Shown: positions 1-64,000 of the stretch, one piece after another
Numbering within the stretch: position 1 is the first letter of the stretch
Layout: every line of letters starts with the position of its first letter
Virus record (IMG/VR): IMGVR_UViG_3300028626_000002
Coordinates: 32,001-96,000 of that record
DNA from: a virus
Taxonomy: Duplodnaviria > Caudoviricetes
Reading direction: 5' to 3' (one strand)
DNA: 64,000 nucleotides
Program-made: the position numbers and the translations under genes
The notes under the pieces: model-generated
Seen by the model: only the letters and a program-made list of their open reading frames with translations
The model's database searches: none
Told to the model about the DNA's origin: nothing

Positions 1-660
1 ATCATCAACACCGGCCGGAAGTACTTGCGGGACGTCGTGAGCGCCAAGTCCTACGGTAGCTCGTCCCTGGCCGCGCCGCCCGTGGTGCCCACGTACACGG
101 ACATCGTGCCCTGGACCTACCACCGCACGCGCTTCGTGGCCCTGGGCACCGGCGGCATCCTCCAGACGGCCAGCTACCCCGGCGTCGGTACGTACGTCGA
201 GCAGGTGTCCACCCGCGGTCTGGAGCGCCCCGTGCCGGTCACGTACCGGCCGACCGGCCTGCCCGGGCATCCGGAGTGTCAGTGGCAGTGGGTGAAGCAG
301 GTCGAGCCGCAGGACGGCGCGGAGGAACTGCCCGACGACTTCTCGGCGGTCTACCGGGCGATCTTCGGCTACAACGAAGTGTCCTTCGCCTCGCAGATCG
401 GGGAGTTCAACAACGTCATCCCCATCGCCGAGGTCCTGCTAATGACGTCGGCCGCGGAGGCGTACGTCACCGCTCCCACGTCGGCGGCGCAGTACCAGCT
501 GGCGATGCGGGACGGTTCGACGTACCCGTGGCCCGACCTGAGCGGGTTCTTCCCCGGGTGCAACGGTGACGTGCCGGGGGCCATGGCGTACAACCTGACG
601 ACGCCCATCTTCAAGACGCCGAACGTCACCCTGGAGATCCTCTGGGAGCTGAGGAGTTAG
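1..660 (+). CDS. Putative virion structural protein (5' end outside window)
   Basis: Frame open from base 1 (IINTGRKYLRD...), GC3-rich codons, stop at 660, just upstream of a large structural-type gene. Confidence 0.5.
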   Translation: MINTGRKYLRDVVSAKSYGSSSLAAPPVVPTYTDIVPWTYHRTRFVALGTGGILQTASYPGVGTYVEQVSTRGLERPVPVTYRPTGLPGHPECQWQWVKQVEPQDGAEELPDDFSAVYRAIFGYNEVSFASQIGEFNNVIPIAEVLLMTSAAEAYVTAPTSAAQYQLAMRDGSTYPWPDLSGFFPGCNGDVPGAMAYNLTTPIFKTPNVTLEILWELRS

Positions 661-663
661 CAC

Positions 664-3600
664 ATGTCGAACGACACGAAGTTCCGCCAGCTTGGCGAGC
701 TGATCGGCCGCTGCAACTACGAGGAGGGCGAGTCCCCCCAGAACAAGTTCGACAACGGCGACGACCCGCAGCCGCAGCCCGACGGCACGCGATTCATCTC
801 GTTCGGTGAGGACGTTCTCTCGGCCTCGGCCAACCGCGGCCTCGTGGCCCTGGCCGCCAACACCGACCTGCTGCACGTCCTGGGCAAGCAGTACTCGCCG
901 AAGATCGTGCAGGTCGCGGCGCTGTACGACGCGGCATGGGCCGGCCAGACGAAGTTCAACGTGGCCACCCTCGTCGCCCGCGTCTGGCCCAAGAAGGTCA
1001 CCGGCAACGCCGACTCCGCCGCGAACACGTCCATCACCGACGCCGACGTCGACTTCATCGACCTGGGGGTGATGAACGGCGACCGCGTCATCTTCGACCC
1101 CGAGACCGCGAACGAGGAGATCGTGACGGTCACGGGCGTGGCCCAGCACGTGCTGACCACCACGCTGATCGCGAACGCCGCGCACAAGGGCACGCCGCCG
1201 GCGAGCCCCGGGTACGCCGTGCTCACGCTGCCGTGGGTGCACCTCGACGACGGCTCCGACAACTCCGGGACCGTCCCGTTCGAGCACAACCTGACGCTGC
1301 GAGACTCCTCCGGCCGGCTGCTGGTCGAGTCGTCGAGCGGCGATCTCCTCCAGTTCAACGGCTACCTGATCGACGGGCTGGTCGGCGCCACGTCGAGCGA
1401 CGTGCTGCTCACCGGCACCATCAAGGACGACGGCATCCACCGGCACTACGTGGAGATCGAGTCGGGCGACTTCAACTCGCGGAACATCCAGCCGGGGTGC
1501 TGGGTGGAGCTGACGAACGTCAAGCCGTCCCCCGACTGGGACCACCTGAACGGCTTCTACCCCGCCCTCCGGGCGGACGGCGCCAAGGTGTACCTGGGCC
1601 CGCGGATCGGCGCCACGCTCCCGACCGAGTCCATGCTGCAGGAGTACGTGCGGCTCTACGGGGATCTCGAGACCCCCGCACCTCTCATCTCCTACCCGGC
1701 GGAGGAGCCGCCGACGATGCTCCCCGGCGACGTCCGCGGCACCGTCAACGTCTACCCGGGGTGGTTCTACCCTCTCGGCAACGACCAGTTCGACCTCTGG
1801 GCGTCGATGAGCAGGGCCATCCCGTCGGACACGGAGTGCCCGCAGTTCGGCGACGGCCTGCAGCTGTTCCTGACCGCCATGTGCCCCGCGGCCATGCCCC
1901 GTTCCAGCGGGGAGGTCGCGTTCGAGGACCTGCAGAACCTCCGCGGGCAGTGGGAGGTCAACCTCAACCTCCAGTCCGCGTACAACGGCCTCCGAGAGGC
2001 CAATGACCTTCGCTCCAGCGGCCGCGTCATCGACGCGAGCGACTACGGCCCGGTGGAGATCACGGGAGACCCGGAGAGGTCTGCCACCACGGAGTCGCAG
2101 TACCCGACGCTGTTCCTCGTGAACAACCAGGCGTCCACCAGCGGGTACACCGCTCTCCTGGTCGACGATGCTTCGCTGGGCGATGGGTCGTCGACCTCCC
2201 GGGCGATGGCCGCGCTGCGCCTGTTCGCGATGGGAAGCTACTCGGCCGTCGGGGACCTCATCACGCTCGCGGACACCACCCAGCTGTTCACATACGCTCG
2301 CGGAGTCATCGGGGGGGACACGTCGGGCCCGGCTACCCTGGTCACCCTGGCGTCCTCCGGCGGCGCCCTGGTCGGGACGTACCTCGTGCACCAGCGTACC
2401 GCCGCGGGGGCTGCCAGCACTCTCGCCCTGCGTGGCCTGGACGGGTCGACTCCTGTGCTGGCCGCCGACACCTACACGGTGAAGGGGTTCGAGCCCATCT
2501 TCGAGATCGGGCCGATGAGTAAGAACAGCGTGGCTCTCCCGAACGGGCACGTCGTCGCGGTGGTCGAGCCGGCTGACGCCCGGTGGAGGAGCGCCAAGAC
2601 GGCCACCACTCTCCTGCACGCCCAGCACTGCCGGGGGCGGTGGGACGGGGCGAACGACGGTGACGCGGCCGCGGTGGCGTCCCTGCGTGTGGAGGCGTCG
2701 GGTGCGTTCGGCCCCGGAAGCATGTACCTCGAGGGCGTCGAGGTGTATCCCCAGCGGTTCCAGGTGCGGCAGAACCTGTCCAAGTCCAAGATCGCCGCCG
2801 ACGACGCTGACCGGTACGCGACCGTGTCGTTCATCAACGACGCGGCGTACACCTCCCCGTACCCGGACGACACCCCGAACCGGGGGGTCATCGAGCTGGC
2901 CGCCGGGGAGGACCTTCGGATGCACGTGGGGGACGGGTTCATCCGCGCACAGGCCTCCGAGGGGCTTCTTCTCGCCGGCTTGACGCCGACGGAGGCGACG
3001 TCGGTTCGCGTGCACAGGGGGCTCGCCCAGCACGGTCTCGCGGTGGGTGCGGGGTACTTCGCCATGCAGCTGGCGCTGGGGCGCATCGGGGATGCGGACG
3101 TCCCGCTTGCTGCCTCCTTCGGTACGGGTGTGGCGCAGCAGACGACCGGTGTGTACGGAGGCACCAGCGCGACTCCCCCTGGGGGCATGACCGCCGGATG
3201 CCTGGACATCCCGTCGGCGTCTGCGGTGCAGTTCGTCGTGTGGTCCCCCCTGATTTCGCTTTTTCGTCGACCGGCGCTGCCGCAGATCACGCTCTACTCG
3301 GGGGCCGCGGGCATCCTGCTGTCGCTGGTGGGCATCGACTACCCTGACCCTGCGACGGACGGGGTGTACTCCGCGATCCCGCCGACGGGCGTGGACGAGT
3401 TCTTCTTGACCGGCCTCACGGTGAACAACACCGACGACGGGTGCCTGTACTACGAGGTGCTCGACACGGGCGGCGGCGGTCGCACCATCAACCTGTACAG
3501 CGACAGGGGCAAGACGGCGCTGGTCGCGCACCTCTCGGTAGTGAACACCCCCGCCGCGGGTGACCTGCCTCTGGTGGAGGACAACGGCAGCGGGGTGGGG

Positions 3601-3789
3601 GGCACGTTGCACTTCGACGGCACGGACGTGGATGCGGAGACGTTCGACCCGGACGTGCGGTTCTTCTCGATGAACTACTTCACGGTGACCGTGTACAACC
3701 ACGACGCGGGAACGGCCGCGCAGGACTGGTACGCTTCGGTGTACCTCCCCGCGGTGCGCGACATGGTGGGGCTGCCGCCCGCAACGTAG
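664..3789 (+). CDS. Large putative tail/virion structural protein (1041 aa)
   Basis: Long ORF with phage-typical codon usage; Gly/Thr/Asp-rich composition; no enzyme motif seen. Confidence 0.55.
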   Translation: MSNDTKFRQLGELIGRCNYEEGESPQNKFDNGDDPQPQPDGTRFISFGEDVLSASANRGLVALAANTDLLHVLGKQYSPKIVQVAALYDAAWAGQTKFNVATLVARVWPKKVTGNADSAANTSITDADVDFIDLGVMNGDRVIFDPETANEEIVTVTGVAQHVLTTTLIANAAHKGTPPASPGYAVLTLPWVHLDDGSDNSGTVPFEHNLTLRDSSGRLLVESSSGDLLQFNGYLIDGLVGATSSDVLLTGTIKDDGIHRHYVEIESGDFNSRNIQPGCWVELTNVKPSPDWDHLNGFYPALRADGAKVYLGPRIGATLPTESMLQEYVRLYGDLETPAPLISYPAEEPPTMLPGDVRGTVNVYPGWFYPLGNDQFDLWASMSRAIPSDTECPQFGDGLQLFLTAMCPAAMPRSSGEVAFEDLQNLRGQWEVNLNLQSAYNGLREANDLRSSGRVIDASDYGPVEITGDPERSATTESQYPTLFLVNNQASTSGYTALLVDDASLGDGSSTSRAMAALRLFAMGSYSAVGDLITLADTTQLFTYARGVIGGDTSGPATLVTLASSGGALVGTYLVHQRTAAGAASTLALRGLDGSTPVLAADTYTVKGFEPIFEIGPMSKNSVALPNGHVVAVVEPADARWRSAKTATTLLHAQHCRGRWDGANDGDAAAVASLRVEASGAFGPGSMYLEGVEVYPQRFQVRQNLSKSKIAADDADRYATVSFINDAAYTSPYPDDTPNRGVIELAAGEDLRMHVGDGFIRAQASEGLLLAGLTPTEATSVRVHRGLAQHGLAVGAGYFAMQLALGRIGDADVPLAASFGTGVAQQTTGVYGGTSATPPGGMTAGCLDIPSASAVQFVVWSPLISLFRRPALPQITLYSGAAGILLSLVGIDYPDPATDGVYSAIPPTGVDEFFLTGLTVNNTDDGCLYYEVLDTGGGGRTINLYSDRGKTALVAHLSVVNTPAAGDLPLVEDNGSGVGGTLHFDGTDVDAETFDPDVRFFSMNYFTVTVYNHDAGTAAQDWYASVYLPAVRDMVGLPPAT

Positions 3790-3798
3790 GAGGGTCTC

Positions 3799-4224
3799 AT
3801 GCACTACTTCCTGCTGCCCCTGCTGGCCCTGGCCGCTTGCGGTGAGGTGCCGGAGGGCATCGCCGTCGACCCGGGCATCATCGGCGGGGTGCCCGACGGG
3901 GTGACGCTGACCGGCGCCGCAGGTGTCTTCATGGTCTTCGTCACCGGCGTCCTGAAGCTGCTGGCCGGCCTGACCAAGGTGGCCCCCCTGATGGCCAAGG
4001 TCTGGTTCCGTGCCCTGGTGCCAGCGGCCACGTTGCTGCTGTCGGCGGCGGTGTGGATCATGCTGGCCGCGCTGGGGCAGGTCACCTGGACCGCGGCCAT
4101 CAACTCCTTGCTGGCCATGGGGGCGGGCGCCGTCACCTGGTGGGAGCTGGTGGGGCAGTACATCTTCCTGAAGCCGAAGGCGCGCGCCCCGGCCCCGCCC
4201 GCACCGACCAACCCTCCCGGTTGA
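3799..4224 (+). CDS. Membrane protein (holin-like; lipobox-like N-terminus)
   Basis: RBS AGGAGG; LLALAAC at N-terminus; about 3 hydrophobic segments. Confidence 0.55.
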   Translation: MHYFLLPLLALAACGEVPEGIAVDPGIIGGVPDGVTLTGAAGVFMVFVTGVLKLLAGLTKVAPLMAKVWFRALVPAATLLLSAAVWIMLAALGQVTWTAAINSLLAMGAGAVTWWELVGQYIFLKPKARAPAPPAPTNPPG

Positions 4225-4303
4225 TGATATAATCCCTCTGCTAGAGCGGCCCTCGTGGCCGTTGACGGGTCACTTCGACCACGTCTTCAACAGGAGGAAC
4301 GAG

Positions 4304-4714
4304 ATGCGTACGACCCTGTGGATCCTGGTGGCGGCCATGGCCGCGGTGTTCGCAGCCTGCGACGGCTGCAAGATGACCCCGGAGGAGCAGCAGGCGGCCA
4401 TCGCCGACGGCATCCTCTGCGGGACGACCGTCACGACGTCCATCACGCAGTGCGTGGTGGCCTGCAAGCCCGACCCGAAGACCACGCTGTGCAAGGACAC
4501 CTGCGTGAAGGCCTTCCTGGCCAACACGGGCGCCGCGAAGGTCTGCACGGATGGTCTGGGAGCGGACTTCCTCAAGAACCCGAAGATCGTGACGGCCATC
4601 AACAAGGGCTACGAGCTGGGCCTGGCGATCTACGAGGCCACCAAGCCGGTCGTCCCGCAGCCCCCGCCGCCCGCCCCGGATGTTCCGCCGCCGGCCCCCA
4701 CCCCCGACCCGTGA
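4304..4714 (+). CDS. Cys-rich lipoprotein with Pro-rich tail
   Basis: RBS AGGAGG; MRTTLWILVAAMAAVFAAC lipobox. Confidence 0.6.
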   Translation: MRTTLWILVAAMAAVFAACDGCKMTPEEQQAAIADGILCGTTVTTSITQCVVACKPDPKTTLCKDTCVKAFLANTGAAKVCTDGLGADFLKNPKIVTAINKGYELGLAIYEATKPVVPQPPPPAPDVPPPAPTPDP

Positions 4715-4721
4715 GGCCGGC

Positions 4722-5039
4722 ATGGACGGGAACACCACCGCGATCATCATCATTCTGGCCGTCCTGATCGCAGCCTTGCTGGCCAGCACCATCACCTTCA
4801 TCGTCTTCTACGTGAAGCAGATCGGGAAGACGGACAAGGTCCAGGCGCTGTACAACGAGACCTGCGACAGGCTGGGGGCCGCCACGAGGGAGGCGGAGAG
4901 CCTCAAGGTACAGCTGGCGGCCAAGGAGAAGGCGCTCGAGGCGGCGAAGAAGACTGCCGAGGAGCTGATCCATGACGCGACCACTGCTCACCCTCCTGGT
5001 GGCCCTCTGGCTGGTCCTCCCGAGCCCGACCCGGGCTGA
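4722..5039 (+). CDS. N-terminal TM + coiled-coil protein (i-spanin-like)
   Basis: Hydrophobic N-terminal helix, then Ala/Glu/Lys-rich helix. Confidence 0.5.
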   Translation: MDGNTTAIIIILAVLIAALLASTITFIVFYVKQIGKTDKVQALYNETCDRLGAATREAESLKVQLAAKEKALEAAKKTAEELIHDATTAHPPGGPLAGPPEPDPG

Positions 5040-5430
5040 CCCGCCGCCGGCCCCGGAGAACTACCTGTCCATGTCCACGGGGTGCACGTACACCTGCCAG
5101 GGGCAGAAGCGCACCATCCTGCAGGACGTCATCTGCGTCACCCCCGACCAGCTGGCGGCCATCCAGCGGGACCTGGAGGTGTGCCAGGCGGAGAACACGT
5201 CCTACTCCTCCAGCGCCACGCTGGCTGCTCAGAAGCTGGCGGACGCGTCCATCGAGATCCAGGAGCTCGAGGCCCTCGTTGCGGACCTCGAGGAGCGGCT
5301 GGCCGACCAGGCCAAGACCATCGCGGAGCTGCGCAGCAAGCTCTGGGTGGTGGGTCTGGCCTCTGGCCTCGCTGGCGGGGTACTCGGTGGAACCGCTACC
5401 GGCCTCATCATGCACTACGGCACCCGCTGA
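4972..5430 (+). CDS. Signal peptide + coiled coil + C-terminal TM protein (spanin-like)
   Basis: RBS GAGGAG; overlaps previous gene by 68 nt; hydrophobic segments at both ends. Confidence 0.5.
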   Translation: MTRPLLTLLVALWLVLPSPTRADPPPAPENYLSMSTGCTYTCQGQKRTILQDVICVTPDQLAAIQRDLEVCQAENTSYSSSATLAAQKLADASIEIQELEALVADLEERLADQAKTIAELRSKLWVVGLASGLAGGVLGGTATGLIMHYGTR

Positions 5431-5714
5431 CAACTTCCAAGCGATTGATGTCATAAGAGAATTGGACGAATCAGTCATCGTCCTGCTTGCGGTTGTCCTG
5501 GCAGTGGTTCCTGGCACCCGGTACGGAGGTCCCTCATGAAGCGGCTGTGGTCCATCGCATCGAGCGACGACCTGGTCGACGACATCCTCGACATCCTGGA
5601 CTGACGGGGGTCGAGGGCATCAGCGTGTAGTCCGGCGGGCCCCCGGGGAAACTCGGGGGCCCGTCATCCCGCGGCCGGCGGTCCCGGCCCATCGTCAACG
5701 CCACAGGAGGAAAG

Positions 5715-5879
5715 ATGTGGTGGAAGTCTGTTGTCTGGCCGGTGGTGAAGACCCTCGGAGCGGTCTTCCTTGTCAGCGGAACGGTCGGCACGGTGGCATA
5801 CCTGGTGAGAACCTGCAGCACGGACCCCAACGTCCTGCAGAGCATCCAGGGGCTGCTGAGCCTGCGTCTCGATGACTGA
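5715..5879 (+). CDS. Small membrane protein (54 aa)
   Basis: RBS AGGAGG; MWWKSVVWPVVKTLGAVFLV...; below ORF-track cutoff. Confidence 0.5.
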   Translation: MWWKSVVWPVVKTLGAVFLVSGTVGTVAYLVRTCSTDPNVLQSIQGLLSLRLDD

Positions 5880-5928
5880 CGGCCAATGGGACCCGGACTG
5901 TCGCCGGGAGCCCCAACACGGGCTTCAT

Positions 5929-7833
5929 TTAGATGAGCGACTTGCTGGGGTCACGCCGCGGCGGCAGTCTGTCGGGGAGAGGTCGTCCGCCCGCGGCGTC
6001 GGACATCCCCTTGTTGGCCAGCAGCTCGGCGACGGCCGAGGCCACGCCGGGCATCTGCTGCCGGATGTTCTGCATGGCCTGCGTCTGCTGCAGCGGCGGC
6101 AGGGTGGACAGCTGGTTGTACAGGAAGTTCGCGTACTCGGTGGGCACCATGCCCATGACGCCCTGGGCCAGCGGGCTCTCGTAGCTCGCCACCGCCTGTT
6201 CGGCGGAGACCGGCTGCTCGCCCTCTTCCTCACCGCCCATCCCCGGCTGAACCGCCGACGGGACGGGCATGCCCCCGGGCTGCATCTGCCCCTGAATTTT
6301 AGCCACCTGCACGTTGTACTGCGACGCGATCAGGTTGGCCGCGCCCTGGGCGCGCGCCTGGAGAATGGCCTGCTGCTGGATCAGCTCACCGTAGATGGGG
6401 ATCTCCTTCTTGATCTGCGAGGCCTCACCCTCGGGGTCGTAGTCGCGGGACTGCAGCATCGTGCTCTTGGAGAGCATGTTCTGCGCGACGAGGCTGGCGT
6501 CGAACGCTGCCCGCTGGAGGTCGTCCGCCATCTTGAAGGGCTTCTGCCGCAGCTGCACCGTGGGCCAGCCCATGAACCAGGCCACCTGGTTCGCGATGTA
6601 CTGGAGGAGGTCTTCGTTGTCGGCGAAGTTGAACAGGAAGTCGTTCTCGACGATGCGCAGGGACACGTTCGAGCCGCTGTAGGACACGCCGCCCATCAGG
6701 AACTCGGGCGGGAACCCCATGGCGACGCAGATCAGTTCGGCCTGCTGACGGATCTCAGGGTTCAGCAGGAGCGCCCGGCCCTTCCCGCCCAGCTCGTCCA
6801 GAACGACCTGCACGGGGAACACAATGACGCGGTTCTGGTCCCGGCGCCACTCGCGCATCTGCATGGCGATGTTCTGCTGCAGGTCGCTCAGGTCGATGGC
6901 CTGGGCGAGGTCCATGGCGTTCGCGGGGAAGGCGAAGCGCATGGGCACGATGTGCTCGAACATGATGGATTCCTGGGCCTTGCGCATGATCTGCATCAGG
7001 AACGCGTCCTTCTGCGCGGCCATGCCCAGGGGGACTCCGTAGCCCCTGTAGGTCTGGTTCGACGGGCCCAGGCGCTTGGAGCAGAACACCGCGCCGCCGG
7101 GCATGCGGTCGCCGTCATCGAACTTCAGGTCCTTCTTCTCACGGATGGCGTCGATGAGCTCCTGCGGCGTCTGGTTGATGATGGACCTGCGGGTGATGCG
7201 CAGGGCGTTCTCCAGGGTCGCCGGGGGGCGCAGGTAGTACGTGCAGCGGCCGGCGTGATCCTCCTCGACCGTGATGTGCTGGGGGTTCCACCGGATGAGC
7301 CGCATGCCACGGGTGGTGCGGTAGTACTTGTCCTTCACCTCCGCCCGGGCCCGCTGGAAGCACTTCGGGCACCGCGGCAGAAGGAACTCGAGGTTCTCGA
7401 GGGCGTATTCGACCTGGTCTGCCCGAACCACGTGCCCGCACTTCTTGCACTTGAGCAGCTTCACGAAGGGGAAGCCCACGCTCGCGTAGGCGTTGCCGAA
7501 TGTGTTGTAGTCCATGTTGAAGGCCGCCAGGAACCCGCGGACCTTCAGCACCCGCTCCATGACCTCCGTGTAGCGCAGCCGTGTTTCGCTGTCCGTGGTC
7601 TCGTACACCGGGCGCGTGACGACGTAGGTCGACTTCTTCTGGATGAGGGGCGCGATCACCGGGTGGGTGATCGCGTAGTACAGGCTCATGTTCCAGAGGC
7701 TGCGGAGGTCCTTCGGCAGGACGCGCGAAGCGACATCGAGGTAGGGGTCCCAGTAGCGGCTGCGGATGACGTCCGACGCCGCAGTGCCGATCTGCGAGAA
7801 CGCAGTGTCGATGCCGTACCCGCTGTCACCCAC
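5929..7833 (-). CDS. Putative portal protein with zinc-ribbon insertion
   Basis: 634 aa; FGNAY and YGVP motifs and MGFPPEFL.GG.SYS segment resemble portal proteins; CKKC...CPKC insert. Confidence 0.6.
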   Translation of the reverse strand: MGDSGYGIDTAFSQIGTAASDVIRSRYWDPYLDVASRVLPKDLRSLWNMSLYYAITHPVIAPLIQKKSTYVVTRPVYETTDSETRLRYTEVMERVLKVRGFLAAFNMDYNTFGNAYASVGFPFVKLLKCKKCGHVVRADQVEYALENLEFLLPRCPKCFQRARAEVKDKYYRTTRGMRLIRWNPQHITVEEDHAGRCTYYLRPPATLENALRITRRSIINQTPQELIDAIREKKDLKFDDGDRMPGGAVFCSKRLGPSNQTYRGYGVPLGMAAQKDAFLMQIMRKAQESIMFEHIVPMRFAFPANAMDLAQAIDLSDLQQNIAMQMREWRRDQNRVIVFPVQVVLDELGGKGRALLLNPEIRQQAELICVAMGFPPEFLMGGVSYSGSNVSLRIVENDFLFNFADNEDLLQYIANQVAWFMGWPTVQLRQKPFKMADDLQRAAFDASLVAQNMLSKSTMLQSRDYDPEGEASQIKKEIPIYGELIQQQAILQARAQGAANLIASQYNVQVAKIQGQMQPGGMPVPSAVQPGMGGEEEGEQPVSAEQAVASYESPLAQGVMGMVPTEYANFLYNQLSTLPPLQQTQAMQNIRQQMPGVASAVAELLANKGMSDAAGGRPLPDRLPPRRDPSKSLI

Positions 7834-7840
7834 AGCAACC

Positions 7841-8407
7841 TCACTCGAGCCTGGACGTGTCCCAGGCCAGCACGTGCCGGGCCTGCTCCACCATCATGGT
7901 GTGGCGGGCCCTGCGGTACTCCTCGTCGTCCACCGCGTTGTCATTCGGCTCGGTCTTCGGGACGTACTCCCGGCAGAACGCCAGAACGTCGGGGACCGGG
8001 TAGATGGCGTCTTCGCGGACGACCGCGGCGACGTAGATGCGCACGTCATCGGCCAGCGGCACCGGCCGGATGATCTGGAGGGCGTCGACCGCGGCCATGA
8101 TCTGCCCCACGGTGGGCTTCTGCCCCACGAGGAAGTCCACGGGGACGTTGTTCAGCCCCATGACCACCTTCTCGAACAGGTACCAGTCACTGGCGAAGGT
8201 GTCGGAGCAGTGGATGAGCCTGACGGTCTGGATGGCGTCGCGGTTGTACTGCGGAGGGGACGCCCTCATGCCGCGCTCCAGTTCCAGGAACAGCGTCTCG
8301 GGCTCCCACCCGTAGCACTCGGGCCCGTAGGCCCGCAGCAAGAGCATGTCCAGGGCCACGGGGTGGGCCGGACCCTCGTTCAGGAAACTGTCCGGGGTCC
8401 AATTCAT
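7841..8407 (-). CDS. Hypothetical protein (head module)
   Basis: Start MNWTPDSF coupled to upstream stop; codon usage. Confidence 0.55.
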   Translation of the reverse strand: MNWTPDSFLNEGPAHPVALDMLLLRAYGPECYGWEPETLFLELERGMRASPPQYNRDAIQTVRLIHCSDTFASDWYLFEKVVMGLNNVPVDFLVGQKPTVGQIMAAVDALQIIRPVPLADDVRIYVAAVVREDAIYPVPDVLAFCREYVPKTEPNDNAVDDEEYRRARHTMMVEQARHVLAWDTSRLE

Positions 8408-9360
8408 CACGCACCGTCGTTGTTGCGGTACTCCCCGTAGGTGGCGAGGATGATGTTCCGATGGACCTCGGGCACGCTGTCGATGGTGCCCAGCGGGTCC
8501 TCGGCCAGCTTCTCCAGCAGGTCGGCGGACAGGGCGCTGGCGGCCAGCTCGCTGGCGGCGAACTTCCGCAGGTCCTCCACGGCCGCCTCGGTGTCGGCCT
8601 CGACCGGCAGACCGAAGGTGGCCTTGTACGCGTCGGTCAGCTTGGTGTCGTACAGCTCGACGAGGCCGGCCTCCTTGTCGAACTCGTACAGCGCGGAGGC
8701 GAACTCGTCGGGGTCGGTGGTGAAGGCGGCCTTCTCGAAGTCGTCGAGGATGTCGAGGCCCTCCTCGAGACCGGCGCGCTTCAGGATGAACTTCCGCCGT
8801 TCCAGCTCGTCGCTCAGCTCCGGGTTCCAGGCGTTCGAGGCGTAGCGCGCGATCTCGACGGGCACCTCGGTCAGCCCCATGTCCTCGGCGGTCTTCACGA
8901 TGTCCAGGCAGACCTCCCGGCGCCGCGGGGGCTCGTACTCGGCCTGCTTTTCGGTGAAGTGGCGGATGGCCTGGTGAAGGTTCGCCTCGGAGGCGTTGAC
9001 CGTCGGGCGCTGGGAGGGGCTGGAGGACACCGCCTGGGCCAGCTTGACCAGCGGCTTGGGTGGATTCAGCTCGAACCTCACGCAAGCGTCCACGAGCCGC
9101 CTGGCGACCTTCTGGAGGTCCCCCTGCGGCACGTCGGTCATCCCGTCCATGAAGTAGATGACGGAGGTGGCGACGTGGCCACGGTCGACCAGTGGGTAGG
9201 CCCGCTCTCCCGCCCTCACGAAAGCGAAGCTGTCGTTGGGGAGGCTCTCGAGGTCCTCCGGCTCCAGCAGCGCCGCGTTCTTCACGAAGTCCGGAAGGTC
9301 GTCACCGTAGTTGTTCACCAGGTGCTCCCCGTTGTCCCGGTAGATGTCAACGATGCTCAT
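8407..9360 (-). CDS. Hypothetical virion-associated protein
   Basis: RBS GAGGAG before MSIVDIYRD; codon usage; next to portal. Confidence 0.55.
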   Translation of the reverse strand: MSIVDIYRDNGEHLVNNYGDDLPDFVKNAALLEPEDLESLPNDSFAFVRAGERAYPLVDRGHVATSVIYFMDGMTDVPQGDLQKVARRLVDACVRFELNPPKPLVKLAQAVSSSPSQRPTVNASEANLHQAIRHFTEKQAEYEPPRRREVCLDIVKTAEDMGLTEVPVEIARYASNAWNPELSDELERRKFILKRAGLEEGLDILDDFEKAAFTTDPDEFASALYEFDKEAGLVELYDTKLTDAYKATFGLPVEADTEAAVEDLRKFAASELAASALSADLLEKLAEDPLGTIDSVPEVHRNIILATYGEYRNNDGA

Positions 9361-9501
9361 GCGTCTCCTCGCAGCCACGCTGGGTTTATCGTACCCGCCC
9401 AGCCCTCCCACGGTCAAGTCACGGTCGGGGCTAAAGAAAGGGGGGCCACGCAGCCCCTGACCTGCAGCATGATACTGCAGGTCAGGGGAGCGTGTCACCC
9501 A

Positions 9502-10551
9502 CTATGCGGGGAGGGCGTCCTGGGGGGCGGTCAGGTCGAAGGCGATCTGGACGGCCGAGTCCTTCATCTCGGACCCGGCACCGAACCACGCGCTGTAGAG
9601 GCGCGAGTCGGGGGAGATGGTCTTGCCACGAACGTGGTCCACGTACTGCGTGACGGTGTTCACGAAGGCGTACGCGGTGCCGGGCACGCCGGGCATCTGC
9701 TGGATGGTCGGGGACGTGCTGTAGATGTCCCACAGCGCGGTGCGGATGTTCTGGGCCCTGGCGGGGTTGGCGGGCGCCGGCGGGTTCGGGACCAGCAGCT
9801 CGAAGGCCTCCTTGATGAGGTTCTCACCCATGGGCAGGCCGGCCAGCGCGCGGAAGATTTCTTCCTGCTGCTGGAACTGCTTCTCGACCAGGCCCAGCAC
9901 CCGCTGCGCCTCCTCGAGCTTGGTGCTCGGGTCGCCGGTGTGCCGGATGCTGATGAACTTGCCGCTCCCCTTCGCCAGGTCGATGGCGCCCATCAGGGTG
10001 TTCGCGCAGACGATGCGCATGGTGGACGCGCCGGCGCCGAACTGCATCGTGCCGTTGTGGCTGTTGAACGCGAAGAAGTTCAGGTCGATGAGGTCTCCGG
10101 GGATGACTTCGATGGTCTTGGGGTAGCGTCCCATGATCCACACGACGGTGTTGCCGCGGAGGCTGCCCGCGGTGTGGATGCGGATGCCACCCTCCTTCAC
10201 GAGGTTCGCGAGGAACGCGGCCATTTCGCGCTGCTGGATGGGCCGGTACTTCGAGCCGACGACGCCGAGGGTGCGGAACACCCCGTTCTTCTCGTACTCC
10301 CCGTCGTCCCCGCGTCTCGGGGTACGCACGGTGGCCTGGTGGCCGGTCACGGGGAGCGCGGTGCCCTTGTCGCGGCCCTTGGGACAGGCGGCGACGAGGG
10401 GCCACAGCTCGACCGGCCAGTCGAGGCCGGCGACCTCCAGGCACTCCTCCGGTGGCAGAGGGTCGACGATGGGCGTGCCCATTCCGTGCCAGGGAACCCC
10501 CTCGTTCTTCACGTAAAAGCTTGTATCGGTGGTCTCGATTCCGTGAGCCAT
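9502..10551 (-). CDS. DUF932-family phage protein
   Basis: PWHGMG, GLDWPV, Y.PIQ, AGSL, NSHNGT, RIVCANTL motifs. Confidence 0.8.
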   Translation of the reverse strand: MAHGIETTDTSFYVKNEGVPWHGMGTPIVDPLPPEECLEVAGLDWPVELWPLVAACPKGRDKGTALPVTGHQATVRTPRRGDDGEYEKNGVFRTLGVVGSKYRPIQQREMAAFLANLVKEGGIRIHTAGSLRGNTVVWIMGRYPKTIEVIPGDLIDLNFFAFNSHNGTMQFGAGASTMRIVCANTLMGAIDLAKGSGKFISIRHTGDPSTKLEEAQRVLGLVEKQFQQQEEIFRALAGLPMGENLIKEAFELLVPNPPAPANPARAQNIRTALWDIYSTSPTIQQMPGVPGTAYAFVNTVTQYVDHVRGKTISPDSRLYSAWFGAGSEMKDSAVQIAFDLTAPQDALPA

Positions 10552-10590
10552 TTTCGCTATACTCCCTTTTGACTTGCATGGCGGTTGTTG

Positions 10591-11232
10591 ATGAACGTCA
10601 AGACCTGCAAGATGTGCAGGGCGGAGAAACCACTGTCCGCGTTCAACAAGGATCCGACGCGGCGCGATGGGCACCATCCGTACTGCACTCAGTGTAAGAG
10701 AATCACGTTCAAGGACAAGCCTCGCCCCGGTAGGAAGCGAAAGCCGAAGGGCACCGCGCGCCGGGAGGCCTTACGGAGCGCCAGGGCCTCCCGGACGGAG
10801 AAGGTTTGCTCCGGGTGCGGGGAACTGAAGCCGCTCGCTTTGTACCACAAGCAGGCGTCTGTGCTGGACGGCCACGCCTCTCGGTGTAAGGCATGCGTCC
10901 ACGAGAGCACGGTTGCCAGGTACGACCCCGCCCGCAGCCGCGTGTACTACCTTGGGCGCCGGGCCGAGCTGCTACGGAAGACGAAAGACAGCAGGGACTC
11001 CAGGAAGCGCGCCTTCATCTTGAGGCTGGGGGGTTGTTGCGCCGATTGCGGCACGTCCCCCGACAACCCGTGGCCGCTGGCCAGCTTTTGCTTTCACCAC
11101 CCGGAGTCGGACAAGAAGGAGGCTGGTGTAGCGTCCATCATGGCCAGGCGGGGGGAAGAACGGGCGTGGGCAGAGGCGCAGAGGTGCGTCGTGCTCTGCA
11201 ATAACTGCCACGCGCGACGGCATGCCACCTAA
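10591..11232 (+). CDS. Free-standing HNH endonuclease with Zn-finger repeats
   Basis: Two CxxC..KPL..(F/Y).K...DG....CxxC repeats; C-terminal FHH...C.NCH; opposite strand to neighbours; atypical codons. Confidence 0.75.
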   Translation: MNVKTCKMCRAEKPLSAFNKDPTRRDGHHPYCTQCKRITFKDKPRPGRKRKPKGTARREALRSARASRTEKVCSGCGELKPLALYHKQASVLDGHASRCKACVHESTVARYDPARSRVYYLGRRAELLRKTKDSRDSRKRAFILRLGGCCADCGTSPDNPWPLASFCFHHPESDKKEAGVASIMARRGEERAWAEAQRCVVLCNNCHARRHAT

Positions 11233-11236
11233 CGCC

Positions 11237-11722
11237 CTACCCGGGCTTCCTCTTCTTCTCCCGGCCCCTCTGCTTGGCCTTCTCGGCCTTGTGGGCCTTG
11301 CGGACCTCGATGCACTCGGCCACTCGCTGCTTCAGGCTCTTGTCCCGCAGCGCCGTGACGGTGAAGTCCAGCTCGAAGCACTGGCCGTCCTGGAAGTACC
11401 AGACCCAGCTGAGCTGGTCCTCGGACGTCATCTGGATGTAGCAGTCGTCCTCGACGAAAGGCGCGATGGCGAAGAGCACGTACTCCAGTCCGTAGTGGGT
11501 GTCGCTCTCGCTCCAGACTCGGGTGATGCCGCCGTCAGCGTCGATCTCCGCCGCGTACCCCACCTGCCCGAGCAGCTCGGGCAGGCTCATCTGGGTGTCG
11601 ACCATGTCGCTGCCGATCTCTCGGCGGACGGTCCTGTCCCGGCAGGCCTTGCGGAAGGCAGGCTCTACGTTCCGGGCCAGGATGCGGATGTTGGACTCGA
11701 CCTCGTAGGTGTGATAGCTCAC
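11237..11722 (-). CDS. Hypothetical protein
   Basis: GTG start with GGAGG RBS; codon usage. Confidence 0.55.
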   Translation of the reverse strand: MSYHTYEVESNIRILARNVEPAFRKACRDRTVRREIGSDMVDTQMSLPELLGQVGYAAEIDADGGITRVWSESDTHYGLEYVLFAIAPFVEDDCYIQMTSEDQLSWVWYFQDGQCFELDFTVTALRDKSLKQRVAECIEVRKAHKAEKAKQRGREKKRKPG

Positions 11723-11761
11723 GTGCCCTCCGCCCTCTCGATGAGCACGGCGCGCCGTTGG

Positions 11762-12574
11762 TCAGTCAGCTGCTCCCTCCTCTTCTCCTTCTCCGGAGAC
11801 CGCTTCGGGTACTCCATCTTCTTCCTCCTCCGCCGGCGCGATGTCCGGCGTCTCGTCCTCCTCGTCGATGAGGTGGCACTCGTCGGGGGTCACCCGCGGG
11901 AACATCTGGATGCGGGACGGCCTGGAGAACACGTACTCGCCCCTCTGCTTGATGACGTCCCCGAAGTAGGCGTTCGCCAGCTGATCAGCCCACCGTACGA
12001 GCTGCTGCATGGCCCACAGCTGCCAGTGACCATGGGAGTCCTTGCCGTAGGAGTTCTCGCGCCGGATGAACGCCGGGTTGGCGATGACGCCGACGGGGAT
12101 CTTGTAGGGCACCACGGCGCCCGGGATCTCGGCGACGACGATCCGGCCGTAGTTGTGGGTCACCGCCCCCTCCATCTCGGCCAGGGAGTCCACCGCGGAC
12201 CCGCCCATGGCGATGACCAGCACCGGGTCGATGGAGCGGATGACCTGGTGCAACCACTTCACGCAGGCCTTCAGCTCCTTGGCGGTGGGCTCGCGACCCT
12301 CCGGTGGGGCGCACATGACGGCGTTGGCGATGTAGACCTCCTTCCGGTCGACCCCGATGCGGTTCAGCAGGGTGTTGAAGTACTCCCCGACGACGCCAAT
12401 CATCGGGCGACCACGTTCCACCTCGCGGTCTCCAGGCCGCTCGGCGATAAAGATGATGCGGGCGTCGGCCGGGCCCTCCCCGAACACGACCCGCTCCTTC
12501 GAGCCGCGGTTGACCCCCAAGGGGCACTCACGGCAGTCGCGGCACTCCTGGCGCAGTTGCTCCAGCGTTTTCAC
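11762..12574 (-). CDS. Uracil-DNA glycosylase, family 4
   Basis: CxxCPL, VFGEG, AERPG..E, YIANAVMC.PP..R.P...E...C motifs. Confidence 0.85.
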   Translation of the reverse strand: MKTLEQLRQECRDCRECPLGVNRGSKERVVFGEGPADARIIFIAERPGDREVERGRPMIGVVGEYFNTLLNRIGVDRKEVYIANAVMCAPPEGREPTAKELKACVKWLHQVIRSIDPVLVIAMGGSAVDSLAEMEGAVTHNYGRIVVAEIPGAVVPYKIPVGVIANPAFIRRENSYGKDSHGHWQLWAMQQLVRWADQLANAYFGDVIKQRGEYVFSRPSRIQMFPRVTPDECHLIDEEDETPDIAPAEEEEDGVPEAVSGEGEEEGAAD

Positions 12575-12612
12575 AGGTACCTCCGCTCTCCCACGTATTT
12601 ATACCCAGGAAC

Positions 12613-13989
12613 TCAGGTACTTACCGCCTGCCGGGGTCGAACGACCTCGTACTCGTACCCGTTGGCCTTGAGCTTGGACATGAGCTTGCGACAGAGCCTC
12701 TCCGCGTACTCGATGCCGTCGTCGTACAGGATGATGGCCCGGGCCGGCTGCTTGCCTTCCTTGGGCCGCTGGGCTCGCCCGGTGCCCTGCTTGATGGGGA
12801 TCCACGCCTGGAAGGGCGTGACGAAGAAGATGGTGTCGAGGTCGGGGGCATCCAGTGCCTCCGATGCCACGTTGATGGTCGCGAACACCACCGGGAACTC
12901 TCGCAGGGCCTGGAGTCGCTTGGGCCGCGGCGTGTCCCCATAGATGTAGGTCGAGTCCTCCTGCCGGCCGGCGTGCAGCAGCTTGACGTGGTCGATGGAG
13001 TGGGACAGCACCAGGACCTTGCGGCCCTTCTGCCTGGCTTTCTCCACCTCCCCCAGGATGAGGTCGTTGCGCGCCGGCAGCTTCGCCAGGAACGACCGCA
13101 GCTTTCCGATGTTGATGTCACCTAGCTGCCAGACGTTGTCGACCTTCACGCGGCTGCGGATAGCCCCCGAGTGGGGATTCACCTTGGCGCTGGTCGCCAG
13201 GAACCTGATGCCGATGGGCACCGGCTGGCTGTCATCCGAGTAGAAGACCGGCCCCACGTGGTAGTACACGATGGGCTCCAGGCAGTCCTCCCGCTGCGGA
13301 GTGGCCGTCAGCCCAAGGCGCTGCCCCCAGAACATCGGGAGGGCCTTCTTGAGCGTCGTGGCGGCCACGTGGTGGCATTCGTCGAACAGGATGGACTGGA
13401 ACCAGTGCCGGGCCTCCACGGGCAGGAACGGCCGGCGCACGAGAGTGCTGATGGAGGCGAACACCACTGGCCTCTTCCAGTCCATCTGGTTGTCCTGGAT
13501 GACCCCGATCTTCCCCCGGTAGTCCGTGAACTGCCTGATCGCACCCTCCCACTGCGCGAACGTGCCGGTGTCGTACACCACGACGAGGATGGGCCCGCCG
13601 TTGTTCACGGCCCACTTGATGGCCAGGGCCGTCTTCCCCGTGCCGCACGACAGGTGCAGAATGCCCCCGGACGTTCTCTGGAGGGCCTCCCAGGCCTTGA
13701 CCTGACGTTCGTCACGAAACTCCATGCGGTCGTCGATGCACGTCTGCGTGTAGCGCGTGGGCGTGAGGTCGACCACCTCAACGCCCTTCGGCACGGGGTA
13801 CTCACGGGGCACCCGGAAGTGCGGCCCGCAGGAGTCGAAGACGGTGTGGATGACGGGGTCTCTTCCAAAACTGCCAGCGACCACGAAGCGCAGGTCGCTG
13901 GCCAGCTTGTTGGTGTCGACGCAGCTCTTGGGCAGCCACAGCAGGTTGCCGCGGTACGCCAGGTCGGGCTCTTTGACGGTGAACTTCAC
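12613..13989 (-). CDS. Superfamily 2 DNA helicase
   Basis: CGTGKT, DECHH, LTATP.R, Q..GRA.R. Confidence 0.85.
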   Translation of the reverse strand: MKFTVKEPDLAYRGNLLWLPKSCVDTNKLASDLRFVVAGSFGRDPVIHTVFDSCGPHFRVPREYPVPKGVEVVDLTPTRYTQTCIDDRMEFRDERQVKAWEALQRTSGGILHLSCGTGKTALAIKWAVNNGGPILVVVYDTGTFAQWEGAIRQFTDYRGKIGVIQDNQMDWKRPVVFASISTLVRRPFLPVEARHWFQSILFDECHHVAATTLKKALPMFWGQRLGLTATPQREDCLEPIVYYHVGPVFYSDDSQPVPIGIRFLATSAKVNPHSGAIRSRVKVDNVWQLGDINIGKLRSFLAKLPARNDLILGEVEKARQKGRKVLVLSHSIDHVKLLHAGRQEDSTYIYGDTPRPKRLQALREFPVVFATINVASEALDAPDLDTIFFVTPFQAWIPIKQGTGRAQRPKEGKQPARAIILYDDGIEYAERLCRKLMSKLKANGYEYEVVRPRQAVST

Positions 13990-14122
13990 GTGTCACCTCG
14001 TGCGAGAAAAATACCTCTGAACGGCCCGCTTGCCAAGCCGACCAGATCGGCTCAAGCTGGGTATAACGACCATGCGGACGAATAACCGCTTGTTTGTTCC
14101 ATCTCGAACGTGAGGAGTACCC

Positions 14123-14587
14123 ATGCCCACGAAGCCCACCAAGTCCACCGGCGACATCGTCGCCAACGAGGCCGTCAAGCGCGCCATCCAGGCCCGGGAG
14201 GAGGCCAAGAACGTCCTGCTCGAGTACATGGCGGAGAACGCCGAGGTCATCCAGAACTACCGGGCCATGGTCGAGGCCCACGGCCGGCTCGAGGACGAGG
14301 TCAAGACGGCCATCCGGTCCGCGGCCGCCTTCAACCCCAAGCTGAAGTCCTTCGAGTTCGCGCCGGGCTACAAGTTCCTCCGGCCCATCGAGCGCAAGGT
14401 CAACACCCTCAAGCTGCTGGAGTTCGTGCCCGACTTCATCACCGAGCACCCCGAGGTCGTCACCATCAAGGCCGGCGACCTGGACACCCTGGTCGACTCC
14501 GGGGAGCTGGCCGCCACGGTGCGCAACGACGTCGTCGTGGAGGACCTCGGCAGCCCGCGCTGCTACGTGCCGCCGGCGGAGAAGTAG
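14123..14587 (+). CDS. Hypothetical protein
   Basis: RBS GAGGAG; downstream of GGTATAAC motif. Confidence 0.6.
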   Translation: MPTKPTKSTGDIVANEAVKRAIQAREEAKNVLLEYMAENAEVIQNYRAMVEAHGRLEDEVKTAIRSAAAFNPKLKSFEFAPGYKFLRPIERKVNTLKLLEFVPDFITEHPEVVTIKAGDLDTLVDSGELAATVRNDVVVEDLGSPRCYVPPAEK

Positions 14588-14595
14588 GAGGCAGC

Positions 14596-14781
14596 ATGTT
14601 CATCGTCATCCGGCGAACTGCGCAGGCGACGATGTCGTCTGAGGTGCTCATGGCCATGGCGAAGTCCATCTTTCGGCTGGGTGGGTTCACCTTCGAGGTG
14701 ATCCGCCACGCCGTGCCCCTGGAGGACATGCGCCAGGCCGACTGGGTGTTCGAGGTCAAGAAGAACAGGTACGATCTGTAG
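14596..14781 (+). CDS. Small hypothetical protein
   Basis: RBS AGGAGG; MFIVIRR... Confidence 0.5.
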   Translation: MFIVIRRTAQATMSSEVLMAMAKSIFRLGGFTFEVIRHAVPLEDMRQADWVFEVKKNRYDL

Positions 14782-14789
14782 GAGGCACC

Positions 14790-15146
14790 GTGGGGACGAA
14801 GACGGTCAGCATCCAGACGAAACAGAGCGGCGCGGACCCCAGCGAGACCGGGCCTATCGCGTCGCCGTTCGATGATCTCGACCCTGACGGCGAGCTGCGG
14901 ATCACCCGGTCGGCCGAGGCCAGTGTGTCGGTGGCCCCGACCAACTTCATGTGGCTGGGGGTCAAGGTCTTCTGCAGCATCGAGGTCCGGTGCCGCAAGG
15001 ACCAGTGGAAGGAGGCGTCCCAGGTGGCCATCGCGACCGCCGTGTCCGAGGTCTCCGACGACTCCGAATGGGTGGCGCCCATGTGGCGTGAGAAGGCCGA
15101 CAAGATCAAGGCTGCACTGGAGGCCAAGTGGCGGCAGACGACCTGA
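14790..15146 (+). CDS. Hypothetical protein
   Basis: RBS AGGAGG + GTG. Confidence 0.55.
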   Translation: MGTKTVSIQTKQSGADPSETGPIASPFDDLDPDGELRITRSAEASVSVAPTNFMWLGVKVFCSIEVRCRKDQWKEASQVAIATAVSEVSDDSEWVAPMWREKADKIKAALEAKWRQTT

Positions 15147-15448
15147 AGGTGAAGCTGCGCTGCATGCACGACGGGGTGGAGCTGGCCGCTGCGAGGGTGG
15201 AGTTCAGCCCGCGGCCGCACGTCGTCCTTGAATTTACCCTCAAGGTCGGACGTGCGGCCGCAGGCACGCTCTACGTGGACTCCGCCAACATCAATCCGAT
15301 GCTCGCCGCGTCAGAACACGTCGCCGACTTGAATACGGCCCTCTCGGCCTTCAAGGACGCCATGGAGCGCATCTTCCTGAAGCATCAGGGCGTGATGACC
15401 GGTGCTCCCGATGTCGACGAGGAACCCCAGGACCCCATTGAGGTCTGA
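15128..15448 (+). CDS. Hypothetical protein
   Basis: RBS GGAGG + GTG; overlaps previous gene. Confidence 0.5.
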   Translation: MAADDLKVKLRCMHDGVELAAARVEFSPRPHVVLEFTLKVGRAAAGTLYVDSANINPMLAASEHVADLNTALSAFKDAMERIFLKHQGVMTGAPDVDEEPQDPIEV

Positions 15449-15469
15449 AGGAACTTCCTGACGACCCCC

Positions 15470-15499
15470 TTGACAGGGTTTTGGGGGCTGTCCTACCCT
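15470..15499 (+). promoter_or_regulatory. Sigma70-like promoter of replication operon
   Basis: TTGACA-N18-TACCCT in intergenic gap. Confidence 0.45.
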
Positions 15500-15580
15500 C
15501 GGAGCATCCGGCCCAGGGACCCTCCCCTCGAGGATCTCTGGCCGCCCGAACTCGAATTGAGCCAGTCGAAGGAGTAGCGC

Positions 15581-16993
15581 ATGTCCAGGGAACTGGAGCT
15601 CGTCTCCCTTGTCCTGGAGACGGGGGACCTTACCCTCATCCGAGAGCACGGCATCACCCCTCAGAAGCTCGTTGGGTCTCCCGAGGCCCAGCTGGTTCTG
15701 CAGATGATCCTCGACTACGCGGCGGACCCGGCCCACGGCGGCCGGCCTCCGTCGCGGGTCACGGTGCAGCGCAGGCACAAGAACATCGAGCTGCCCCCAG
15801 TGGACGGCCTGGAGATGGTCGACCTCGTGACGAAGGTCGACTCCAACTACCTCGCATCCCGCGTCAATGCCATGCTGGCGCAGGCAAATTCCATCGCGCT
15901 GAAGCAGAACATCAAGCAGGCCGTCCAGTACATCGCCGCGGAGTCGGGGAAGCTCCTGCGGGAGGGGGGCACCAAGGAGGACATCATCTTCGAGGCTTCG
16001 GCCGAGCAGATGATCATGGACGAGTACGCTCGCATCCTCAGCACCGACGGTCTTCCCGGCATCCCGTGGCCATGGGACGTCCTCAACGAGAACACCCAGG
16101 GCGTGATGCCGGAGCAGTTCTACGTGTTCTACGGCCTCACCAAGGCCATGAAGACCTGGGTGGTGCTTGCCATCCTCGAGCACATCACCCGGGTGTCCGA
16201 CGCCAGAGTTCTGGTCTACATCAAGGAGATGCCCAAGCTGGAGATCATCCAGCGCCTCGCCCTGCTTCGGGCCAAGATCAACGACAAGAGGTTCAGCAAG
16301 GGCAAGCTGGAGCCGGAGGAGCTCGACAGGCTCCGCGACAGCATGTCCGACATGCGGAAGAAGTTCAGCGACGACCCGCGGAAGGGGCAGATCATCCTGG
16401 CAAGTACCAAGGAGCACCTCTCCGCGGAAGGCATTCGTGCGCTCATCCAGAAGTGGGGCGTGCAGGGGTTCTTCGCGGACTCCATGTACCTGATGGCCGA
16501 CGACAGAACGAAGGGCTCTCGTAGCACCACGTGGACGTCCGTCGGCAACGTGTCCGGAGACCTGCGGGACATCATCCAGCAGGAAGGCGTCTGGGGGATG
16601 GTCACGACTCAGGAGCACGAGCGCACGGGCAAGCAGCACGGGCGCTTCGGCACTGCGTCCGTCGGCTACGCCCACAAGATCATCGAGGACGCGACGATGT
16701 GCTTCCACATCTTCAAGTTCCTCGACCCCAAGACCAAGCTGCCCGAGATCGGGTTCGACTTCCCCGGCACCCGCCAGTTCGACATCCCGCAGTTCACCAT
16801 CCATGCCATCCCCGCGGAGAACTTCAGCTTCAAGCGGAAGGGCATGCGTAACCCGAAGGACGAGGAGGGTCAGGAGAAGGGAGTGCCGCAGGACATGTCC
16901 GGTCTGTCGTCGGACGAGTCCATCACCGACGGGCTGGACACGCAGGCCGCGTTCTTCCAGCTCGCGCAGACGGGCAGTAAGACGGTGAACTGA
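15581..16993 (+). CDS. DnaB-like replicative helicase
   Basis: Variant Walker A YGLTKAMKT, catalytic KEM, Walker B FFADSMYL; upstream of primase. Confidence 0.75.
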   Translation: MSRELELVSLVLETGDLTLIREHGITPQKLVGSPEAQLVLQMILDYAADPAHGGRPPSRVTVQRRHKNIELPPVDGLEMVDLVTKVDSNYLASRVNAMLAQANSIALKQNIKQAVQYIAAESGKLLREGGTKEDIIFEASAEQMIMDEYARILSTDGLPGIPWPWDVLNENTQGVMPEQFYVFYGLTKAMKTWVVLAILEHITRVSDARVLVYIKEMPKLEIIQRLALLRAKINDKRFSKGKLEPEELDRLRDSMSDMRKKFSDDPRKGQIILASTKEHLSAEGIRALIQKWGVQGFFADSMYLMADDRTKGSRSTTWTSVGNVSGDLRDIIQQEGVWGMVTTQEHERTGKQHGRFGTASVGYAHKIIEDATMCFHIFKFLDPKTKLPEIGFDFPGTRQFDIPQFTIHAIPAENFSFKRKGMRNPKDEEGQEKGVPQDMSGLSSDESITDGLDTQAAFFQLAQTGSKTVN

Positions 16994-17937
16994 TGGCAGA
17001 TGTTGCCACTATCCTGCGGCGGCACATGCCCGGCCGCATCCCTGCAACGGCCAGGGGGACGGAGATGGACCTGTGCTGCCCGTTCCACAAGGGTGGGTTG
17101 GAGTCCCACCCATCGTTCCGCGTCAACGTGGTGACCGGCCTCTCCTGGTGCAACGTGTGCAAGGAGGGCTGGAACCTCAAGAGCCTGCTCATCGCGCTGG
17201 GTCTGTCGAGGGAAGAGGCCGAGGCGGAGGTTGACGGCGCGGAGCTGTCCGACCCCAACCTGACCGAGGTCGAGATCGAGTACCTGCCGAACGTCCTCCT
17301 GTCGGCGTACAGGAAGTGTCCGGTGGGCATGCTCAGGGCTGGCTTCAGCAAGGAGGTGCTACAGGACTACGAGATTGGCTGGGATCGCATCAACAAGCGC
17401 ATCGTGTTCCCCATCCGCGACCACATCGGCCGGCTGGTCGCGCTGCAGGGGAGAAACACCGTGGGCAAGGACCTGCGGTACGTCACTTACAAGGAGGAGT
17501 TGAAGGAGGTCGTCGGCCACGAGCTGATGCACGTGAAGGTCCATCACTTCCTCTGGGGGCTGGAGAGGCTCTACGCCACCGGCTTCTACGGGGGGCTGGA
17601 CTACCTGGTCCTGGTCGAGGGCATCAAGAAGGCCCTCTGGCTGAAGCAGTTCGGCTGGGACAACGTCGTCTCGCTGAACGGCTCCTACATGTCCGATGAG
17701 CAGCAGAAGCTCATCAGCAGGCTCAACATCGACAAGCTCGTCCTGATGCTCGACGGGGACAGCGCGGGCAAGTTGGGGATTGCACGGATCGCCGGCGTCT
17801 TCGGGGGGATTATCCCTCTGGCCATCCCGGCGTACCCCGAGGGCAAGACCCAGCCCGACGACCTGTCAGTGGACGAACTAGATGAAATGCTCTCTGCGGA
17901 GGGCAGGAGATGGCAAACATGGGAAACCCTGAACTGA
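16993..17937 (+). CDS. DNA primase (CHC2 Zn finger + TOPRIM)
   Basis: CPFH...PSF...C..C; RIVFPI; VEG; DGDSAG. Confidence 0.85.
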   Translation: MADVATILRRHMPGRIPATARGTEMDLCCPFHKGGLESHPSFRVNVVTGLSWCNVCKEGWNLKSLLIALGLSREEAEAEVDGAELSDPNLTEVEIEYLPNVLLSAYRKCPVGMLRAGFSKEVLQDYEIGWDRINKRIVFPIRDHIGRLVALQGRNTVGKDLRYVTYKEELKEVVGHELMHVKVHHFLWGLERLYATGFYGGLDYLVLVEGIKKALWLKQFGWDNVVSLNGSYMSDEQQKLISRLNIDKLVLMLDGDSAGKLGIARIAGVFGGIIPLAIPAYPEGKTQPDDLSVDELDEMLSAEGRRWQTWETLN

Positions 17938-19094
17938 CCGACTACCACATCGAAGGTGTCGACGAGCCCGGGCTCGCTGGCATGGCCCAGGCGGAGGACG
18001 ACCGCCGCGCCGCCCTCTGGGCGAAGCGTGACCTGTTCCAGGAGTGGCGCCCGTCGTCCGAGCCCGAGACCGTCGTGTTCATCCCCGGGAAGTACGGGCC
18101 CAAGCAGCAGGACCCGGCGCACACGAACTTCTGCACGTTCGTCAAGACCGCCGGCAAGCGCCGGAACGGGGCCGTCGTGCACTGCCGCTGCCAGGGCGGG
18201 AAGCTGAAGGGCACGCCCTGCGTCATCTGCCACGAGGCGAAGAAGGACCTCGTGGTCAAGCAGGCCGCGTACGACAAGCTCAAGGCCGAGGGCCACGGCA
18301 AGGACGCCAAGCGCCCCCGGTCCATGCTCGAGGCCAGCGCCCACTACGCCTTCACGGTCGTCCGGCTGTCGTGGTTCCACAAGGTGGAGCACCCCGGCAA
18401 GGACGGCGGGCGCGGCTGGACCGACTACGAGCGGTGCCCGGAAGCCGACGAGATGGTGGCGCGGGACGCCACCGACTGCCCGCACTGCCTCAACGGCGTG
18501 CCCCGCGTGTTCGGGCAGCGCCGGTTCTTCAACGCGGGCTACGGCTACTACGAGGCGCTCCTGGACATCGAGCACGACGTGGGCAAGAAGTGCAAGACCT
18601 GCGGCGGCCAGATCATCGTCCAGAAGTACCTCTGCCGGCACTGCCACGCCGAAGGGAAGATGACGGTGCTGATGGACCCCAAGACCTCCGGGATGAAGGC
18701 CGAGGACAAGGCCAAGTTCTGGAAGACCCGGGTCCGCTGCGCCGTGTGCGACCGCGAGGCGAAGCCCCTCGAGGTCATCAAGTGCAAGGACAACTGCGGG
18801 CAGCCCCGCAGGCGCAAGCTCTGGGACGTGTGGCTCACCGTGCACCGCCAGGGCGGCGAGAAGACCTCCACCATCGTGAAGGACGCCGAGTTCGAGGCCC
18901 CCGCCGAGTACCCCGAGAACATCGCCAAGCTCATGAAGCCCTACGACTTCGAGCGGATGTTCCAGGTCACCTGCGAGGAGCAGGCCGAGCAGCTCCACTG
19001 CCCGAACCCCTTCGACGGGTCCGGCACGGAGGAGCCCCCGGTCGAGTCCACGACGAGCGCGCCCAACGGCACGACGGAGGCGGTCGACTACTAG
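17910..19094 (+). CDS. Cys-rich replication protein, possible ssDNA-binding protein
   Basis: At least 5 CxxC pairs; acidic C-terminal tail; between primase and PolA. Confidence 0.5.
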   Translation: MANMGNPELTDYHIEGVDEPGLAGMAQAEDDRRAALWAKRDLFQEWRPSSEPETVVFIPGKYGPKQQDPAHTNFCTFVKTAGKRRNGAVVHCRCQGGKLKGTPCVICHEAKKDLVVKQAAYDKLKAEGHGKDAKRPRSMLEASAHYAFTVVRLSWFHKVEHPGKDGGRGWTDYERCPEADEMVARDATDCPHCLNGVPRVFGQRRFFNAGYGYYEALLDIEHDVGKKCKTCGGQIIVQKYLCRHCHAEGKMTVLMDPKTSGMKAEDKAKFWKTRVRCAVCDREAKPLEVIKCKDNCGQPRRRKLWDVWLTVHRQGGEKTSTIVKDAEFEAPAEYPENIAKLMKPYDFERMFQVTCEEQAEQLHCPNPFDGSGTEEPPVESTTSAPNGTTEAVDY

Positions 19095-19116
19095 GGGCTG
19101 AGCTGCGGGGGTTCCG

Positions 19117-21060
19117 ATGTCGTCCTACCCCATGGAGTGGGTCTCCGTGCCGCGTCCGCGGTGGGTGGAGACCCCGACTCAAGCGTACGAGCTGCTCGGC
19201 TACCTGAGCGACTCGGACAGCATGCCCGTTGCGGTTGACACCGAGACCAACGGGCTGGACCGCAGCCAGTCGGTGGTGCAGTGCTGGTCGCTGTCGGACG
19301 GTCGCCGACGGTACGTTCTCACCCGGGAGATGCTGCCGCTGTTCGAGCGGTGGTTCCAGGAGACCAAGTCGCCACTCGTGTTCCACAACGCGAACTTCGA
19401 CACCGCCATGCTTCTGAACAGCGGCGTCGACCTCCAGGTGCGCAAGCGCATGGGGCGCCGCGTGGACACGATGGTGATGCACCACTGGATCGACCAGAAC
19501 CTCCCCCATGACCTCGAGTGGGTTGCCGACCATGAGCTGGGCCTCTGGAAGGTCGGCTACACGGACACCTTCGGCAAGGAAAAGCGGAGGAAGGGGGAGG
19601 CTGCCAAGGCCCCGATCATCGACCCGCTGCTGTTCGGTGACACCTCCTACAGGGACAAGGTCGCGGAGTACGCGTCGTGGGACGCCTACCTCACGTACCT
19701 CGCCTGGATGAAGTTCGACAGCGTCCTCAAGGACAAGGGCCTGTGGAACGCCTACTACGGCTACGAGACCAGGTTTCAGGACGCCGTGTACATCATGGAG
19801 CGCAACGGGATCCTGGTCGACAAGGAGCGGTTGGCGAGCTACGTGCCCCTGTACGAGGGGATGCTGGAGGAGATCCAGTCCAGGTTCAACGAGGAGGCCG
19901 GGTTCCACGTGAACCTCGAGTCTCCTCTGCAGCTCCGCACCTTCTTCTACGAGGTGCTGGGGCTGCAGCCCCCGCGGCTGCCCCGCAAGAAGGGCGGCAC
20001 CAAGGGGCTGTCGACGGCAGCCGCCGTACTCGATGTCTGGGCGAAGGAGGGCAACAAGTTCGCCCAGATGCTGCTGCGTCACCGCAACCTGAGTCAGCAG
20101 CACGAGACGTACGTCACCGGCCTGCTCAAGCGCGTGCACGGCGTCACCGGCCGCCTCTACACGGACTACACCCTGGACGTGGCGGACACCGGGCGCCTGT
20201 CTTCCAAGAACCCGAACCTCCAGAACATCGTCAACGACGACAAGATTCTCCCGGAGCTGAAGGCCCGGGGCGTGTCGTTCCGCGACGTGTTCGTGGCCCC
20301 CGAGGGCTACGAGTTCTGGGACTTCGACTACAGCCAGCTGGAGATGTGCATCGGTGCGCACTTCAGCCAGGAGCCGAAGCTCATCAACGCCATCCGTAGC
20401 GGGATGGACCTCCACAGCCTCACCGCGGCCGGTCTGCTGGGCGTGCCCTACGAGGCCGTGCTGGCGGCCAAGAAGAAGTCCGAGGACAAGGACGCGGTGC
20501 TCACCGACGCTGAGGTCAAGTACCTGAAGGCCAGGAAGGTGGCCAAGGTCGTCAACTTCGGCGTGCTGTACGGCGAGGGGCCCCAGGGCCTTGCCCACAG
20601 TGCCGGCATCTCGGAGCAGGAGGCCGAGGCCTACATCAAGCGCTTCTTCGACACCTACCCTGGAGTGCTCCACTACACCGAGGAGATGAAGAAGCAGGTC
20701 TTCCACAAGGGGTACGTGATGACCTTGCTGGGCCGCCGCCGCATCATCGAGGGCGGGCGCAGCCTGGACCGCAACACCCGCGGCTCCGCGGAACGCGCGG
20801 CCATCAACACCCCCATCCAGGGCACCGCGTCGGACATCCTGCGCCGGGCCATGATTCCGCTGGCGAACGACAGGCTGCTGGAAGCCAACAACGTCAGGGT
20901 CTGCCTGCAGGTGCACGACGAGCTGCTCTTCGAGGTCCCCAAGGGTACGGACCCTCGGGTGATCAAGCACATCCAGGACACCATGTCGAACTGCGTCCAG
21001 TTGCGCGTCCCGCTGCGGGCAGAGGGCCACTGCGGGCCCACGTGGGCGAGTGCCAAGTGA
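19117..21060 (+). CDS. polA: DNA polymerase family A with 3'-5' exonuclease
   Basis: DTET, HNANFD, YA.WD exonuclease motifs; TGRLSS..PNLQN, DYSQLE, KVVNFGVLYG, QVHDEL. Confidence 0.95.
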   Translation: MSSYPMEWVSVPRPRWVETPTQAYELLGYLSDSDSMPVAVDTETNGLDRSQSVVQCWSLSDGRRRYVLTREMLPLFERWFQETKSPLVFHNANFDTAMLLNSGVDLQVRKRMGRRVDTMVMHHWIDQNLPHDLEWVADHELGLWKVGYTDTFGKEKRRKGEAAKAPIIDPLLFGDTSYRDKVAEYASWDAYLTYLAWMKFDSVLKDKGLWNAYYGYETRFQDAVYIMERNGILVDKERLASYVPLYEGMLEEIQSRFNEEAGFHVNLESPLQLRTFFYEVLGLQPPRLPRKKGGTKGLSTAAAVLDVWAKEGNKFAQMLLRHRNLSQQHETYVTGLLKRVHGVTGRLYTDYTLDVADTGRLSSKNPNLQNIVNDDKILPELKARGVSFRDVFVAPEGYEFWDFDYSQLEMCIGAHFSQEPKLINAIRSGMDLHSLTAAGLLGVPYEAVLAAKKKSEDKDAVLTDAEVKYLKARKVAKVVNFGVLYGEGPQGLAHSAGISEQEAEAYIKRFFDTYPGVLHYTEEMKKQVFHKGYVMTLLGRRRIIEGGRSLDRNTRGSAERAAINTPIQGTASDILRRAMIPLANDRLLEANNVRVCLQVHDELLFEVPKGTDPRVIKHIQDTMSNCVQLRVPLRAEGHCGPTWASAK

Positions 21061-21068
21061 AGGAAAAG

Positions 21069-21320
21069 ATGGAAAACGCGAAGAACAACGACGAAGCTGC
21101 CCGCGAGTGGGACGTCCTCTGCGAGGTGCTGCGAGACCAGGACCCGAAGGAGGCCGCCCACGCTCTGGACGTCCGCATGAGCGACGCCGGCATGGCTGCT
21201 ATCATGGGCATGTCGGTGGCGATGCTGCTGGTGGCCGTGAAGGAGAAGCGCGGAGCTCTGCTGGGCATGCTCAAGCAGTTCTACGTCACGGCCTACGAGG
21301 AGATGGACAGCTTCCCGTAG
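21069..21320 (+). CDS. Hypothetical protein
   Basis: RBS AAGGA; codon usage. Confidence 0.5.
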   Translation: MENAKNNDEAAREWDVLCEVLRDQDPKEAAHALDVRMSDAGMAAIMGMSVAMLLVAVKEKRGALLGMLKQFYVTAYEEMDSFP

Positions 21321-21334
21321 GCGAGGAGGAGACC

Positions 21335-21514
21335 ATGGAGAAGTACGGCGTGAGCACCGATCCCGGGGACCTGACGAAGCAGGGCTCCGAGGGCGTCGTG
21401 TGTCCCAGGTGCGGGGCCAAGGCGGAGAAGCACGGCGACGTCTACAAGTGCCCGACGCATGGCACCGAGCCGTTTGAGAGGAGGCAGCATGGCGAAGCCG
21501 AAGGCTCCAAGTGA
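21335..21514 (+). CDS. Small zinc-ribbon protein
   Basis: RBS GAGGAGGAG; CPRC...CPTH. Confidence 0.55.
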   Translation: MEKYGVSTDPGDLTKQGSEGVVCPRCGAKAEKHGDVYKCPTHGTEPFERRQHGEAEGSK

Positions 21515-22661
21515 CCGTGCCGCCAAGGTGATGGAGGAGCTGAACGCCAAGTACGGCGGGAAGGCCGTCATCGTCCCGGCGCGGCAGATCAACACCTGCG
21601 ATGACCTGCGGCGGCCGACGGGCATCACCTCGCTCGACCTGGCTCTCGGGGGCGGTCCGCAGGGCGGCCGGCTCGTCGTCATCTCCGGGGAGGCGGGGCT
21701 GGGCAAGGACTACCTGCTCGACCGCATCATGGCCAACATCCAGACCAACTACGGGGAGGATACCCGCATCTGCCTGGCGTCGTTCGGGGCCGAGCACGAC
21801 GCGCTCTTCGCACAGTCGAACGGCGTGGCGTTCCCGATCTCGGACGACGCCCTGGCACGGCTGGAGAAGGACTCCATCGACCGCGGGGATGGTCCGCTGC
21901 CTCCGGAGATGAAGGCGGCCCTGCAGTACGAGATCGGCAAGATCATCACGCCGGTGGTGAACTACGACGACCCGGAGGTCGCCAAGAACCCTGCCGGCTG
22001 GCTCGCCAAGGTCCTGCTCGACGTGGTCAAGTCGGGCGTCTTCCAGCTCGTCGTCCTCAACGAGGTGGGCGGGCAGACGTCCAAGGACCGGGCCGCGCGG
22101 GAACTCGACGGCGAGGATAAGAAGCAGGTGGGCGAGGTCGCCAAGTTCTACGACGACTTCATGGCCAGGTACTGCCTGTACATGAAGCAGTCGACCGTGG
22201 AGGCGGCGAACGAGACGACCCTCATCTTCCTGTCCCAGGTGCGCATCACGAACATCGGCCCCGGGCGCAACCCGTTCTTGGCGTCTGTGGGCGGCAACCA
22301 CCTGAAGCACGTCAAGAGCATCGAGCTGATGCTGTCGTCGGGCGGGCCGGTGGAGCGCTCCGGTGAGATCGTCGGCAAGACCATCAAGTGGAAGGTCGTG
22401 AAGGGAAAGCACGGCATCCACGACGGCGAGACCGGCGAGTACGACTACTTCAATGGCCTGGGCGTCGACCTCGCCGACGACACGGTGAAGACCGCGGTGA
22501 AGATGGGGGTCGTCGCGAAGGATCCGCCGTGGTTCACGTGGCGGAACCTCCACATCAAGGGCCTGGCGAACTTCCAGAAGAAGGTGTCCGACGACAACCT
22601 TCTCGACCGTCTCAGGGCCGACGTCTTCAACAAGGCCGGCCTGATGTTCCGCGTGAGGTGA
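21489..22661 (+). CDS. recA: RecA/UvsX-like recombinase
   Basis: TGITSLDLALGGG, GEAGLGKD Walker A, SQVR, GGNHLKH. Confidence 0.8.
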   Translation: MAKPKAPSDRAAKVMEELNAKYGGKAVIVPARQINTCDDLRRPTGITSLDLALGGGPQGGRLVVISGEAGLGKDYLLDRIMANIQTNYGEDTRICLASFGAEHDALFAQSNGVAFPISDDALARLEKDSIDRGDGPLPPEMKAALQYEIGKIITPVVNYDDPEVAKNPAGWLAKVLLDVVKSGVFQLVVLNEVGGQTSKDRAARELDGEDKKQVGEVAKFYDDFMARYCLYMKQSTVEAANETTLIFLSQVRITNIGPGRNPFLASVGGNHLKHVKSIELMLSSGGPVERSGEIVGKTIKWKVVKGKHGIHDGETGEYDYFNGLGVDLADDTVKTAVKMGVVAKDPPWFTWRNLHIKGLANFQKKVSDDNLLDRLRADVFNKAGLMFRVR

Positions 22662-22663
22662 AG

Positions 22664-23494
22664 ATGGACTCCACCAAGTTCGAACGTCTCGTGCCCGGGT
22701 TCCTCGATACGCTGCCGGAGAAGGTGGCCCAGATCGAGGCCCAGGCCGACCTGAGTCACGTCCGCGATGTGGTGGACGACCTCTACAAGCACCTGCGCTC
22801 CATGGAGGGCAAGACCTCGATGAGCCGCTCGCGGGGGTACTACCACCCTTCGTCCGTGGCCAGCGAGTACTTCTGCCCCTTCGAGGCAGTGCAGGCCCGC
22901 CTGAAGAGGCCCCTTGCTGACAACAAGGACCCGCGTGGCAGGCTCATCGTGACCGAGGGCAGCGCCCTCCACGACATCCTCCAGGGGTACCACAGGGCCA
23001 TCTACGGGGACGCCTTCCAGCCGGAAGTGCCGACCAAGGACGAGACCCTGCACATGGCCGGCAGCTGCGACGGGGTACTCACCGTCGAGCAGCCGTTCCG
23101 CATGGTCATCGAGTACAAGAGCATCAGCTCCACCACCGGGCTCCCGGCGATGGGGAAGCTGGCGCACGTCCTGCAGGCGCACTGCTACGAGTTCATGCTC
23201 GGCATCGGCGCCGGCATGGTGGTGTACTGGGACAAGTCCACGAACAACATCGTCGGATTCCCGCACGTGTTCGACTTCCAGAGGTTCCAGGCGGTGATCG
23301 ACCGGATCCTGATGATGGAAGCGTGCGTGCAGGAGAACCGGATGCCCACGCCGAAGCCCCACGCGTTCTGCTCGGGGTGCTCGGCGCGGGACATCTGCCC
23401 CTCGTGGGCGGACAAGGTGGCTCGTCGCGGTGGCGGCGCTCGCATCCACGAGCCCTACGACCACCACGCGTCCATCGCGGAGGACCTGGCATGA
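22664..23494 (+). CDS. Cas4-like PD-(D/E)xK exonuclease
   Basis: N-terminal CP, G..LH, GSCDG..IEYKS, Q..CY, C-terminal CxxC-x5-C. Confidence 0.75.
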   Translation: MDSTKFERLVPGFLDTLPEKVAQIEAQADLSHVRDVVDDLYKHLRSMEGKTSMSRSRGYYHPSSVASEYFCPFEAVQARLKRPLADNKDPRGRLIVTEGSALHDILQGYHRAIYGDAFQPEVPTKDETLHMAGSCDGVLTVEQPFRMVIEYKSISSTTGLPAMGKLAHVLQAHCYEFMLGIGAGMVVYWDKSTNNIVGFPHVFDFQRFQAVIDRILMMEACVQENRMPTPKPHAFCSGCSARDICPSWADKVARRGGGARIHEPYDHHASIAEDLA

Positions 23495-24042
23495 GCAAGT
23501 CCGCGGAGATCGTGAACCTGGACGAGGGTCTCGACCTGTACGACGACACCCGCGTCTGGAAGGACCTGACGGACCTGCTCTGGAGGCCCGCACCACCCCC
23601 GCTCTACCCCGGGCAGACCGAGGACGACGCGGGTGACCCCGAACTGCCCTCCAACCTCGACCTCATGTGGGTCGACGACCTGCGGAAGGTCCAGAAGGAC
23701 TTCGGCCGCTGGCTGGGGTACCGCAGCGACCAGAAGACGCTCCTGATGACCACGTCGGTCAAGCTGAAGGCCCAGCTGGACTTCGTCGAGAACCTCCTCT
23801 ACACGCAGGTCTACGTCAAGGGCTCCCAGAAGGCACGGGAGGCTGCACTCCGCACCGACCGCGCCTACGTGGAGGTGCACAACAACTACATCGACACGAA
23901 GGCTCTGCTGGCGGCCATCAACAACCGCATCGACACCCTGACCCGGCATCTGGACATCGTGTCGAGGCAGATCACGGTGGTGATGGGGAACCCGGAGAAC
24001 GACCCCATTCCGAGGAGCACCCACCATGGCGAAGAGGACTGA
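23491..24042 (+). CDS. Coiled-coil protein, possible UvsY-like mediator
   Basis: Helical composition, C-terminal SRQIT; follows RecA and exonuclease. Confidence 0.45.
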   Translation: MSKSAEIVNLDEGLDLYDDTRVWKDLTDLLWRPAPPPLYPGQTEDDAGDPELPSNLDLMWVDDLRKVQKDFGRWLGYRSDQKTLLMTTSVKLKAQLDFVENLLYTQVYVKGSQKAREAALRTDRAYVEVHNNYIDTKALLAAINNRIDTLTRHLDIVSRQITVVMGNPENDPIPRSTHHGEED

Positions 24043-24583
24043 CCAGGTATCACCGGACCCCGACTCCTCGGGCATCACGGTCCGGCTGGACGTGGAGTCG
24101 CCCCCGGAGCCGAAGAAGAAGCGCGCCAAGGCCAAGAAGGAGCCCAAGCGCGTCGTCCTGTCGTCCGCCGAGGAGGCGGACCTCAAGTACGAACAGCTGC
24201 TCCAGGTGATGAACCACTCGGAGCTGGTCGAGGCCTGTCGCCTCGCCGGCCTCAAGGCCGACAGGACCATGGAGCAGTCCGTCCTTCGGGAGGCGCTGCG
24301 GACGGGAGTGCTCGTCTACGACAAGCCGTCGTCCGTCTGGAGGATGCGTGACCAGCTGCAGGAGTATCTGGACGCGCACCCGAAGGTCCCGGTCAACCCG
24401 AAGGTCTGCCCGAAGGATTGCTCGCAACACCCCGACCTCATCGTGATGCAGTGTCACCGCAGCATGGTGACCGTCATCGCGTCGTCGAGGTCTACGGACG
24501 TGCGGAAGAACGCGTTGGAACGCTCCAGTCACATGGGGCCGAAGAAGGGCCGCGGGCCCAAGGAAGAAGGAGAAGACAGATGA
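24026..24583 (+). CDS. Hypothetical protein
   Basis: RBS GAGGAG; C-x3-C-x2-H-x7-C cluster. Confidence 0.55.
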   Translation: MAKRTDQVSPDPDSSGITVRLDVESPPEPKKKRAKAKKEPKRVVLSSAEEADLKYEQLLQVMNHSELVEACRLAGLKADRTMEQSVLREALRTGVLVYDKPSSVWRMRDQLQEYLDAHPKVPVNPKVCPKDCSQHPDLIVMQCHRSMVTVIASSRSTDVRKNALERSSHMGPKKGRGPKEEGEDR

Positions 24584-25434
24584 CCAAGAACGAGCTGAAC
24601 GAGTGCAAGCAGGGCCAGCTGGCGGACCTGGCGGTTGCGTGCGGGTGGAAGCCCCTGCGGCCGGGGCTGCCCCCGGTGATGGACGCGCGCATGGCCAACA
24701 AGGACGCGCTCATCACGTTCCTGCTGAAGGTGCAGGACCAGGGCTTCGAGATCACCGTCGGCGACGACGGGAAGCTGCAGGCCCAGCCGTCCTCGGGGGA
24801 CGAGGACAACGAGGCCACCGTCGTCGAGGGCGACGAGGGCGGCGAGGCCGTGACCGACGAGGAGGGCGTCCCCTCCGGCGAGGCCCTGGCCGAGCCCGAG
24901 GACGAGCCGGAGCCCGAGCCGGCCCCGGCCAAGGCGCCCAGGAAGACCCGGTCGGCCAGCGCGCCGCAGACCGCGGACGCCCAGCTGGACGACATCATCG
25001 CCAGGCTGCGCGAGGCGCACGGGGACATCGCCAAGACCTACGGCATGGTCTCCAGGCTCCTCACGATGGTCGAGGAGCAGAACGCCGTCATCACCAAGCA
25101 GGCCGCCATCATCACTCGCACCTTCAACGCCGTGGGCTGGATGTTCACGACGGAGATGGGCATGGGCCTGCTGAAGCCCGAGTTCTTCGACAACCCCTAC
25201 TTCGACCCGAAGTCCCCCGACGAGTACGCGGTGGGGGACGGCGACATCGAGCCGGAGCCCGAGCCGGAGCCCGCGTCGGCGAAGAGCGCGAGCAAGGGCC
25301 CTTCCGTGGCCCCCTCGACCGCGCCGAAGGCGGCCAAGGCCCCGCAGCTGCCGGGGGCGGTCTCGGGGGCGAGCACCGGGGCGCAGAGCGGCGGGGCGGC
25401 CAAGCGCCCGCAGCTCCCCGGGGCCAAGAAGTAG
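24580..25434 (+). CDS. Hypothetical low-complexity acidic/Pro-Ala protein
   Basis: ATGA coupling; EPEP repeats. Confidence 0.55.
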   Translation: MTKNELNECKQGQLADLAVACGWKPLRPGLPPVMDARMANKDALITFLLKVQDQGFEITVGDDGKLQAQPSSGDEDNEATVVEGDEGGEAVTDEEGVPSGEALAEPEDEPEPEPAPAKAPRKTRSASAPQTADAQLDDIIARLREAHGDIAKTYGMVSRLLTMVEEQNAVITKQAAIITRTFNAVGWMFTTEMGMGLLKPEFFDNPYFDPKSPDEYAVGDGDIEPEPEPEPASAKSASKGPSVAPSTAPKAAKAPQLPGAVSGASTGAQSGGAAKRPQLPGAKK

Positions 25435-25562
25435 TCCGGCTGGACCCGGAGCGCAGCCACCCGACTGCTCTCCTGCTGTCCTTGGGCGTGGCCAGCAAGG
25501 CGGCCAACTCGTCCAAGGATACGGTCAAGGCCGAGCTGTTCCTGATCGCGGAACCTGACTGA

Positions 25563-25591
25563 CCCTCCCCCGGGCCCGCTCCGGGGGAGGG
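25563..25591 (+). terminator. GC-rich hairpin ending the replication operon
   Basis: CCCTCCCCCGG...CCGGGGGAGGG inverted repeat. Confidence 0.45.
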
Positions 25592-25604
25592 CACAGGAGG
25601 CGTC

Positions 25605-25976
25605 ATGCACCGAAGCCTGGGCACCATCCTACCGGCCCTGCTGGACCTCTGGTTCTGGGAGCCGCCCGGGTGGACATCTGTCGTCGCGGACGACATGTTC
25701 GTGGTGTACGACGGGGACAACAACGTCGCGGCCTGTGCGCCGCTCGCGAATGCCCACGCCGTACGCCGGCTGAAATCCCTGATGGACACCGTCAACCTCA
25801 TCAACGACCACGTCGAGAAGTTCCGCAACCCATACGACGCGGACAGCTGGTTCAACACCACGCTGGAGCGTCTGCGGGAGGCGGAGGGCGAGGCGTCCGA
25901 GCTGCGTACGGAGAACGCCCGTCTTCACACCCTTCTGGCGAAGTACGGGCACCACGACCACGACCCGCCCTTCTGA
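25605..25976 (+). CDS. Hypothetical protein
   Basis: RBS AGGAGG. Confidence 0.5.
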   Translation: MHRSLGTILPALLDLWFWEPPGWTSVVADDMFVVYDGDNNVAACAPLANAHAVRRLKSLMDTVNLINDHVEKFRNPYDADSWFNTTLERLREAEGEASELRTENARLHTLLAKYGHHDHDPPF

Positions 25977-25998
25977 GCGGGGCGCAACGGAGGTACTC

Positions 25999-26919
25999 AT
26001 GGCCCCTCCCCTGATCCTGTATCACCGCGTCGATGACGACGGAGTGGCATCGGCCGTCATCGCCATGCGGAGGTACCCCGACGCGGTGCCCTACGGCATC
26101 AACTACGGTGACCCGATCCCCTGGGACCTCATGACCGAGGGCAGGCTGGTCATCATCGTCGATTGGTCCGCCCTGGACCAGCAGGCTCCCGTCGGCAAGC
26201 GGTGCGAGCCGATGCGCAGGATTCAGGTCCGCGGCCCGCTGGTCTGGATCGACCACCACGTCACCGCCATCGAGGATGCCGAGGCCGAGGGCTTCGACTG
26301 TGAGGGTCTGCGGCAGGTCGGCCTGGCCGGCTGTGAGCTGACGTGGCGGTTCTTCTTCGGCGCCCTGCCCATGCCCCCGGTCGTTCGGCACATCGGTCGG
26401 TGGGACGTCTGGGACCACGCCGACGAGGAGACCACCCTGGTCCACTTCGGCCTGATGAGCCAGGACGCCCGGGTGGACAGCCCAATCTGGTGGAAGCTCC
26501 TGCCGGCCACCCCGGAGGAGCGCTCCACCCCCATGTACCGGGCGGACTACATCTCCCTGCTGCACGACGGTGCGATCCTGCGTCGGTACAAGACGGTGCA
26601 GGATGCCCGCACGGCCAAGGCAGGGTACTTCACCACGACGCTGGACGGGCACACCGTGCTGGCGATCAACGCCGGCGGGAACTCCGATCTCCTGGCCAGC
26701 GTCTGGGACCCGGCGAAGTGGGAGTTCGTGCTCCTCTTCTCTCTGAACCACCGGGGGTGGAAGGTCTCGATCTTCCACTCCGCCGGCGGGGCCGACGTTC
26801 ATCTGGGGGAGATCGCGAAGCGCTACGGTGGCGGTGGCCACCGCGCCGCGGCCGGGTTCACCGTTCTGGCCGGGCAGCCCCTCCCGTTCAAGACCCCCGC
26901 TGACGCGGATTTCTGGTGA
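25999..26919 (+). CDS. DHH/DHHA1 phosphoesterase (nanoRNase-like)
   Basis: YH..D.DG, IVD, WIDHH, GGGGH.AAAGF. Confidence 0.9.
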   Translation: MAPPLILYHRVDDDGVASAVIAMRRYPDAVPYGINYGDPIPWDLMTEGRLVIIVDWSALDQQAPVGKRCEPMRRIQVRGPLVWIDHHVTAIEDAEAEGFDCEGLRQVGLAGCELTWRFFFGALPMPPVVRHIGRWDVWDHADEETTLVHFGLMSQDARVDSPIWWKLLPATPEERSTPMYRADYISLLHDGAILRRYKTVQDARTAKAGYFTTTLDGHTVLAINAGGNSDLLASVWDPAKWEFVLLFSLNHRGWKVSIFHSAGGADVHLGEIAKRYGGGGHRAAAGFTVLAGQPLPFKTPADADFW

Positions 26920-26992
26920 CCGGCCGTCCGCCGGCTCAGGCACTTCCTGGGCCGGCGGACGGCCACATGGCTTTCCTCTAGTCGGAGCTGAA

Positions 26993-27436
26993 GTGGATGT
27001 CTACTTCGTAGCTGCCTTCACGGCCTTGCACGCTCTCGGTGCTACGCCGGAGGAGGAGCGAACTCTCAAGTGGCTGGTGGACGTCGAGAGCCACTGGCAC
27101 CCAGAGGCCGTGAACGGCCCCTGCTGCGGCCCGTGGCAGACGAACTACCACATCGCGTCCCGTCTGCTGGGCGAGCCCGTCACCTGCGAAGACCTGCAGA
27201 CGAAACCGGACGTGGCGGCGCGCGCGGCCCTGGCGTTCCTGCAGAAGATGCGTGAACCGAGGGTGTGTGGACCCAACTGGTACTGCGGATGGAGGCACGG
27301 GCCCTACTCGGACAGCTGCAAGCACAAGTGCAAGCAGCCGAAAGAGAAGCCCAAGAGGAAGAAGCATGGGAAGGCGAAGACAAAAGCGGCTGTACGACCG
27401 CTTCACCGAGTTCCTGGGCTACCCGTACGCCCGTGA
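26993..27436 (+). CDS. Small lytic transglycosylase (SLT)-like protein
   Basis: VES.W.PEA.N...G.WQ resembles SLT catalytic motif. Confidence 0.5.
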   Translation: MDVYFVAAFTALHALGATPEEERTLKWLVDVESHWHPEAVNGPCCGPWQTNYHIASRLLGEPVTCEDLQTKPDVAARAALAFLQKMREPRVCGPNWYCGWRHGPYSDSCKHKCKQPKEKPKRKKHGKAKTKAAVRPLHRVPGLPVRP

Positions 27437-28220
27437 CCGCAATCGCCGGCCCTTCTACGGGCTGTGCGGCGCGCGCGACCACACCTACGTCACCCGCGAG
27501 GACGGGTTCATCTACATCGTGTACCACGGCACGAGCATCGTCTGCCTGTCACCGAACGGGGACATCACGCTGTCCACCGGGGGGTGGCGCTCGTTCACCA
27601 CGAAGGCCAGGATCAACGAGGTTCTCCCGCGCGGCTGGTCGCTCTACAGTGACCTGGGGGTCTGGTACCTGTCGGACCCCTGGAAGCGGAAGCACGTCTT
27701 CGCCGACGGCATGACCATCAAGTACCGCGGAAAGAAGGTCATCGGCGCCGGGCAGCCCATCCGGCCCAAGGACCTGAAGAACCTCAAGGCGAAGATCCGC
27801 AACTACGCCGTCGAGTACGTGCGGCGTCTCCGGGGGTGGCAGCTGATGGAGCCCAGTGACACCGAGTGCCCGCACTGCCACGAGCGGCTTCACCGGGACC
27901 TCCACGACGCCCCGCCCACCTCTCTCCAGTGCCTGGCCCACCACGGAAACACGAAGGGGCTGGGTAGGCCGAAGGGGGACGTCCTGGGGGACATCACCCA
28001 CATCCAGCAGCACATCTACGAGGCGGTGTGCCCAAGCTCGATGATCATCAACGCGGCTCTCGAGCTCGGCGCCGGCCCCGTCGCTCGCACCTTGATCGTG
28101 GAGCGGCTGAGCTCGTCTGTCATCAACACGCTGAGCAACTACACCGAGGACGTGGCGGCGATCCAGTTGGAGCGCACGTTGACCCGCTACCTGCGGCGCA
28201 GGTACGGGATGGAGGCGTAG
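27366..28220 (+). CDS. Hypothetical phage protein
   Basis: YHGT.I, TGGW...TTK.RIN motif; codon usage. Confidence 0.6.
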   Translation: MGRRRQKRLYDRFTEFLGYPYARDRNRRPFYGLCGARDHTYVTREDGFIYIVYHGTSIVCLSPNGDITLSTGGWRSFTTKARINEVLPRGWSLYSDLGVWYLSDPWKRKHVFADGMTIKYRGKKVIGAGQPIRPKDLKNLKAKIRNYAVEYVRRLRGWQLMEPSDTECPHCHERLHRDLHDAPPTSLQCLAHHGNTKGLGRPKGDVLGDITHIQQHIYEAVCPSSMIINAALELGAGPVARTLIVERLSSSVINTLSNYTEDVAAIQLERTLTRYLRRRYGMEA

Positions 28221-28466
28221 ATGCCGACCGATTCTCCTCTCATCGCTCTCGCGGTACCGGAGGTCGTTCTGGGGACCGTTCTGGAGGCTGCCCGGGAACA
28301 CGCCCGCTACCTGCAGCTGCGGGCCCACGTCTCTGACGATGCCCCCCACGGCGCAAGGACTGGCGTCGAGCCCCTGCTGGGGCACCGCAACCGCGAGGCG
28401 GCCTGCTCGGAGGCGCAGGAGATCATGCAGGCCGCCAGGCACATCGCTTCCCTCGTCAGGCGGTAA
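28221..28466 (+). CDS. Hypothetical protein
   Basis: RBS GGAGG; abuts previous stop. Confidence 0.45.
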   Translation: MPTDSPLIALAVPEVVLGTVLEAAREHARYLQLRAHVSDDAPHGARTGVEPLLGHRNREAACSEAQEIMQAARHIASLVRR

Positions 28467-28541
28467 TATCGCGAGTTCCTGGGTATAACGTGAATGCTTA
28501 GGGGCACTTTCGTCCCCTACCCTTTCAGGAGGAGCACACCC

Positions 28542-29210
28542 ATGGCACCGCGCAAGAAGAACCCCGTGGACCTCAAGCCCGAGGGCGCACTCGAAGCGAA
28601 GGGCGGGACCGGCGTCACCAACGCCGCGGCCTTCGCCCCGTACCGGGTGGAGATGGAGCTGACCGGCACCGCCGACATGCTCATGCACCGGTACGACGTC
28701 GAGGAGGTCGAGAGCAAGAGCGCCGGCACGAGCAAGGGCGGCAAGTCCAAGAAGACCGACAACGTCGAGTCCTACCTGTACCGCGGCAAGGACGGGATGC
28801 TCCGGCTGCCCGGCGAGGTCGTCAAGGCGTGCATCGTGGACGGCGCCAAGTTCCTGCAGGACCCGCGCTCGCCCCGCAAGGCGGCGAAGGACCTCTTCAA
28901 GGCGGGCATCCTGGCCGCGGCCCCCACGGAGTTCCAGAACCACGAGGGGAAGCAGGTCCGGGAGTGGGACTACCTCGACAAGCGCCGGGCCGTCGTCCAG
29001 CGCAACGCCGTGCTGCGGGTCCGCCCGGCGTTCATGGCCGGCTGGCGGGTCAAGGCCACGTTCGACGTCATCGCGTCGGATCTCATCACCGAGGACTTCT
29101 TCCGCAAGGCCGTCGACAACGCCGGCCGGTTCTGCGGCATGTGCGACTTCAGGCCGGATTTCGGCAGGTTCCGCGTCGACAGCTGGCGCGTGACCCCCTT
29201 GACCGTGTGA
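28542..29210 (+). CDS. Solo Cas7/RAMP-like protein
   Basis: RBS AGGAGG; LPG..VKA.I helix, RP.F..GW strand, C-terminal Gly-loop-like AG..CG..DFRP.FGRF. Confidence 0.55.
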   Translation: MAPRKKNPVDLKPEGALEAKGGTGVTNAAAFAPYRVEMELTGTADMLMHRYDVEEVESKSAGTSKGGKSKKTDNVESYLYRGKDGMLRLPGEVVKACIVDGAKFLQDPRSPRKAAKDLFKAGILAAAPTEFQNHEGKQVREWDYLDKRRAVVQRNAVLRVRPAFMAGWRVKATFDVIASDLITEDFFRKAVDNAGRFCGMCDFRPDFGRFRVDSWRVTPLTV

Positions 29211-29257
29211 CACGGTCGGACTACCATCCACCCTTCGCCTCTCCAAGGAGGATGACC

Positions 29258-29371
29258 GTGGCGAACAAGAACCTGTTCAAGTCCCTGTCCTCGAAGCGCC
29301 CCCCGACCACCGTCAAGAACGACGCTGGCGGGCGGGCCTACCCGCGGGGCCCGAAGCTGGCAACCGGTTGA
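29258..29371 (+). pseudogene. Truncated duplicate of Ro60 N-terminus (37 aa)
   Basis: 25/35 aa identical to the start of the Ro60 gene at 29903; has its own AAGGAGG RBS. Confidence 0.8.
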
Positions 29372-29414
29372 CACCTGTGCGGCAACAGGTTACCCTCTGG
29401 GCGGAGGTGACAAG

Positions 29415-29903
29415 ATGGCCACACCAGAGGAACTTGCGTACTGCGCAGGGGTAATTGACTCGGATGGGTGCATCCGAGTGGGTCGCGGGGTCAAGCGTGA
29501 CAAGCGAGCGGGCAAACACAGCGCTTACGCTGACTACCACCCCGCTGTCCACGTCGGCCAGGTGGAACCACAAGCGGTTGACCTGCTGAAGCGGGTATTC
29601 GGAGGAAGCATCTACCTGCGCAAGCGCGACAAGAAGGCCCACCGCACCTTGATGGTGTGGCGAGTGAGGGACAACCTTGCGGCGGAATGCGCCAGGCAGT
29701 TGCTGCCCTACCTGCGCATCAAGAAGGCGCAGGCACTGAACTGTATTGCCCTGCAGGACTACCGCCACGAGTACGGCAGGCAGTCAAGGGCGGTGAAGGG
29801 GAGGGCCGGTACTACATTCCGCACAGCCGACGTGATACAGAGGCTCGAGGAGTTCTACGCGGAGTCGAGGAGGCTCAACGCAGGGAGCACGGAGGAACCA
29901 TAA
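29415..29903 (+). CDS. Free-standing LAGLIDADG homing endonuclease (single motif)
   Basis: LAYCAGVIDSDG; FGG; LLPYL.IKK.QA; atypical codons. Confidence 0.85.
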   Translation: MATPEELAYCAGVIDSDGCIRVGRGVKRDKRAGKHSAYADYHPAVHVGQVEPQAVDLLKRVFGGSIYLRKRDKKAHRTLMVWRVRDNLAAECARQLLPYLRIKKAQALNCIALQDYRHEYGRQSRAVKGRAGTTFRTADVIQRLEEFYAESRRLNAGSTEEP

Positions 29904-31678
29904 TGGCCAACAAGACGCTGTTCAAGTCCACGAGTAGCAAGCGTCCCCCCACGGACACGACCAACGAGGCCGGGGGCCGGGCATACAACAGGGACTCTCG
30001 CCTCGCGCTCGCGCAGCTCAGTGCAACCGGCTGCCTCGGCGGCACGTTCTACACGAGCCCCGAACAGGAGCTGGCGACCATCCTGGACCTCTGTGGCCAG
30101 AACTCCCCCGAGTTCGTGGCCAAGGCCGCCGTCTACGCCCGCAAGCGCGGGTTCATGAAGGACGCCCCCGCCCTGATGGTGGCGCACCTGGCGTCGCTGC
30201 AGACCGCGGAGGGCCGGAACGCCTTCACGCAGGCGTTCCCGCTCGTCATGGACAACGCGAAGATGGTCCGGAACTTCGTCCAGATCATCCGTTCCGGGCA
30301 GGCCGGCCGCAAGTCGTTCGGTTCCCGGCCCAAGAAGCTGATCCAGGCGTGGTTCAACAACATCCCGGACCACGCGCTGTTCAACTCCAGCATCGGGCAG
30401 GACCCGTCGCTGGGGGACATCATCAACCTGGTCCACCCGCTGCCCAAGACGGACTCCCGCCGGGCCTTGTACGGCTACCTGAAGGGCACCGAGGGCATCA
30501 CCCGGGAGGCGTTCGACCGGCTGCCGCAGGCCGAGCGGTTCAACCGGCATGGCGACCCGCGCTTCTACTTCTCCGACGACCTGCCGCCCCTGGTGCAGGC
30601 CTACGAGCAGCTGAAGCGCGGCGCGTGGGACGGCGAGCAGCTGCCGCGGGTCAACTTCCAGATGCTGACCTCGCTGAAGCTGTCGAAGGACCAGTGGGCC
30701 GAGGTGGCCATGACGATGTCGTGGTACGCCCTGCGGATGAACCTGAACACCCTGCTGCGGCATGGCGTGTTCGACATCCCGGGGATGACGCCGAAGATCG
30801 TCGCCCGGCTGACGGACCCGGAGGCCATCCGCAAGGCCAAGGCCTTCCCGTACCAGCTGCTGACCGCGTACCTCTACGCGGACGACAAGCTGCCGCGCGC
30901 GGTCAAGAACGCCCTGCAGGACGCCATGGAGGTGGCCTGCGAGAACGTCCCGCTCATCGGGAGCGGCCGCATCCTCATCTGCCCGGACGTGTCCGGGTCG
31001 ATGCGCGAGCCCATCACCGGCAAGCGGGACCAGGTGTCGAAGATCAACCGCATCCACGTGGCGGCGCTCATCGCCGCGGCGCTGATGCGGAAGAACCCGG
31101 ACGCGGACATCCTGCCGTTCGCCAACGACGTGCGCGGGGACATCCAGTTCAACCCCCGCGACAGCATCATGACGAACGCCCAGCGCGTCTACGACGCGGC
31201 CGCCGGCGGAACCCGCATGGCCGCGCCGCTGCTCCTGGCCAACCGGGAGCAGCGGAAGTACGAGGCGGTGGTCTTCGTCTCGGACAACGAGTCCTGGATG
31301 GACAGCGAGGGTCGGCACTACGGCCCCTGCGGGAAGCAGCTGTGGTCGAACCCCCTGTTCCAGCACCCGACCACCAAGGACTGGGGGGCGACGCAGACCC
31401 TGGAGGAGTGGAACACCTTCTCCCGGCGCAACCACGGCGCCAAGCTGGTGTGCGTCGACCTGACGCCGGACACCACCGTGCAGTGCATCGACCGGGCGGA
31501 CATCCTCAACGTCGGCGGCTTCTCCGACGCGGTGTTCGACGTCATCGACTCGTTCGCGAAGGGCGACCTGACCCCGGAGCACTGGGTGGGCGAGATCGAG
31601 CGCATCAACCTGCACCAGTTCGACCCGACCCCACACGAGGTGGGCCAGGTCGAGGAATCGGCCGAGCCGCTGGCCTAA
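29903..31678 (+). CDS. rsr: Ro60/Rsr TROVE-vWA RNA-binding protein (591 aa)
   Basis: NEAGG.AY, G.LGGTFY, ALRMNLNTL.RHG, FPYQL, MIDAS DVSGSM, SDNESW, VGGFSD.VF. Confidence 0.92.
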   Translation: MANKTLFKSTSSKRPPTDTTNEAGGRAYNRDSRLALAQLSATGCLGGTFYTSPEQELATILDLCGQNSPEFVAKAAVYARKRGFMKDAPALMVAHLASLQTAEGRNAFTQAFPLVMDNAKMVRNFVQIIRSGQAGRKSFGSRPKKLIQAWFNNIPDHALFNSSIGQDPSLGDIINLVHPLPKTDSRRALYGYLKGTEGITREAFDRLPQAERFNRHGDPRFYFSDDLPPLVQAYEQLKRGAWDGEQLPRVNFQMLTSLKLSKDQWAEVAMTMSWYALRMNLNTLLRHGVFDIPGMTPKIVARLTDPEAIRKAKAFPYQLLTAYLYADDKLPRAVKNALQDAMEVACENVPLIGSGRILICPDVSGSMREPITGKRDQVSKINRIHVAALIAAALMRKNPDADILPFANDVRGDIQFNPRDSIMTNAQRVYDAAAGGTRMAAPLLLANREQRKYEAVVFVSDNESWMDSEGRHYGPCGKQLWSNPLFQHPTTKDWGATQTLEEWNTFSRRNHGAKLVCVDLTPDTTVQCIDRADILNVGGFSDAVFDVIDSFAKGDLTPEHWVGEIERINLHQFDPTPHEVGQVEESAEPLA

Positions 31679-31774
31679 CCCACCAGCAGCTCAGTCACCC
31701 CGGCCCCGTGGCGCGTGCTCCCGCTCACGGGGCCGGGGAGTCCCCTCTCCCCATCCCTTCACCATGAGGACACT

Positions 31775-32287
31775 GTGAGCAGCGACTCGAAGTCCACCTT
31801 CGTTCAGGACCTCCGTACGAAGTTCGGCACGGAGCCGTTCACCGACAGCAAGGACCCCAAGAACGGCAGCATCCTGTACCTCCGGGTCGGCAAGGGCGCC
31901 GACACCTGGATCGTGACCGTCAACTACCAGCTCTACGCCCCCCGGAAGCCGCAGGGCAGCCACCTCGTCACGTACGGGGTGTCCGTCCGGAACCCCCGCG
32001 ACTCCTACCACCGCGAGTACGGCCAGGCTGTGGCGTGGATGCGTCGCAGGGAGGCGGACCGCACTTTCCTCAGCGGCCCCCGGCGGGCGTTCTGGGGCAA
32101 CATGACCCTCGAGGACGGCGTCGCGGAGGCCGGCCGCTCGGGCGTCACCAAGGCGGTCATCGCCAGGGTCACCAAGCACCTCTCCACGGACGAGTACGTG
32201 CCCATGCCGCTGCGGCTCGCCACGGTGGCGGCCACGCAGGACTGGGCCAACAGGCAGCAGGAGAAGGAGGAACACGCGCATGCTTGA
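31775..32287 (+). CDS. Hypothetical protein
   Basis: GAGGA RBS + GTG; codon usage. Confidence 0.55.
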   Translation: MSSDSKSTFVQDLRTKFGTEPFTDSKDPKNGSILYLRVGKGADTWIVTVNYQLYAPRKPQGSHLVTYGVSVRNPRDSYHREYGQAVAWMRRREADRTFLSGPRRAFWGNMTLEDGVAEAGRSGVTKAVIARVTKHLSTDEYVPMPLRLATVAATQDWANRQQEKEEHAHA

Positions 32288-32768
32288 CCAGCTCCAGGAA
32301 CAGAACCTTCCCGGCACCGGCCCGCACTCCGGCGTGGGCAGCTACGAGGTCCGCGAGGCCCCCGTGGTCATCCCCGACCCCGATGGGGGCGAGGGCACCC
32401 CCGCCACCGTCCCGTACGTGGCCTTCCAGCCGGCCGTGGTCGTCACCGCGGGTCCCGCCGAGATCGCCGCCGCCGAGGGCAGGGACCTCGAGGGCACGGG
32501 CTCCGGGGTGGTCAGCGCCACGGCCCTCAGCGCCTCCCGCCCCGACCAGAACGCCGACTGCATCCCGCCCGAGGACCTGTTCAAGGCCGTGACCGAGGGC
32601 AATGGCGTGGACATCTACGTGCGCCAGCGCGGGGTCGTCCTGAAGTACCGGGTCGTCATCGACGAGCTCCCCGACGAGGGCATCACGTTCGGGGCCGTCG
32701 AGAACAACGGCACGCTCGACGAGATCGGCTACGCCAACTACGACGACCACCCCACCTCCATGGGGTAG
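32280..32768 (+). CDS. Hypothetical acidic protein
   Basis: RBS AGGAGG; overlaps previous stop. Confidence 0.55.
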   Translation: MLDQLQEQNLPGTGPHSGVGSYEVREAPVVIPDPDGGEGTPATVPYVAFQPAVVVTAGPAEIAAAEGRDLEGTGSGVVSATALSASRPDQNADCIPPEDLFKAVTEGNGVDIYVRQRGVVLKYRVVIDELPDEGITFGAVENNGTLDEIGYANYDDHPTSMG

Positions 32769-32786
32769 CGGTACAACGCAGGAAGT

Positions 32787-32797
32787 TGTGGTATAAC
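32787..32797 (+). promoter_or_regulatory. Putative promoter of the ncRNA array
   Basis: TGTGGTATAAC about 10 nt before the first Y-like unit; motif recurs in other intergenic gaps. Confidence 0.55.
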
Positions 32798-32807
32798 AAG
32801 CATGGAA

Positions 32808-32863
32808 GGCCGAATGCTCGCCGGGTCTACAGGCGATGAAGACTCGGCACCAGGTCGTCGGCC
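32808..32863 (+). ncRNA. Y RNA-like unit 1 (minimal)
   Basis: GGCCGAATGC...TCGTCGGCC terminal stem; inner stem GCCGGGTC/GACTCGGC. Confidence 0.7.
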
Positions 32864-32940
32864 AGCCCACACGGGGGACAAGAGAGCCCGGAGGAGGAAA
32901 CTCCTACCGGGACCCCCCGCGGGGCAAGCTCCTTGACAAT

Positions 32941-33307
32941 GGGGGTGACCCGGTTTCGACAGGGCGAAGCAGACATGCAGCAGCGCGCCGTGGTTGGTCA
33001 GCAGGCCACGTAAAAAGCCGACCAGAGCAAACTGCCAACTTCAACACCTTCACCGAGGACTCGCTCTTCGGTGGCAAGCTGAAGCCCCTGGCCGCGGTCG
33101 AGGGATTCGTCCCGACGACCAACGCCTCGCAGTTCGCCTACGCCTGACGGTTCATCCGCTGGCGGGTTGCTGGACCTGAAAACCAGCTGGGCACGCAGCC
33201 CCGAGTAGAGCTGCAGAGTGCCACGTCCTCACCATGACGTGGCTACGCACGTAGACGCTGTATCAAGCACGTTCTGGACTGGGGTTCGACTCCCCACACC
33301 TCCACCA
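32941..33307 (+). ncRNA. ssrA: tmRNA; tag ANFNTFTEDSLFGGKLKPLAAVEGFVPTTNASQFAYA* at 33034-33147
   Basis: 5' GGGGGTG pairs with 3' CACCTCC-A-CCA including G3:U70; GGTTTCGAC 5' motif; T arm GGGG-TTCGACT-CCCC; resume context AAACT|GCC. Confidence 0.93.
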
Positions 33308-33523
33308 TGCCGGTGCCCGTTGGCAGAACCCCGGGTTTCGCAACCAGGGGGATGGCGGGAAGCGACACCGGCAGCTGCACGCGTCGTTGGCAATGTCTCC
33401 GGGGCACCGGGGTTCGCCGCAAGGCCGACCCCACCGCCCCGGGGCATGCAGCACGACTCTTTACGGCTTGACAGCCGGCAGCAACCGTGGCACCTTCAGC
33501 GTGTCACTGGCTCTTTGCAACGT

Positions 33524-33588
33524 GCCTGGCCGAATGCCTAGCGGGGGTACTACCATTCACGTTCCCTCGCGCCTCATCGTCGGCCGGC
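33524..33588 (+). ncRNA. Y RNA-like unit 2 (minimal)
   Basis: GGCCGAATGC...TCGTCGGCC; inner stem GCGGGGGTAC/GTTCCCTCGC. Confidence 0.75.
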
Positions 33589-33598
33589 TTGAATCGTT

Positions 33599-33711
33599 CC
33601 GCTGAATGTCGTGAGCGGCTACTGGGCGGGCCTCAGAAGCGAGGGTCAAGGTCGGTTGGAATCCGACCCCATTCACCCGAAAGGGTTGGCCGGCACCATT
33701 ATCGTCAGCGG
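33599..33711 (+). ncRNA. Y RNA-like unit 3 with T-arm-like hairpin
   Basis: CCGCTGAATGT...TCGTCAGCGG; GTCGG-TTGGAAT-CCGAC. Confidence 0.65.
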
Positions 33712-33743
33712 GTCCTCGTTCGTTGACAACCAGTCGCAGACGC

Positions 33744-33880
33744 ACCTGACCGAATGCCTGTTGGGGGTACTTCCACTGCTAATGGAGAGGTCGCAGGTTC
33801 AAGTCCTGCCGTCCGGCTCGCCGGGCGTAGCTCAGCTGGGAGAGCGCTTACGTTCCCTCGACGATATTCGTCGGTCAGGT
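33744..33880 (+). ncRNA. YrlA-like Y RNA unit 4 (permuted tRNA mimic with GCT anticodon arm)
   Basis: ACCTGACCGAATGC...TCGTCGGTCAGGT; TTCCA-CTGCTAA-TGGAG, T arm, loop-closed acceptor stem, then D arm. Confidence 0.85.
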
Positions 33881-33891
33881 TCTACTCGCAT

Positions 33892-34029
33892 CGGGTCGAA
33901 TGCACGTGAGGAGTACATGAGGGCACCGCAGGTCGTGGGTTCAAATCCCACCTCCCCGCCTTCGTACGGGGGGTAGCTCAGCCTGGGAGAGCATCGGTAT
34001 TGAGCTCTTCGCACCCCATCGTCGACCCG
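33892..34029 (+). ncRNA. YrlA-like Y RNA unit 5
   Basis: CGGGTCGAATGC...TCGTCGACCCG; T arm GTGGG-TTCAAAT-CCCAC, closed acceptor, D arm TAGCTCAGCCTGGGAGAGC. Confidence 0.85.
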
Positions 34030-34043
34030 GTTCTTCTGTCACA

Positions 34044-34206
34044 CGTGCCGAATGCCTGCCGGGGTTACTTCAACAGCGCTACCAGGTCCGAATCCTGGGT
34101 CGGCGCCGCAAGGGGCCGTCGAGAGTGTGGATTGGCAGACACCTCCCGCCTTGCCGCAAGGCGACGGGGGCACCCAAGAAAGTCCCCAGCACCAATGGTC
34201 GGCACG
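34044..34206 (+). ncRNA. YrlA-like Y RNA unit 6 (class II-type D arm, extra hairpin)
   Basis: CGTGCCGAATGC...GGTCGGCACG; CCAGG-TCCGAAT-CCTGG; GTGT-GGATTGGCAG-ACAC. Confidence 0.75.
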
Positions 34207-34214
34207 GTTCTCGT

Positions 34215-34349
34215 TGACCAGATGCCCGCTCGGACTACATCACGCGCCGGAGATAGGGGAGCAGCGTCCCCTGCGCCATTCGTGGCGTTCGACCAAAGCA
34301 GGTCGCCGGGCCCGCAAGGGCTACCTCCGAACGAACGAATCGCTGGTCA
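34215..34349 (+). ncRNA. Y RNA-like unit 7 (four-hairpin module)
   Basis: TGACCAGATGC...TCGCTGGTCA enclosing four short hairpins. Confidence 0.65.
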
Positions 34350-34360
34350 TGCGCAACGTC

Positions 34361-34504
34361 ACGAGTCAGATGCCCGTAGGGAGTACACTGAAAATTCTTG
34401 GGCCGCAGGTTCAAATCCTGCCCTCTCCACTCACGGAGAGGTAGCTCAGTTGGTAGAGCAAAGAAGCCGAAAGGCTGCACTCTCTGCACCCTTCGCTGAC
34501 TCGT
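34361..34504 (+). ncRNA. YrlA-like Y RNA unit 8 (tRNA-Phe-like permuted mimic)
   Basis: ACGAGTCAGATGC...TCGCTGACTCGT; CTGAAAA-TTCTT, T arm, closed acceptor, D arm, AAGAA. Confidence 0.85.
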
Positions 34505-34543
34505 CTACTCGCGGGCTGAGCTAGTCAGCCCCTCGCTCGTGTC

Positions 34544-34619
34544 CTTGGTCGAATGCCTCGCGGGTGTACATCAGATTCTGGATCTGACCCAAGTCACTCG
34601 CACTTCGTCGTCGACCAAG
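34544..34619 (+). ncRNA. Y RNA-like unit 9 (lone anticodon-like hairpin, CTG)
   Basis: CTTGGTCGAATGC...TCGTCGACCAAG; TCAGA-TTCTGGA-TCTGA. Confidence 0.75.
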
Positions 34620-34718
34620 CTCAGCTACCCGTGTCCCGCGTCTGCGGCAGGTCCACGCGTCACCATCATCGCCGTTCGCCATGGCTGAACCCACCAACAT
34701 CAACAGGAGCAGGTACAC

Positions 34719-34931
34719 ATGAACGTCCGCATCTTCCGCCTGGGTGGCTCCGGTGCCCGCCAGATCGAGCTGTCCGCCGGCGCCACCGTCGCCGACGCCG
34801 CGCAGGCCGCCGACCTGCCCACCTCCGGCCACACGATCTCCGTGAACGGCCTGGGCGCCGCCCTGAACACCGCCCTGTCGGACGGGGACACGGTCTCCCT
34901 GGTCCCGAAGGTCGAGGCCGGCTCCCTGTAG
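34719..34931 (+). CDS. Ubiquitin-like beta-grasp protein (ThiS/MoaD-like), ends EAG-SL
   Basis: 70 aa; RBS AGGAG; GATVAD, VNG, L.DGD.V.LVP.V.AG. Confidence 0.85.
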   Translation: MNVRIFRLGGSGARQIELSAGATVADAAQAADLPTSGHTISVNGLGAALNTALSDGDTVSLVPKVEAGSL

Positions 34932-34996
34932 CCGCCGCGCCGCGTCCGTCCCCCTGCCTAGCACAGGGCGGGGGGACGGACGTCAAGGAGACCTGC

Positions 34997-36613
34997 ATGG
35001 GCATGTTGCGTAACACCCTGATCAAGCACCCCGGTCTCAGGGCCCAGATGGAATTTCTGGCGGCTCAGCACGGCATCGACATCGAGTTCGTCACCCACGC
35101 GTCCCCCCAGGAAGTCAAGGTCGTTCGTCCGCCGAAGCACGTCGTCGTTCTGTCGTTCGGCAACGACAGCAGCACCCGCGGGTTTAGCGCACTGTACGAC
35201 AAGGAGCGGCTGACGTACGTCGGCCCCTGGAGCGGGTACGGCTCGTACTGCCCCGGGTGCACCTCCGGTATTCCCATCACCGTCCCGGCGGCCGCCGGCG
35301 GCACCAAGACCGTCGGTCTCCGGGTGGGCAACGTCATCTACCTGTACTTCTCCCTCGAGCAGCTGTTCGAGCATGGCACGTCGCTGGCGTGGCAGCCCGA
35401 GGACGCAGGCGGGTACGGCCTCGAGTACGTCGACGGCCTGGGGTACGGCCGGTGGGTGACTGGGGGCGATTCCGTCGCGCTGGTCCGCAAGCTCTTCAAC
35501 GACATCTTCGACAAGCACATGCCGGAAGCGGCGAAGGCCGTCCTGGAGTTCAACTGGGACATCGAGCGGGCGGACTTCGTCACCCGCCAGGCGAGGTTCT
35601 TCGCCACCGTGTTCGAGAAGTGGTCGTCGCGTCTCTCGCAGGTCGAGCAGGAGAAGTGGAACGCCGGCGAGCACCTGCGGACGCTCTGTCGAGAGGAAGC
35701 GCATCTGCGGGCATCCTGCGAGGGCTGGGAGGCCGCCGCGCCCGCCCGGAAGAAGCAGGCGGAGGACGCGTTCGACACGTACATCTCGTACGTCAAGAAC
35801 GGCGTCATCAGCGACGCCCAGTGGGCGGGGTCTACGTTCTCGTTCGTGGTCAACCCGCTGAACGTGGGCGGCGACCACGAGTACGCCACGGAGATGGGGC
35901 CGTGGAGGGTCTCGCTGGACTTCAACACGTGCGCCTGCAGCATCAGCAAGATGGACCACACCGTCCTGTCGTCGTCGGGCTTCTGGCACCCGCACATCAA
36001 CCTGAGCGGGCGCCTCTGCATGGGCAACGCCGACGCGCTGCTGCACGAGGCCGTGGGTCGCTCGGACCTGGTCGGGGCCATCGCCGTCATCCTCGAGTTC
36101 CTGCAGGGGTACAACGAGGACTCCCCGTACTGCCGTATCGAGCAGTGGAACCCCGACTACTCCGATGACGACGACCACGAGAGCTGCTACGAGAACTCGA
36201 GCCCCCATGACTGTGTGTGCTGCTACCGGGACTGCGGGTACCGCGATGACGCCGAGTCGCGGTGCTGGGACTACCACGAGGACACTCCCAAGGACTGCAT
36301 CCGCTGCCGCGACTGCGACTACGTCGACACCGCGGAAGAGAACTGTCACCGTGACCAGGTGAATTGCGGGTACGCCTGGAAGTGCGTGGGCGAGTGCGAG
36401 CTCAGCCGCTGCGCGTACTACCAGGACAGCGACAGCTGCTACGATTCCCACGAAGGCGCCGAATGCACGGACTGCTGCGTGGGCAGCGACTGCAGGCGCT
36501 ACGTGGACTCCGAGGCCGCCGAGGAGCCCGAAGAGGCCCCCGTGGAGCAGGCGGCGGAGCAGATGACACCCGTCGGCGAGGCCGTCCCCGAGACGGTGGA
36601 GGAGACCGCATGA
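34997..36613 (+). CDS. Prokaryotic E2-like protein with N-terminal domain, coiled coil and Cys-rich tail
   Basis: HPHI-x5-LC motif (His 35987, Cys 36017) followed by helix and YN..SPY; operon context. Confidence 0.7.
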   Translation: MGMLRNTLIKHPGLRAQMEFLAAQHGIDIEFVTHASPQEVKVVRPPKHVVVLSFGNDSSTRGFSALYDKERLTYVGPWSGYGSYCPGCTSGIPITVPAAAGGTKTVGLRVGNVIYLYFSLEQLFEHGTSLAWQPEDAGGYGLEYVDGLGYGRWVTGGDSVALVRKLFNDIFDKHMPEAAKAVLEFNWDIERADFVTRQARFFATVFEKWSSRLSQVEQEKWNAGEHLRTLCREEAHLRASCEGWEAAAPARKKQAEDAFDTYISYVKNGVISDAQWAGSTFSFVVNPLNVGGDHEYATEMGPWRVSLDFNTCACSISKMDHTVLSSSGFWHPHINLSGRLCMGNADALLHEAVGRSDLVGAIAVILEFLQGYNEDSPYCRIEQWNPDYSDDDDHESCYENSSPHDCVCCYRDCGYRDDAESRCWDYHEDTPKDCIRCRDCDYVDTAEENCHRDQVNCGYAWKCVGECELSRCAYYQDSDSCYDSHEGAECTDCCVGSDCRRYVDSEAAEEPEEAPVEQAAEQMTPVGEAVPETVEETA

Positions 36614-37719
36614 AGGCCGTCAGCAACGGCACTGTCCGGGTGAAGATCCTGGACCGCGAGTACCGCAAGCTCGACGCCTGGGCCCGCCTCGCCACCGGCG
36701 AGATTTCGGCCCTGGGCATGGTCGAGCTGGAGAGCGATGGTCCCCTGATCACCAGCCTCTTCATGCCCCGGCAGGTCTGCACGGGAGCCAGCAGCGACAT
36801 GAACCAGGAGGACGTGGGCGCCTACCTCTGCGAGCTGATGGCGCGCGGGGAGGAGGGCAAGCTCCGCGCCTGGGTCCACAGCCACGGTGACCTGGGGGTT
36901 TTCTGGTCCGGCACCGACCAGAACACCATCAAGGACCTGGGCAGCGATCCGTACCTGGTCTCCGTCGTCGTCAACCGTAAGGGCGAGTACAAGGCCCGCA
37001 TCGACATCAACAGCCCGTTCAAGGTCACGATGGAGGACCTGAGCCTCGTGGTGGTGTACCGGGCGGACAAGGACCTCGAGGACGAGTGCAGGGCGGAGCT
37101 GGCCGCGAAGGTCACCTCCCCGGCGCCCAGCAGCACGCTCGGACGCTTCTCCGACCGGTTCGCCGGCTTCCGGGACCCGCGCATGTCCTTCGGCCAGGGG
37201 TGGCCCCGGGACAAGGATGACGACCGCCCTTTCGCGGGAAGCGCGGCAAGCAGCGACGCGGGGGCCGCGGCCGCGCGGAGCGAGGCGACCCCGGACGTCC
37301 ATGACGAGGGGGAGGAGTCCTCCCTCGACTCGTACACGGCCCTGGAGCAGCGCTACGGGTACCTCTACGATCTCGAGGACCTCGTCGAGTTCGCACACCG
37401 CGCCGGAGGCGACCTGACCCTGTACACCGCGACGGGGTTCAAGGGCGAGGCCGTCACCTTCCGCACCGAGAGCGAGCTGGACAAGGCCCACGAGATCGGC
37501 ATGATGGACTCCCTGGCCTACGAGGTGTACTACCGGGCCCTCAACGAGTTCCGCGACCTGACCCTCCGGGGGCTGGAGGAGGCCATCGACGCGGCCTGGA
37601 CGCGGTACGACATCGACGACCCGAACAGCGGCAGGCGGCTGGAGGACGAGGACGAGGACGAGGACGAGGACCCGACGCCCCCCTCGGCGGAGGACCTGCA
37701 GGAGGCGTACACGGGATGA
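36610..37719 (+). CDS. JAB/MPN metallo-isopeptidase with acidic extension
   Basis: N-terminal Glu (GEISALG); HSH-x7-S-x2-D (WVHSHGDLGVFWSGTD). Confidence 0.85.
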   Translation: MKAVSNGTVRVKILDREYRKLDAWARLATGEISALGMVELESDGPLITSLFMPRQVCTGASSDMNQEDVGAYLCELMARGEEGKLRAWVHSHGDLGVFWSGTDQNTIKDLGSDPYLVSVVVNRKGEYKARIDINSPFKVTMEDLSLVVVYRADKDLEDECRAELAAKVTSPAPSSTLGRFSDRFAGFRDPRMSFGQGWPRDKDDDRPFAGSAASSDAGAAAARSEATPDVHDEGEESSLDSYTALEQRYGYLYDLEDLVEFAHRAGGDLTLYTATGFKGEAVTFRTESELDKAHEIGMMDSLAYEVYYRALNEFRDLTLRGLEEAIDAAWTRYDIDDPNSGRRLEDEDEDEDEDPTPPSAEDLQEAYTG

Positions 37720-38393
37720 GTGAGCAGGCGCAGCAGGTCATCACGCTCCCCAAGGAGGTCTACGTCCGCCAGAGCGGCATCCTGCCGTTCGAGGTCCTGA
37801 ACAAGTCCACCGTCACGGTCATCGGTGTCGGGGCCATCGGTTCCTTCACGGCCTTCAGCCTGGCCAAGATGGGCATCGGCACCATCCACGCCTACGATCA
37901 CGACACCGTGGAGCCCCACAACCTCCCGGCGCAGTGGTACCGGCTCAAGGACCTCGAGCAGAAGAAGCCCGACGCCCTGGCCAGCCTCCTGGCGGACTTC
38001 GGCGGCAACGTCGTGAGCCACCCGGAGAAGTTCGTGGGGCAGTCGGTCCGCGGCATCGTGGTCTGCGCCGTGGACTCGATGGACGCCCGCCTGGCCATCT
38101 GGCGGCACGTCAAGAAGTGCCCCAAGGTCGACCTGTTCATCGACGGGCGCATGGGCGCCGAGGTCGGCAAGGTCTACGCCATCCGCCCGAAGAACCCCGC
38201 GGAGGTGAAGCTGTACGAGGAGGACCTGTACCCGTCGTCCGAGGCCTTCCAGGCCCCGTGCACGGAGCGCAGCACGATCTACTGCGCCACGGGCCTCAGC
38301 GCATTCATGGTCTCCGCCATCGCCGGCTTCCTGTCGGAGCGGCAGTTCCGGCCGTACATGGTCGTGGACTTCCGCAACGGCGTGATGCTGTAG
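37716..38393 (+). CDS. ThiF/E1-like activating enzyme
   Basis: IGVGAIGS, D.DTVE.HNL..Q, AVDS..AR, DGRMG; candidate catalytic Cys in APCTE. Confidence 0.9.
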   Translation: MSEQAQQVITLPKEVYVRQSGILPFEVLNKSTVTVIGVGAIGSFTAFSLAKMGIGTIHAYDHDTVEPHNLPAQWYRLKDLEQKKPDALASLLADFGGNVVSHPEKFVGQSVRGIVVCAVDSMDARLAIWRHVKKCPKVDLFIDGRMGAEVGKVYAIRPKNPAEVKLYEEDLYPSSEAFQAPCTERSTIYCATGLSAFMVSAIAGFLSERQFRPYMVVDFRNGVML

Positions 38394-38473
38394 TCCATCT
38401 GAGGGCCCCTCGTCACACCCCCCTATGGGGGGTGTGGCGGGGGGTCCCCAGAAGCGGTTATTTTAGGCCCCGT

Positions 38474-38499
38474 GTGGGCATAAGAAATACGGCAGGAGG
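38474..38499 (+). promoter_or_regulatory. Conserved promoter-like element (also at 48656 and 49215)
   Basis: GTGGG(C)ATAAGAAnTRCGG in three intergenic gaps. Confidence 0.55.
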
Positions 38500-38568
38500 T
38501 ACTGGTCGGCTGGCCCGCCAGCCCGGAGCACCAGGAGCCCTGTCGCCACACGATCAAAGAGGAACGCC

Positions 38569-39492
38569 ATGAAGAAGACCCCGAAGACCGCCCCGACCTT
38601 GACCCCGTTCCAGCAGTTCGTGGTTGGCAGCGTCATCGCCCACCTGAGGGTGATGCTGTCCGATGCGTTCGCGTACATGATCCCCCTGGCCCCCGAGGAC
38701 AAGCGCGAGGGCATCGGCGCCGCCGGCGCCGGGTGCGTCGACCTCGTCGATGAAATCGCGGGGATCCTGGCCACCACCCCGACGCCGGAGGACGTCCTTC
38801 CGGCCCTGATCGCCAACAAGCGCAAGCTGATGGCGAAGGTCGCGGCCATCGCCAGCCAGTTCTCCGGCGAGCCGGTCAAGGTCGAGGAGCTGGAGGAGTT
38901 CTTCGCGGGACTGAGGGCCCTGCGGGAGGGCGGCGAGCTCGCCGGCGACGGCGCGCGCATCAAGGAGCTGGAGACCGAGCTGACCGCGCGCGACGCGCGC
39001 ATCACCAGCCTCGAGGCCGAGCTGGCCGCCGCGCGCGCCGCGGCCCCGGCCGCCCCCGCCGCCGTGACGCCCAGGGCCGCCATGGCGCGGCTGAAGAGCG
39101 TGACCGAGAGCCTGACAGGCGCGGTCGAAGAGCTCGTCATGCAGGGTGAGCTGAGCGACAAGAGCGCGGACCTGCAGGCCGAGGTCCGGGCCTTCGTCCG
39201 CGCCGCCGGCGTGGGCGAGATGGAGGTCGCGCCGGTCGTCCCGGCCGGGATGTCCCTGGAGGACCTCCCGCGCGTCATCGGCGACTTCGCCCACGCCAAG
39301 GGCGCGGACCCGCTGCTGAAGAAGGCGGCCGCGGCCGCCAAGGCCCTGTGCGCGTCGCTCGCGCGCGACGCGGCGGCGGCGGCGCGCGAAGCCGCGAGGG
39401 CGGCGAAGGAGGAGGCCGCGGCGCGCAAGGCCGGGCTCCCCGCGTGGAACGAGCTGCTGGGGTTCACGGCGCCGAAGGCCGCGGCCGCGTAG
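38569..39492 (+). CDS. Ala-rich coiled-coil hypothetical protein
   Basis: RBS AGAGGA; codon usage. Confidence 0.6.
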   Translation: MKKTPKTAPTLTPFQQFVVGSVIAHLRVMLSDAFAYMIPLAPEDKREGIGAAGAGCVDLVDEIAGILATTPTPEDVLPALIANKRKLMAKVAAIASQFSGEPVKVEELEEFFAGLRALREGGELAGDGARIKELETELTARDARITSLEAELAAARAAAPAAPAAVTPRAAMARLKSVTESLTGAVEELVMQGELSDKSADLQAEVRAFVRAAGVGEMEVAPVVPAGMSLEDLPRVIGDFAHAKGADPLLKKAAAAAKALCASLARDAAAAAREAARAAKEEAAARKAGLPAWNELLGFTAPKAAAA

Positions 39493-39568
39493 TCGACCCC
39501 CGGGCGGGGGGAGACCGTCAAGGGACGGCTCCTCCCGCCCAGCTCGACCATGCAGGAGGTTTACGGCG

Positions 39569-40024
39569 ATGGACAGGGCAATCATCAACCTGACCCCCCA
39601 CGACATCGTCGTGCGGGGACGCAGAGGCCCGCCCGCGGTCATCCCGCGGTCGGGTACCACCGCTCGGCTCACGCAGGCCGTGGCGGAGGTCGACACCCTC
39701 GTGTACGACGGGGCGAACATCCCCGTCGTGTCCCGCCTCCCGGGTCAGGTGGTCCTCTGGAGCGAGGCCACCCGGGAGAGCAGCGTTGGTTTGCCGGCGG
39801 TCGAGCCCGGCAAGGTCTGGCTCGTGTCGAGCATCGTGCGCGGCTACATGGAGCAGGCCGCGCTCGAAGCCGAGGTCGTGCGCCTGCGGGCGCTGGTGGT
39901 CCAGCTGGGAGGGAGCCCCGGCCCGGACGTGTCCCGACGTCGCGACGTTGTGTCCCCGGACTCCGGGGGCGCGGTGCGGAACCGCGACGGGGACGTGGTC
40001 TCCATCAGCAGGCTCATCCTGTAG
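39569..40024 (+). CDS. Hypothetical phage protein
   Basis: INLTPH.I, SG..AR motif; RBS AGGAGG. Confidence 0.6.
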   Translation: MDRAIINLTPHDIVVRGRRGPPAVIPRSGTTARLTQAVAEVDTLVYDGANIPVVSRLPGQVVLWSEATRESSVGLPAVEPGKVWLVSSIVRGYMEQAALEAEVVRLRALVVQLGGSPGPDVSRRRDVVSPDSGGAVRNRDGDVVSISRLIL

Positions 40025-40195
40025 AGGAGGTGAACGTGAGGTTCCTGATCGTCCTGGGCGGCGGCGGGGGCGGTGTCGGCGGACCCTCGGACCTCCTGGC
40101 CATCCTCGCCGCCCGGGTCGCCACTGACCTGGGCGTCTCCATCACCCCGCGCGACTGATGACCCACCGCCCGTGTCAGGGCAACTGCTCAGGAAG

Positions 40196-40223
40196 AGGGG
40201 CCGCAAGGCCCCTTCTTCTTAGC
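40196..40223 (+). terminator. GNRA hairpin + TTCTTAGC
   Basis: AGGGGCC-GCAA-GGCCCCT then TTCTTAGC; same design at 48599, 49169, 49762. Confidence 0.65.
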
Positions 40224-40285
40224 TCAGGCTTGCGGAATGCTCACCAATATCGTACAGTACTCTCGGTAACCGTAGGAGGTTGCAG

Positions 40286-40885
40286 TTGGGCACTCCCAGC
40301 GCGTGTGACTTGGCGTGGGCCGCCGGCTTCTTCGACGGAGAAGGCTCGGTGTCCATTCCGCTGGTCCACCCAAAGACAAGGGGCAAGGCGTACCGTCAGA
40401 TGCAGCTGCAGGTAACCTGCACCAACACGTATCCGCAGGCCCTCAAGCGATTCCAGGAGTGGTTCGGCGGGCGGGTTACGACGGTTCACCGGGGCGCGAA
40501 GGATCACCCCCGTAAGCCCTGCTATAAATGGGCCATGGAGGCTAACGGGGCCGCCTCCTTCTTGAACGCCGTACGTCCATACCTCAAGGTAAAGCACGAG
40601 CAGGCGGACCTGGCGCTGCGATTTCAGTCCACCATGACATCCAGGAACACCGTTACGCTGGAACAGGTGGCCGAGCGGGCCGGGGTGCACGTTACCACTG
40701 CGTGCAACTATCTACGGGGGCTGCGCAAGGGTAACGCTGCAACCGTGCTGCGTCTTCAGCAGGCGGTGGCTGCCCTTGGGTGGACATCTGCGTCTGCTCA
40801 CCGGTCAGACGCTACCTGGGAAGAGCGTCTGCGCATCCGCTCCGAGATCACCAGGTTGAACCAGCAGTCGCACGCGTTGCTGTAG
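40286..40885 (+). CDS. LAGLIDADG homing endonuclease with LacI-type HTH
   Basis: LAWAAGFFDGEG; PYL.VK.EQA; VTLEQVAERAGVHVTTA. Confidence 0.8.
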   Translation: MGTPSACDLAWAAGFFDGEGSVSIPLVHPKTRGKAYRQMQLQVTCTNTYPQALKRFQEWFGGRVTTVHRGAKDHPRKPCYKWAMEANGAASFLNAVRPYLKVKHEQADLALRFQSTMTSRNTVTLEQVAERAGVHVTTACNYLRGLRKGNAATVLRLQQAVAALGWTSASAHRSDATWEERLRIRSEITRLNQQSHALL

Positions 40886-40943
40886 GTTGTTCTGCAACCT
40901 GCCGGAATGGTACCATCAAGCTCGGTAGGAGGTGCGTGGGCAA

Positions 40944-43900
40944 ATGGCGATCAGTTATGACGCAAAGGCGACGGTCGACTCCCTGATCAACACGGTTGCC
41001 AAGCGCATCGGGGTCATCTTCCCCATCGAAGGGCGGCAGCACACGCTCGAGGTGCAGGACGTGCAGGCCTCGGGCGACTGGGACATGAAGGACATCGACG
41101 GGTACATGCGTGCCAAGCTCCACGGACGCACGTGGGGCCTGCCTATCACCGGCACGCTCGTCGTGCGGGACAAGGCGACGGGCAAGGTGCTCGACCGCAA
41201 GCAGAACGCCCGCCTGATGACCCTGCCCGTGATGACCCGGCACTTCTCGTACATCGTGGACGGCAAGGAGTTCGACGCCACCCGTCAGTGGCGCCTGAAG
41301 GCCGGCGTGTACCACCGTGTGAAGGCGAACGGTCAGCTGGAGGCCCAGTGGAACCTCAGCGAGGGGCGCGGCTTCCACACCGCCTTCGACCCCGCTCGGC
41401 ACAAGTTCACGATGCAGTACGCGTCGTCCACCGTGTCGCTGTACCCGGTCCTGCGTGCTCTGGGCACGTCGGATGCCGAGATCAGCCGGGCATGGGGGCC
41501 GGACCTGCTCGAGGGCAATGTCGGGTCTCCCGCGACCAGCGCCAGGGACCTCACGAAGCTCTACAAGGCCATCACCGGCAAGCCCCCGGCGGACGAGAAG
41601 GAGATGCTGCTGACCATTCGCGACACGTTCGCGAAGACGGCCATGCGCCCCGACGTCAACAAGATCACCCTCGGCCGGCCCGACGACCGGGTCACCCCTG
41701 GTGGGCTGCTGCAGTCCTCCAAGCGCCTGTTGGACATGTCCCGGGGCAAGGGGGAGCCCGATGCCCGCGACAGCGTGGTGTTCAAGGAGCTGCTGGACAT
41801 CGACGACTTCGTCGACGACCGCCTCGTGGCGATGACCCGCAAGATCCAGGGCAAGGTGCGCAACCGACTGGACCACGAGAACAAGGTCGACGCCATCTAC
41901 TCCGCGGACTACATGAACCACCCCGTCAAGACGTTCTTCACGGGGATGTCGCTGGCGGAGCAGCCGCGGCAGGTGAACCCCGTCGACATGTTCAGCTCCA
42001 TGACGAAGACCACGGTCATGGGCGAGGGCGGCATCCAGTCTTCCCACGGTGTGCCCCTCGAGGCACGCATCCTCGACAACAGCCACGTGGGCGTGCTGGA
42101 CCCCATCCACAGCCCCGAGGGCGGGAAGGTGGGCATCAACCTGCATCTGGCCCTGGGCGCCGGCAAGCAGGGCAGGGAACCCACGCTCTACGTGCGCGAC
42201 CCGGCAACCGGCAAGATCGAGACCAAGACCGTGCAGGACCTGGAGCCCCTGACCCTGGCGTTCCCCGACCAGTTCATCCGCCGGCCGGACGGCAAGATGC
42301 AGCCGGTGGCGAAGATGGTCACCGCCCTGGGGCCGGGCAACGAGATCGTGCGGGTGCCGGCGTCGAAGGTGGACTTCGTCTTGCCGACGCCCAAGGCCAT
42401 GTTCAGCATCACCGGCAACCTCGTCCCGTTCCTCCAGAACACCTCCGGCCCGCGCGTGTCCTACGCGATGCACCACATGGAGCAGGCCCTGGCACTGAAG
42501 TACCGGGAGCAGCCCCTCATCGCGGTGGCCTCCGGCGGTGAGCGCGCCCCCACCTTCGAGGACCTCGTCGGCAGGTACTTCACCTCCCGGGCTCCCGTGG
42601 ACGGCCGCGTCGTGCGCGTCGCCAAGGACCACATCAGCATCCGGGGGACCGACGGCAAGCTCTACAAGGAGCCGCTGTACGTCGACTACCCGCTGAACGA
42701 GAAGTCGGCGTTCATCAACAGCGAGCCGGTGGTCAAGGCGGGCGACAAGGTCGAGAAGGGACAGGTCGTCGCGGACACGAACCACACCCGGGACGGGCAG
42801 CTGGCCCTGGGCGTGAACCTCAAGACCGCGTACATGCCCTACCTCTCGAACACCTACGACGACGCCATCGTCATCTCGGAGTCGGCGTCGCAGAAGCTCA
42901 CGTCGCAGCACCTGTACAAGGAGCGCCTGGACGTCGACGAGGACATCACCGTCGACAAGGCCAAGTACCGGGCCATGTACCGCGACCGTCTGGACGACCG
43001 GCAGGCGAAGCAGCTGGACAACGAGGGTGTGGTACAGGAGGGCACCGTCGTACAGCCCGGGGACGTGCTGGTGACGGCTCTGCGGAAGCGCAGCCCCACC
43101 GAGGAAGAGCTGCTGGTCCGCGGCATCGCGAAGAGTCTGGCCCGGCCCTTCGCCGACGTGGCCGTGCGGTGGGAGAGCCAGTACCCGGGCGTGGTCAAGC
43201 GTGTGGTGAAGAACGGGGACAACATCCAGGTTCACGTGGCCAGTGAGGAGCCGGCCGGCGTGGGCGACAAGCTCTGCTTCGACCCCGAGACCGAGTACCT
43301 GGTGGAAGGCAAGGGCTGGGTGAAGAGCCCGCTGCTCACGCCGGACGACCGAGTGCTCACGTACAAGGCCCCCGAGAACCCCAGCCACCGCCGGTCCACC
43401 GCGGATGGGTGGCTCGAGTGGCAGTACCCGACACGGGTCGTGGAGTTCGACCACGACGGCCAGATGTACCGCGTGCTGACGGCCGAGATCGACCAGTTCG
43501 TGACGCCGAACCACAACCTCTACGTGAAGGTGCTGACGCGTGACCATCAGACCCTCCGGCAGAACCGCTTCCGGCTGGTGCAGGCCAGGAAGGTGCTGGG
43601 CAAGCCCGTCGTGCACGCGCAGTACGGCGCCAACGAGAATGTCCATGAGCCGGCCTCCCTGGAGTTCGGCAAGCGGACGGTGCCCACGCGGTCGTACCTG
43701 AAGCTGCTGGCCCACCTGTTCCGTCACGGCATCCGCCGGGACCAGCTGGTGTTCTTCCCCGGCAACGGCTACTCGGCGTCCTGCCGGCAGGCCATGGACG
43801 AGTGCGGCATCACGTACTCCATCCGCACCGTGGACAGCCGCGGCGGGCTGCTGACGAGCGACCCGCTGGTCTGCGACGTGGACTTCGAGAACAGCCTCCC

Positions 43901-45518
43901 GGCGTTCCTGGACACCCTGCCCACCCGGACCCTCAGCGCGTTCCTCCACGACCTGTTCCGCGGCACCCCGATGCTGTCCACCCAGCGCCACGGGGCCGGG
44001 TGCACCCGCATCGTGAACCGCAGCATGATCGACAGGCTGCAGGAACTGGGCGTCCGCGCCCGGGTGGTGTTCTGCGTGTCCCCCGGCCCGGGGGACAAGT
44101 ACACGGCGTCCATCACCGTTCTCGGCAGTCGCGCGGCGGTGGGGAGCCCCGTCAACTTCGAACGGCGCGGGAAGAACGATGGCCTGGTGCAGTACACCGG
44201 CAAGGTCTACTGCTGCACGGTCCCGAACGGCATCCTGGTGACCCGCCGGAACTTCAAGGTGGTGCTCTCGGGCAACAGCGGCCGGCATGGCAACAAGGGC
44301 GTCATCTCGACGGTCCTGCCTGACGACCAGATGCCGCGCACCAAGGACGGGCCGGTCGACATCATCCTGAACCCCCTCGGCATCCCGAGCCGCATCAACG
44401 TGGGCACGGTCCTCGAGACCAGCCTGTCGAAGGTGGCGAAGAAGGAGGGGCGGCAGATCGCCGTGTCGAACTTCGAGCCCGACCCCTCGAAGCGCATCGT
44501 CCGCAAGACCATTCATGTGGCCCCTCACTCCCGTACCATCCAGACGAAGGAGGGCCCCAAGACCGTCCAGGTGGAGGGATACTCCTATGAGCGCGACTAC
44601 ACGGAAGCGGTCGAGGCGGAACTCGCGAAGGCGGAAATCTCCGAGAAGGAAGAGGTCACGGATCCGGTGTCCGGGAAGAGCGTGGGCAACGTCCTGGTGG
44701 GTTACCAGTACACCATCAAGCATGTCCACCAGGCTGAGAAGAAGCTCGCCGCCCGCTCTGGGGGCCCCGGGTACGACTACGACGCCAACATGGCTCCCAA
44801 GTCGTCCGGCCATGCCAGTGGCCAGTCGATGGGCGAGCTGGGCCTCTACAGCCTGCTGAGCCACGGCGCCCTCAGCCTCATCCGCGAGGGCACCACGTAC
44901 AAGTCCGATGCCTCCCAGAGCGAGGTGTGGACCGCGCTCCAGACCGGTGAGCCCCTGCCCCCGCCGAAGCCCAGCTTCGCCTACGGGAAGTTCCTGTCCC
45001 TGCTGTCGGCCATGGGCGTGGCCGTGGATCGCACGGGCAGTCAGCTGAGCCTGCGGCCGACCACCGACGAGGATGTCCTGAAGCGGTCGAATGGCGAGCT
45101 GAAGGAGTCCACGCTGACCCTCCGCGCCAAGGACCTGAAGCCGGAGGAGGGCGGGCTCTTCGACGAGCGCATCACCGGCGGCATCCGGGGGGACCGCTGG
45201 TGCTTCGCGCACGACACGCTGGTGCTGACCGAGTGGGGTCCCATGCGCATCGGGACTCTCGTCGAGCACCGCATCCAGGTTCGAGTGTGGTCCTACGACT
45301 TCCAGGCGAAGGAGTTCGTGCTGCGACCCATCACCGAGTGGCACCGGAACGAGACCGACCCGTCTGTCGAGCCGGTGGGCACGCTGGTCTACCACACGCC
45401 GTACGGTGTCCTGGAGGCCCTGCACGGCACCTTCAAGCACGAGCTGATGACCGAGGATGGCGGGCGGCGGCCCATGGGTGAATCCGAGGCGCTCCTCTAC
45501 GTGGACCAGGACGCATGA
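40944..45518 (+). CDS. rpoB: Phage RNA polymerase beta subunit fused to beta' N-terminus; cis intein and C-terminal split-intein N-half
   Basis: SPEG.KVGI, LALGVNL, DDAIVIS, GDKL|SGRHGNKG, ILNPLGIPSRINVG, GQSMGELG, then beta'-type KPEEGGLFDERITG. Confidence 0.9.
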   Translation: MAISYDAKATVDSLINTVAKRIGVIFPIEGRQHTLEVQDVQASGDWDMKDIDGYMRAKLHGRTWGLPITGTLVVRDKATGKVLDRKQNARLMTLPVMTRHFSYIVDGKEFDATRQWRLKAGVYHRVKANGQLEAQWNLSEGRGFHTAFDPARHKFTMQYASSTVSLYPVLRALGTSDAEISRAWGPDLLEGNVGSPATSARDLTKLYKAITGKPPADEKEMLLTIRDTFAKTAMRPDVNKITLGRPDDRVTPGGLLQSSKRLLDMSRGKGEPDARDSVVFKELLDIDDFVDDRLVAMTRKIQGKVRNRLDHENKVDAIYSADYMNHPVKTFFTGMSLAEQPRQVNPVDMFSSMTKTTVMGEGGIQSSHGVPLEARILDNSHVGVLDPIHSPEGGKVGINLHLALGAGKQGREPTLYVRDPATGKIETKTVQDLEPLTLAFPDQFIRRPDGKMQPVAKMVTALGPGNEIVRVPASKVDFVLPTPKAMFSITGNLVPFLQNTSGPRVSYAMHHMEQALALKYREQPLIAVASGGERAPTFEDLVGRYFTSRAPVDGRVVRVAKDHISIRGTDGKLYKEPLYVDYPLNEKSAFINSEPVVKAGDKVEKGQVVADTNHTRDGQLALGVNLKTAYMPYLSNTYDDAIVISESASQKLTSQHLYKERLDVDEDITVDKAKYRAMYRDRLDDRQAKQLDNEGVVQEGTVVQPGDVLVTALRKRSPTEEELLVRGIAKSLARPFADVAVRWESQYPGVVKRVVKNGDNIQVHVASEEPAGVGDKLCFDPETEYLVEGKGWVKSPLLTPDDRVLTYKAPENPSHRRSTADGWLEWQYPTRVVEFDHDGQMYRVLTAEIDQFVTPNHNLYVKVLTRDHQTLRQNRFRLVQARKVLGKPVVHAQYGANENVHEPASLEFGKRTVPTRSYLKLLAHLFRHGIRRDQLVFFPGNGYSASCRQAMDECGITYSIRTVDSRGGLLTSDPLVCDVDFENSLPAFLDTLPTRTLSAFLHDLFRGTPMLSTQRHGAGCTRIVNRSMIDRLQELGVRARVVFCVSPGPGDKYTASITVLGSRAAVGSPVNFERRGKNDGLVQYTGKVYCCTVPNGILVTRRNFKVVLSGNSGRHGNKGVISTVLPDDQMPRTKDGPVDIILNPLGIPSRINVGTVLETSLSKVAKKEGRQIAVSNFEPDPSKRIVRKTIHVAPHSRTIQTKEGPKTVQVEGYSYERDYTEAVEAELAKAEISEKEEVTDPVSGKSVGNVLVGYQYTIKHVHQAEKKLAARSGGPGYDYDANMAPKSSGHASGQSMGELGLYSLLSHGALSLIREGTTYKSDASQSEVWTALQTGEPLPPPKPSFAYGKFLSLLSAMGVAVDRTGSQLSLRPTTDEDVLKRSNGELKESTLTLRAKDLKPEEGGLFDERITGGIRGDRWCFAHDTLVLTEWGPMRIGTLVEHRIQVRVWSYDFQAKEFVLRPITEWHRNETDPSVEPVGTLVYHTPYGVLEALHGTFKHELMTEDGGRRPMGESEALLYVDQDA
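43275..44276 (+). mobile_element. Cis intein (334 aa) in RNAP beta
   Basis: Starts CFD; block B VTPNH; block F VYCCTV; ends SGN before Ser; removal restores GDKLSGRHGNKG. Confidence 0.9.
45201..45515 (+). mobile_element. Split intein N-fragment (105 aa)
   Basis: CFAHDTLVLT..G...I..LV, block B GTFKH, then stop with no terminal Asn. Confidence 0.85.
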
Positions 45519-46147
45519 ACAGGACGCTCACCAGGGACCAGATGCTCGAGCTCCAGCACAAGCACGCACCCGACGTGCAGCTGGTGGCCGAGCCGAAGCA
45601 CTGGATCGGCAGCTTCTACATGCCGAAGTCCCGGGTGGCGAAGGCGCTGTACGGCGACTACCCCGAGAGCATCGTGGCCCCCGGCAAGTCCCCCGGCGTG
45701 TTCCTGCATGAGTTGGGGCATGCCACTCCGAGCAAGCTCCGCTCGGCGCTGCACCCCTTCTACTCCGTCGGCGGGGCCGGGTCGGCCATGATGCTGTTCG
45801 CCCCCGGCAAGGCCCGGCTGGCCGGCGCTGCGCTCTACGCTCCGACCGTGGCCGAAGAGGTCCGGGCCTGGGTGGCGGCCAAGAAGTACGCCAAGGAGCA
45901 CGGCATCCACATCGACGCGAAGTACCCGGCGTTGGGACTGGGCAGCTACATGCTGCCACCGGTCTACGCCGCGGTGCACGCGCTGAAGCGAAAGGGCATG
46001 CGCCCGCTGACGGCGAAGGGCCGCAAGATCGCCTGGGCCACCACCGGCGCCGTCATCGGGGTGCAGGAGGCTCTGGACTACCTGCAGGGGCGGAAGGCTG
46101 TCAGGGCGCTGCGCCGGGCGCAGGAGAACGGGGGGCAGTTCCGATGA
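45515..46147 (+). CDS. HExxH zinc metallopeptidase-like protein
   Basis: FLHELGHA with downstream EE.RAW. Confidence 0.55.
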   Translation: MNRTLTRDQMLELQHKHAPDVQLVAEPKHWIGSFYMPKSRVAKALYGDYPESIVAPGKSPGVFLHELGHATPSKLRSALHPFYSVGGAGSAMMLFAPGKARLAGAALYAPTVAEEVRAWVAAKKYAKEHGIHIDAKYPALGLGSYMLPPVYAAVHALKRKGMRPLTAKGRKIAWATTGAVIGVQEALDYLQGRKAVRALRRAQENGGQFR

Positions 46148-46689
46148 GGGGTGCTGACTCCATCCAGTACCTGCGAGGCCTGGGCGTCTTCCCCGGCCGT
46201 GGACGCCGGACCATCATCAGTCGCCTCTACAAGCACCACATCGGGGGCTACGACAGCGGGAAGTGGATCCAGAAGCAGGCAGCCTGTGACCCTCGCCTCA
46301 AGCTCCTCGGTTGCGTGGCCGGCATCAGGGTCTTCCAGGTGGACGGCGAGGCGGTGCGCCTGCACTACCTCGCCGACTTCGTCCAGGGAGGCAACCACGA
46401 GGTCTACCCGTGGGTCCCGGAGAACGAGGTCTGGGTCGAGGACAACCTCTCCCGCCCCAAGGCCCTACTCATCGCCCTGCACGAGCTCGTCGAGCGGGCA
46501 TGGATGAAGCGCGGCCGCAAGTACCCAGTGGCCCACGTGTACGCCTTGTCGGTGGAGCGCTACTGCAGGCAGCACCCCGCCGCCATTCACACCCTGCTCA
46601 CCGCGGCGGCCCACGGCGTCCTCTTGGCCATGCCCGAGGAGCGCAAGGTCATCGAGCGGCAGAACGCTCGCGCGCGCAGCGAGGGCTGA
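46144..46689 (+). CDS. Hypothetical protein (HExxE motif)
   Basis: LHELVE...AH; ATGA coupling. Confidence 0.5.
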   Translation: MRGADSIQYLRGLGVFPGRGRRTIISRLYKHHIGGYDSGKWIQKQAACDPRLKLLGCVAGIRVFQVDGEAVRLHYLADFVQGGNHEVYPWVPENEVWVEDNLSRPKALLIALHELVERAWMKRGRKYPVAHVYALSVERYCRQHPAAIHTLLTAAAHGVLLAMPEERKVIERQNARARSEG

Positions 46690-46721
46690 CGCCCGGCAAG
46701 AACGTGATTTCTCAGGTATAA

Positions 46722-47363
46722 GTGCCTTGCACCCCGAACCATAGGAGGTCTACGTTGGGAGCCCCTCGTCGTCCGCCGGAAGTGAAGGCAGAGGAGGCCA
46801 CGCCGCACCAGAAGTACTGGCTGGCCAACGGCATGGAGGTCCGGCCGTTCCGGTGGGACCCCAGCACCGAGAGCGTCATGTGCAGCCGGGAGATCAGCCC
46901 GGGGCACCGCAAGCGCGACTACCCCGTCAAGTTCGGCACTACTCTCTTTACCACCCCGCCGCTGAAGGTCGAGAAGCCGGCGGCGGGGGAGGAGCAGTTC
47001 GACACGTCCGCAGCCAGGACCGTCCGCCTGGATTGCACCAAGCCCAACCTCAGCGGTCCGCTCAGCCCGGAGTTCCGGGAAGAACTCCAGGTGCCGACGG
47101 CAGGCGCAGCGCTCCCGCCGGTCCAGGCCAACGCGGCGCCTGACGACGCCATGGGTCGCATGATGGCGCTCCACGCTCTTCGAGAGGCCATGACGGCGGC
47201 TCTGAGCGAGAACACCAGCCGGAAGTGGCAGTACTTCCTCATCGCCTGCCGCCTCAACCCGCAGCTGCGGGCCACGAAGTCCATCCTGGTTCAGGCCGAA
47301 CTGGACGCCCGGGCGGTGGACGCCCAGTCGACGGAAATCATGAACGCTGCCAAGAAGCTCTAG
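46722..47363 (+). CDS. Hypothetical protein (start uncertain)
   Basis: ORF downstream of GGTATAAG motif. Confidence 0.45.
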   Translation: MPCTPNHRRSTLGAPRRPPEVKAEEATPHQKYWLANGMEVRPFRWDPSTESVMCSREISPGHRKRDYPVKFGTTLFTTPPLKVEKPAAGEEQFDTSAARTVRLDCTKPNLSGPLSPEFREELQVPTAGAALPPVQANAAPDDAMGRMMALHALREAMTAALSENTSRKWQYFLIACRLNPQLRATKSILVQAELDARAVDAQSTEIMNAAKKL

Positions 47364-47370
47364 GAGAGGA

Positions 47371-47859
47371 ATGACCATGCCCACCAAGAAGAAGGCCGAG
47401 CCCGCGAAGAAGGCCACCGGTCCGAAGTCCGTCGTCAAGGACGTCACCGCCCCGCCGCTGCTGGTCACCGTGAAGGGCCACAAGTACGGCCTGGACGTGG
47501 AGACGGAGGAGGGGAAGCCCTCCGTCAAGTGCGACTTCGTGGCCGGCGCGCCCAAGCACTACGACCTGGGGGACGGCTACCTGATGATGTCGGGCGAGCT
47601 GCAGCTCGCCAACGGCCAGACCGCCTACGCCGTGCTCGAGATCAGCCTCGAGGACGGCGGCGAGCACTGCGGCACCGGCTTCATGATCCCGGCCTACGAC
47701 GGGCAGCCGCAGGCCATCGTCTTCCAGGGCGAGAGCAACTTCCTGCCGCAGATGCGGCGGTTCGGGCTCTCGTCCAAGGACATCTTCCCGTACCGCTACA
47801 ACTACCACGAGCACCTCGAGCGTGACCACCACGTGGGCGACGACGGCTGGAGCCTCTGA
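47371..47859 (+). CDS. Hypothetical protein
   Basis: RBS; strong GC3. Confidence 0.6.
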   Translation: MTMPTKKKAEPAKKATGPKSVVKDVTAPPLLVTVKGHKYGLDVETEEGKPSVKCDFVAGAPKHYDLGDGYLMMSGELQLANGQTAYAVLEISLEDGGEHCGTGFMIPAYDGQPQAIVFQGESNFLPQMRRFGLSSKDIFPYRYNYHEHLERDHHVGDDGWSL

Positions 47860-48101
47860 TGGGCAAGTCCAGCATCACCATGGACACGCTGCTGGACTTC
47901 ATCGACGCCCTCGAGGGGGACGTGCTGGACCGGGTTACCGAGTTCCTCGACGAGCACGTCTGCGACGGGAAGGCGGCGGAGGCGTCCGAGATCAACAACT
48001 GCGGTCCCCTGACGCAGCTGGAGTACATCCTGGGCGACCCGAGTCCGTCGGAAGAGGCGCTGCAGGACATGCTGTCTGGCCTCAAGTACGCGGCGGAGTA
48101 G
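47859..48101 (+). CDS. Small acidic hypothetical protein
   Basis: TGATG coupling. Confidence 0.55.
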   Translation: MGKSSITMDTLLDFIDALEGDVLDRVTEFLDEHVCDGKAAEASEINNCGPLTQLEYILGDPSPSEEALQDMLSGLKYAAE

Positions 48102-48159
48102 GGTGCTTGGCTCCGGGCGGAAGTCGTCGTAGAATCACCCGTTGAACCGGAGAGCTGAC

Positions 48160-48372
48160 ATGCTGAGGGTCGGGAGCCTGGCGTACACCGTCGAGGTGCT
48201 GCGGGACAAGATGGGCGGCAGCAAGCCCCTCATCGTGCCCGTGCGCATCCAGGAGATGCCGAACGAGGCCGGGGAGTACCTGGTGACCTACGTTGCCAGC
48301 CCCGTCGAGCGCAAGCCCTTCCGCTGCAAGAAGGTGTTCGAGACCAAGTCCGAAGCACTGAGGGCACCGTGA
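48160..48372 (+). CDS. Small hypothetical protein
   Basis: RBS GGAG; codon usage. Confidence 0.5.
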   Translation: MLRVGSLAYTVEVLRDKMGGSKPLIVPVRIQEMPNEAGEYLVTYVASPVERKPFRCKKVFETKSEALRAP

Positions 48373-48593
48373 AACTGCAGGTCTACAAGGTCCGCGCGTA
48401 CATCGAAGTCGAGGCGCCGCCGAAGTTCGAGGGCATCCTCGCGGAGATGACCGACGACATGCTGAAGAGCATGCTGCCGGCCGACGACATCACCACCCCG
48501 GACGGCACGGTTGTGCGCTTCGTCGGCTCGATGGTCACCGAGGTCGAGACCACTACCATGACCGTCGACTACGAGCCCCCCGAGGCAGCGTAG
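48369..48593 (+). CDS. Small hypothetical protein
   Basis: GTGA coupling. Confidence 0.5.
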   Translation: MKLQVYKVRAYIEVEAPPKFEGILAEMTDDMLKSMLPADDITTPDGTVVRFVGSMVTEVETTTMTVDYEPPEAA

Positions 48594-48598
48594 GGGAC

Positions 48599-48628
48599 AA
48601 GGGGGCGTAAGCCCCCTTGTTTCTTAGC
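48599..48628 (+). terminator. GNRA hairpin + TTCTTAGC
   Basis: AAGGGGGC-GTAA-GCCCCCTT. Confidence 0.65.
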
Positions 48629-48774
48629 TGACAGGCGGTATTTCATCCTCCGATTGTGGGATAAGAAGTACGGAAGAGGAGGACTGCTTCGTTTGGGGTG
48701 GAGCACCCCCGGAAGACGAAGCAGCCCCCAAGGCGAGCGCCCCCTGCGCGGGGCCATGCAAAGGAGGTTCCCTC

Positions 48775-49113
48775 ATGTGCAACCGGCTGCTGGTCGTGAC
48801 GATGGACGGGAAGGGCAACGCGAGGATCGTGAACAACGAGCTGATGATGGACGCGCCGGCCGCGACCAGGCGGACCGTCGAGGTGCTGAAGGGCCTGACC
48901 GACGAGGGCGTCGCCGCGGTCGTGGTCGAGACGGACTTCAAGGGGTACTTCCTGGGCCTGCGCGCGGACCTGGCGGTCATCGCGGCGAAGCCGGACCCCC
49001 TGACCGAGGCGGTCCAGGGCATCCTCGAGGTGCTGAAGGCGCGGCTCCCGGCCGCGACCCCGATCCCGACCCCGGTGCCGGAGCCCACGCCCGACGTGCC
49101 CCCCGCGGCCTGA
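48775..49113 (+). CDS. Hypothetical protein
   Basis: RBS AAGGAGG. Confidence 0.55.
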   Translation: MCNRLLVVTMDGKGNARIVNNELMMDAPAATRRTVEVLKGLTDEGVAAVVVETDFKGYFLGLRADLAVIAAKPDPLTEAVQGILEVLKARLPAATPIPTPVPEPTPDVPPAA

Positions 49114-49168
49114 CCCCGGCCGCCCGCGCGACGCGGGCATGAACCGCCGGACTTCCCCGTGTGCGAGA

Positions 49169-49194
49169 GAAGGGCGAAAGCCCTTCTTCTTAGC
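49169..49194 (+). terminator. GNRA hairpin + TTCTTAGC
   Basis: GAAGGGC-GAAA-GCCCTTC. Confidence 0.65.
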
Positions 49195-49296
49195 CCGGAT
49201 CTGCACACCTTCAAGTGGGCATAAGAACTGCGGAAAGGGCGTGCCTGGTCGGCTCGCCCTCATGTCGTCGCCCTCGGGCGAATGCAGGAGCAAAAG

Positions 49297-49701
49297 ATGA
49301 AGACGGCGCTGATCACGGGCATCACGGGGCAGGACGGCAGCTACCTGGCAGAGCTGCTCCTCGGGAAGGGTTACCGGGTGGTGGGGCTGATGCCCCGCCG
49401 GTCCAACCCGGACGTGCAGACCGCCAAGCTGGCCCCGGTCATACCCAGCCCCGACTTCATCCTGGAGTCGGGCGACCTCACCGACGGCGGGTCGCTGGCC
49501 CGCCTCGTCCGCCTGGCGCAGCCGGACGAGGTGTACAACAGCGAGGTCCGGGGGGAGATCCGCGCCACGGCCGCGGACCTCGGCTTCCCCATCACCCCCG
49601 ACCAGGTTGAGTGGGTCAAGGTCGCCATCATCCCCCGCGTTCGGAGCGTCCGCGCCCTGGAGGTGGCCGTCAAGGCGGCGTTCTCCCCGGGAGGCTCCTG
49701 A
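49297..49701 (+). CDS. gmd: Truncated GDP-mannose 4,6-dehydratase N-terminus fused to unrelated tail
   Basis: ALITGITGQDGSYLAELLL.KGY, GDLTD, QPDEVYN; similarity stops there. Confidence 0.7.
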   Translation: MKTALITGITGQDGSYLAELLLGKGYRVVGLMPRRSNPDVQTAKLAPVIPSPDFILESGDLTDGGSLARLVRLAQPDEVYNSEVRGEIRATAADLGFPITPDQVEWVKVAIIPRVRSVRALEVAVKAAFSPGGS

Positions 49702-49761
49702 AGCGTCCCCACGCGCGCCAGGTAGGCGCGCAAGCCCCGGCAGCTCGCCGGACCCCAGAAG

Positions 49762-49786
49762 AACAGGCGCAAGCCTGTTTCTTAGC
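49762..49786 (+). terminator. GNRA hairpin + TTCTTAGC
   Basis: AACAGGC-GCAA-GCCTGTT. Confidence 0.6.
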
Positions 49787-49833
49787 CCCTCGACTCTGCT
49801 ACAATTTAACCCAGGACCTTGAGGCAAGCCTGC

Positions 49834-49956
49834 ATGAAACTGGTCAGCGCACCCTGCAAGTGGCACCCGTCCCAGACCAACGAGCGGCAGGTCCTCTACA
49901 ACATCGGTGTCGACGACACCCACAACTACATCGCCGGCGGCGTGCTGGTGGGCAAC
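49834..49956 (+). mobile_element. Split intein C-fragment (41 aa)
   Basis: MKLV...LYNIGVDDTHNYIAGGVLVGN followed by Ser. Confidence 0.88.
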
Positions 49957-52944
49957 TCCCACTTCAAGCTGGCCGAGCCGATGCCCAACCCGGTCTACGA
50001 GCGCGCCATTCGTGCTCTCACCGGGCTCAGCTCGGAGCAGTACCACGGCATCCTGGAGGGCAAGCTGGCCCTCTCCCCGGACGGCACACTGGTGCCCGAC
50101 GATGACCAGGAAGGGGTCCTGCGGGGCGGCTACGCCTTCGAGAAGCTGCTCTCGTCCATCGACCGGGACAAGGAGCTGGATGGCCTCCTGTCGTCCGCCG
50201 CGACCGCCAGAGGGCAGAAGCTCGACGACATCGTGAAGAAGGCGAAGATCCTTCGCGGGCTGAAGAAGGCCAACCTCCAGCCCACGGTGTACCTGCAGCG
50301 CGTCATGCCCGTGCTGCCCCCGCAGCTCCGACCCATCACCATCACCGGCAGCGGGGACATCTCCTACGACGACCTGAACGGCGTCTACAAGGCCATCGCC
50401 CTGGACAACAAGCAGCTGACGGACTTCCCGAAGGGTCTGCCGGAGACCGAGAAGGGGCACGTCCGGGCGGAGCTGTACGACGGCATGAAGTCTCTGGCCG
50501 GTCTCGACGGCGCGCTGAACCGGGAGCAGGAGATCAAGGGCATCCTCGACCTCATCCACGGCAGCGAGCTGAAACACGGCTTCTTCCAGAAGAACCTGAT
50601 GAAGCGGCGCCAGGACATGACCGCGCGCGGTGTCGTCATCCCCGACATGAACGTCGGCATGGACGAGCTGGGCATCCCGAAGACCGTGGCCAAGACGCTC
50701 TACGAGCCCTTCGTCGTGAAGGAGCTGACGCAGCCGCCCTACTCGATGAACGTCGCCGACGCCAAGCAGGCGCTGAAGGACGAACGCGAGGCGGCCATGC
50801 GCATCCTCGACACGCAGCTGGAGAAGCGCCCCCTGGCGATGAAGCGCGACCCCGCCCTCCACCGCCACAGCGTCCAGGGGTTCTACCCGAAGATCGTGTC
50901 CGGGAACGCCATCCGCGTGAGCCCCCTCGTCGTGGCCGGGTACAACATGGACTTCGACGGCGACCAGGTCAGCCTGTACGTGCCCGTGACGAACGAGGCG
51001 GCCGAGGACGTCAAGCGCATGACCCCCAGCAACATTCTGAAGAGCCCCACCAGCCACGAGATCATGTACTTCCCCCGGCTGGAGGCGCAGCTGGGGCTGT
51101 TCATGATGACCAAGCCCGGAGAGCGCAAGGCCACGGCCTACAGCAGCGAGTCCGCCCTGCTGAAGGACTACGTCGACGGCAAGCTCGAGCAGACGGACAT
51201 CGTGCGGCTCAACGGGAAGGACACCACGCCGGGCCGGGCTATCGTGGCCGGTGCGCTGCCCGCCGGCGAGACCCGGGAGAAGGTGCTGCATGACCTCGAC
51301 TTCGACCTCACTGGCAAGAACACCCGGCGCATCATCGGAGCACACGCGTCGGAGCCCAACGTCTACAAGGGCATCGTGCAGAAGCTGAACCAGATCGGCT
51401 TCACCCAGGCCACCGCCATGGGGTACAGCGTGGGGCTGAAGGACTTCCGTACGCTCAAGGTCATCCGGGACGCGGCGTTGAAGAAGGCCGACATCGCGGC
51501 GTCGCACCTCCCCGAGCACGCCCCCGACCGCAACGAGCGGCTGGTGAAAATCTACATGGACGCGTCGGAGGAGATCCGGGAGGGGGCCGAGAAGAAGTTC
51601 GGCAAGGAGTTCAACGCGCTGATGACCATGTGGAAGGCAGGGGCCAAGGGCGACTGGCTGAACATCCGCCAGATCCTGTCCACCCCCATGATCGTCGACA
51701 GCCCCACGGGCCCCGTGCCGCTGCCCATCCGCCACTCGTACAGCGAGGGCCTGGACTCGGCGGAGTACTGGATCGCCGGGCACGGCGCCCGCAAGGGCAT
51801 GTACGACCGCGTCATGGAGGCCAGCCTGCCCGGGTCCATCAACAAGCAGCTGACCAACGTGGCGATGGGCATGTCCATCACCGAGCCCGACTGTGGGGTG
51901 AAGGCGGGGATCAGCCGCCCCGTCGACTCCCCCGACATCATCGACCGCTACACCGCGGAGCCCGTGAAGATCGGCAGCAGGACCCTGCCCAAGAACACGC
52001 TCATCACGTCGCAGATCGTGGACAGCCTGAAGAAGGCCAAGAAGACCTCAGTGGTGATCCGCAGCCCGCTGCGATGCTCCGCCCACAAGGGCATGTGCTC
52101 GAAGTGCTACGGCCTGGGCCCGGACGGCAAGCCGGCCAGCGTGGGGACCAACGTCGGCGTCATCGCCGCGCAGGCCCTCGGCGAGCGCGGCACCCAGCTG
52201 GCCCTGCGGAGCTTCCACTCCGCCGGCGCCACCTCGACGAAGAAGTCGGTCATCAACAGCATCGGGCGCGTGCGGCAGCTGGTGGCCATGCCCGAGATCC
52301 TGCCGGGCAGCGCCACGCTTTCCACCGAGGGCGGAACCGTCTCGAGGGTCGAGAAGGACCCGGCCGGCGGCTTCCGGGTGTGGGTGGGCGACACCGACCA
52401 CTACGTGCCGTTTGGCATGGACCTCATCAAGAAGCGCGGCGACAAGGTGAAGAGGGGCGAGGCCCTGTCGAAGGGCGTCGTGAACCCCCACGAGCTGCTG
52501 CCGCTGGCCGGCGTCAACGCGGTGCAGAGCTACCTGGCCGACGAACTGGACGGGCTGTACTCGCGAGAGGGTGTGCGGCGGGTGCACGACGAGGTGCTCG
52601 TCCGCGCCGTCACGAACCTGGGCACCGTCGTGGACCCCGGGGACCATCCCGACCTTCTGCCGTCGGACACCACCAGCGTGCAGTCCATCGAGGCCTGGAA
52701 CGCGGAGCACCGCGGCGAGAAGCCGGTGAAGTACGAGACGGTGCTGAAGGGCGTGGACGTGCTGCCCCTCGAGCAGACCGAAGACTGGCTTACAAGGCTG
52801 GCGTACAGGCGACCTGCTGAGACCATTACCCGGGGGGCCGTGGAGGGCTGGACGAGCCACCTGCATGGAAACTCCCCTGTTCCCGGGGTGGTCTACGGTG
52901 CCGAGTTTGGCCTTCCCCCGAAGGGCAGCAAAACCCCCTATTGA
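49834..52944 (+). CDS. rpoC: Phage RNA polymerase beta' subunit with N-terminal split-intein C-half
   Basis: PVLPPQLRP, DLN..Y, KRDPALHR, catalytic YNMDFDGDQ (50944-50964), GARKG, RSPL.C...C.KCYG, GERGTQL.LRSFH. Confidence 0.92.
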   Translation: MKLVSAPCKWHPSQTNERQVLYNIGVDDTHNYIAGGVLVGNSHFKLAEPMPNPVYERAIRALTGLSSEQYHGILEGKLALSPDGTLVPDDDQEGVLRGGYAFEKLLSSIDRDKELDGLLSSAATARGQKLDDIVKKAKILRGLKKANLQPTVYLQRVMPVLPPQLRPITITGSGDISYDDLNGVYKAIALDNKQLTDFPKGLPETEKGHVRAELYDGMKSLAGLDGALNREQEIKGILDLIHGSELKHGFFQKNLMKRRQDMTARGVVIPDMNVGMDELGIPKTVAKTLYEPFVVKELTQPPYSMNVADAKQALKDEREAAMRILDTQLEKRPLAMKRDPALHRHSVQGFYPKIVSGNAIRVSPLVVAGYNMDFDGDQVSLYVPVTNEAAEDVKRMTPSNILKSPTSHEIMYFPRLEAQLGLFMMTKPGERKATAYSSESALLKDYVDGKLEQTDIVRLNGKDTTPGRAIVAGALPAGETREKVLHDLDFDLTGKNTRRIIGAHASEPNVYKGIVQKLNQIGFTQATAMGYSVGLKDFRTLKVIRDAALKKADIAASHLPEHAPDRNERLVKIYMDASEEIREGAEKKFGKEFNALMTMWKAGAKGDWLNIRQILSTPMIVDSPTGPVPLPIRHSYSEGLDSAEYWIAGHGARKGMYDRVMEASLPGSINKQLTNVAMGMSITEPDCGVKAGISRPVDSPDIIDRYTAEPVKIGSRTLPKNTLITSQIVDSLKKAKKTSVVIRSPLRCSAHKGMCSKCYGLGPDGKPASVGTNVGVIAAQALGERGTQLALRSFHSAGATSTKKSVINSIGRVRQLVAMPEILPGSATLSTEGGTVSRVEKDPAGGFRVWVGDTDHYVPFGMDLIKKRGDKVKRGEALSKGVVNPHELLPLAGVNAVQSYLADELDGLYSREGVRRVHDEVLVRAVTNLGTVVDPGDHPDLLPSDTTSVQSIEAWNAEHRGEKPVKYETVLKGVDVLPLEQTEDWLTRLAYRRPAETITRGAVEGWTSHLHGNSPVPGVVYGAEFGLPPKGSKTPY

Positions 52945-52988
52945 CGGGCTAGAGCAGACCGGCGTACACTTCCAGGCGGGAGGTCGCG

Positions 52989-53783
52989 ATGAAGCGGGTC
53001 TCGGCCGAGGTGCGGCGTCAAGCTCTTGCCATGTACGCAGCGATGGTCCCCACGGCGACCATCGCGAAGGTGTTGTCGCTGTACCCCAGCACCGTGTCCC
53101 ACTGGGCGCGCGCCGCGGGCGTGACCAGGCCCCGCTCGGAGTCCTGTCGCAAGTACACGCTGGACACGAAGTTTTTCGCCAGCATCGACTCGGAGGCCAA
53201 GGCGTACTGGCTGGGATTTCTCTACGCCGACGGTTGCGTGTACCGGCAGACCGTGCGCGTTCTGCTCTCCTCGACTGACGAGGGGCACCTGCAGCGGCTG
53301 CTGAACTGCGTTGGCAGCGACCAACCCATTCGGAGTGTGCGCTGCGGGAAGCACCCGGGGGCGCTGCTGGTTGTGCGGAGCTGCGACTGGGTGATGGACC
53401 TGAGTCGGCACGGCGTATGCCCACGCAAGACCTACACCGGTCAGCACCCCACTAATGTACCGGCAGCGCTGGTGCGGCATTTCGTACGGGGGGTGTTCGA
53501 CGGGGATGGCTGCGTCTCGTACTCTCGCAACCAGGCCGCCGTTGATTGGACAGGCGGGGAGGCGTTTCTTCGGTGGCTGGCGGTGCAGATCACCACAGAG
53601 GTGGGGTTGTCGGGGCACTCCCCGCGCAAGACGGCCAGCAAACATGCCTGGCGTTTGCAGTACGCCGGCAACCGCCAAGCCGCAGCACTTCGTGACTGGA
53701 TGTACCGAGATGCAACGGTGTGGTTGCCGCGTAAGCGCGAACGGTTTGATCAGCCGCCGACGAGCAGCAAGACCCCGTATTGA
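52989..53783 (+). CDS. Double-motif LAGLIDADG homing endonuclease with N-terminal HTH
   Basis: YWLGFLYADGC and FVRGVFDGDG; atypical codons. Confidence 0.88.
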   Translation: MKRVSAEVRRQALAMYAAMVPTATIAKVLSLYPSTVSHWARAAGVTRPRSESCRKYTLDTKFFASIDSEAKAYWLGFLYADGCVYRQTVRVLLSSTDEGHLQRLLNCVGSDQPIRSVRCGKHPGALLVVRSCDWVMDLSRHGVCPRKTYTGQHPTNVPAALVRHFVRGVFDGDGCVSYSRNQAAVDWTGGEAFLRWLAVQITTEVGLSGHSPRKTASKHAWRLQYAGNRQAAALRDWMYRDATVWLPRKRERFDQPPTSSKTPY

Positions 53784-53792
53784 GAGGCAGCC

Positions 53793-53900
53793 ATGCGGTA
53801 CATGCGGTGGGCCTGCGCGATGCTCTTCACCCTCTCCATCTCCCCTGCCATTTTCCTCATCTGCTGCGTGAAGGCCGTGTTCGGCATCTCCGCCGAGTAG
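53793..53900 (+). CDS. Small hydrophobic peptide (35 aa)
   Basis: GAGG RBS; one hydrophobic segment. Confidence 0.35.
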   Translation: MRYMRWACAMLFTLSISPAIFLICCVKAVFGISAE

Positions 53901-54007
53901 CGGTTGAAACCGCGCGCCCGTAGGTATAAGGACTACAGAAGGGTACCGCCTCGGCTCAGGCCGAGGTTCCTGACGTTTTTACACGCCCGCAGCGGAGGAG
54001 GAGACCA

Positions 54008-56206
54008 GTGGACGGACCGGGGACGGTACGGGCTCGGGTCACGAGGTTCAGGCACAAGAACAGCGACACCGGATTCGTCATCGCCATGGTGCGGAACCTC
54101 GACGCGCTCGACCAGGCAGAGGTCAGCGTCAAGGGCACCATGGACATCGACATCGGGTGCATGTACGAGTTCGAGGGCCGCTGGGAGACCCATCCCAAGT
54201 ACGGCCCTGGCATGATCGTCAGGTCGTACCGATCCGTTGCGCCGACGACGTCGGACGGCATCGAGGCGTACCTGTCGAACTCCGACCTGTTCCCGAACAT
54301 CGGCCCTGCGCGCGCGGCGCAGCTGGTCGACAAGTTCGGCGACAAGACGCTGGAGGTCATCGAGAAGGAGCCCGCACGCCTTCGCGAAGTCTCCGGCCTC
54401 ACCGAGGAGCGCGTCGCCGCCATCGTAGCTTGCTACGTGGCCAACCGTGACAAGCACAAGCTCTTCACGGACCTCTACGCGCACGGTTTGACCCCGTTCC
54501 AGGTGAGCAAGCTGTTCGCCAAGTACGGGTCGCGGGCCGTCGAGGTGCTGCAGAACGACCCCTACGCCGTCACGGAGATCGACGGCTTCGGGTTCACCAC
54601 GGCGGACAACCTGGCCATGCGCTTCGGGATGTCCAAGACCAGCGAGAAGCGCGCCCTGGCGGCGGTCTGCTACCTGCTCGACCAGCTGAGCAGCGAAGGA
54701 CACACTCGGGTCACGGCGGCCATGCTGACCGCCAAAGCCGGGGAGCTGCAGCTGCAGATCCCGGACGAGAGGCTGGGCAAGGCCGTCCACAGCCTCGTGA
54801 CGGACCCGGGCCTGGCCTACAAGGGCGTCGGGTTCTCCGGTGACAGCCTCCACCTCGTGCAGCTCTACAATTGCGAGCTGACGGTCGCGGCCAAGCTGAA
54901 GTCCCTCTACACCACGCCGCTCGACCGGGGGCTGGATTTCGACTTCGCGCCGTTCGGGCTGAACGAGAAGCAGCGGGAGATCGTGAAGGCCAGCCAGCTC
55001 TCCCGTGTCCTGGTGGTCACCGGCGGGCCGGGCACCGGCAAGAGCCACACGCTGGCCGCGCTGCGGTCCTCCTGGCTCTACCACCGGTTGCGCGTCGGCT
55101 ACGCGGCCCCCACGGGCAAGGCGGCCCAGCGGATGGCCGAGATGATGGGGCACCAGGAGCAGACGTTCACCATCCACCGGTTGCTGGGGTTCAACCCGGT
55201 CATGGGGTGGGAGTACGACGAGCTGAACCAGCTGCCGTACGACGTGGTGGTCGTCGACGAGGTCTCCATGCTCGACATCGAGCTGGCGGCCGCGCTCCTG
55301 CGCGCCATCGACCATGAGCACACCCAGCTGGTGCTCATTGGCGACGTCGACCAGCTGCCGTCCGTGGGCCCGGGCGCCGTGCTCAAGGACGTCATCGAGT
55401 CGAGCAAGGTGCCCGTCGTCCGCCTGACCGAAATCATGCGGCAGGAGGCCACGTCGAAGATTGTCACCGCGGCGCACGCCATCAACCGCGGCGAGAGCTT
55501 CGAGTTCGACAACAAGGTCGACGACCTTCGGGTCTACTTCTTCCCCGACGAGGCAAGCCAGGAGTCCATCGCCGCCGGGGTCGTAGGCATGATCACCAAC
55601 AAGCTGCGGGAGGAGGGCTGGGACGCGGTGAACGACGTCCAGGTCCTCACCCCCATGCGCTCCCACGGCGCCCTGGCCGCGGACAACCTGGGCGTCATCC
55701 TCCAGAAGACGTTCAACCCCGCGGTGGAGGGTCGCCCCGAGCTGAAGCTGTGGGGCAAGGGCGAAGAGGCCACGCTCGTGCGCCTGGGCGACAAGGTCAT
55801 CCAGACGAAGAACGACTACGAGCTGGGCGTGTTCAACGGGGAAATCGGCACGGTGGTCGACATCGGCCCGGTGCCCGGCGGTAAGGGGAACGCCCAGCAG
55901 ATGCGGGTGGACTACGCCGGCGGGCGGCCGCCCGTCGTCTACGCCAAGGCGGACAAGTGGGCGCACCTGCGGCTGGCCTACGCCCTGACCATCCACAAGG
56001 CGCAGGGCAGCGAGTTCCCCGTCGTCATCGTTCCGCTGCACCGGGCGCAGTACAGGCTGCTGAACCGGCAGCTGCTCTACACCGCGGTGACCAGGGCGCG
56101 CAAGCTCTGCATCATCCTCTGCACCCGCAAGGCAATCTCCCAGGCCATCACGTGCAACGACCAGGCGCAGAGGCTCACGAGGCTGAAGGCCATGCTGGTA
56201 ACCTGA
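54008..56206 (+). CDS. recD2: RecD2-like SF1B helicase
   Basis: HPKYG, IDGFGF.TAD, GGPGTGKS, DEVSM, GDVDQLPSVGPG, YALTIHKAQGSEF, LYTAVTRA. Confidence 0.93.
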   Translation: MDGPGTVRARVTRFRHKNSDTGFVIAMVRNLDALDQAEVSVKGTMDIDIGCMYEFEGRWETHPKYGPGMIVRSYRSVAPTTSDGIEAYLSNSDLFPNIGPARAAQLVDKFGDKTLEVIEKEPARLREVSGLTEERVAAIVACYVANRDKHKLFTDLYAHGLTPFQVSKLFAKYGSRAVEVLQNDPYAVTEIDGFGFTTADNLAMRFGMSKTSEKRALAAVCYLLDQLSSEGHTRVTAAMLTAKAGELQLQIPDERLGKAVHSLVTDPGLAYKGVGFSGDSLHLVQLYNCELTVAAKLKSLYTTPLDRGLDFDFAPFGLNEKQREIVKASQLSRVLVVTGGPGTGKSHTLAALRSSWLYHRLRVGYAAPTGKAAQRMAEMMGHQEQTFTIHRLLGFNPVMGWEYDELNQLPYDVVVVDEVSMLDIELAAALLRAIDHEHTQLVLIGDVDQLPSVGPGAVLKDVIESSKVPVVRLTEIMRQEATSKIVTAAHAINRGESFEFDNKVDDLRVYFFPDEASQESIAAGVVGMITNKLREEGWDAVNDVQVLTPMRSHGALAADNLGVILQKTFNPAVEGRPELKLWGKGEEATLVRLGDKVIQTKNDYELGVFNGEIGTVVDIGPVPGGKGNAQQMRVDYAGGRPPVVYAKADKWAHLRLAYALTIHKAQGSEFPVVIVPLHRAQYRLLNRQLLYTAVTRARKLCIILCTRKAISQAITCNDQAQRLTRLKAMLVT

Positions 56207-56222
56207 GAAGGAGGAAAGTGCC

Positions 56223-56591
56223 ATGGAGGACACCCCGCTGGACCGCTTCTACGACTGGTTGCGCCAGCAGGAGAGCCCCTCGAAGTACCTCGTCGACCTG
56301 GTGCGGCGACTCGTCGCCGAAGACCTTCTGAGCGGGTACCTCGTCGCCACCACGATGCTCGACGAGAGAGTCCACGCGGCCGTTCGAGCGAGCAACCGCA
56401 AGGGGGCCATCAAGATGGTCATGAAGCTGCTGCCCCAGGTCGTGAAGAACGACGCCATGCGGCAGCTCATCGAGATGCTGATGTCGGACAGCACTGCAGT
56501 CCTCGACTGCAGCAAGTGCAACGAGCGGGAGCGCTGCCCGTTCCTCAAGCACCACCAGCCCACTACCATCAAGCCGGAGGAGATGAACTGA
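56223..56591 (+). CDS. Hypothetical protein
   Basis: RBS AGGAGG; CxxC-x5-C. Confidence 0.55.
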   Translation: MEDTPLDRFYDWLRQQESPSKYLVDLVRRLVAEDLLSGYLVATTMLDERVHAAVRASNRKGAIKMVMKLLPQVVKNDAMRQLIEMLMSDSTAVLDCSKCNERERCPFLKHHQPTTIKPEEMN

Positions 56592-56935
56592 TGACGAACT
56601 TCGAAATCGCGGCCGCCCTGACGGACACCGTCGGGCGCATCCCCCACCTGACCGGCCTGTACTTCCGGCCCCTGCCCAGCGAGTCGGAGACGCAGGAGTC
56701 GGTCATGCTGCACGCGCTGTACATCGTGCCCGACGCGGACAAGGTGTACGGCGAGGAAGGCAGCCAGCAGGAGCAGGAGGCGGTGGCCATCGAGGACGAG
56801 CAGGAGATGGCCTTCGCCACGCGCACGGGCTACGTCCTCGCGGTCATCGACGTCCGGAAGGACGTCCTCGACGGCATGGACGCTCGCAAGGGCATGGTCT
56901 TCGAGAAGGTCCCCCTCTACTCGGGGGTGGTGTGA
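56591..56935 (+). CDS. Hypothetical protein
   Basis: TGATG coupling. Confidence 0.55.
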   Translation: MTNFEIAAALTDTVGRIPHLTGLYFRPLPSESETQESVMLHALYIVPDADKVYGEEGSQQEQEAVAIEDEQEMAFATRTGYVLAVIDVRKDVLDGMDARKGMVFEKVPLYSGVV

Positions 56936-57234
56936 TGCCCGAGCTGCCCGACCCCAAGCGCCCGGACAACTGGAAGGAGGAGGTGGCCGAGGTCCACCAC
57001 CGGCTGGCCGTGGGGCTCAACCCGTACCTGAGGTACATCTGGGAGTACGCCACCCCGGAGAACGTGGCCCTGTTCGCAGTCGAGATCCAGATGACCCCCA
57101 AGAGCACGCCCGTCAAGACCGAGTTCACCGCCACGCCCCTGCAGGCGTACGACCTGCTGCTCCAGCAGCTCAGCGGCCCGGCCACCAGCGTCAAGCCGAC
57201 GACGTCGGCCGCAGCTGCAGTCCCCCCGGCGTAG
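56935..57234 (+). CDS. Hypothetical protein
   Basis: TGATG coupling. Confidence 0.5.
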   Translation: MPELPDPKRPDNWKEEVAEVHHRLAVGLNPYLRYIWEYATPENVALFAVEIQMTPKSTPVKTEFTATPLQAYDLLLQQLSGPATSVKPTTSAAAAVPPA

Positions 57235-57298
57235 CCGGACAAGCTCGCAAGTACTCGGTATAACAGCTCTGACCGCCACCTTCACCGTAGGAGAAACC

Positions 57299-58108
57299 AT
57301 GGACCCGAACGGCATCCTGATCTGGGGCTTGAGCCACTCGTCGAACCGCCGCCGCCATGCGCGCGCGGGGGAGGAGCTAATGCTCCCGATCACCTCCGCC
57401 AACGAGAACCTGCCGAGCCACCTGCACCTGCCGAGGAAGACGCCGGACCAGTTCTTCGACTACTACGGCCGGCAGTGGCCGTGGTCCCAGCTGCCGAAGG
57501 ACATCCAGAACAGCTGGTCCGTCGACGAGGTCATCGGTGGCGGACTCGGCGTCCGGCCCAACGGCCGCAACACCCGGTACGCGCACGTCCTGACGTGGGT
57601 CGACGACAAGCTCATCATCGAGGAGGGCACCAAGGCCCCGACCTCGGACGAGCGCACGGTCCTGAACCTGCTCTCCGCCGCGTTCATGCGGCGCTGCGAG
57701 CTGGTCTTCCGCGGCGAGCTGGAGACCTGGGTCAAGGACCACATCGAGCGGGCGGACGCGACGCCGCTGTCGACCGAGCCCTACGCCCAGTCCTGGTACA
57801 TCCTGCCCCAGTTCGCGGACGACTTCATGGCGATGGCCAAGGCGCTGGACGGCGAGGGCATCCTCATGTACGCCAAGCTGGCCGACGTCCAGGGCAGCGG
57901 CGTTCGGCACGAGGTCGAGGCCTACCTCAAGACCAGGATGGACACGATCACCCCGACGCTCCTCAAGAACCCCACCGAGGAGGACCGGCAGAAGGCCGTG
58001 CGGCTGCTGACCGTCGTCATCCCGGCGTACGACGAGGTCTTCGGTGTCAAGTCCCTGCCGACGGTGGCGCGCGGCATGGCCCTGATGCACGCCATCCTGG
58101 GGGTGTGA
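57299..58108 (+). CDS. Hypothetical protein (alternative start 57380)
   Basis: After GGTATAAC motif; RBS at both starts. Confidence 0.55.
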   Translation: MDPNGILIWGLSHSSNRRRHARAGEELMLPITSANENLPSHLHLPRKTPDQFFDYYGRQWPWSQLPKDIQNSWSVDEVIGGGLGVRPNGRNTRYAHVLTWVDDKLIIEEGTKAPTSDERTVLNLLSAAFMRRCELVFRGELETWVKDHIERADATPLSTEPYAQSWYILPQFADDFMAMAKALDGEGILMYAKLADVQGSGVRHEVEAYLKTRMDTITPTLLKNPTEEDRQKAVRLLTVVIPAYDEVFGVKSLPTVARGMALMHAILGV

Positions 58109-58109
58109 C

Positions 58110-59435
58110 ATGGGACTCGACGTCTACTTGTGGTACAGCGGCATGGGTGAAAAGGAGCAGCGGCGCTGGGAGAAGCGCGCCGACGAGATCCTGGGCCCCG
58201 TCCTGGAGAAGTACACGACCGAGGAGGTCACTCGGAAGGTGCCGATGCTCTTCGACGGTACGGAGGAGACGCGCACCTACAAGCGGATCCCCGAGGACCA
58301 GAAGAAGGCCTGGGCCGACGAGGCGGAGGCCGCGCTGAGGGCCGAGGGCTTCGTCATCGACCGCATCGGCAACGACTGGGTGCGGGGCAAGCCGCCGCTC
58401 GAGGTGGGTGGCCACTTCCAGCAGAACTCGGCCATCCACCCCGACCACCTGTTCAAGGTCGGGTACCTCCGCTCGTCGTACAACAGCGGGGGCATCAACA
58501 GCATCACCCGTGAGCTGATCGGGATGGACCTGTACGACGTCTTCGACCCCAAGGACCGGTACAGCTTCGCCCCGGCGTGGGTGGCGGCCCGGGGGCGTGC
58601 CGTGCACGTCCAGGAGAAGCTGAAGCAGAAGGCGGAGGAGCTGGGGGGCCTGTCGGCGGAGGAGATCCCCATCTACCTCAACTCCCACCCGAACACCGAG
58701 AAGGAGCGGCCGCACAACTCCCAGGAGGCCATGGCGGTCTTCCGCAGGCAGTACGAGGGCCAGGTCGGCTTCACCTTGTATTCCAGTGGCCTGGGGCTGT
58801 TCATGCTGAAGCACCCCATGCGTACGGTGGCGCTCATCCGCGGCGCCAACCACGTCCTGGGCACCCGCCCCTCGATGTTCGCGGTGACCCGCCCCTACAA
58901 CAAGGGCCTCGTGCCGCTCGGCACCCCGGGCGTCGCCCCGGACGACGTCCAGGTGTACAAGGTCCAGATCACCAACTCGGGGGACAACCCCCTGGGGCTG
59001 CCCAGCGACCGGGGGCAGGTCCTGCACGCGTACGAGGTGACGCGTTCGCTGGAGCCCCGCGTCGAGTGGCGGAACCCCTGGGACCTCATCCGTGTCGAGA
59101 ACCCCAGCGAGCAGGTCTACCAGGACATGAAGGACGCCCCCCTCGAGCAGGCCCTCTCGTACGAGGGGCACCAGCGGCTCGTCGTGGCGTACCCGGGCAT
59201 GTGGTACCCGGGCGGGTTCCTGATGTACGCCTTCATCGTGGGCCTCGACGAGGAGACCGGGGTGCCGGTGGGGTACGTCATCGGCCGGCCGTGCGCCGCC
59301 GAGGACAAGCTGCAGGACGAGTCCAACCTGCAGTGGTACATCAACGCCTACGACGTCGTGATCGAGACCATCGACTTCGTGCTGGCGAAGCCGCCGGCGG
59401 AGCGCCGCAAGTGGCGCCTCCACTGGAGCAGCTGA
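58110..59435 (+). CDS. Hypothetical phage protein (MGLD... start)
   Basis: 441-aa ORF; strong GC3. Confidence 0.65.
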   Translation: MGLDVYLWYSGMGEKEQRRWEKRADEILGPVLEKYTTEEVTRKVPMLFDGTEETRTYKRIPEDQKKAWADEAEAALRAEGFVIDRIGNDWVRGKPPLEVGGHFQQNSAIHPDHLFKVGYLRSSYNSGGINSITRELIGMDLYDVFDPKDRYSFAPAWVAARGRAVHVQEKLKQKAEELGGLSAEEIPIYLNSHPNTEKERPHNSQEAMAVFRRQYEGQVGFTLYSSGLGLFMLKHPMRTVALIRGANHVLGTRPSMFAVTRPYNKGLVPLGTPGVAPDDVQVYKVQITNSGDNPLGLPSDRGQVLHAYEVTRSLEPRVEWRNPWDLIRVENPSEQVYQDMKDAPLEQALSYEGHQRLVVAYPGMWYPGGFLMYAFIVGLDEETGVPVGYVIGRPCAAEDKLQDESNLQWYINAYDVVIETIDFVLAKPPAERRKWRLHWSS

Positions 59436-59499
59436 CATCGGGTCATGTGGGCCTGCCCTTCTCCCGCAAAGGGGGGAGGGGCAGGCCCTGTTCTCTAGC

Positions 59500-59907
59500 T
59501 TGGAGGCGACATTGAGCAAGGTGGATCTGCGAGAGGCCCTGGATGCGCAGCACAAGGACGACGTGATCGTCATCGTCCGACGGCCCTACTCGGCGAACCC
59601 CGCCGACAGCTACCTGGAGGTGGTGCTCGCGTTCCGCGGGGACGAGCCCATGATGCCCTGGGTCACCTGGACCTACAACAAGCAGTCCGGTGGCTACGGC
59701 GAGGGCCACTACTTCAGCGACATCGTCAAGGCCGCGAATGACTTCGAGGTCCGCGGCACCAAGAAGCAGCAGGAGACGGTCAAGGTCGCCGTTTTGCAGG
59801 AGCAGCTGGCACGGGCCGCCGACCTGCTGGAGGTCCTGAAGAACGGCGGGGATGACAGCGTGTGGACCGAGGTGGACGAACTCATCGAGGAGGTCAGGGA
59901 AGGATGA
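59500..59907 (+). CDS. Hypothetical protein (start uncertain)
   Basis: PWVTW...GHYF motif; codon usage. Confidence 0.5.
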   Translation: MEATLSKVDLREALDAQHKDDVIVIVRRPYSANPADSYLEVVLAFRGDEPMMPWVTWTYNKQSGGYGEGHYFSDIVKAANDFEVRGTKKQQETVKVAVLQEQLARAADLLEVLKNGGDDSVWTEVDELIEEVREG

Positions 59908-60497
59908 AGGACGACAGCAAGGTGTGCGAGTGCGAGTGCGAGTGCGAGTGCGAGTGCGAGGACATGCACAAGGAGAAGGACCCCAACGACACGCGGGTCC
60001 ACCTGAACGAGGAGAACGAGAAGTTCCAGAAGGAGATCGTCCCGCAGTGGGAGAAGGAGCTGGATGGGCTGAAGACCCCCGAGGACCTGGCGAAGTTCGT
60101 CCACCACCTGATGGACGACTACGTGCACGACTACGGGACCGTCTGCTACGCCCTGGGCTACGCGGCGCTGGCCGGCGCCAGGGTGGCCGACCGCCACCCC
60201 GGGCAGGGTGGCATCACGGGCTTCCAGGCGGGGGCCGTGATGTGGACCTTCATCCAGAAGTGGACCCTCGAGAAGGGGCCCATGAAGCTGGTGCGGTTCA
60301 GCAACATGCTCTACCCCCAGTACGACTACCGGTTCGCCCGCACCATCACGAAGGACACGTGGGGGTGGCTGAAGGCCGAGGCCAAGCGCCTGCTGCAGGA
60401 GAGCAGCGACGCCGCCGCTGAGCGCGTCGTCGAGCACTGGAAGTCCATCGTGGCCGGCGTGGTCCCCTTCGGCTACGCCGTCGCGGACGACGACTGA
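59904..60497 (+). CDS. Hypothetical protein with (CE)6 repeat
   Basis: HDYGT, GITGFQAG, MLYPQY. Confidence 0.6.
   Translation: MKDDSKVCECECECECECEDMHKEKDPNDTRVHLNEENEKFQKEIVPQWEKELDGLKTPEDLAKFVHHLMDDYVHDYGTVCYALGYAALAGARVADRHPGQGGITGFQAGAVMWTFIQKWTLEKGPMKLVRFSNMLYPQYDYRFARTITKDTWGWLKAEAKRLLQESSDAAAERVVEHWKSIVAGVVPFGYAVADDD
59925..59960 (+). repeat. (TGCGAG)6 perfect in-frame tandem repeat
   Basis: Read directly. Confidence 0.95.
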
Positions 60498-61330
60498 TGG
60501 ACGAGAACCGCTGGAACTTCGACGAGATCGACTGGCCCACCACCAGCTTCAACCTGCGCTCCCACCTCGTCCTCGCCGCCCGCCGGGGCAGCGAGGCCCA
60601 CGGCACGTACATCCCGCCCGAGGACGCCACCGGCGTCGACGACCGGGATGTGCTGGGCATCGTCGTGTCGCCCCTCGACCACTACATGGGGGTCAGGAAC
60701 GACTGGTCGAAGGCGGAGGCCCAGAGCATCAAGGGTCCGTGGGACGTCGTGCTCTACGACGCCCGCAAGTACGTACGTCTGCTCATGGCACAGAACCCCA
60801 ACATCCTGATGAGCCTCTGGTGCGAGCCCGAGGACTACCTGTACATCTCGGAGTTCGGCAGGGCCCTCCTGGGCATGCGCGAGCACTTCAAGGGCCGCCA
60901 CGCGTTCCACGACGCGTGCGTCGGCTACGCCCGGGGGCAGCTCTACAAGATGACCCACGGCAGCCTCGGCACGGGGTACATGGGCGAGAAGCGCAAGGCC
61001 CTGGTCGAGCAGTTCGGCTACGACTGCAAGAACGCGGCGCACCTCCTCCGCCTCCTGTACATGGGCGCCGAGTTCCACAAAGAGGGTGTGCTGCACGTCC
61101 GCCGCACGTGGGACCGTGAGCGGCTCATCGACATCAAGCGGGGCAAGCACACGCTGCAGGAGGTCTCCAAGATGGCGGAGGACGCCTTCCGTGAGGCGAA
61201 CGCCGCGTACGCGGAGAGCGTGCTGCCGGAGAAGGTGGACACCGACCTCATCAACAAGGTGTTCACGGAGATGATGACGGGCTGGTTCTTCAGGCTGCAG
61301 CTGAAGACCCTGCGGCTGCAGGAGGGCTGA
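60497..61330 (+). CDS. Pol-beta superfamily nucleotidyltransferase (RlaP/Nuc-transf-like)
   Basis: GS.AHG...D.D..G, NPN.L..L, K.A.HL.RLL, L.DIK.G. Confidence 0.8.
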   Translation: MDENRWNFDEIDWPTTSFNLRSHLVLAARRGSEAHGTYIPPEDATGVDDRDVLGIVVSPLDHYMGVRNDWSKAEAQSIKGPWDVVLYDARKYVRLLMAQNPNILMSLWCEPEDYLYISEFGRALLGMREHFKGRHAFHDACVGYARGQLYKMTHGSLGTGYMGEKRKALVEQFGYDCKNAAHLLRLLYMGAEFHKEGVLHVRRTWDRERLIDIKRGKHTLQEVSKMAEDAFREANAAYAESVLPEKVDTDLINKVFTEMMTGWFFRLQLKTLRLQEG

Positions 61331-61375
61331 CTTGACTGACGGCCTCCCAGTGTTAGAATGGCCAGGGAGGTGGGC

Positions 61376-62149
61376 GTGAAGAAGCTCAGCGATGACGACC
61401 TATTGCTTGCCGTGGACGCGTACGAGAACGGCGTGTCGGCCGTGCTACTGGGGCAGCAGTACGGGGTAACTCCAGAGTGCCTGTACCAACGGTTCCGAGC
61501 ACTTGGCGTCACTCCGCGCCCTCGAGACGCCGCTCGCAGAGAGTACGATCTCGATGAGGGCGCGTTCGACGTCCTTACGCCGGAGTCGCGCTACTGGCTG
61601 GGGTTCTTGATGGCTGACGGGTGCGTCTGCGGTACCGCGCTGACCGTGGCACTGCGGCGGCAGGACGAGGGTCATCTGGCAGCCCTTGCCCGGTTCCTGG
61701 GAACCAGCCGACCTGTGAGGTACGTGTCGCAGAACGGCTCCGCGTATCTGAGGGTCAGGTCGGCCCGACTGGTGGCAGCACTCGCCGCATACGGGGTAAC
61801 CCCGCGGAAAAGCCTGCACGCCAAGGCCCTGCTGGGGGTAGACCACCACTCCGAGTTCTGGTTGGGTGCACTGGACGGCGACGGCTGGGTGGGCAGCTAC
61901 CGAGGGATCCTACAGGTCGGCTACTGCGGCTCCGCTGAGCTGATGGAACAGTGTGCAGACTTCGTTGCCGGCACCACCACAGGGCACAAGGGAGACCGCA
62001 GGCCTAGCGTCCAGCGGCGGCACGATCAGAACGTCAGCCTGGTCACGGTATATGGGAAGCGAGCACGACAACTGCTCGAGCAGCTGCACTCCGCCAGCCC
62101 CGTTTGCCTGGGGAGGAAGTTGCGTAGATGGGAGGAGGTGCGAGGCTGA
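61376..62149 (+). CDS. Double-motif LAGLIDADG homing endonuclease (paralog of 52989)
   Basis: YWLGFLMADGC, FWLGALDGDG; upstream TTGACT-N16-TAGAAT. Confidence 0.85.
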   Translation: MKKLSDDDLLLAVDAYENGVSAVLLGQQYGVTPECLYQRFRALGVTPRPRDAARREYDLDEGAFDVLTPESRYWLGFLMADGCVCGTALTVALRRQDEGHLAALARFLGTSRPVRYVSQNGSAYLRVRSARLVAALAAYGVTPRKSLHAKALLGVDHHSEFWLGALDGDGWVGSYRGILQVGYCGSAELMEQCADFVAGTTTGHKGDRRPSVQRRHDQNVSLVTVYGKRARQLLEQLHSASPVCLGRKLRRWEEVRG

Positions 62150-62269
62150 TGGTACATTTGTGCAAGGACCCCTGCCCGGGGGACCGGGGGAAGCACGAGC
62201 AGACGTACGGCCTGCGGCCGTCGGAGAAGCTGTCCCCCAAGCTCAACGAGAAGTACACGGAGGACACGT

Positions 62270-62764
62270 ATGGGCGCTGACCTTCTCGTCGCCATGACCG
62301 AGATCAAGCGAGGGCGTCAGCCCGACTGGGCCGCGGCCGAGGCTCACCTGGAGAAGCTCTCGACCGTCGACTGCTACCGCATCATCGAGCAGGTGCAGCA
62401 GCTCGGAGTCGAGGTTCCCTCCGAGGAGGAACTCGCCAGGGTGCGCCAGAAGGAGCAGGAGGGCGCCGACCTGACGAACGACGAGGACATCTTCCTCAGT
62501 GCGCTGGATGACCTGGGGGATGACCCCAAGGGGCGCCTCAAGAGCGCCCTGGCCAGCTGCAAGGTCGGCTGGGAGGGCGGGCTCCGCATGATGACCGCCA
62601 TGCGCGGCCACTACACCGACATCCTGCTGGCTGGCGGGGTGTCGTGGGGCGATTCCATCGAGGAGTGCGAGGACCTCCAGTACTTCGTGGAGTCCGGCTG
62701 CGCCAAGGCGGCCGGCTTCCTCGACAGGTCCTCCCTCAACTTCACGAGCATCCGTGTCGGGTGA
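62270..62764 (+). CDS. Hypothetical protein
   Basis: RBS GGAGG; GG.SWGD motif. Confidence 0.6.
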   Translation: MGADLLVAMTEIKRGRQPDWAAAEAHLEKLSTVDCYRIIEQVQQLGVEVPSEEELARVRQKEQEGADLTNDEDIFLSALDDLGDDPKGRLKSALASCKVGWEGGLRMMTAMRGHYTDILLAGGVSWGDSIEECEDLQYFVESGCAKAAGFLDRSSLNFTSIRVG

Positions 62765-62809
62765 TCTTCCCGCAAGGGTCGCACCCTTCTCATTCAACAG
62801 GGAGACAGC

Positions 62810-63244
62810 ATGATGCAGTTCAAGGTCGGAGACCGCGTGTGGTTCGGCCGCCCGAACGGCGAGCAGACGCTCGGCGAGGTCATCAAGGTCAACCTCCGGA
62901 CGTACAAGATCCGGCAGCTCGAGGAACGCCTCGGCGACGGGTCGAAGCGGCGGCCCGTCGGCACGGTCTGGACGGTGCCCAGCGAGTTCGTGGTGGCCGC
63001 CACGGGCGCCGAGGGCAAGCAGCTGCCCAGGCCGCTCCCCGGCATGCGCCCCAGCCTCCCGGCGGACCGCGCCCACTTCGGGCAGGCGCAGTTCCGGGTC
63101 GGTGACAGCATCCAGTTCAAGGGCAAGGGCCAGGTCGTGAAGGGCATCATCTCGAAGGTCAACCGGAGCACCTACAGCGTGGTGGTGCCCGGGGAGCCCC
63201 GCGGGTGGAAGGTGCCCTTCGAGATGGCCTCGGCCGCGGCCTGA
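62810..63244 (+). CDS. Tandem SH3/KOW-like domain protein
   Basis: Two F.VGD...F....G..I.KVN..TY....W.VP repeats. Confidence 0.6.
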   Translation: MMQFKVGDRVWFGRPNGEQTLGEVIKVNLRTYKIRQLEERLGDGSKRRPVGTVWTVPSEFVVAATGAEGKQLPRPLPGMRPSLPADRAHFGQAQFRVGDSIQFKGKGQVVKGIISKVNRSTYSVVVPGEPRGWKVPFEMASAAA

Positions 63245-63340
63245 TCCCACTCCCACCCCCCGGCCTCTGGCCGGGGGGTGGGGGCCGACTTTCTGCAATG
63301 AAATCTAGCTATAAGAAAGATGAGCCCCATCTGGTGCGAC

Positions 63341-63394
63341 CGCCGTCGGTCGCCAACATGCCTCACCCCCTTGGCGTGTTGGCGACCGACGGCG
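63341..63394. repeat. 22-bp inverted repeat with TCACCCCCTT loop
   Basis: Arms match at 21/22; the remaining position is a G-U pair on the + strand. Confidence 0.85.
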
Positions 63395-63433
63395 AGCGCC
63401 GTAGACCCGTTGTAGCTCTTGCACGGAGGTGAC

Positions 63434-63625
63434 ATGCTCACGCGCCTTGTCCACTGCCGCTGCGGACGGTCAGTGGAGTGCCACGACATCCGCAACACCT
63501 GCACCTGCGGCCGGGAGTACAATCTCTCTGGTCGACGCGTGGACGCCGACAGGCACCTGGAGACCGAGAACTGGCTGCTCCTGTCGGGATGGACTGGACC
63601 CTTCAATGAGGAGGTACTGGGGTGA
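63434..63625 (+). CDS. Small zinc-ribbon protein
   Basis: RBS GGAGG; CRCG...CTCG. Confidence 0.5.
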   Translation: MLTRLVHCRCGRSVECHDIRNTCTCGREYNLSGRRVDADRHLETENWLLLSGWTGPFNEEVLG

Positions 63626-64000
63626 GCAACGAGAAGCGCGAGTGGGTCGTGGAGCAGACGTTCGAGCAGGACGGGCTCGCGGTCGAGGTCTCCTCCTCCG
63701 TCGGGGGGACCGGGCGCAAGTTCTACTCCATGCGCACGGGGCGCGTGGATAAGGAGAAGGTGGTGCCGGCGTTCCACCCGGGCGTCGGCATCTTCACCGA
63801 GCGCACGGAGGACCACAGCATCAAGCTGAAGGTCAACTACGCGGCGGTGTTCTCCACCCTCCTGCTCCGGGCCCAGGGCTGGGTCACCCAGCGGCTGGAG
63901 GAGGAGCGGGCGGCCTACGTCGCCAGCCAGCCGCGCGCGCCGCGCCCCACCGGTGGTGACCGCCGGGACGGCCCGCCCCGCGGAGGGCGCACCATGCGCC
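63622..64000 (+). CDS. Hypothetical protein (runs off window)
   Basis: GAGGAGG RBS + GTG; open to end of window. Confidence 0.5.
   Translation, partial: MSNEKREWVVEQTFEQDGLAVEVSSSVGGTGRKFYSMRTGRVDKEKVVPAFHPGVGIFTERTEDHSIKLKVNYAAVFSTLLLRAQGWVTQRLEEERAAYVASQPRAPRPTGGDRRDGPPRGGRTMR

What the first reader, a model, noticed from the sequence alone, without database searches (positions are those of the whole stretch)
33744..34619. Y-RNA modules appear to derive from different tRNA species and keep anticodon loops
Seen: unit 4 has an intact hairpin TTCCA-CTGCTAA-TGGAG (Ser-GCT-type loop) before its T arm. Unit 8 is a cloverleaf opened at the anticodon loop: CTGAAAA-TTCTT ... D arm-AAGAA (Phe-GAA-like). 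Unit 9 shows only TCAGA-TTCTGGA-TCTGA (Gln-CTG-like). Unit 6 has a Leu/Ser-type D arm and unit 5 a Pro-like D loop. In units 4, 5, 6 and 8 the acceptor stem is closed by a loop, so there is no free CCA and they should be unchargeable. Inference: independent tRNA captures, possibly decoys for host anticodon nucleases or tRNA-modifying toxins, or ligands for synthetases or the ribosome.
Basis: partly seen in the sequence, partly recalled or inferred. Interest (0 to 1): 0.78.

Follow-up and report, generated by a model that had tools for sequence, protein, structure and literature searches.

The report
Phage Y RNAs carrying anticodon-arm mimics
This stretch of a large phage genome holds a tandem, transcribed array of Ro60-type Y RNAs whose heads are near-complete tRNA look-alikes with anticodon-style loops, a feature the published YrlA RNAs lack, but the loop triplets do not reveal which tRNA each head came from.

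Summary
Window 33744-34619 holds six of nine tandem YrlA-type Y RNAs, downstream of a phage Ro60 gene and a tmRNA.

- **U4** has a complete anticodon arm (5 bp, loop CUGCUAA).
- **U8** is a cloverleaf opened between positions 31 and 32, with CUGAAAA left 5' of the stem.
- **U9** is a bare anticodon-like stem-loop.
- **U4, U5, U6 and U8** have loop-closed acceptor stems.
- Re-permuted U4 and U8 give perfect 73-nt cloverleaves.

The feature is clade-wide. In 171 phage Ro60 loci I found 225 Y units:

| Set | With 7-nt anticodon-like hairpin |
|---|---|
| tRNA-like heads | 47 of 79 |
| Short heads | 26 of 68 |

Across those 73 loops, U33 is kept in 84%, a purine at 37 in 90% and A38 in 84%. The middle triplet varies freely.

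- U6 has a clear tRNA-Leu D arm and U5 a Pro-like body.
- Across 33 heads the triplet does not match the body's isotype (p = 0.78).
- U4's "Ser" loop sits on a class I body.
- The unit types recur in distant phages.

The decoy function was not tested. Two metatranscriptomes carry RNA contigs over the array. I class this as a new variant of a known kind.

The parts
29657..31678 (+). Phage Ro60 (Rsr/TROVE) gene, the presumed protein partner of the array
   Evidence: Pfam vWA_Ro60 at 1.8e-15 and TROVE at 3.8e-8. PHROG 850 'RNA-binding protein' at 4.8e-35.
32808..32863 (+). Y unit 1: short head, upstream of the tmRNA
   Evidence: Found by my Y-stem scanner. Weak Rfam YrlB match at 32803-32869.
32941..33307 (+). 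tmRNA, embedded in the array (context)
   Evidence: Rfam RF00023, 108.7 bits. RNA contigs at depth about 120.
33526..33587 (+). Y unit 2: Ro-binding stem with a 13-nt head
   Evidence: Scanner hit. Repeat family D1/D2.
33599..33711 (+). Y unit 3: Y stem with a variant ATGT motif. The head has a T-arm-like hairpin GGTCGG-TTGGAAT-CCGACC and no D arm.
   Evidence: Read from the sequence and the fold. Not found by the strict scanner.
33744..33880 (+). Y unit 4, a complete permuted cloverleaf:
- Lower stem 33744-33753 with 33871-33880.
- Upper stem 33759-33767 with 33855-33863.
- Anticodon arm 33771-33787 (loop CTGCTAA).
- T arm 33793-33809.
- Closed 7-bp acceptor 33810-33827.
- D arm 33830-33845.
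The Y stem joins between tRNA positions 26 and 27.
   Evidence: Rfam YrlA 46.4 bits, E = 1.4e-8. The re-permuted sequence is a perfect cloverleaf. The model structure is -57.6 kcal/mol against an MFE of -60.6. ARAGORN miscalls 33750-33817 as tRNA-Ser.
33890..34031 (+). Y unit 5, with a Pro-like body:
- T arm 33935-33951.
- Closed 7-bp acceptor 33952-33973.
- D arm 33976-33992.
- Segment before the T arm 33917-33934, with no anticodon hairpin. Next to L172:7438 it looks like a Pro-type arm with a 3-nt deletion.
   Evidence: Rfam YrlA 40.1 bits. The five nearest tRNAs by body are all Pro. Pro takes 6 of the top 15 in the larger library, p = 1e-4. Orthologues are L056:7198 and L084:7200.
34044..34206 (+). 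Y unit 6:
- T arm 34082-34098 (loop TCCGAAT).
- Hairpin closed by GCAA 34099-34120.
- tRNA-Leu-type D region 34121-34145.
- 7-bp hairpin with a 3-nt loop 34147-34163, in the place of the anticodon arm.
The Y stem sits where the long variable arm of a class II tRNA would be.
   Evidence: D-region local alignments: 12 of the top 12 are Leu (19 of 21 identical), and 19 of the top 20 in the larger library (p = 3e-20). Fold.
34215..34349 (+). Y unit 7: Y stem with a head of four small hairpins that is not tRNA-like
   Evidence: Scanner hit and fold.
34361..34504 (+). Y unit 8, a cloverleaf opened between positions 31 and 32:
- Loop-like 7-mer CTGAAAA 34388-34394.
- 3' strand of the anticodon stem 34395-34399, pairing with 34461-34465.
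- T arm 34405-34421.
- Closed 7-bp acceptor 34422-34441.
- D arm 34444-34459.
- Extra GCC-GAAA-GGC hairpin 34466-34475.
   Evidence: Rfam YrlA 40.7 bits. The re-permuted sequence gives a perfect tRNA-Phe(GAA)-like cloverleaf. The D region is 21 of 21 identical to a phage tRNA-Phe. The trans stem has 5 of 5 pairs.
34544..34619 (+). Y unit 9: Y stem whose head is only an anticodon-like stem-loop, TCAGA-TTCTGGA-TCTGA, at 34571-34587
   Evidence: One of 26 such stem-loop-only heads among 68 short heads.

Best explanation
The region is the 3' two-thirds of a tandem, transcribed array of nine YrlA-type Y RNAs. The array belongs to a large phage from activated sludge and lies just downstream of the phage's Ro60 gene.

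Shown:
- Each unit has the same two-part Ro60-binding stem: lower stem, AUGC, upper stem, UAC. Each carries a different head.
- In U4, U5, U6 and U8 the head is a circularly permuted tRNA mimic with the order T arm, loop-closed acceptor, D arm.
- Unlike published YrlA, many heads in this phage clade also carry an anticodon arm. The Y stem is then attached between positions 26 and 27 (U4), in the opened anticodon loop at 31/32 (U8), or at the variable-arm position of a Leu-type body (U6). Some units display the anticodon stem-loop alone (U9).
- The loops keep the U-turn signature (pyrimidine 32, U33, purine 37, A38). The middle triplet changes even between orthologous units with identical stems, and it does not track the body's isotype.

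Inferred:
- The heads act as tRNA mimics that bring a tRNA-binding host or phage factor to the Ro60 particle, or hold it there.
- That factor reads the anticodon loop as well as the elbow.
- The variable triplet sets which factor or tRNA species is mimicked.
- The bodies stem from a few old tRNA-derived lineages (generic class I, Pro-like, Leu-like), not from fresh captures in this phage.
For: Context:
- A Ro60 gene lies upstream.
- Three units match Rfam YrlA at E = 1e-8 to 1e-6.
- The Y stems and the T, acceptor and D helices covary in 18 aligned units: 26 of 29 pairs show compensatory changes.

Census:
- 225 distinct Y units lie on the Ro60 strand of 171 loci, against 4 on the opposite strand.

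Anticodon arm:
- 47 of 79 tRNA-like heads have it, against a shuffled mean of 12.3. The count peaks sharply at a loop of 7 nt.
- 26 of 68 short heads have it, against a shuffled mean of 5.3.
- U33 occurs in 36/47 and 25/26, a purine at 37 in 42/47 and 24/26, and A38 in 42/47 and 19/26.
- All five stem pairs show changes on both sides.
- Identical stems carry different triplets, for example TCACA/TGTGA with GTT, GCT, TGA and TGT.

Origin of the bodies:
- There is no link between triplet and body (p = 0.78).
- U6 is Leu-type and U5 is Pro-like.
- Re-permuted U4 and U8 are perfect cloverleaves.

Expression:
- Two metatranscriptome runs give RNA contigs at 33698-34361, 34078-34392 and 34409-34875 (depth 6-11) and on the tmRNA (depth about 120).
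- The flanking coding sequence has about zero RNA cover, while a DNA run is flat at 17x.

Literature:
- YrlA 'lacks the anticodon loop' (bioRxiv 10.1101/312249).
Against: - Rfam scores (40-46 bits) are below the YrlA gathering score of 69.
- Nothing here shows binding to Ro60, the RNA ends, or processing. Contigs cannot show ends.
- The census rests on my own pattern scanner. The hairpins were chosen for being paired, so the percentage paired is true by construction.
- Many units are orthologues, so the counts are not independent.
- Fast change of the triplet could be plain neutrality rather than a specificity code.
- Isotype calling from the body alone is weak. Leave-one-out accuracy is 62%, and 0% for Phe, Ile, Lys and Asn.
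- I found no RtcB or RNA ligase gene in the 125-kb record, so there is no link to a repair pathway.
- No relative closer than 48% Ro60 identity was available. Loop conservation for these exact units could therefore not be tested.
Confidence: 0.7

Rival explanations
1. Each head is an independent capture of a different host or phage tRNA species and still carries that tRNA's own anticodon loop (U4 Ser-GCU, U8 Phe-GAA, U9 Gln-CUG). The heads serve as isotype-specific decoys.
For: - U6 has a Leu D arm.
- The U5 family is Pro-like, and orthologue L056:7198 has an exact Pro(UGG) loop.
- The U8 D region is 21 of 21 identical to a phage tRNA-Phe, and its re-permuted form is a perfect Phe-like cloverleaf.
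- The U4 and U9 loops are identical or near-identical to real Ser(GCU) and Gln(CUG) loops in the phage tRNA library.
Against: - Triplet and body are unrelated in 33 heads (p = 0.78).
- U4's body is class I with an Ala-type D arm, and Ser ranks 17th of 20.
- U4-type orthologues carry other triplets.
- In the 686-tRNA library U8 shows no Phe enrichment over the whole body.
- The unit types are shared by phages whose Ro60 is about 45% identical.
Confidence: 0.12
2. The anticodon-like hairpins are left-overs of the tRNA or tRNA-dimer ancestry of Y RNAs (the Sim and Wolin 2018 model, as cited). They have no present function beyond filling out the fold, and the Ro60 particle works through the elbow only.
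For: - The triplet is unconstrained.
- U5 has lost the hairpin, and Leu-type units cap the arm with a tri- or tetraloop (U6; L009:8006).
- About 40% of tRNA-like heads lack the hairpin.
- In known YrlA the conserved positions are in the D and T stems.
Against: - The loop length is fixed at 7 nt, and U33, R37 and A38 are kept while the stems have turned over by compensatory change.
- 26 units consist of nothing but this stem-loop on a Y stem. That is hard to explain as a left-over.
Confidence: 0.18
3. The units are real but permuted or split tRNA genes. RNase P opens the 7-bp acceptor, CCA is added, and the product is charged and decodes. This would replace the ordinary tRNA genes that relatives carry next to Ro60.
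For: - The 125-kb record has no ordinary tRNA gene, while relatives have up to 34 near Ro60.
- U4, U5 and U8 have 7-bp acceptor stems, and U4 and U8 re-permute to cloverleaves of canonical size.
- M. smegmatis YrlA is cut by RNase P and receives CCA.
Against: - The same chassis carries many unrelated triplets without matching identity elements.
- The Y stem would remain attached at 26/27 or 31/32, and no bacterial enzyme set is known that removes it.
- An RNA contig runs uncut through the acceptor loops of U4-U6.
- The record is only about 68% complete, so tRNA genes may lie elsewhere.
Confidence: 0.04

Closest known systems
YrlA (Rfam RF02553; S. Typhimurium YrlA, PDB 6CU1; Chen et al. 2014, PMC4201824; Wang et al. 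2018, bioRxiv 10.1101/312249)
   Same: - It is encoded next to Ro60/rsr on the same strand.
- The 5' and 3' ends form the Ro-binding stem with CGAAUGC ... UAC and UUGUCG motifs.
- The head has the order T arm, loop-closed acceptor, D arm.
- An enterobacterial rsr-yrlBA-rtcB fragment (L177) shows the same stem motifs, and its Rsr is 43.7% identical to this Ro60.
   Different: - Published YrlA 'lacks the anticodon loop', and its anticodon stem runs on into the Ro-binding stem.
- Here U4 and 47 of 79 related heads have a full anticodon arm, with the Y stem attached at 26/27.
- U8 keeps a loop-like 7-mer and U9 is a bare stem-loop.
- The array has nine units, against one to four.
- The scores are below the family's gathering score.
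M. smegmatis YrlA
   Same: It has a 7-bp acceptor stem like a real tRNA, as do U4, U5 and U8.
   Different: It is shown to be cut by RNase P and to receive CCA. Nothing of that kind could be tested here.
D. radiodurans Yrn1
   Same: It was modelled with a possible 'anticodon arm' of 5 bp (Chen 2014).
   Different: - Its loop has 6 nt, the order of its arms differs, and it has no clear D arm.
- The loops here have 7 nt with U33 and R37.
Circularly permuted tRNA genes of red algae and some archaea (cited)
   Same: The acceptor is closed in the transcript, and the ends lie in or near the anticodon arm.
   Different: Those are processed into working tRNAs by a splicing endonuclease and a ligase. 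Here the ends form a conserved Ro60-binding stem, and the triplets do not fit the bodies.
Phage Ro60 systems with Y-like RNAs: Thermus phage phiLo Yrl1/Yrl2 (PMC12135203) and Bas63 gp130 (PMC11482910)
   Same: - Each has a phage Ro60 with adjacent Y-like RNAs or tRNA genes.
- A counter-defence role has been proposed for them: hijacking host PNPase (phiLo), or countering the ppl system (Bas63).
   Different: No anticodon-arm heads or long arrays are described there.

Membership tests
YrlA-type Y RNA | Encoded within a few kb of a Ro60/rsr gene, on the same strand | tested here: met
   The Ro60 gene is at 29657-31678 (+) and the units at 32808-34619 (+).
YrlA-type Y RNA | The 5' and 3' ends pair into a long stem that carries the conserved Ro-binding motif | tested here: met
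   All units share lower stem, AUGC, upper stem, UAC and a 3' UCG(U)CG motif. Both stems covary in 18 units.
YrlA-type Y RNA | tRNA-like head in the order T arm, loop-closed acceptor, D arm | tested here: met
   Met for U4, U5 and U8, and for U6 with a Leu-type D arm. Not met for U7 and U9.
YrlA-type Y RNA | Score at or above the Rfam gathering threshold (69 bits) | tested here: not met
   46.4, 40.7 and 40.1 bits. The anticodon arm is scored as an insertion.
YrlA-type Y RNA | Bound by Ro60, with tRNA-type modifications | not testable with these tools
   Needs pull-down and modification mapping.
Ordinary tRNA gene | Free acceptor ends with a discriminator base, and a score over the Rfam tRNA threshold (29 bits) | tested here: not met
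   The acceptor is closed by a 4-8-nt loop. 33746-33817 scores 24.9 bits. The ARAGORN tRNA-Ser call uses a Y-stem strand as its acceptor.
Ordinary tRNA gene | Anticodon consistent with the body's isotype features | tested here: not met
   U4 has a GCU triplet on a class I body. Across the clade there is no concordance (p = 0.78).
Circularly permuted tRNA gene | A canonical cloverleaf after re-permutation | tested here: met
   U4 and U8 do so.
Circularly permuted tRNA gene | Processed into a mature, chargeable tRNA | not testable with these tools
   RNA contigs span the acceptor loops, but contigs cannot show ends.

The most novel reading that the evidence does not exclude
Phage Y RNAs act as a programmable display of anticodon stem-loops. 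On a conserved Ro60-binding scaffold with a conserved U-turn loop, the variable triplet chooses which anticodon-reading host factor is caught. Candidates are anticodon nucleases, Tgt-like enzymes or position-37 modification enzymes. The caught factor is handed to, or blocked by, the Ro60 (and PNPase) particle. An array of units with different triplets would then be a multi-target counter-defence.
Probability: 0.15. Interest if true: 0.85.

Novelty: new variant of a known kind. Interest (0 to 1): 0.62.

Why it matters
The effector that binds the tRNA-like head of bacterial Y RNAs is still unknown. The published view is that the head mimics only the tRNA elbow and has no anticodon loop.

A large, expressed phage family behaves differently. 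The head often includes a canonical anticodon arm, or consists of nothing else, and its triplet turns over quickly. That points to partners that read the anticodon loop.

This makes the question testable with short RNAs, for example in nuclease, modification-enzyme or Ro60 binding assays using triplet swaps.

Two practical points follow:
- tRNA finders miscall these units as tRNA genes in phage genomes.
- The different attachment points of the Y stem (26/27, 31/32, variable arm) bear on the tRNA-dimer model for the origin of Y RNAs.

Tried and rejected
- **Near-identical DNA in cultured phages:** none found.
- **Closer relatives:** two scans of viral contigs and one of metagenome contigs gave nothing above 48% Ro60 identity. 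Conservation of these exact units could not be tested.
- **First Y-stem scanner:** too loose, with 298 hits against 148 in shuffles. I replaced it with a strict version that gives 225 hits against 4 on the opposite strand.
- **RNAalifold on whole units:** it did not recover the anticodon hairpin, because MAFFT misaligned that part and four rows lack it. I counted pairs on a trimmed alignment instead.
- **Body-only isotype calls for U4 and U8:** these changed with the size of the library. Phe took 3 of the top 8 in the small library but was not enriched in the large one. I make no isotype claim for these two units.
- **Cultured examples:**
  - Myxococcus phage Mx1 (Ro60 41.6% identical) gave no Y unit with my scanner or with Rfam.
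  - Mycobacterium phage Myrna and Gordonia phage Mareelih gave no anticodon-arm unit. Mareelih has one classic YrlA match.
  - The record 'Escherichia phage ECO95 1-6-1' looks like an enterobacterial rsr-yrlBA-rtcB fragment.
- **RNA repair genes:** no RtcB or RNA ligase family match in the 125-kb record, and only a weak 14-bit CCA-adding-like match.
- **RNA cover:** no contigs over 33355-33700 (U2, U3) in either RNA run. I draw no conclusion from that.
- **Papers:** two reviews (PMC10870794, PMC6047535) are not held.
Full report
**Where the region lies.** The window is bases 32001-96000 of a 125,326-base IMG/VR virus record with 66.5% G+C, estimated to be about 68% complete. A Ro60/TROVE gene lies at 29657-31678 on the + strand (Pfam vWA_Ro60 and TROVE, PHROG 850). 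Two small ORFs follow, then a tmRNA at 32941-33307 (Rfam 108.7 bits). After that comes about 1.4 kb without a credible ORF, which ends at a ThiS-like gene at 34719. An RNA polymerase beta-like gene lies at 40932-45518. A DNA run from activated sludge holds the whole stretch. The closest cultured Ro60 is that of Myxococcus phage Mx1, at 41.6% identity.

**The units.** The non-coding tract is a tandem array of Y-RNA-like units with one scaffold.
- The scaffold is a lower stem, AUGC, an 8-9-bp upper stem, UAC, a variable head, the 3' strand of the upper stem, about 7 nt ending in UCG, and the 3' strand of the lower stem.
- Rfam's YrlA model matches U4, U8 and U5 at 46.4, 40.7 and 40.1 bits (E = 1e-8 to 1e-6). 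All are under the gathering score of 69. In U4 the alignment treats the extra hairpin as an insertion.

**Check of the observation.**
- **U4.** After UAC comes TTCCA-CTGCTAA-TGGAG, then AGGTC, a T arm, a 7-bp acceptor closed by CTCG, TA and a D arm. ARAGORN miscalls 33750-33817 as tRNA-Ser(GCT) by using a Y-stem strand as the acceptor. The Rfam tRNA model gives that stretch 24.9 bits, under its threshold.
- **U8.** CTGAAAA comes before TTCTT, and TTCTT pairs 5 of 5 with AAGAA one base after the D arm.
- **U9.** The head is only TCAGA-TTCTGGA-TCTGA.
- **Closed acceptors.** U4, U5, U6 and U8 all have loop-closed acceptor hairpins.
- **Re-permutation.** Put in canonical order, U4 and U8 are called by ARAGORN as perfect 73-nt cloverleaves of standard dimensions.
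- **Energy.** The proposed structures lie 3.0 and 5.4 kcal/mol above the minimum free energy.

**Relatives.** Searches with the Ro60 protein gave about 170 loci from viral and metagenome contigs, none above 48% identity.
- In many of them Ro60 sits inside large tRNA arrays with a tmRNA. This record has no ordinary tRNA gene.
- A strict scanner for the Y scaffold finds 225 distinct units on the Ro60 strand and 4 on the other strand in 1.7 Mb.
- Arrays of four to eight units are common, for example in L022, L078 and L079.
- In an alignment of 18 units, 26 of 29 consensus pairs in the Y stems and the T, acceptor and D helices show compensatory changes.

**The anticodon arm is a clade-wide feature.**

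| Set | With 7-nt-loop hairpin | Shuffled mean (maximum) | U33 | Purine 37 | A38 |
|---|---|---|---|---|---|
| tRNA-like heads with at least 18 nt before the T arm | 47 of 79 | 12.3 (23) | 36 of 47 | 42 of 47 | 42 of 47 |
| Short heads without a T arm | 26 of 68 | 5.3 (12) | 25 of 26 | 24 of 26 | 19 of 26 |

- In the first set the hairpin has at least three closing pairs and lies 4-6 nt before the T arm. Loop sizes of 3 to 9 nt give 19, 16, 14, 4, 47, 8 and 15 hits.
- In the second set the hairpin has at least 4 bp and follows UAC directly. U9 belongs to this class.
- Real tRNAs from the same loci show U33 in 94%, a purine at 37 in 99% and A38 in 68%.
- All five pairs of the stem change on both sides among 14 units. 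Those units were chosen for being paired, so only the variety of pair types is informative.
- The middle triplet is free. There are 27 different triplets in the 47 heads. Units with the same stem carry different triplets, for example TCACA/TGTGA with GTT, GCT, TGA and TGT, and CATGC/GCACG with TTT, GTT, TGA and TCT.
- The literature held here says that YrlA 'lacks the anticodon loop'. It mentions only a possible 6-nt 'anticodon loop' in D. radiodurans Yrn1.

**How the Y stem is attached.** I see several topologies.
- Between positions 26 and 27, with a cis anticodon arm (U4 and most related heads).
- In the opened loop at 31/32, with a trans anticodon stem. This covers U8 and eight other units. 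In four of the five that have a full 7-mer upstream, the 7-mer has U at its second position.
- After a D arm plus a capped hairpin, which is where a class II variable arm would be (U6; L009:8006).
- One unit has the order acceptor, D, anticodon arm, T (L084:6694).

**Do the heads come from different tRNA species?** I built a library of 328 labelled phage tRNAs from the same loci, later enlarged to 686. I compared bodies without the anticodon arm. Leave-one-out accuracy is only 62%, and nil for Phe, Ile, Lys and Asn.
- **U6.** The D region is clearly tRNA-Leu: 19 of 21 positions identical, and 19 of its top 20 matches are Leu (p = 3e-20).
- **U5.** The body is Pro-like. All five nearest tRNAs are Pro in the first library, and 6 of 15 in the larger one (p = 1e-4). 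Its orthologues L056:7198, L064:6572, L011:5137 and L172:7438 have loops ending GGGA, as real tRNA-Pro does. L056:7198 has TTTGGGA exactly. U5 itself has no hairpin. Next to L172:7438 its segment before the T arm looks like a Pro-type arm with a 3-nt deletion. That is my own reading and is not tested further.
- **U4.** It has an Ala-type D arm (7 of the top 20, p = 1e-6) and a class I body. Ser ranks 17th of 20. The units closest to it in body, L086:6939 and L084:6849, carry other loops, as do the similar units L083:2557, L064:6572 and L014:1696.
- **U8.** Its D region is 21 of 21 identical to one phage tRNA-Phe, but the whole body is generic.
- **Across the clade.** Over 33 heads, the isotype implied by the triplet has a mean rank of 10.3 of 20 among body matches. 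A permutation test gives p = 0.78.
- **Age of the types.** U4-type and U5-type units occur together in L056 and L084, so the types predate these phages.

**Expression.** Two activated-sludge metatranscriptome runs hold exact contigs over several parts of the region.
- Over the tmRNA the depth is about 120.
- Over 33698-34361 (U4 to U7 in one 664-nt contig), 34078-34392, 34456-34628 and 34409-34875 the depth is 3-11.
- There is next to nothing over 31834-32886 and 34876-35100, while a DNA run is flat at 17x.
- This uneven pattern fits transcription rather than carried-over DNA. Contigs show neither ends nor strand.

**Function.** Nothing here tests function.
- Known Y RNAs tether or gate Ro60, and the partner of YrlA is unknown.
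- A phage Ro60 with its Y-like RNAs can assemble with host PNPase. A Ro60-like phage protein counters a defence system.
- The conserved loop frame with a free triplet makes a factor that reads the anticodon loop the most economical guess. It does not show that the heads are decoys.
- 'Unchargeable' needs a caveat. M. smegmatis YrlA, which also has a 7-bp acceptor, is cut by RNase P and gets CCA.

**Verdict.** The heads are tRNA-derived, of a few old types, and they keep anticodon-style loops, but the triplets do not report their origin. I class this as a new variant of YrlA-type Y RNAs. It is of moderate to high interest because it narrows the search for the missing effector.

Noticed in passing
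window 1-64000 and the whole 125-kb record: The record has no ordinary tRNA gene. ARAGORN gives only the false tRNA-Ser in U4 and a doubtful SeC call at record position 114996. Relatives carry up to 34 tRNA genes around Ro60.
   Followed up: partly
loops of 73 Y units in L004-L174: G34-U35 triplets (GTT, GTA, GTC), the motif read by Tgt and colicin E5, make up 19 of 73 loops, and CTGTTAA alone occurs 14 times. C at position 36 is rare: 3 of 47, against 26% in real phage tRNAs. Many units are orthologues, so I give no statistics.
   Followed up: partly
window 33355-33700 (U2, U3): Neither metatranscriptome run has an RNA contig here, although U4-U9 and the tmRNA are covered.
   Followed up: no
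window 34409/34410 (start of the T loop of U8): One RNA contig ends here directly against Illumina adapter sequence. A fragment end or a reverse-transcriptase stop therefore lies at the 5' edge of the T loop (table 7).
   Followed up: no
L084:6694-6840 and L079:8151-8275: Y units that enclose an almost unpermuted tRNA (acceptor hairpin, D arm, anticodon arm GTGAAAA or CTAACAA, T arm). ARAGORN calls them tRNA-Phe and tRNA-Val. L079:8151 has about 17 nt between the anticodon arm and the T arm, like a long variable arm.
   Followed up: partly
L177 (OR845705.1, 'Escherichia phage ECO95 1-6-1', UNVERIFIED_ORG): This 1748-base record carries the 3' half of an Rsr gene, three Y RNAs with CGAATGC...CTAC stems and the start of an RtcB-like ORF. 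It looks like an enterobacterial rsr-yrlBA-rtcB operon fragment, not phage DNA.
   Followed up: partly
L176 6596-6740 (Gordonia phage Mareelih): The annotated tRNA-Gln and tRNA-Leu overlap each other, and Rfam places a YrlA match (52 bits) at 6692-6791. The tRNA-Leu annotation there is probably a Y RNA.
   Followed up: no
window 34719-34931 and downstream: A 70-aa ThiS-like ORF starts 100 nt after U9 and is covered by the same RNA contig as U9. A weak Prok-JAB match lies in 36364-37719.
   Followed up: no

What the first reader, a model, noticed from the sequence alone, without database searches (positions are those of the whole stretch)
34719..38393. Phage-encoded ubiquitin-like conjugation operon (Ubl, E2, JAB, E1)
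Seen: four co-oriented genes, the last three coupled by ATGA overlaps. They encode a 70-aa beta-grasp protein ending VEAG-SL, an HPHI-x5-LC E2-like protein, a JAB peptidase with a full metal motif, and a ThiF/E1. No thiamine or molybdopterin genes lie nearby. Known: E1-E2-JAB-Ubl operons occur in bacteria, and some (Bil; CBASS Cap2/Cap3) act in antiphage defence. Inference: JAB removes SL to expose Gly, and the phage conjugates its own Ubl to host or rival-phage proteins, or counters host Ubl defences.
Basis: partly seen in the sequence, partly recalled or inferred. Interest (0 to 1): 0.8.

Follow-up and report, generated by a model that had tools for sequence, protein, structure and literature searches.

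The report
Phage-borne ubiquitin-like tagging cassette
A large uncultured phage carries a complete four-gene kit for attaching a small ubiquitin-like protein to other proteins; the kit belongs to an unnamed family that is widespread in phages and some bacteria, and what it tags is unknown.

Summary
Four co-oriented, high-GC3 genes sit at the stated coordinates, and the last three are joined by ATGA overlaps.

- Ubl: 70 aa, ThiS family, ends VEAG-SL.
- E2-like protein: 538 aa.
- JAB: JAMM/JAB peptidase with the full E...HxHx7Sx2D motif.
- E1: minimal 225-aa ThiF-type enzyme with an invariant loop Cys182.

The decisive test was the fold of the 34997 protein. No family library recognises it. A confident AlphaFold model and an unbiased fold search both give a UBC/E2 core at residues 248-388. 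A profile of that core hits only eukaryotic E2 enzymes in the PDB (E down to 1.8e-4). In those alignments HPH331-333 lies on the HPN motif and Cys341 on the catalytic Cys.

The cassette recurs in all 30 motif-matched IMG/VR viral stretches and in 67 stretches of bacterial and archaeal assemblies, mostly MAGs. It is absent from GenBank phages by tblastn. I found no paper that describes it.

The most likely reading is a working Ubl conjugation cascade (JAB trims, E1 activates, E2 transfers) with an unknown target. A sulfur-carrier role is unlikely. The adjacent Ro60/Y-RNA/tmRNA module is not linked to this cassette family in general. This scan has found such phage cassettes before on other DNA.

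The parts
34719..34931 (+). Ubl gene: 70-aa ThiS-family beta-grasp precursor. Predicted mature end is Gly68; Ser69-Leu70 would be trimmed.
   Evidence: ThiS 26.9 bits, above the 22.5 cut-off. C-terminal LVPKVE(A/G)G followed by 1-3 residues in 5 orthologues. xG followed by 0-4 residues in 23 cassettes.
34942..34983 (+). 18-bp GC-rich hairpin between the Ubl stop and the E2 ribosome-binding site, with no U tract. Probably an intra-operon attenuator or RNA stabiliser that raises Ubl relative to the enzymes (inferred).
   Evidence: -46.6 kcal/mol, z -4.85, 0 of 200 shuffles fold as well. Equivalent stems of different sequence sit at the same place in L001 and L002.
34997..36613 (+). E2-like protein, 538 aa. 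N-terminal alpha/beta domain (residues 1-155), long helical hairpin (159-267), UBC core (248-388), Cys-rich domain (397-499), acidic tail.
   Evidence: AlphaFold model with mean pLDDT 89.6. No hit in Pfam, NCBIfam, PHROGs or PADLOC.
35738..36160 (+). UBC/E2 catalytic core (residues 248-388). HPH331-333 lies at 35987-35995 and the predicted catalytic Cys341 at 36017-36019.
   Evidence: Foldseek: all top 9 and nearly all of the rows listed are E2s. VIA Z 6.3-7.4 over 113-122 residues, rmsd about 4 A. Unbiased search with the isolated domain: every row belongs to UBC/RWD-containing entries, Z up to 6.0. Profile against PDB: only E2s, E 1.8e-4, with HPH on HPN and Cys on the catalytic Cys. HPH is invariant and C341 at least 90% conserved in 104 representatives.
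36185..36493 (+). Four C-x8-12-C-x2-3-C-x2-5-C repeats with 16 invariant Cys. Probably a metal-binding accessory domain; a built-in E3 or adaptor role is possible (inferred).
   Evidence: 16 Cys invariant in 12 sequences. Modelled at pLDDT about 88-97. Present in only about a fifth to two fifths of 39 family members.
36610..37719 (+). JAMM/JAB metallopeptidase (core residues about 1-170) with a lineage-specific C-terminal extension and acidic tail. The motif H90..D103 lies at 36877-36918.
   Evidence: Prok-JAB 19.2 bits. Best PDB sequence matches are CSN5 and RPN11, aligning E31 and HSHx7SGxD (E about 0.1). E31, H90, H92, S100 and D103 are kept in 29-30 of 30 cassette JABs.
37716..38393 (+). 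Minimal E1: a single ThiF-type adenylation domain of 225 aa. GxGxxG lies at 37824-37841 and the invariant Cys182 at 38259-38261.
   Evidence: ThiF 65.2 bits. G37, G39, D61, N69, K84, D120, R125 and C182 are invariant in 22 sequences. C182 is kept in 25 of 25. No UFD or separate Cys domain, judged from length.

Best explanation
This is a self-contained ubiquitin-like protein-conjugation cascade carried by a large phage.

Proposed steps, all inferred from homology and conserved residues; none was shown biochemically:
1. The 70-aa ThiS-type Ubl is made as a precursor. It is probably made in excess over the enzymes, because a strong hairpin separates its gene from the rest of the operon.
2. The JAMM peptidase removes Ser69-Leu70 to expose Gly68. 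It can probably also reverse conjugation.
3. The minimal, probably dimeric, ThiF-type E1 adenylates Gly68. It may hold the Ubl on its invariant loop Cys182.
4. The Ubl passes to Cys341 of the UBC-fold E2.
5. The E2 transfers it to an amino group of a target. The E2's own N-terminal domain, long helical hairpin and Cys4-repeat domain most likely supply target choice, because the operon has no separate E3.

The target is unknown. My rough split is:
- host proteins during takeover or counter-defence, about 0.4;
- proteins of competing phages or elements (a carried defence), about 0.25;
- the phage's own proteins, about 0.2;
- other, about 0.15.
For: - All four catalytic signatures are present and conserved across the family: Ubl terminal Gly, JAMM E/HxH/S/D, E1 nucleotide and Mg residues plus Cys182, and E2 HPH and Cys341.
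- The E2 core is homologous to bona fide E2 enzymes by profile search. All 60 listed PDB hits are E2s, best E 1.8e-4, and the motif and Cys are in register. Fold searches agree.
- The gene set is kept together over very large distances: E2 identity falls to under 20% and GC ranges from 30 to 70%. It is seen in metagenome contigs, 30 viral contigs and 67 stretches of prokaryote assemblies. This argues that the four act together.
- No sulfur-transfer partner is present in the record.
- The precursor-tail logic matches the biochemically shown BilC/BilA case (PMC10557695).
- Against the nearest Myxococcales cassette, E2 is 29% identical while E1 is 59%, JAB 53% and Ubl 53%. That fits an E2 that carries specificity.
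Against: - There is no biochemical or expression evidence.
- The E2 has no hit above threshold in any curated family library, and JAB is below Pfam's cut-off.
- Structural scores are middling: Z at most 7.4, TM about 0.4, Foldseek E at best 2.5e-3.
- The E1 has no ubiquitin-fold domain or separate Cys domain, so how it hands the Ubl to the E2 is unclear.
- No E3 and no target are identified.
- The conservation counts for the E2 motif in the IMG/VR and genome sets are circular, because those loci were found with the motif. The independent count is the 104-representative alignment.
Confidence: 0.72

Rival explanations
1. The cassette is a carried defence system, like Bil. The phage, or a prophage or mobile element in bacteria, tags proteins of competing phages to exclude them. 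It would then be a defence cassette and not part of the phage's own infection programme.
For: The only characterised stand-alone bacterial Ubl-E2-JAB-E1 operons, Bil, are anti-phage systems (10.1101/2023.09.04.556158 and PMC10557695). The same cassette sits in bacterial chromosomes, with three copies in one Myxococcota chromosome and one copy beside Mu-transposase and IstB genes. The E2 evolves much faster than the E1.
Against: No PADLOC defence model matches the Ubl, E2 or JAB. Here the cassette sits among replication and transcription genes of a large virus record, and in relatives it lies beside DNA polymerase, Rad52 or primase. It is common in viral records of 130-230 kb rated 83-100% complete.
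Confidence: 0.25
2. It is a sulfur-carrier system. ThiF adenylates ThiS, and ThiS becomes a thiocarboxylate that donates sulfur for a thio-modification of tRNA, DNA or a cofactor, with no protein conjugation.
For: The Ubl and E1 score as ThiS and ThiF in Pfam, and the best NCBIfam E1 hits are ThiF and MoeB models, all far below their cut-offs. JAB next to ThiS/MoaD also occurs in sulfur-assimilation operons (PMC1779556).
Against: An E2 with conserved HPH and Cys is always present in the cassette. The record has no rhodanese, PP-loop (TtuA/TilS-type), ThiG or MoaE. The E1 has no rhodanese fusion and no CxxC zinc site; its only Cys are 117, 135, 182 and 190.
Confidence: 0.05
3. The cassette works with the neighbouring Ro60, Y-RNA array and tmRNA as one RNA and translation quality-control module. 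For example, it would tag tmRNA-tagged products, stalled ribosomes or Ro60 particles.
For: The genes are adjacent and co-oriented: Ro60 at 29657-31678, tmRNA at 32941-33307, then the Ubl operon. The close relative L002 keeps the gene upstream of the RNA tract. Earlier notes of this scan report Ro60-linked Ubl/E1/JAB sets in other phages and in myxobacteria (unchecked leads, and one was later found to fall in part).
Against: For this E2-bearing family the link is not general. There was no TROVE match in 5 viral records. One of 5 others has a Ro60 homologue, but 40 kb from the cassette. No Ro60 homologue lies in the flanks of about 100 loci.
Confidence: 0.08
4. The E2-like protein is not a transfer enzyme. 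It would be a scaffold or a different Cys-dependent enzyme, and E1 plus JAB would act on the Ubl without an E2 step, as in the archaeal SAMP and Thermus TtuB systems.
For: E2-less Ubl conjugation exists (SAMP/UbaA and TtuB/TtuC; established knowledge, not tested here). The UBC-like fold also occurs in non-catalytic RWD and UEV domains, which appear among the fold hits.
Against: Non-catalytic UBC-like domains lack the HPN...Cys pair. Here HPH is invariant and the Cys is at least 90% conserved in 104 representatives, in register with catalytic E2s.
Confidence: 0.07

Closest known systems
Bil (BilABCD, types I and II; operon class 6d/6c of Iyer et al. 2006): bacterial anti-phage Ubl conjugation
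   Same: Same four roles (Ubl, E2, JAB, E1) in one operon. The Ubl is made with a short tail after a conserved Gly, which the JAB removes (PMC10557695). There is no separate E3.
   Different: - No PADLOC model matches the Ubl, E2 or JAB here.
- This E1 is a 225-aa single adenylation domain. BilD has inactive and active adenylation domains plus a helical Cys insertion.
- This E2 keeps a classical HPN-type motif (HPH) seven residues before the Cys. Class 6d E2s lack that His and have one after the Cys (PMC1779556).
- This E2 carries large extra domains.
- This copy is encoded by a virus.
Eukaryotic UBC-family E2 enzymes (UbcH7/UBE2L3, Rad6/UBE2A, Ubc13/UBE2N, UBE2D, UBE2W)
   Same: Same core fold, and a profile-level sequence match across the beta-sheet, the HPN loop, the catalytic Cys and the following helices. 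The H-to-C spacing is identical. UBE2W also reads HPH, from my memory of its sequence; this is consistent with the UBE2W rows.
   Different: - Pfam UQ_con does not reach any threshold, and only 1 of 104 relatives gives even a weak hit.
- TM is only about 0.4.
- The core is embedded in a 538-aa protein with an N-terminal domain, a roughly 100-residue helical hairpin and four Cys4 repeats.
- The partner E1 is a minimal ThiF-type enzyme.
crAss-like phage block gp78-gp77-gp76 (Bacteroides phage crAss001), annotated hypothetical / metalloprotease / ThiF
   Same: Same order: unknown protein, JAB, then short E1 core, inside a phage replication module. The JAB is homologous (E 3e-10). The E1 is 31% identical over 88% of its length. 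gp78 carries GYMHSHVSS...PCTG where this family has GYxHPHV...PCLGN.
   Different: The gp78 match is not significant (hhalign probability 3.8%), and tblastn of this E2 finds nothing in 50,697 phage records. The crAss E1 has an extra N-terminal domain of about 150 aa. I did not identify a Ubl there.
CBASS type II Cap2/Cap3 and Bub operons
   Same: They use E1, E2 and peptidase chemistry in bacteria. Cap2 and a CdnG-associated E2 appear among the weaker fold matches (Z 4.5-4.8). The E1 region matches PADLOC 'E1-E2' models.
   Different: Cap2 is an E1-E2 fusion that conjugates a CD-NTase, not a free Ubl. Bub works through oxyesters, has an E1 without a catalytic Cys and uses a serine protease (PMC11601596). 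Here both Cys residues are conserved and the peptidase is a JAMM.
ThiS-ThiF / MoaD-MoeB sulfur-carrier pairs
   Same: The Ubl and E1 belong to the same superfamilies and pass Pfam's cut-offs.
   Different: This cassette has an E2 and a JAB and no sulfur-acceptor enzymes. All NCBIfam ThiF and MoeB equivalog scores are far below their cut-offs.

Membership tests
UBC/E2 ubiquitin-conjugating enzyme superfamily | UBC fold: an N-terminal helix, an antiparallel beta-meander, then helices after the active-site loop | tested here: met
   Models at pLDDT 89.6 and 91.1. In the unbiased VIA search of 48,161 chains with the isolated domain, every row belongs to UBC/RWD-containing entries, Z up to 6.0 over 118-126 residues, rmsd 4.8-5.9 A. 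Second-look Z is 6.3-7.4. The Z values are middling, but the hits are homogeneous.
UBC/E2 ubiquitin-conjugating enzyme superfamily | HPN motif followed by the catalytic Cys at fixed spacing | tested here: met
   HPH331-333 and Cys341. The profile alignment places them on HPN and the Cys of UBE2L3 and of an E2 1 / Rad6-type enzyme (E 1.8e-4 to 1e-3). The third residue is His, not Asn.
UBC/E2 ubiquitin-conjugating enzyme superfamily | Scores above the curated Pfam UQ_con threshold | tested here: not met
   No UQ_con hit for P0002. Only 1 of 104 relatives hits, at E 0.0024. I therefore file it as a divergent UBC-fold E2, not as a UQ_con member.
UBC/E2 ubiquitin-conjugating enzyme superfamily | Forms a Ubl thioester on the Cys | not testable with these tools
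   This needs biochemistry.
Bil (BilABCD) anti-phage system | Operon with Ubl, E2, JAB and E1 | tested here: met
Bil (BilABCD) anti-phage system | Proteins match the Bil family models | tested here: not met
   PADLOC gives no hit for the Ubl, E2 or JAB at E up to 0.1. The E1 hits only generic E1-E2 models.
Bil (BilABCD) anti-phage system | E1 with inactive and active adenylation domains and a helical insertion carrying the catalytic Cys | tested here: not met
   This E1 is 225 aa with one adenylation domain, compared with the BilD description in PMC10557695.
Bil (BilABCD) anti-phage system | Protects bacteria against phage | not testable with these tools
   This copy lies in a virus record.
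JAMM/MPN+ (JAB) metallopeptidases | Catalytic E ... HxH-x7-S-x2-D motif | tested here: met
   E31, H90, H92, S100 and D103, kept in 29-30 of 30 cassette JABs. The alignment to CSN5 and RPN11 is in register.
JAMM/MPN+ (JAB) metallopeptidases | Scores above Pfam Prok-JAB gathering score | tested here: not met
   19.2 bits against a cut-off of 25.
ThiF/MoeB/E1 adenylyltransferases | ThiF domain with the GxGxxG nucleotide loop and conserved Asp and Arg | tested here: met
   PF00899 at 65.2 bits, above the 28.1 cut-off. G37, G39, D61, D120 and R125 are invariant.
ThiS-ThiF sulfur-carrier pathway | Sulfur donor or acceptor enzymes (rhodanese, ThiG, MoaE, PP-loop thiolase) in the same genome or operon | tested here: not met
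   No match in the 125-kb record, while controls ring in 11-14 of 14 genomes. The record is 68% complete, so absence from the whole phage is not proven.
CBASS type II (Cap2/Cap3) | E1-E2 fusion protein next to a CD-NTase | tested here: not met
   E1 and E2 are separate genes. PADLOC gave no CBASS hit other than E1-E2 models on the E1.

The most novel reading that the evidence does not exclude
The cassette is wired to the Ro60, Y-RNA array and tmRNA module that lies directly upstream. The phage would then run its own RNA and translation quality-control pathway, in which stalled or tmRNA-tagged products, ribosomes or Ro60 particles are marked with a ubiquitin-like protein. That would be a prokaryotic-virus analogue of eukaryotic ribosome-associated quality control.
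Probability: 0.08. Interest if true: 0.9.

Novelty: new variant of a known kind. Interest (0 to 1): 0.62.

Why it matters
Ubiquitin-like conjugation in bacteria has so far been characterised as anti-phage defence (Bil and CBASS type II) or as uncharacterised bacterial operons such as Bub. This cassette puts a complete cascade on the virus side.

- Its E2 is closer in motif to eukaryotic E2 enzymes (HP[N/H]-x7-C) than the E2s of Bil-type operons are described to be.
- Its E1 is about as small as an E1 can be.
- The family is common: 721 representatives at 50% identity at E up to 0.001 (111 up to 1e-10), in large phages, Myxococcota, CPR bacteria and some archaea. No curated library names it.

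If the cascade is active, it gives three things. It would be a compact, tractable E1-E2-DUB system for mechanistic work. It would be a likely new class of phage takeover, counter-defence or inter-phage weapon. It would also be a further data point on where E2 enzymes with the HPN motif come from.

Tried and rejected
- **Complex prediction.** E1 x2 + mature Ubl + E2 core, with E2 as the partner: score 0.28 against a mark of 0.32, so no verdict. I do not use it for or against binding.
- **Sequencing runs.** I did not try another route.
- **GenBank phages.** blastn of the operon and tblastn of the E2 against 50,697 records found no match.
- **IMG/VR scan with an alignment.** The first alignment was too diverse. 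The second produced a pattern with no true hit. A DNA pattern for the E2 motif then worked.
- **Full-length profile against PDB.** The result was swamped by coiled-coil noise, with E2s only at E about 0.2. The domain-only profile solved this.
- **Wide VIA search with the full-length model.** The long helix filled the list, and UbcH7 at rank 35 was the only globular row aligned to the core domain. I therefore folded the core alone.
- **N-terminal domain (residues 1-160).** The ESM Atlas gave no usable feature hit, and its structure rows have TM 0.34-0.38 to unrelated families. I make no claim about its fold.
- **Other unassigned parts.** The Cys-rich domain and the JAB C-terminal extension were not folded alone, so their folds are untested.
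- **Ro60 linkage.** It was tested and is not general for this family.
- **Literature.** Seven full-text searches and five papers read in part found no description of this cassette. Subscription journals are not covered, so a description may exist.

Full report
**Setting**

The window is part of a 125,326-base virus record, linear, with CheckV completeness 68%. The E2 protein was also seen on a contig of 184,783 bases. GC is 66%. The genome encodes:
- a DnaB-type helicase, a family A DNA polymerase and a UvsX-like recombinase;
- Ro60/TROVE, RecD2, and both large RNA-polymerase subunits;
- a baseplate-wedge-like protein;
- a tmRNA.

Its DNA polymerase is at most 36% identical to any GenBank phage. 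It is a large, uncultured, high-GC phage with no sequenced close relative in that collection.

**The observation**

GC3 of 0.85-0.98 marks all four frames as coding.

Family searches gave the following:
- ThiS for the 70-aa protein, above Pfam's cut-off.
- ThiF for the 225-aa protein, well above the cut-off.
- A sub-threshold Prok-JAB hit for the 369-aa protein. Its E31 / H90-x-H92-x7-S100-x2-D103 motif is nevertheless complete, and its best PDB sequence matches are CSN5 and RPN11, in register.
- Nothing for the 538-aa protein in Pfam, NCBIfam, PHROGs or PADLOC.

**Is the 34997 protein an E2?**

A sensitive profile search found 721 representatives at 50% identity at E up to 0.001, 111 of them at E up to 1e-10. 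In an alignment of 104 of them, H331, P332 and H333 are invariant, and G338, C341 and G343 are at least 90% conserved.

An AlphaFold model built on that alignment is confident, with mean pLDDT 89.6. It shows four parts:
- an N-terminal alpha/beta domain (residues 1-155);
- a long helical hairpin (159-267);
- a helix, beta-meander and helices unit (248-388);
- a helical Cys-rich region (about 390-505).

Foldseek against the PDB returned E2 enzymes in all top 9 and nearly all of the rows listed (E from 2.5e-3). The second-look aligner gave Z 6.3-7.4 over 113-122 residues, covering essentially the whole UBC core.

Because the long helix dominated a wide search, I folded residues 245-395 alone (pLDDT 91.1, pTM 0.85). 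I then searched 48,161 representative chains without Foldseek. Every row belongs to UBC/RWD-containing entries, with Z up to 6.0. These Z values are middling, so I looked for sequence-level proof.

A profile of the isolated core hit only E2 enzymes among 177,635 PDB sequences. The best E was 1.8e-4, and about a dozen distinct E2s scored below 1e-3. The printed alignments put HPH on HPN and Cys341 on the catalytic Cys, and they extend through the sheet and the following helices.

I conclude that the core is a divergent but genuine UBC-fold E2. The spacing from His to Cys is the same as in UBE2D. The HPH variant is the one I recall from UBE2W; that is from memory, and it is consistent with the UBE2W rows.

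**The other three components across the family**

- The JAMM residues are kept in 29-30 of 30 JABs.
- The E1 nucleotide-binding and catalytic residues are invariant, and the loop Cys182 is kept in 25 of 25.
- The Ubl ends in a conserved Gly followed by 0-4 variable residues in 23 cassettes. It ends LVPKVE(A/G)G plus 1-3 residues in the five closest.

That precursor layout is what the BilC peptidase has been shown to trim in Type II Bil operons (PMC10557695).

An 18-bp hairpin (-46.6 kcal/mol, z -4.85) sits between the Ubl stop and the E2 ribosome-binding site. Stems of different sequence occupy the same place in the two close relatives. I read it as an attenuator or RNA stabiliser that sets Ubl above the enzymes. 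That is an inference.

**How widespread the cassette is**

- Two contigs with 56-57% identical E2 keep the four genes in order.
- Relatives with 23-29% identical E2 do so too, next to DNA polymerase A, Rad52 or an integrase.
- A degenerate DNA pattern for the E2 motif matched 30 stretches in IMG/VR. All 30 are true family members by HMM, and nearly all have JAB and E1 directly downstream. GC ranges from 30 to 63%, and the contigs are 12-232 kb.
- The same pattern matched 73 stretches in one-genome-per-species prokaryote assemblies. Of these, 67 are true. They are mostly MAGs labelled Myxococcota (including chromosomes of 2.7-6.0 Mb, one with three copies), CPR/Patescibacteria, Gammaproteobacteria and Planctomycetota, plus single Promethearchaeota and Thermoplasmatota MAGs.
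- The nearest cellular cassette is in a Myxococcales MAG. Its E1 is 59% identical, JAB 53%, Ubl 53%, but E2 only 29%. One myxobacterial copy lies beside Mu-transposase and IstB genes.
- tblastn of the E2 finds nothing in 50,697 GenBank phage records.
- The E1 has roughly 30% identical relatives in crAss-like, Flavobacterium and Xanthomonas phages.
- crAss001 has the same layout of unknown protein, JAB and ThiF. Its JAB is homologous (E 3e-10), and the unknown protein carries a motif-like HSHV...PC stretch that is not statistically significant.
- BFVD fold matches are uncharacterised proteins of uncultured phages, one crAss-like, followed by giant-virus E2s.

**What it is not**

- The record has no rhodanese, PP-loop thiolase, ThiG or MoaE. 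Together with the obligatory E2, this makes a sulfur-carrier role unlikely.
- The cassette is not a Bil, CBASS or Bub member by model match or by E1 architecture.
- The neighbouring Ro60, Y-RNA and tmRNA module is tempting, and earlier notes of this scan report Ro60-linked Ubl/E1/JAB sets elsewhere. For this E2-bearing family, however, five large viral records have no TROVE gene. One of five others has a Ro60 homologue, 40 kb from its cassette. None of about 100 loci has one in its flanks. I therefore treat the adjacency here as lineage-specific and keep a functional link only as the low-probability novel case.

**Mechanism and its limits**

The best-supported reading is a complete cascade: JAB matures and probably recycles the Ubl, the minimal E1 adenylates Gly68, Cys341 of the E2 carries it, and the E2's own extra domains choose the target.

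- Shown: gene presence, conserved catalytic residues, E2 homology, and co-inheritance of the four genes.
- Inferred: every chemical step, the role of E1 Cys182, and the role of the Cys4 repeats. These repeats have 16 invariant Cys in the close clade but are present in only about a fifth to two fifths of the wider family.
- Unknown: the target.

The faster evolution of the E2, the position among early or replication-type genes in phages, and the presence on mobile elements and chromosomes in bacteria all fit a conflict system. They do not tell offence from defence.

**Novelty**

In seven full-text searches and five papers read in part, I found no paper describing this cassette. The library lacks most subscription journals.

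This scan has reported phage Ubl-E2-JAB-E1 cassettes on other DNA several times, so the kind is not new to the scan. What this window adds:
- a statistically supported, motif-in-register link of the E2 to eukaryotic E2 enzymes;
- the family's spread in IMG/VR and in prokaryote assemblies;
- a negative test of the Ro60 link.

I rate it a new variant of a known kind.

Noticed in passing
window 32941-33307: A full-length tmRNA (Rfam RF00023, 108.7 bits, E 1.8e-42) lies inside the non-coding tract between the Ro60 gene and the Ubl operon.
   Followed up: no
window 33750-33817: ARAGORN calls a single tRNA-Ser(GCT) in the same tract. Earlier notes of the scan read this tract as an array of Y RNAs with tRNA-like heads, so the call may be one of those heads and not a working tRNA.
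   Followed up: no
window 40280-40885 and 40932-45518: A LAGLIDADG/HNH-type homing endonuclease gene (PHROG 5046, Pfam LAGLIDADG_1) sits just upstream of a 1528-aa RNA polymerase beta-type gene. Its Rpb2 domain-6 match is split into two stretches, which suggests an insertion. The beta-prime-type gene is at 49819-52944.
   Followed up: no
window 36610-37719 (C-terminus) and L002:2755-3801: The JAB protein ends in an acidic run followed by ...YTG, with a terminal Gly that is conserved in the close relative. The E2 also ends in a conserved acidic ...EETA tail. I do not know whether these tails are docking sites or are themselves substrates.
   Followed up: no
L021, L023, L028, L029, L042, L056, L079, L087; L082: Several viral and MAG loci carry two tandem E2 paralogues in front of a single JAB-E1 pair. 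L082 carries two complete cassettes in tandem. This suggests that E2s are swapped or multiplied as specificity modules.
   Followed up: partly
L049, L064, L101 (OZ223209.1, Myxococcota chromosome of 5.98 Mb): One bacterial chromosome holds three separate copies of the Ubl-E2-JAB set.
   Followed up: no
L007 (Bacteroides phage crAss001, gp78-gp75): crAss001 gp77 is annotated as a metalloprotease and gp76 as a thiamine biosynthesis protein. They are a JAB and an E1 related to this cassette, and they sit in the replication module next to primase and UDG. The 'thiamine biosynthesis' label is probably wrong.
   Followed up: partly
L034 / G007 (IMG/VR contig of 180,106 bases): 46434-47057 and 87231-88808: A complete-looking viral genome carries both this cassette and a Ro60 homologue that is 42-46% identical to the window's, but 40 kb apart.
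   Followed up: yes
window 38569-39492 and 39569-40024: The two genes directly after the E1 encode a 307-aa Ala-rich protein and a 151-aa protein. They have no Pfam family and only one faint PHROG hit. They are not conserved next to the cassette elsewhere.
   Followed up: partly

Follow-up and report, generated by a model that had tools for sequence, protein, structure and literature searches.

The locus analysed here raises the question of whether two genes for parts of a phage RNA polymerase (RNAP), lying 4.3 kb apart, are united at the protein level by a naturally split intein. It lies in a window of 64,000 nt, which is the whole stretch of DNA that was analysed and corresponds to positions 32,001-96,000 of the IMG/VR record IMGVR_UViG_3300028626_000002 (Caudoviricetes), a metagenomic contig of 125 kb with an estimated completeness of 68%; window coordinates are used throughout. 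In our view, the locus is likely to carry a true class-1 intein that is naturally split at the canonical DnaE-type position and has been passed on by descent, and that would interrupt the beta' N-terminus of a single-chain beta-beta' RNAP. A split intein restoring a single-chain polymerase was also the core of a previous sequence-only reading, and this prediction is supported by the exact join of the putative product, the homology of the halves to one intein family, the kept catalytic residues and a layout conserved throughout a clade.

Polymerase genes and intein halves

The features of the locus are collected in Table 1. As the sequence-only reading had claimed, the first gene (gene A) enters the beta' N-terminus after beta and ends with a 105-aa intein N-half (IntN), and the second (gene B) opens with a 41-aa intein C-half (IntC) ending in GN and followed by Ser; the coordinates were confirmed in both cases, by translation for gene A. 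The product of gene A consists of extein (residues 1-777), intein 1 (778-1111), extein (1112-1419) and IntN (1420-1524), the boundaries of extein 2 being taken from the alignment to uninterrupted fused relatives. Pfam Rpb2 domains 3, 6 and 7 were detected in gene A, and Rpb1 domains 1, 2, 4 and 5 in the beta' extein of gene B. The two ORFs are complete and retain every catalytic motif, and beta' is found as a single copy in the genome.

Table 1. Coordinates of the features of the polymerase locus in the window.
Feature	Position	Strand	Description
Hairpin, GCAA loop, then TTCTTAGC	40197-40223	+	Upstream of beta gene; -20.6 kcal/mol, z -3.6
Gene A	40944-45518	+	1524 aa by translation; database gene call P0003, also 1524 aa; order: beta, intein 1, beta' N-terminal segment, IntN
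Intein 1	43275-44276	+	334-aa probable cis intein, putative LAGLIDADG-type core; interrupts beta at GDKL↓SGRHGNKGV
Extein 2	44277-45200	+	308 aa; beta C-terminal part, linker, first beta' residues; ends GGLFDERITGGIRGDRW
IntN	45201-45515	+	105 aa; Cys1, blocks A, N2, B, N4; stop codon 45516-45518
Intervening block	45515-49701	+	Nine or ten ORFs: 210, 181, 213, 162, 80, 76, 74, 112, possibly 53, 139 aa
Hairpin, GUAA loop, then TTCTTAGC	48598-48628	+	Terminator-like; -21.5 kcal/mol, z -5.6
Hairpin, GAAA loop, then TTCTTAGC	49166-49194	+	Terminator-like; -18 kcal/mol, z -3.9
Last ORF of the block	49282-49701	+	Truncated N-terminal fragment of GDP-mannose 4,6-dehydratase (gmd)
Hairpin, GCAA loop, then TTCTTAGC, then TGCTACAAT	49759-49805	+	TGCTACAAT extended -10-like (49797-49805); read from sequence and folding
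Gene B	49834-52944	+	1036 aa: 41-aa IntC and 995-aa beta' extein
IntC	49834-49956	+	41 aa; blocks F and G; ends HNYIAGGVLVGN; Ser+1 at 49957
Beta' extein	49957-52944	+	995 aa; starts SHFKLAEP; catalytic YNMDFDGD motif

Across the exteins, dN/dS values ranged from 0.09 to 0.13 (0.10 for extein 2 and 0.13 for the beta' extein, the latter against the relative L103), compared to 0.28 for IntN and 0.64 for IntC, the last calculated over only 41 codons. The exteins and IntN are under purifying selection.

Intein 1 has Cys1, a terminal Asn and Ser+1 (C...SGN↓S; arrows mark junctions), and is missing at exactly that point in nine fused relatives and in the related split gene P0006; its dN/dS against L018, the closest relative, was 0.11. 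It gave no match in Pfam or among PDB sequences, and its AF2 model, built from four sequences, was weak (pLDDT 52), so that the top Foldseek matches, the VMA-type inteins PhoVMA, TliVMA and PI-SceI (E 2e-5) and I-DmoI, are only suggestive.

At the IntN junction, which reads ...GDRW↓CFAHDTLVL..., the Cys nucleophile stands directly after the N-extein, and the ORF stops at the end of the half intein. IntN matched the Npu DnaE N-intein (4lx3_A, E 7.8e-6; also 4qfq, E about 1e-5), with block B aligned (GTFKHELMT with TKDHKFMT of Npu DnaE), the NCBIfam model PRK09532 (DNA polymerase III subunit alpha) at profile positions 775-853 of 876 (E 4.7e-5) and intein_Nterm (E 1.3e-3). At E<=1e-3, 103 proteins among 1.8 billion matched IntN. 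Chance similarity can be excluded from the match to Npu DnaE and from this count.

The IntC sequence reads M...LYNIGVDDTHNYIAGGVLVGN↓SHF, with the terminal Asn followed by Ser+1, and the Pfam Intein_splicing model aligned to it at the last profile positions (E 0.008). A profile built from four IntC sequences of the clade matched the 6y75 Hint domain (E 1.7e-6), the Spl DnaX mini-intein 7cfv (E 1.5e-5) and Npu IntC 4lx3_B (E 0.098), and these matches fall at the extreme C-termini of the Hint structures. Of the intein HMM searches that the sequence-only reading had proposed for both halves, Pfam on the isolated halves was weak, matching IntC at E 0.008 and IntN not at all; the halves were recognized through profile and PDB searches, IntN in NCBIfam and PDB entries (E 1.3e-3 to 7.8e-6).

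Three substitutions distinguish the IntC of the window lineage: block-F Asp to Asn (LYNI vs. YDI), AN to AG and penultimate Ser to Gly. They are common to the window and P0235; the 12 other aligned sequences do not vary at these positions. The usual block-F Asp and other commonly conserved F/G residues are, then, not kept in the window IntC. In well-studied inteins this Asp takes part in coupling the steps of splicing, so that the splicing activity of the intein in this lineage may be lowered by these substitutions; the block F/G residues are, however, common rather than defining, and inteins without them exist. The charges of the halves ranged from -14 to +2 for IntN and from -6 to 0 for IntC, with no consistent pattern of complementarity between them.

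Fused relatives and the origin of the split

The predicted spliced chain comprises 777+308+995 = 2080 aa, as the sequence-only reading had calculated, with the join DRW↓SHFKLAEP. In uninterrupted relatives (nine IMG/VR loci and P0116-P0122), the corresponding region reads ...TGGxxGxxW↓(N/S/T/A)H(I/F)xLAEP in one open frame, and the predicted join of the gene A and gene B products matches this sequence exactly. The earlier claim that the join fits a conserved beta' segment is thereby upheld, and the fused homologs that it had proposed to look for do exist, with the same join. The open frame of these relatives encodes about 2,020-2,160 aa. At least 190 such fused proteins were found, and uninterrupted chains of 2,040-2,160 aa in the family number in the hundreds. 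The lack of the usual zinc ribbon, also claimed before, was borne out and is true of the whole fused family and not of this phage only, as just ~12 Cys-free residues separate GGLFD...TGG from H-x-x-LAEP.

The window locus shows the Rpb2-then-Rpb1 order, DFDGD, the GGLFD..TGG..W.H..LAEP signature and a tree position inside the fused family. Within a large family of phages, the single-chain polymerase is the ancestral and usual form, and not peculiar to this phage. Rpb2/Rpb1 domains, DFDGD, the absence of a beta' N-terminal zinc ribbon and genomes of about 125-200 kb are common to the family and the window, whereas in the window clade the chain is broken by the split intein. This family possibly overlaps the 'mReC' phages of Weinheimer & Aylward (2020; PMC7481178), a paper that makes no mention of fusion or inteins. 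In a protein search of a phage collection, Vibrio phages D69/D148/D181 and Rhizobium phage RHph_Y65 were detected as distant cultured relatives (<=29% identity); the remaining matches of that search were bacterial contaminants. A near-identity DNA search of the collection gave no match.

The split arrangement was found in further phages. With gene A itself (P0003) included, seven beta genes end in IntN (P0003, P0004, P0005, P0006, P0007, P0012 and P0060) and six beta' genes start with IntC (P0110, P0111, P0112, P0113, P0115 and P0235), with roughly 30-75% identity among the IntN/IntC sequences. All members keep Cys1, block-B His, block-F/G His, terminal Asn and Ser+1. In a quick IQ-TREE run with split and fused polymerases, the split proteins formed one clade (SH-aLRT 83), nested among fused forms and with the uninterrupted fused P0116 as sister (support 100), indicating that the split arose once and was inherited by the clade. 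The same layout is present in the independent assemblies L018 and L103. In a sister phage, P0007 and P0111 are encoded on the same strand of one 144,598-nt scaffold, 46,977 nt apart (~47 kb) as computed from the record coordinates of the encoding contig.

Eight contiguous inteins of 439-445 aa were found in fused polymerases (P0009, P0016, P0024, P0029, P0030, P0066, P0070 and P0102) at TGGxxG↓S-x-W, thus in the same host protein and the same short beta' segment as the window intein. IntN (DNA 45201-45512) aligned to residues 1 to ~105 of all eight (E 1e-11 to 5e-18; 29-39% identity by tblastn), and IntC (DNA 49834-49956) to their last 33-48 residues (E 1e-4 to 2e-6), with blocks A, B, F and G aligned and the block-B His invariant in the seven split and eight contiguous relatives. 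According to these alignments, the two halves match the ends of a contiguous intein of one family, broken at the endonuclease insertion point. In contrast to the window intein, the contiguous ones are unbroken and have an endonuclease domain (Pfam LAGLIDADG_2 in P0102), and their insertion lies three residues upstream (G↓S-x-W vs. W↓S-H), which means that they are not allelic with the split intein.

A likely origin of the split would be that a contiguous endonuclease-bearing intein in this intein-prone beta' segment lost its endonuclease and then broke, after which genome rearrangement would have moved the gene halves apart, to 47 kb in the sister phage and 4.3 kb in the window phage. The genomes offer a series from the fused gene, through a contiguous intein that carries an endonuclease and sits three residues away, to halves 4.3 kb and finally 47 kb apart; the final step of the gene-breaking model, 'uncoupling', would thereby be illustrated within phage genomes.

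The region between the halves and possible roles of the split

The first ORF of the intervening block overlaps the stop of gene A (ATGA), and the first five show 57-76% identity in L018. Apart from the gmd fragment, no block ORF matched Pfam, PHROGs or NCBIfam; the best matches of this fragment (45-58% identity) are spread over many phyla and are uninformative as a clue to the host. The intervening ORFs are conserved phage genes plus a truncated gmd fragment. No match to an endonuclease family was found between the halves with Pfam, PHROGs or NCBIfam, and nothing similar to the middle part or endonuclease core of the contiguous inteins, not even a remnant, was detected in the block, in agreement with the claim of the sequence-only reading that a block of unrelated genes, instead of a homing endonuclease gene, separates the halves. 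A free-standing LAGLIDADG gene downstream of beta' (52989-53783) was considered as the lost endonuclease and rejected, as it has no similarity to the contiguous-intein cores or to intein 1.

Three GC hairpins with GNRA-type loops are present in the gap (48600, 49168 and 49763; -13 to -21.5 kcal/mol, z -3.8 to -5.6). The sequence-only reading had counted three terminators here; three hairpins followed by TTCTTAGC are indeed present, but a consensus terminator scan called just one of them; the other two were identified directly in the sequence, and folding confirmed them. The hairpin-TTCTTAGC element has only four copies in the 125-kb genome, all of them at this locus and one before each half, and the copy upstream of the beta gene is found also in L018. 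The extended -10-like TGCTACAAT is located ~30 nt upstream of the gene B start, and the 140 nt upstream of this gene are 84% identical in L103, despite a differing upstream ORF there. These elements are consistent with separate transcription and perhaps coordinated control of the two genes, and prove neither.

If the halves form an intein, gene A would give a 1524-aa precursor from which the 334-aa intein 1, putatively of LAGLIDADG type, would be removed in cis, whereas gene B, which probably has a promoter of its own downstream of a terminator-like hairpin, would be translated separately into a 1036-aa protein. IntN, the last 105 aa of the first protein, and IntC, the first 41 aa of the second, would assemble into one Hint domain, and the usual four steps of N-S acyl shift at Cys1, transesterification to Ser+1, cyclisation of the terminal Asn and O-N shift would ligate ...GDRW to SHFKLAEP..., yielding a 2080-aa polymerase chain which in relatives is encoded by one gene. 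The association of the halves, the chemistry and the ligated chain as the active enzyme are what we infer from the sequences.

Other explanations can be offered for the same arrangement. The split could be splicing-dead, with the halves acting as a non-covalent docking module for a two-chain polymerase, or with one half only cleaving, so that no bond between the exteins would be made. Cellular RNAPs function with separate beta and beta' chains, and the IntC of the window lineage, with its dN/dS of 0.64, has Asn for the block-F Asp and Gly both at the penultimate position and in place of a conserved Asn. However, the break lies ~35 residues inside beta' and not at the beta/beta' boundary, and a retained Hint domain of 146 residues would occupy the clamp. 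Moreover, the five catalytic residues are kept in every member in the face of ~50% extein divergence, while mere docking would need none of them, and the three odd IntC residues, being shared by two phages of the lineage, are fixed rather than a product of random decay. A splicing-dead module is thus improbable. Decay or dispensability of the polymerase genes, or an assembly artefact joining unrelated pieces, has next to no likelihood: this is a metagenomic contig with an incomplete record (68%), but the exteins are under strong purifying selection (0.09-0.13), both ORFs are intact with all their catalytic motifs and there is no second beta' copy in the genome, and two independent assemblies repeat the arrangement, with the same block after gene A in L018 and the same promoter region ahead of gene B in L103.

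The split could also be a regulatory device, in line with the idea of the sequence-only reading that it may gate RNAP assembly. If the halves differed in timing or amount, active polymerase would be formed only with both, as in a natural AND gate. The terminator-like hairpins between the halves, the conserved extended -10 element of gene B and the hairpin-TTCTTAGC element before both halves, with its four genome copies confined to the locus, can be taken in its favour, but an identical element before both genes suits coordinated as well as differential expression, and the variable distance and neighbours in relatives look like the neutral drift that would follow a selfish-element accident in the gene-breaking model of Dassa et al. 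(2009; PMC2677866). A regulatory device is a doubtful though conceivable explanation. Likewise tentative is a joint reading in which the 2080-aa polymerase would appear only on expression of both of two separately transcribed genes, and in which the clade would also supply a family of related, possibly orthogonal Cys1/Ser+1 trans-splicing pairs tolerating a bulky Trp at -1.

Comparison with known split inteins

In the open-access literature, no paper was found on a split intein in a multisubunit RNAP or on the single-chain form of this phage polymerase family. Should the trans-splicing reading be true, protein trans-splicing would be a requirement for a multisubunit-type RNAP, the enzyme needed for phage gene expression. 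Few natural split inteins exist, and any addition is directly useful for protein ligation; the present one has an unusual junction, with Trp at -1 and Ser-His-Phe at +1 to +3, and a panel of diverged natural partners is at hand.

A close parallel is the cyanobacterial DnaE split intein (Npu/Ssp; PDB 4lx3, 4qfq and 2keq), whose N-half from Npu matched IntN best among solved structures (E 8e-6; ~25-30% identity over the aligned stretch). Both show the canonical break at the endonuclease insertion point, Cys1, block-B TxxH, a terminal Asn and no penultimate His, and in both the halves are encoded at separate, uncoupled places of the genome. The DnaE-type half sizes claimed by the sequence-only reading hold, with 105 and 41 aa in the window compared to 108 and 36 residues in the 4lx3 chains. 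In contrast, the host protein here is a multisubunit RNAP in a phage genome, the junction has Trp at -1 and Ser+1 instead of Cys+1, Asn takes the place in block F of the Asp found in DnaE and in the clade relatives, and the charge complementarity of the DnaE and gp41-1 pairs is not clear in the window clade.

A second parallel is provided by the 'fractured genes' of phage-like metagenomic loci (gp41-1, gp41-8, NrdJ-1 and IMPDH-1; Dassa et al., 2009; PMC2677866), described for eight enzyme types, none of them an RNAP. As in these, a split intein breaks an essential phage enzyme gene, whose parts have kept their order and strand within a single locus. [quoted passage not shown] The layout in the window corresponds to the later 'genomic uncoupling' step of the model of Dassa et al. 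(PMC2677866).

Organisation of the polymerase locus and register of the join

The window covers bases 32001-96000 of a 125-kb IMG/VR virus record (G+C ~66%; completeness estimate 68%), and a 184.8-kb contig in the database also carries the same proteins. Past the end of beta, gene A encodes a linker and the initial beta' residues up to GGLFDERITGGIRGDRW, followed by the N-half of the putative split intein (IntN), whereas gene B begins with the C-half (IntC). The coordinates proposed by the sequence-only reading were all correct, and recomputation confirmed its length for the spliced chain (777+308+995 = 2080 residues).

Features of the RNA polymerase locus (an arrow marks an insertion or break point)
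Feature	Position	Strand	Description
Gene A	40944-45518	+	1524 aa; Rpb2 (beta) domains
Intein 1, in gene A			334 aa, CFDPETEY...VVLSGN; interrupts conserved GDKL↓SGRHGNKGV motif
IntN			C-terminal tail of gene A; 105 residues, CFAHDTLVL at start, stop codon after
Last ORF of block	49282-49701	+	N-terminal ~90 residues of GDP-mannose 4,6-dehydratase (Rossmann GxxGxxG part), then unrelated sequence
Gene B	49834-52944	+	1036 aa
IntC	residues 1-41 of gene B product		HNYIAGGVLVGN at end
beta' extein of gene B			995 residues, SHFKLAEP start; Rpb1 (beta') domains, catalytic YNMDFDGD motif
Free-standing LAGLIDADG gene	52989-53783		directly after beta'
GNRA-loop GC hairpin + TTCTTAGC	40197-40223, 48598-48628, 49166-49194, 49759-49786		one copy before each RNAP half, two around small cassettes

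Among 11 IMG/VR relatives (31-35% identical to gene B), all nine with the whole beta-beta' frame in the fetched stretch showed a single uninterrupted open frame of 2016-2571 aa, thus providing the fused homologues, open across the break point, that had been named as a check. A search of longer proteins revealed 190 or more beta-beta' fusions, most of them 2,040-2,160 aa long, on contigs of up to ~200 kb. At the break point the fused relatives read ...GGLFD-x3-TGG-x2-G-x-x-W↓(N/S/T/A)-H-(I/F)-x-L-A-E-P, and removal of IntN and IntC produced the predicted join, ...GDRW-SHFKLAEP..., in register and without gain or loss of a residue; Ser was already present after the junction in several uninterrupted relatives. 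The beta' zinc ribbon was absent, as anticipated, with ~12 Cys-free residues in its place. As the fused relatives share both features, the single chain and the missing zinc ribbon are traits of the whole fused family and not special to the window phage.

Identity and activity of the intein halves

IntN matched the solved Npu DnaE N-intein (4lx3_A, 4qfq_A; E ~1e-5 over 94 residues, block B, TxxH, aligned). It also matched NCBIfam PRK09532, a DNA polymerase III alpha-subunit model, near the profile end (positions 775-853 of 876); we interpret this stretch as the cyanobacterial DnaE split-intein tail. An IntC profile made from four clade sequences matched the C-terminal strands of Hint domains of known structure (6y75, 1.7e-6; Spl DnaX mini-intein, 1.5e-5) and, more weakly, PolB, CDC21, RecA, Npu IntC, NrdJ-1 and gp41-1. 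With HMMER, 103 IntN matches were found in a full scan across 1.8 billion representatives, many of the best beginning at ~residue 1040-1440 of fused polymerases of 1.6-3.7 kaa. Eight matches (P0009, P0016, P0024, P0029, P0030, P0066, P0070 and P0102) contained a contiguous intein of 439-445 aa, with a Pfam LAGLIDADG_2 core in P0102. The first ~105 residues of these inteins aligned to window 45201-45512 (E 1e-11 to 5e-18) and the last 33-48 to 49834-49956 (E 1e-4 to 2e-6), whereas their endonuclease part had no match in the 4.3 kb between the halves, so the split is the canonical one, at the endonuclease insertion point. Both halves are therefore intein halves of one family, as first proposed, by profile and structure-sequence matches and by alignment to one contiguous family.

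The insertion site of the eight contiguous inteins (G↓S-x-W) lies three residues ahead of the W↓S used in the window, and the P0011 protein carries another intein just ahead of GLFD. This short beta' N-terminal segment is a hot spot of intein insertion; the window's split intein is related to the neighbouring-site inteins but not allelic with them.

Compared to L018, the closest relative, amino acid identity was 91-92% for the exteins (dN/dS 0.09-0.10), 88% for intein 1 (0.11) and 70.5% for IntN (0.28). Compared to L103, another relative, it was 95% for the beta' extein (0.13) and 76% for IntC (0.64, from 41 codons only), the IntC changes clustering in the loop ahead of block F. By these measures, the intein halves evolve faster than the polymerase, yet without decaying.

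Some features of the halves are caveats on activity. The IntC of the window and of the related beta' protein P0235 showed block-F Asp replaced by Asn, a conserved Asn by Gly and the penultimate Ser by Gly, at three positions that do not vary among the remaining 12 sequences of the alignment, and no regular charge complementarity between IntN and IntC was seen in the aligned halves. Cys1, the block-B His, the block-F/G His, the terminal Asn and Ser+1 were kept in every clade member aligned. Active trans-splicing is probable, and a docking module that has lost splicing unlikely; the split-intein finding itself is real and well supported by the comparative evidence.

Origin of the split and the genes between the halves

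Homologous IntN sequences end the beta genes of P0004 (exteins 91-92% identical), P0005, P0006, P0007, P0012 and P0060, and homologous IntC sequences begin the beta' genes of P0235 (94%), P0111, P0112, P0113 and P0115. In a quick maximum-likelihood tree of the beta' extein, five split proteins formed one clade (SH-aLRT 83), with the uninterrupted fused P0116 as its sister (support 100) and the group nested among fused forms; the simplest reading is one origin of the split from a single-chain ancestor.

P0007 and P0111, from the sister of the window phage, are encoded on the same strand of one 144,598-nt scaffold, with 46,977 nt between the beta-IntN gene (127658-123114) and the IntC-beta' gene (76136-71385). 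Two genes lying between those halves have homologues downstream of beta' in the window genome, whereas synteny is kept upstream of beta, so the halves have moved relative to each other. A ThiF/E1-containing operon upstream of beta (window 35753-38390) is syntenic with L013 (5496-8975) and L016 (2531-5967), loci of 47-kb-split relatives, in which conservation does not continue downstream of beta-IntN.

The block between the halves of the window contains 9 or 10 plus-strand ORFs (45515-49701), in agreement with the nine or so unrelated genes first counted, the first overlapping the gene A stop (ATGA). Only the last matched Pfam, PHROGs or NCBIfam; it is a truncated captured gene, whose best cellular matches (45-58% identical) were spread over many phyla and gave no host clue. 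L103 (94% identical) lacks this fragment ahead of its beta' gene, so gene turnover at this spot is rapid. The first five ORFs were conserved in L018 at 57-76% identity, with one extra gene among them there, and are real phage genes. The first (45515-46147; 75% identical in L018), without a family match, encodes an HExxH-type motif (FLHELGH), and its product could be a small metallopeptidase. The 162-aa block protein (47371-47859) is weakly homologous (28% identity, E 2e-7) to one encoded immediately ahead of IntC-beta' in a further clade member (L022, 18-272), so some of the block may move together with the beta' half.

The final 1.3 kb between the halves contains three stable hairpins with GNRA loops, TTCTTAGC coming after each, and a fourth lies upstream of the beta gene, so that an element of this kind stands ahead of each gene. 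The four copies are the only ones in the 125-kb genome, and L018 has the element ahead of its beta gene (~190-224); the element could serve this locus specifically, as a terminator or in regulation. As the last hairpin and then TGCTACAAT lie ~30 nt upstream of the gene B start, and the 140-nt region upstream is 84% identical in L103 although the next upstream gene differs there, gene B very likely has its own promoter behind a terminator.

Other inteins and comparison with known systems

Intein 1 was found at the identical site in P0004, P0005, P0007 and P0012, and was absent from P0006 and all fused relatives examined. Sequence searches with it gave no match; the best structural matches of a weak AF2 model (pLDDT 52) were VMA-type inteins and I-DmoI. 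A cis intein with a LAGLIDADG domain is the most likely identity. Phage polymerases of the fused family carry many inteins: two in the beta of L016 (P0005; residues 501-835 and 847-1198, 11 residues apart), one at HTPEG↓C in the L008 locus (residues 407-746) and further LAGLIDADG inteins in beta' of P0111 and P0115. In the L012 locus, a 534-aa insertion (residues ~1400-1933 of a 2571-aa frame) interrupts the catalytic motif (YNMDFDGD↓TILGS...VVQD↓SVGVYVPV); with Thr at its start and Asp at its end, not Cys...Asn, it would be an atypical intein at the active site. The product of the free-standing LAGLIDADG gene ends in PPTSSKTPY, echoing the beta' end PPKGSKTPY, and was similar neither to intein 1 nor to the endonuclease core of any related contiguous intein.

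Known split inteins include cyanobacterial DnaE, N. equitans PolB and phage-like gp41, NrdJ, IMPDH, TerL and PolB. In open-access text, no report was found of a split intein in a multisubunit RNA polymerase, nor a description of a single-chain form of this phage polymerase family. Eukaryotes and giant viruses are known to carry contiguous inteins in subunits of RNA polymerase (PMC1635734, PMC5871332), and the mReC paper makes no mention of inteins or of fusion in the phages it describes (PMC7481178). The practical interest is a trans-splicing tool, and the evolutionary interest a series of forms of fused and split polymerase genes in related phages. As no homing endonuclease was found among the ORFs between the halves, the locus is not a 'fractured gene' as defined by Dassa et al. 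(PMC2677866), and matches the later uncoupling step of their model.
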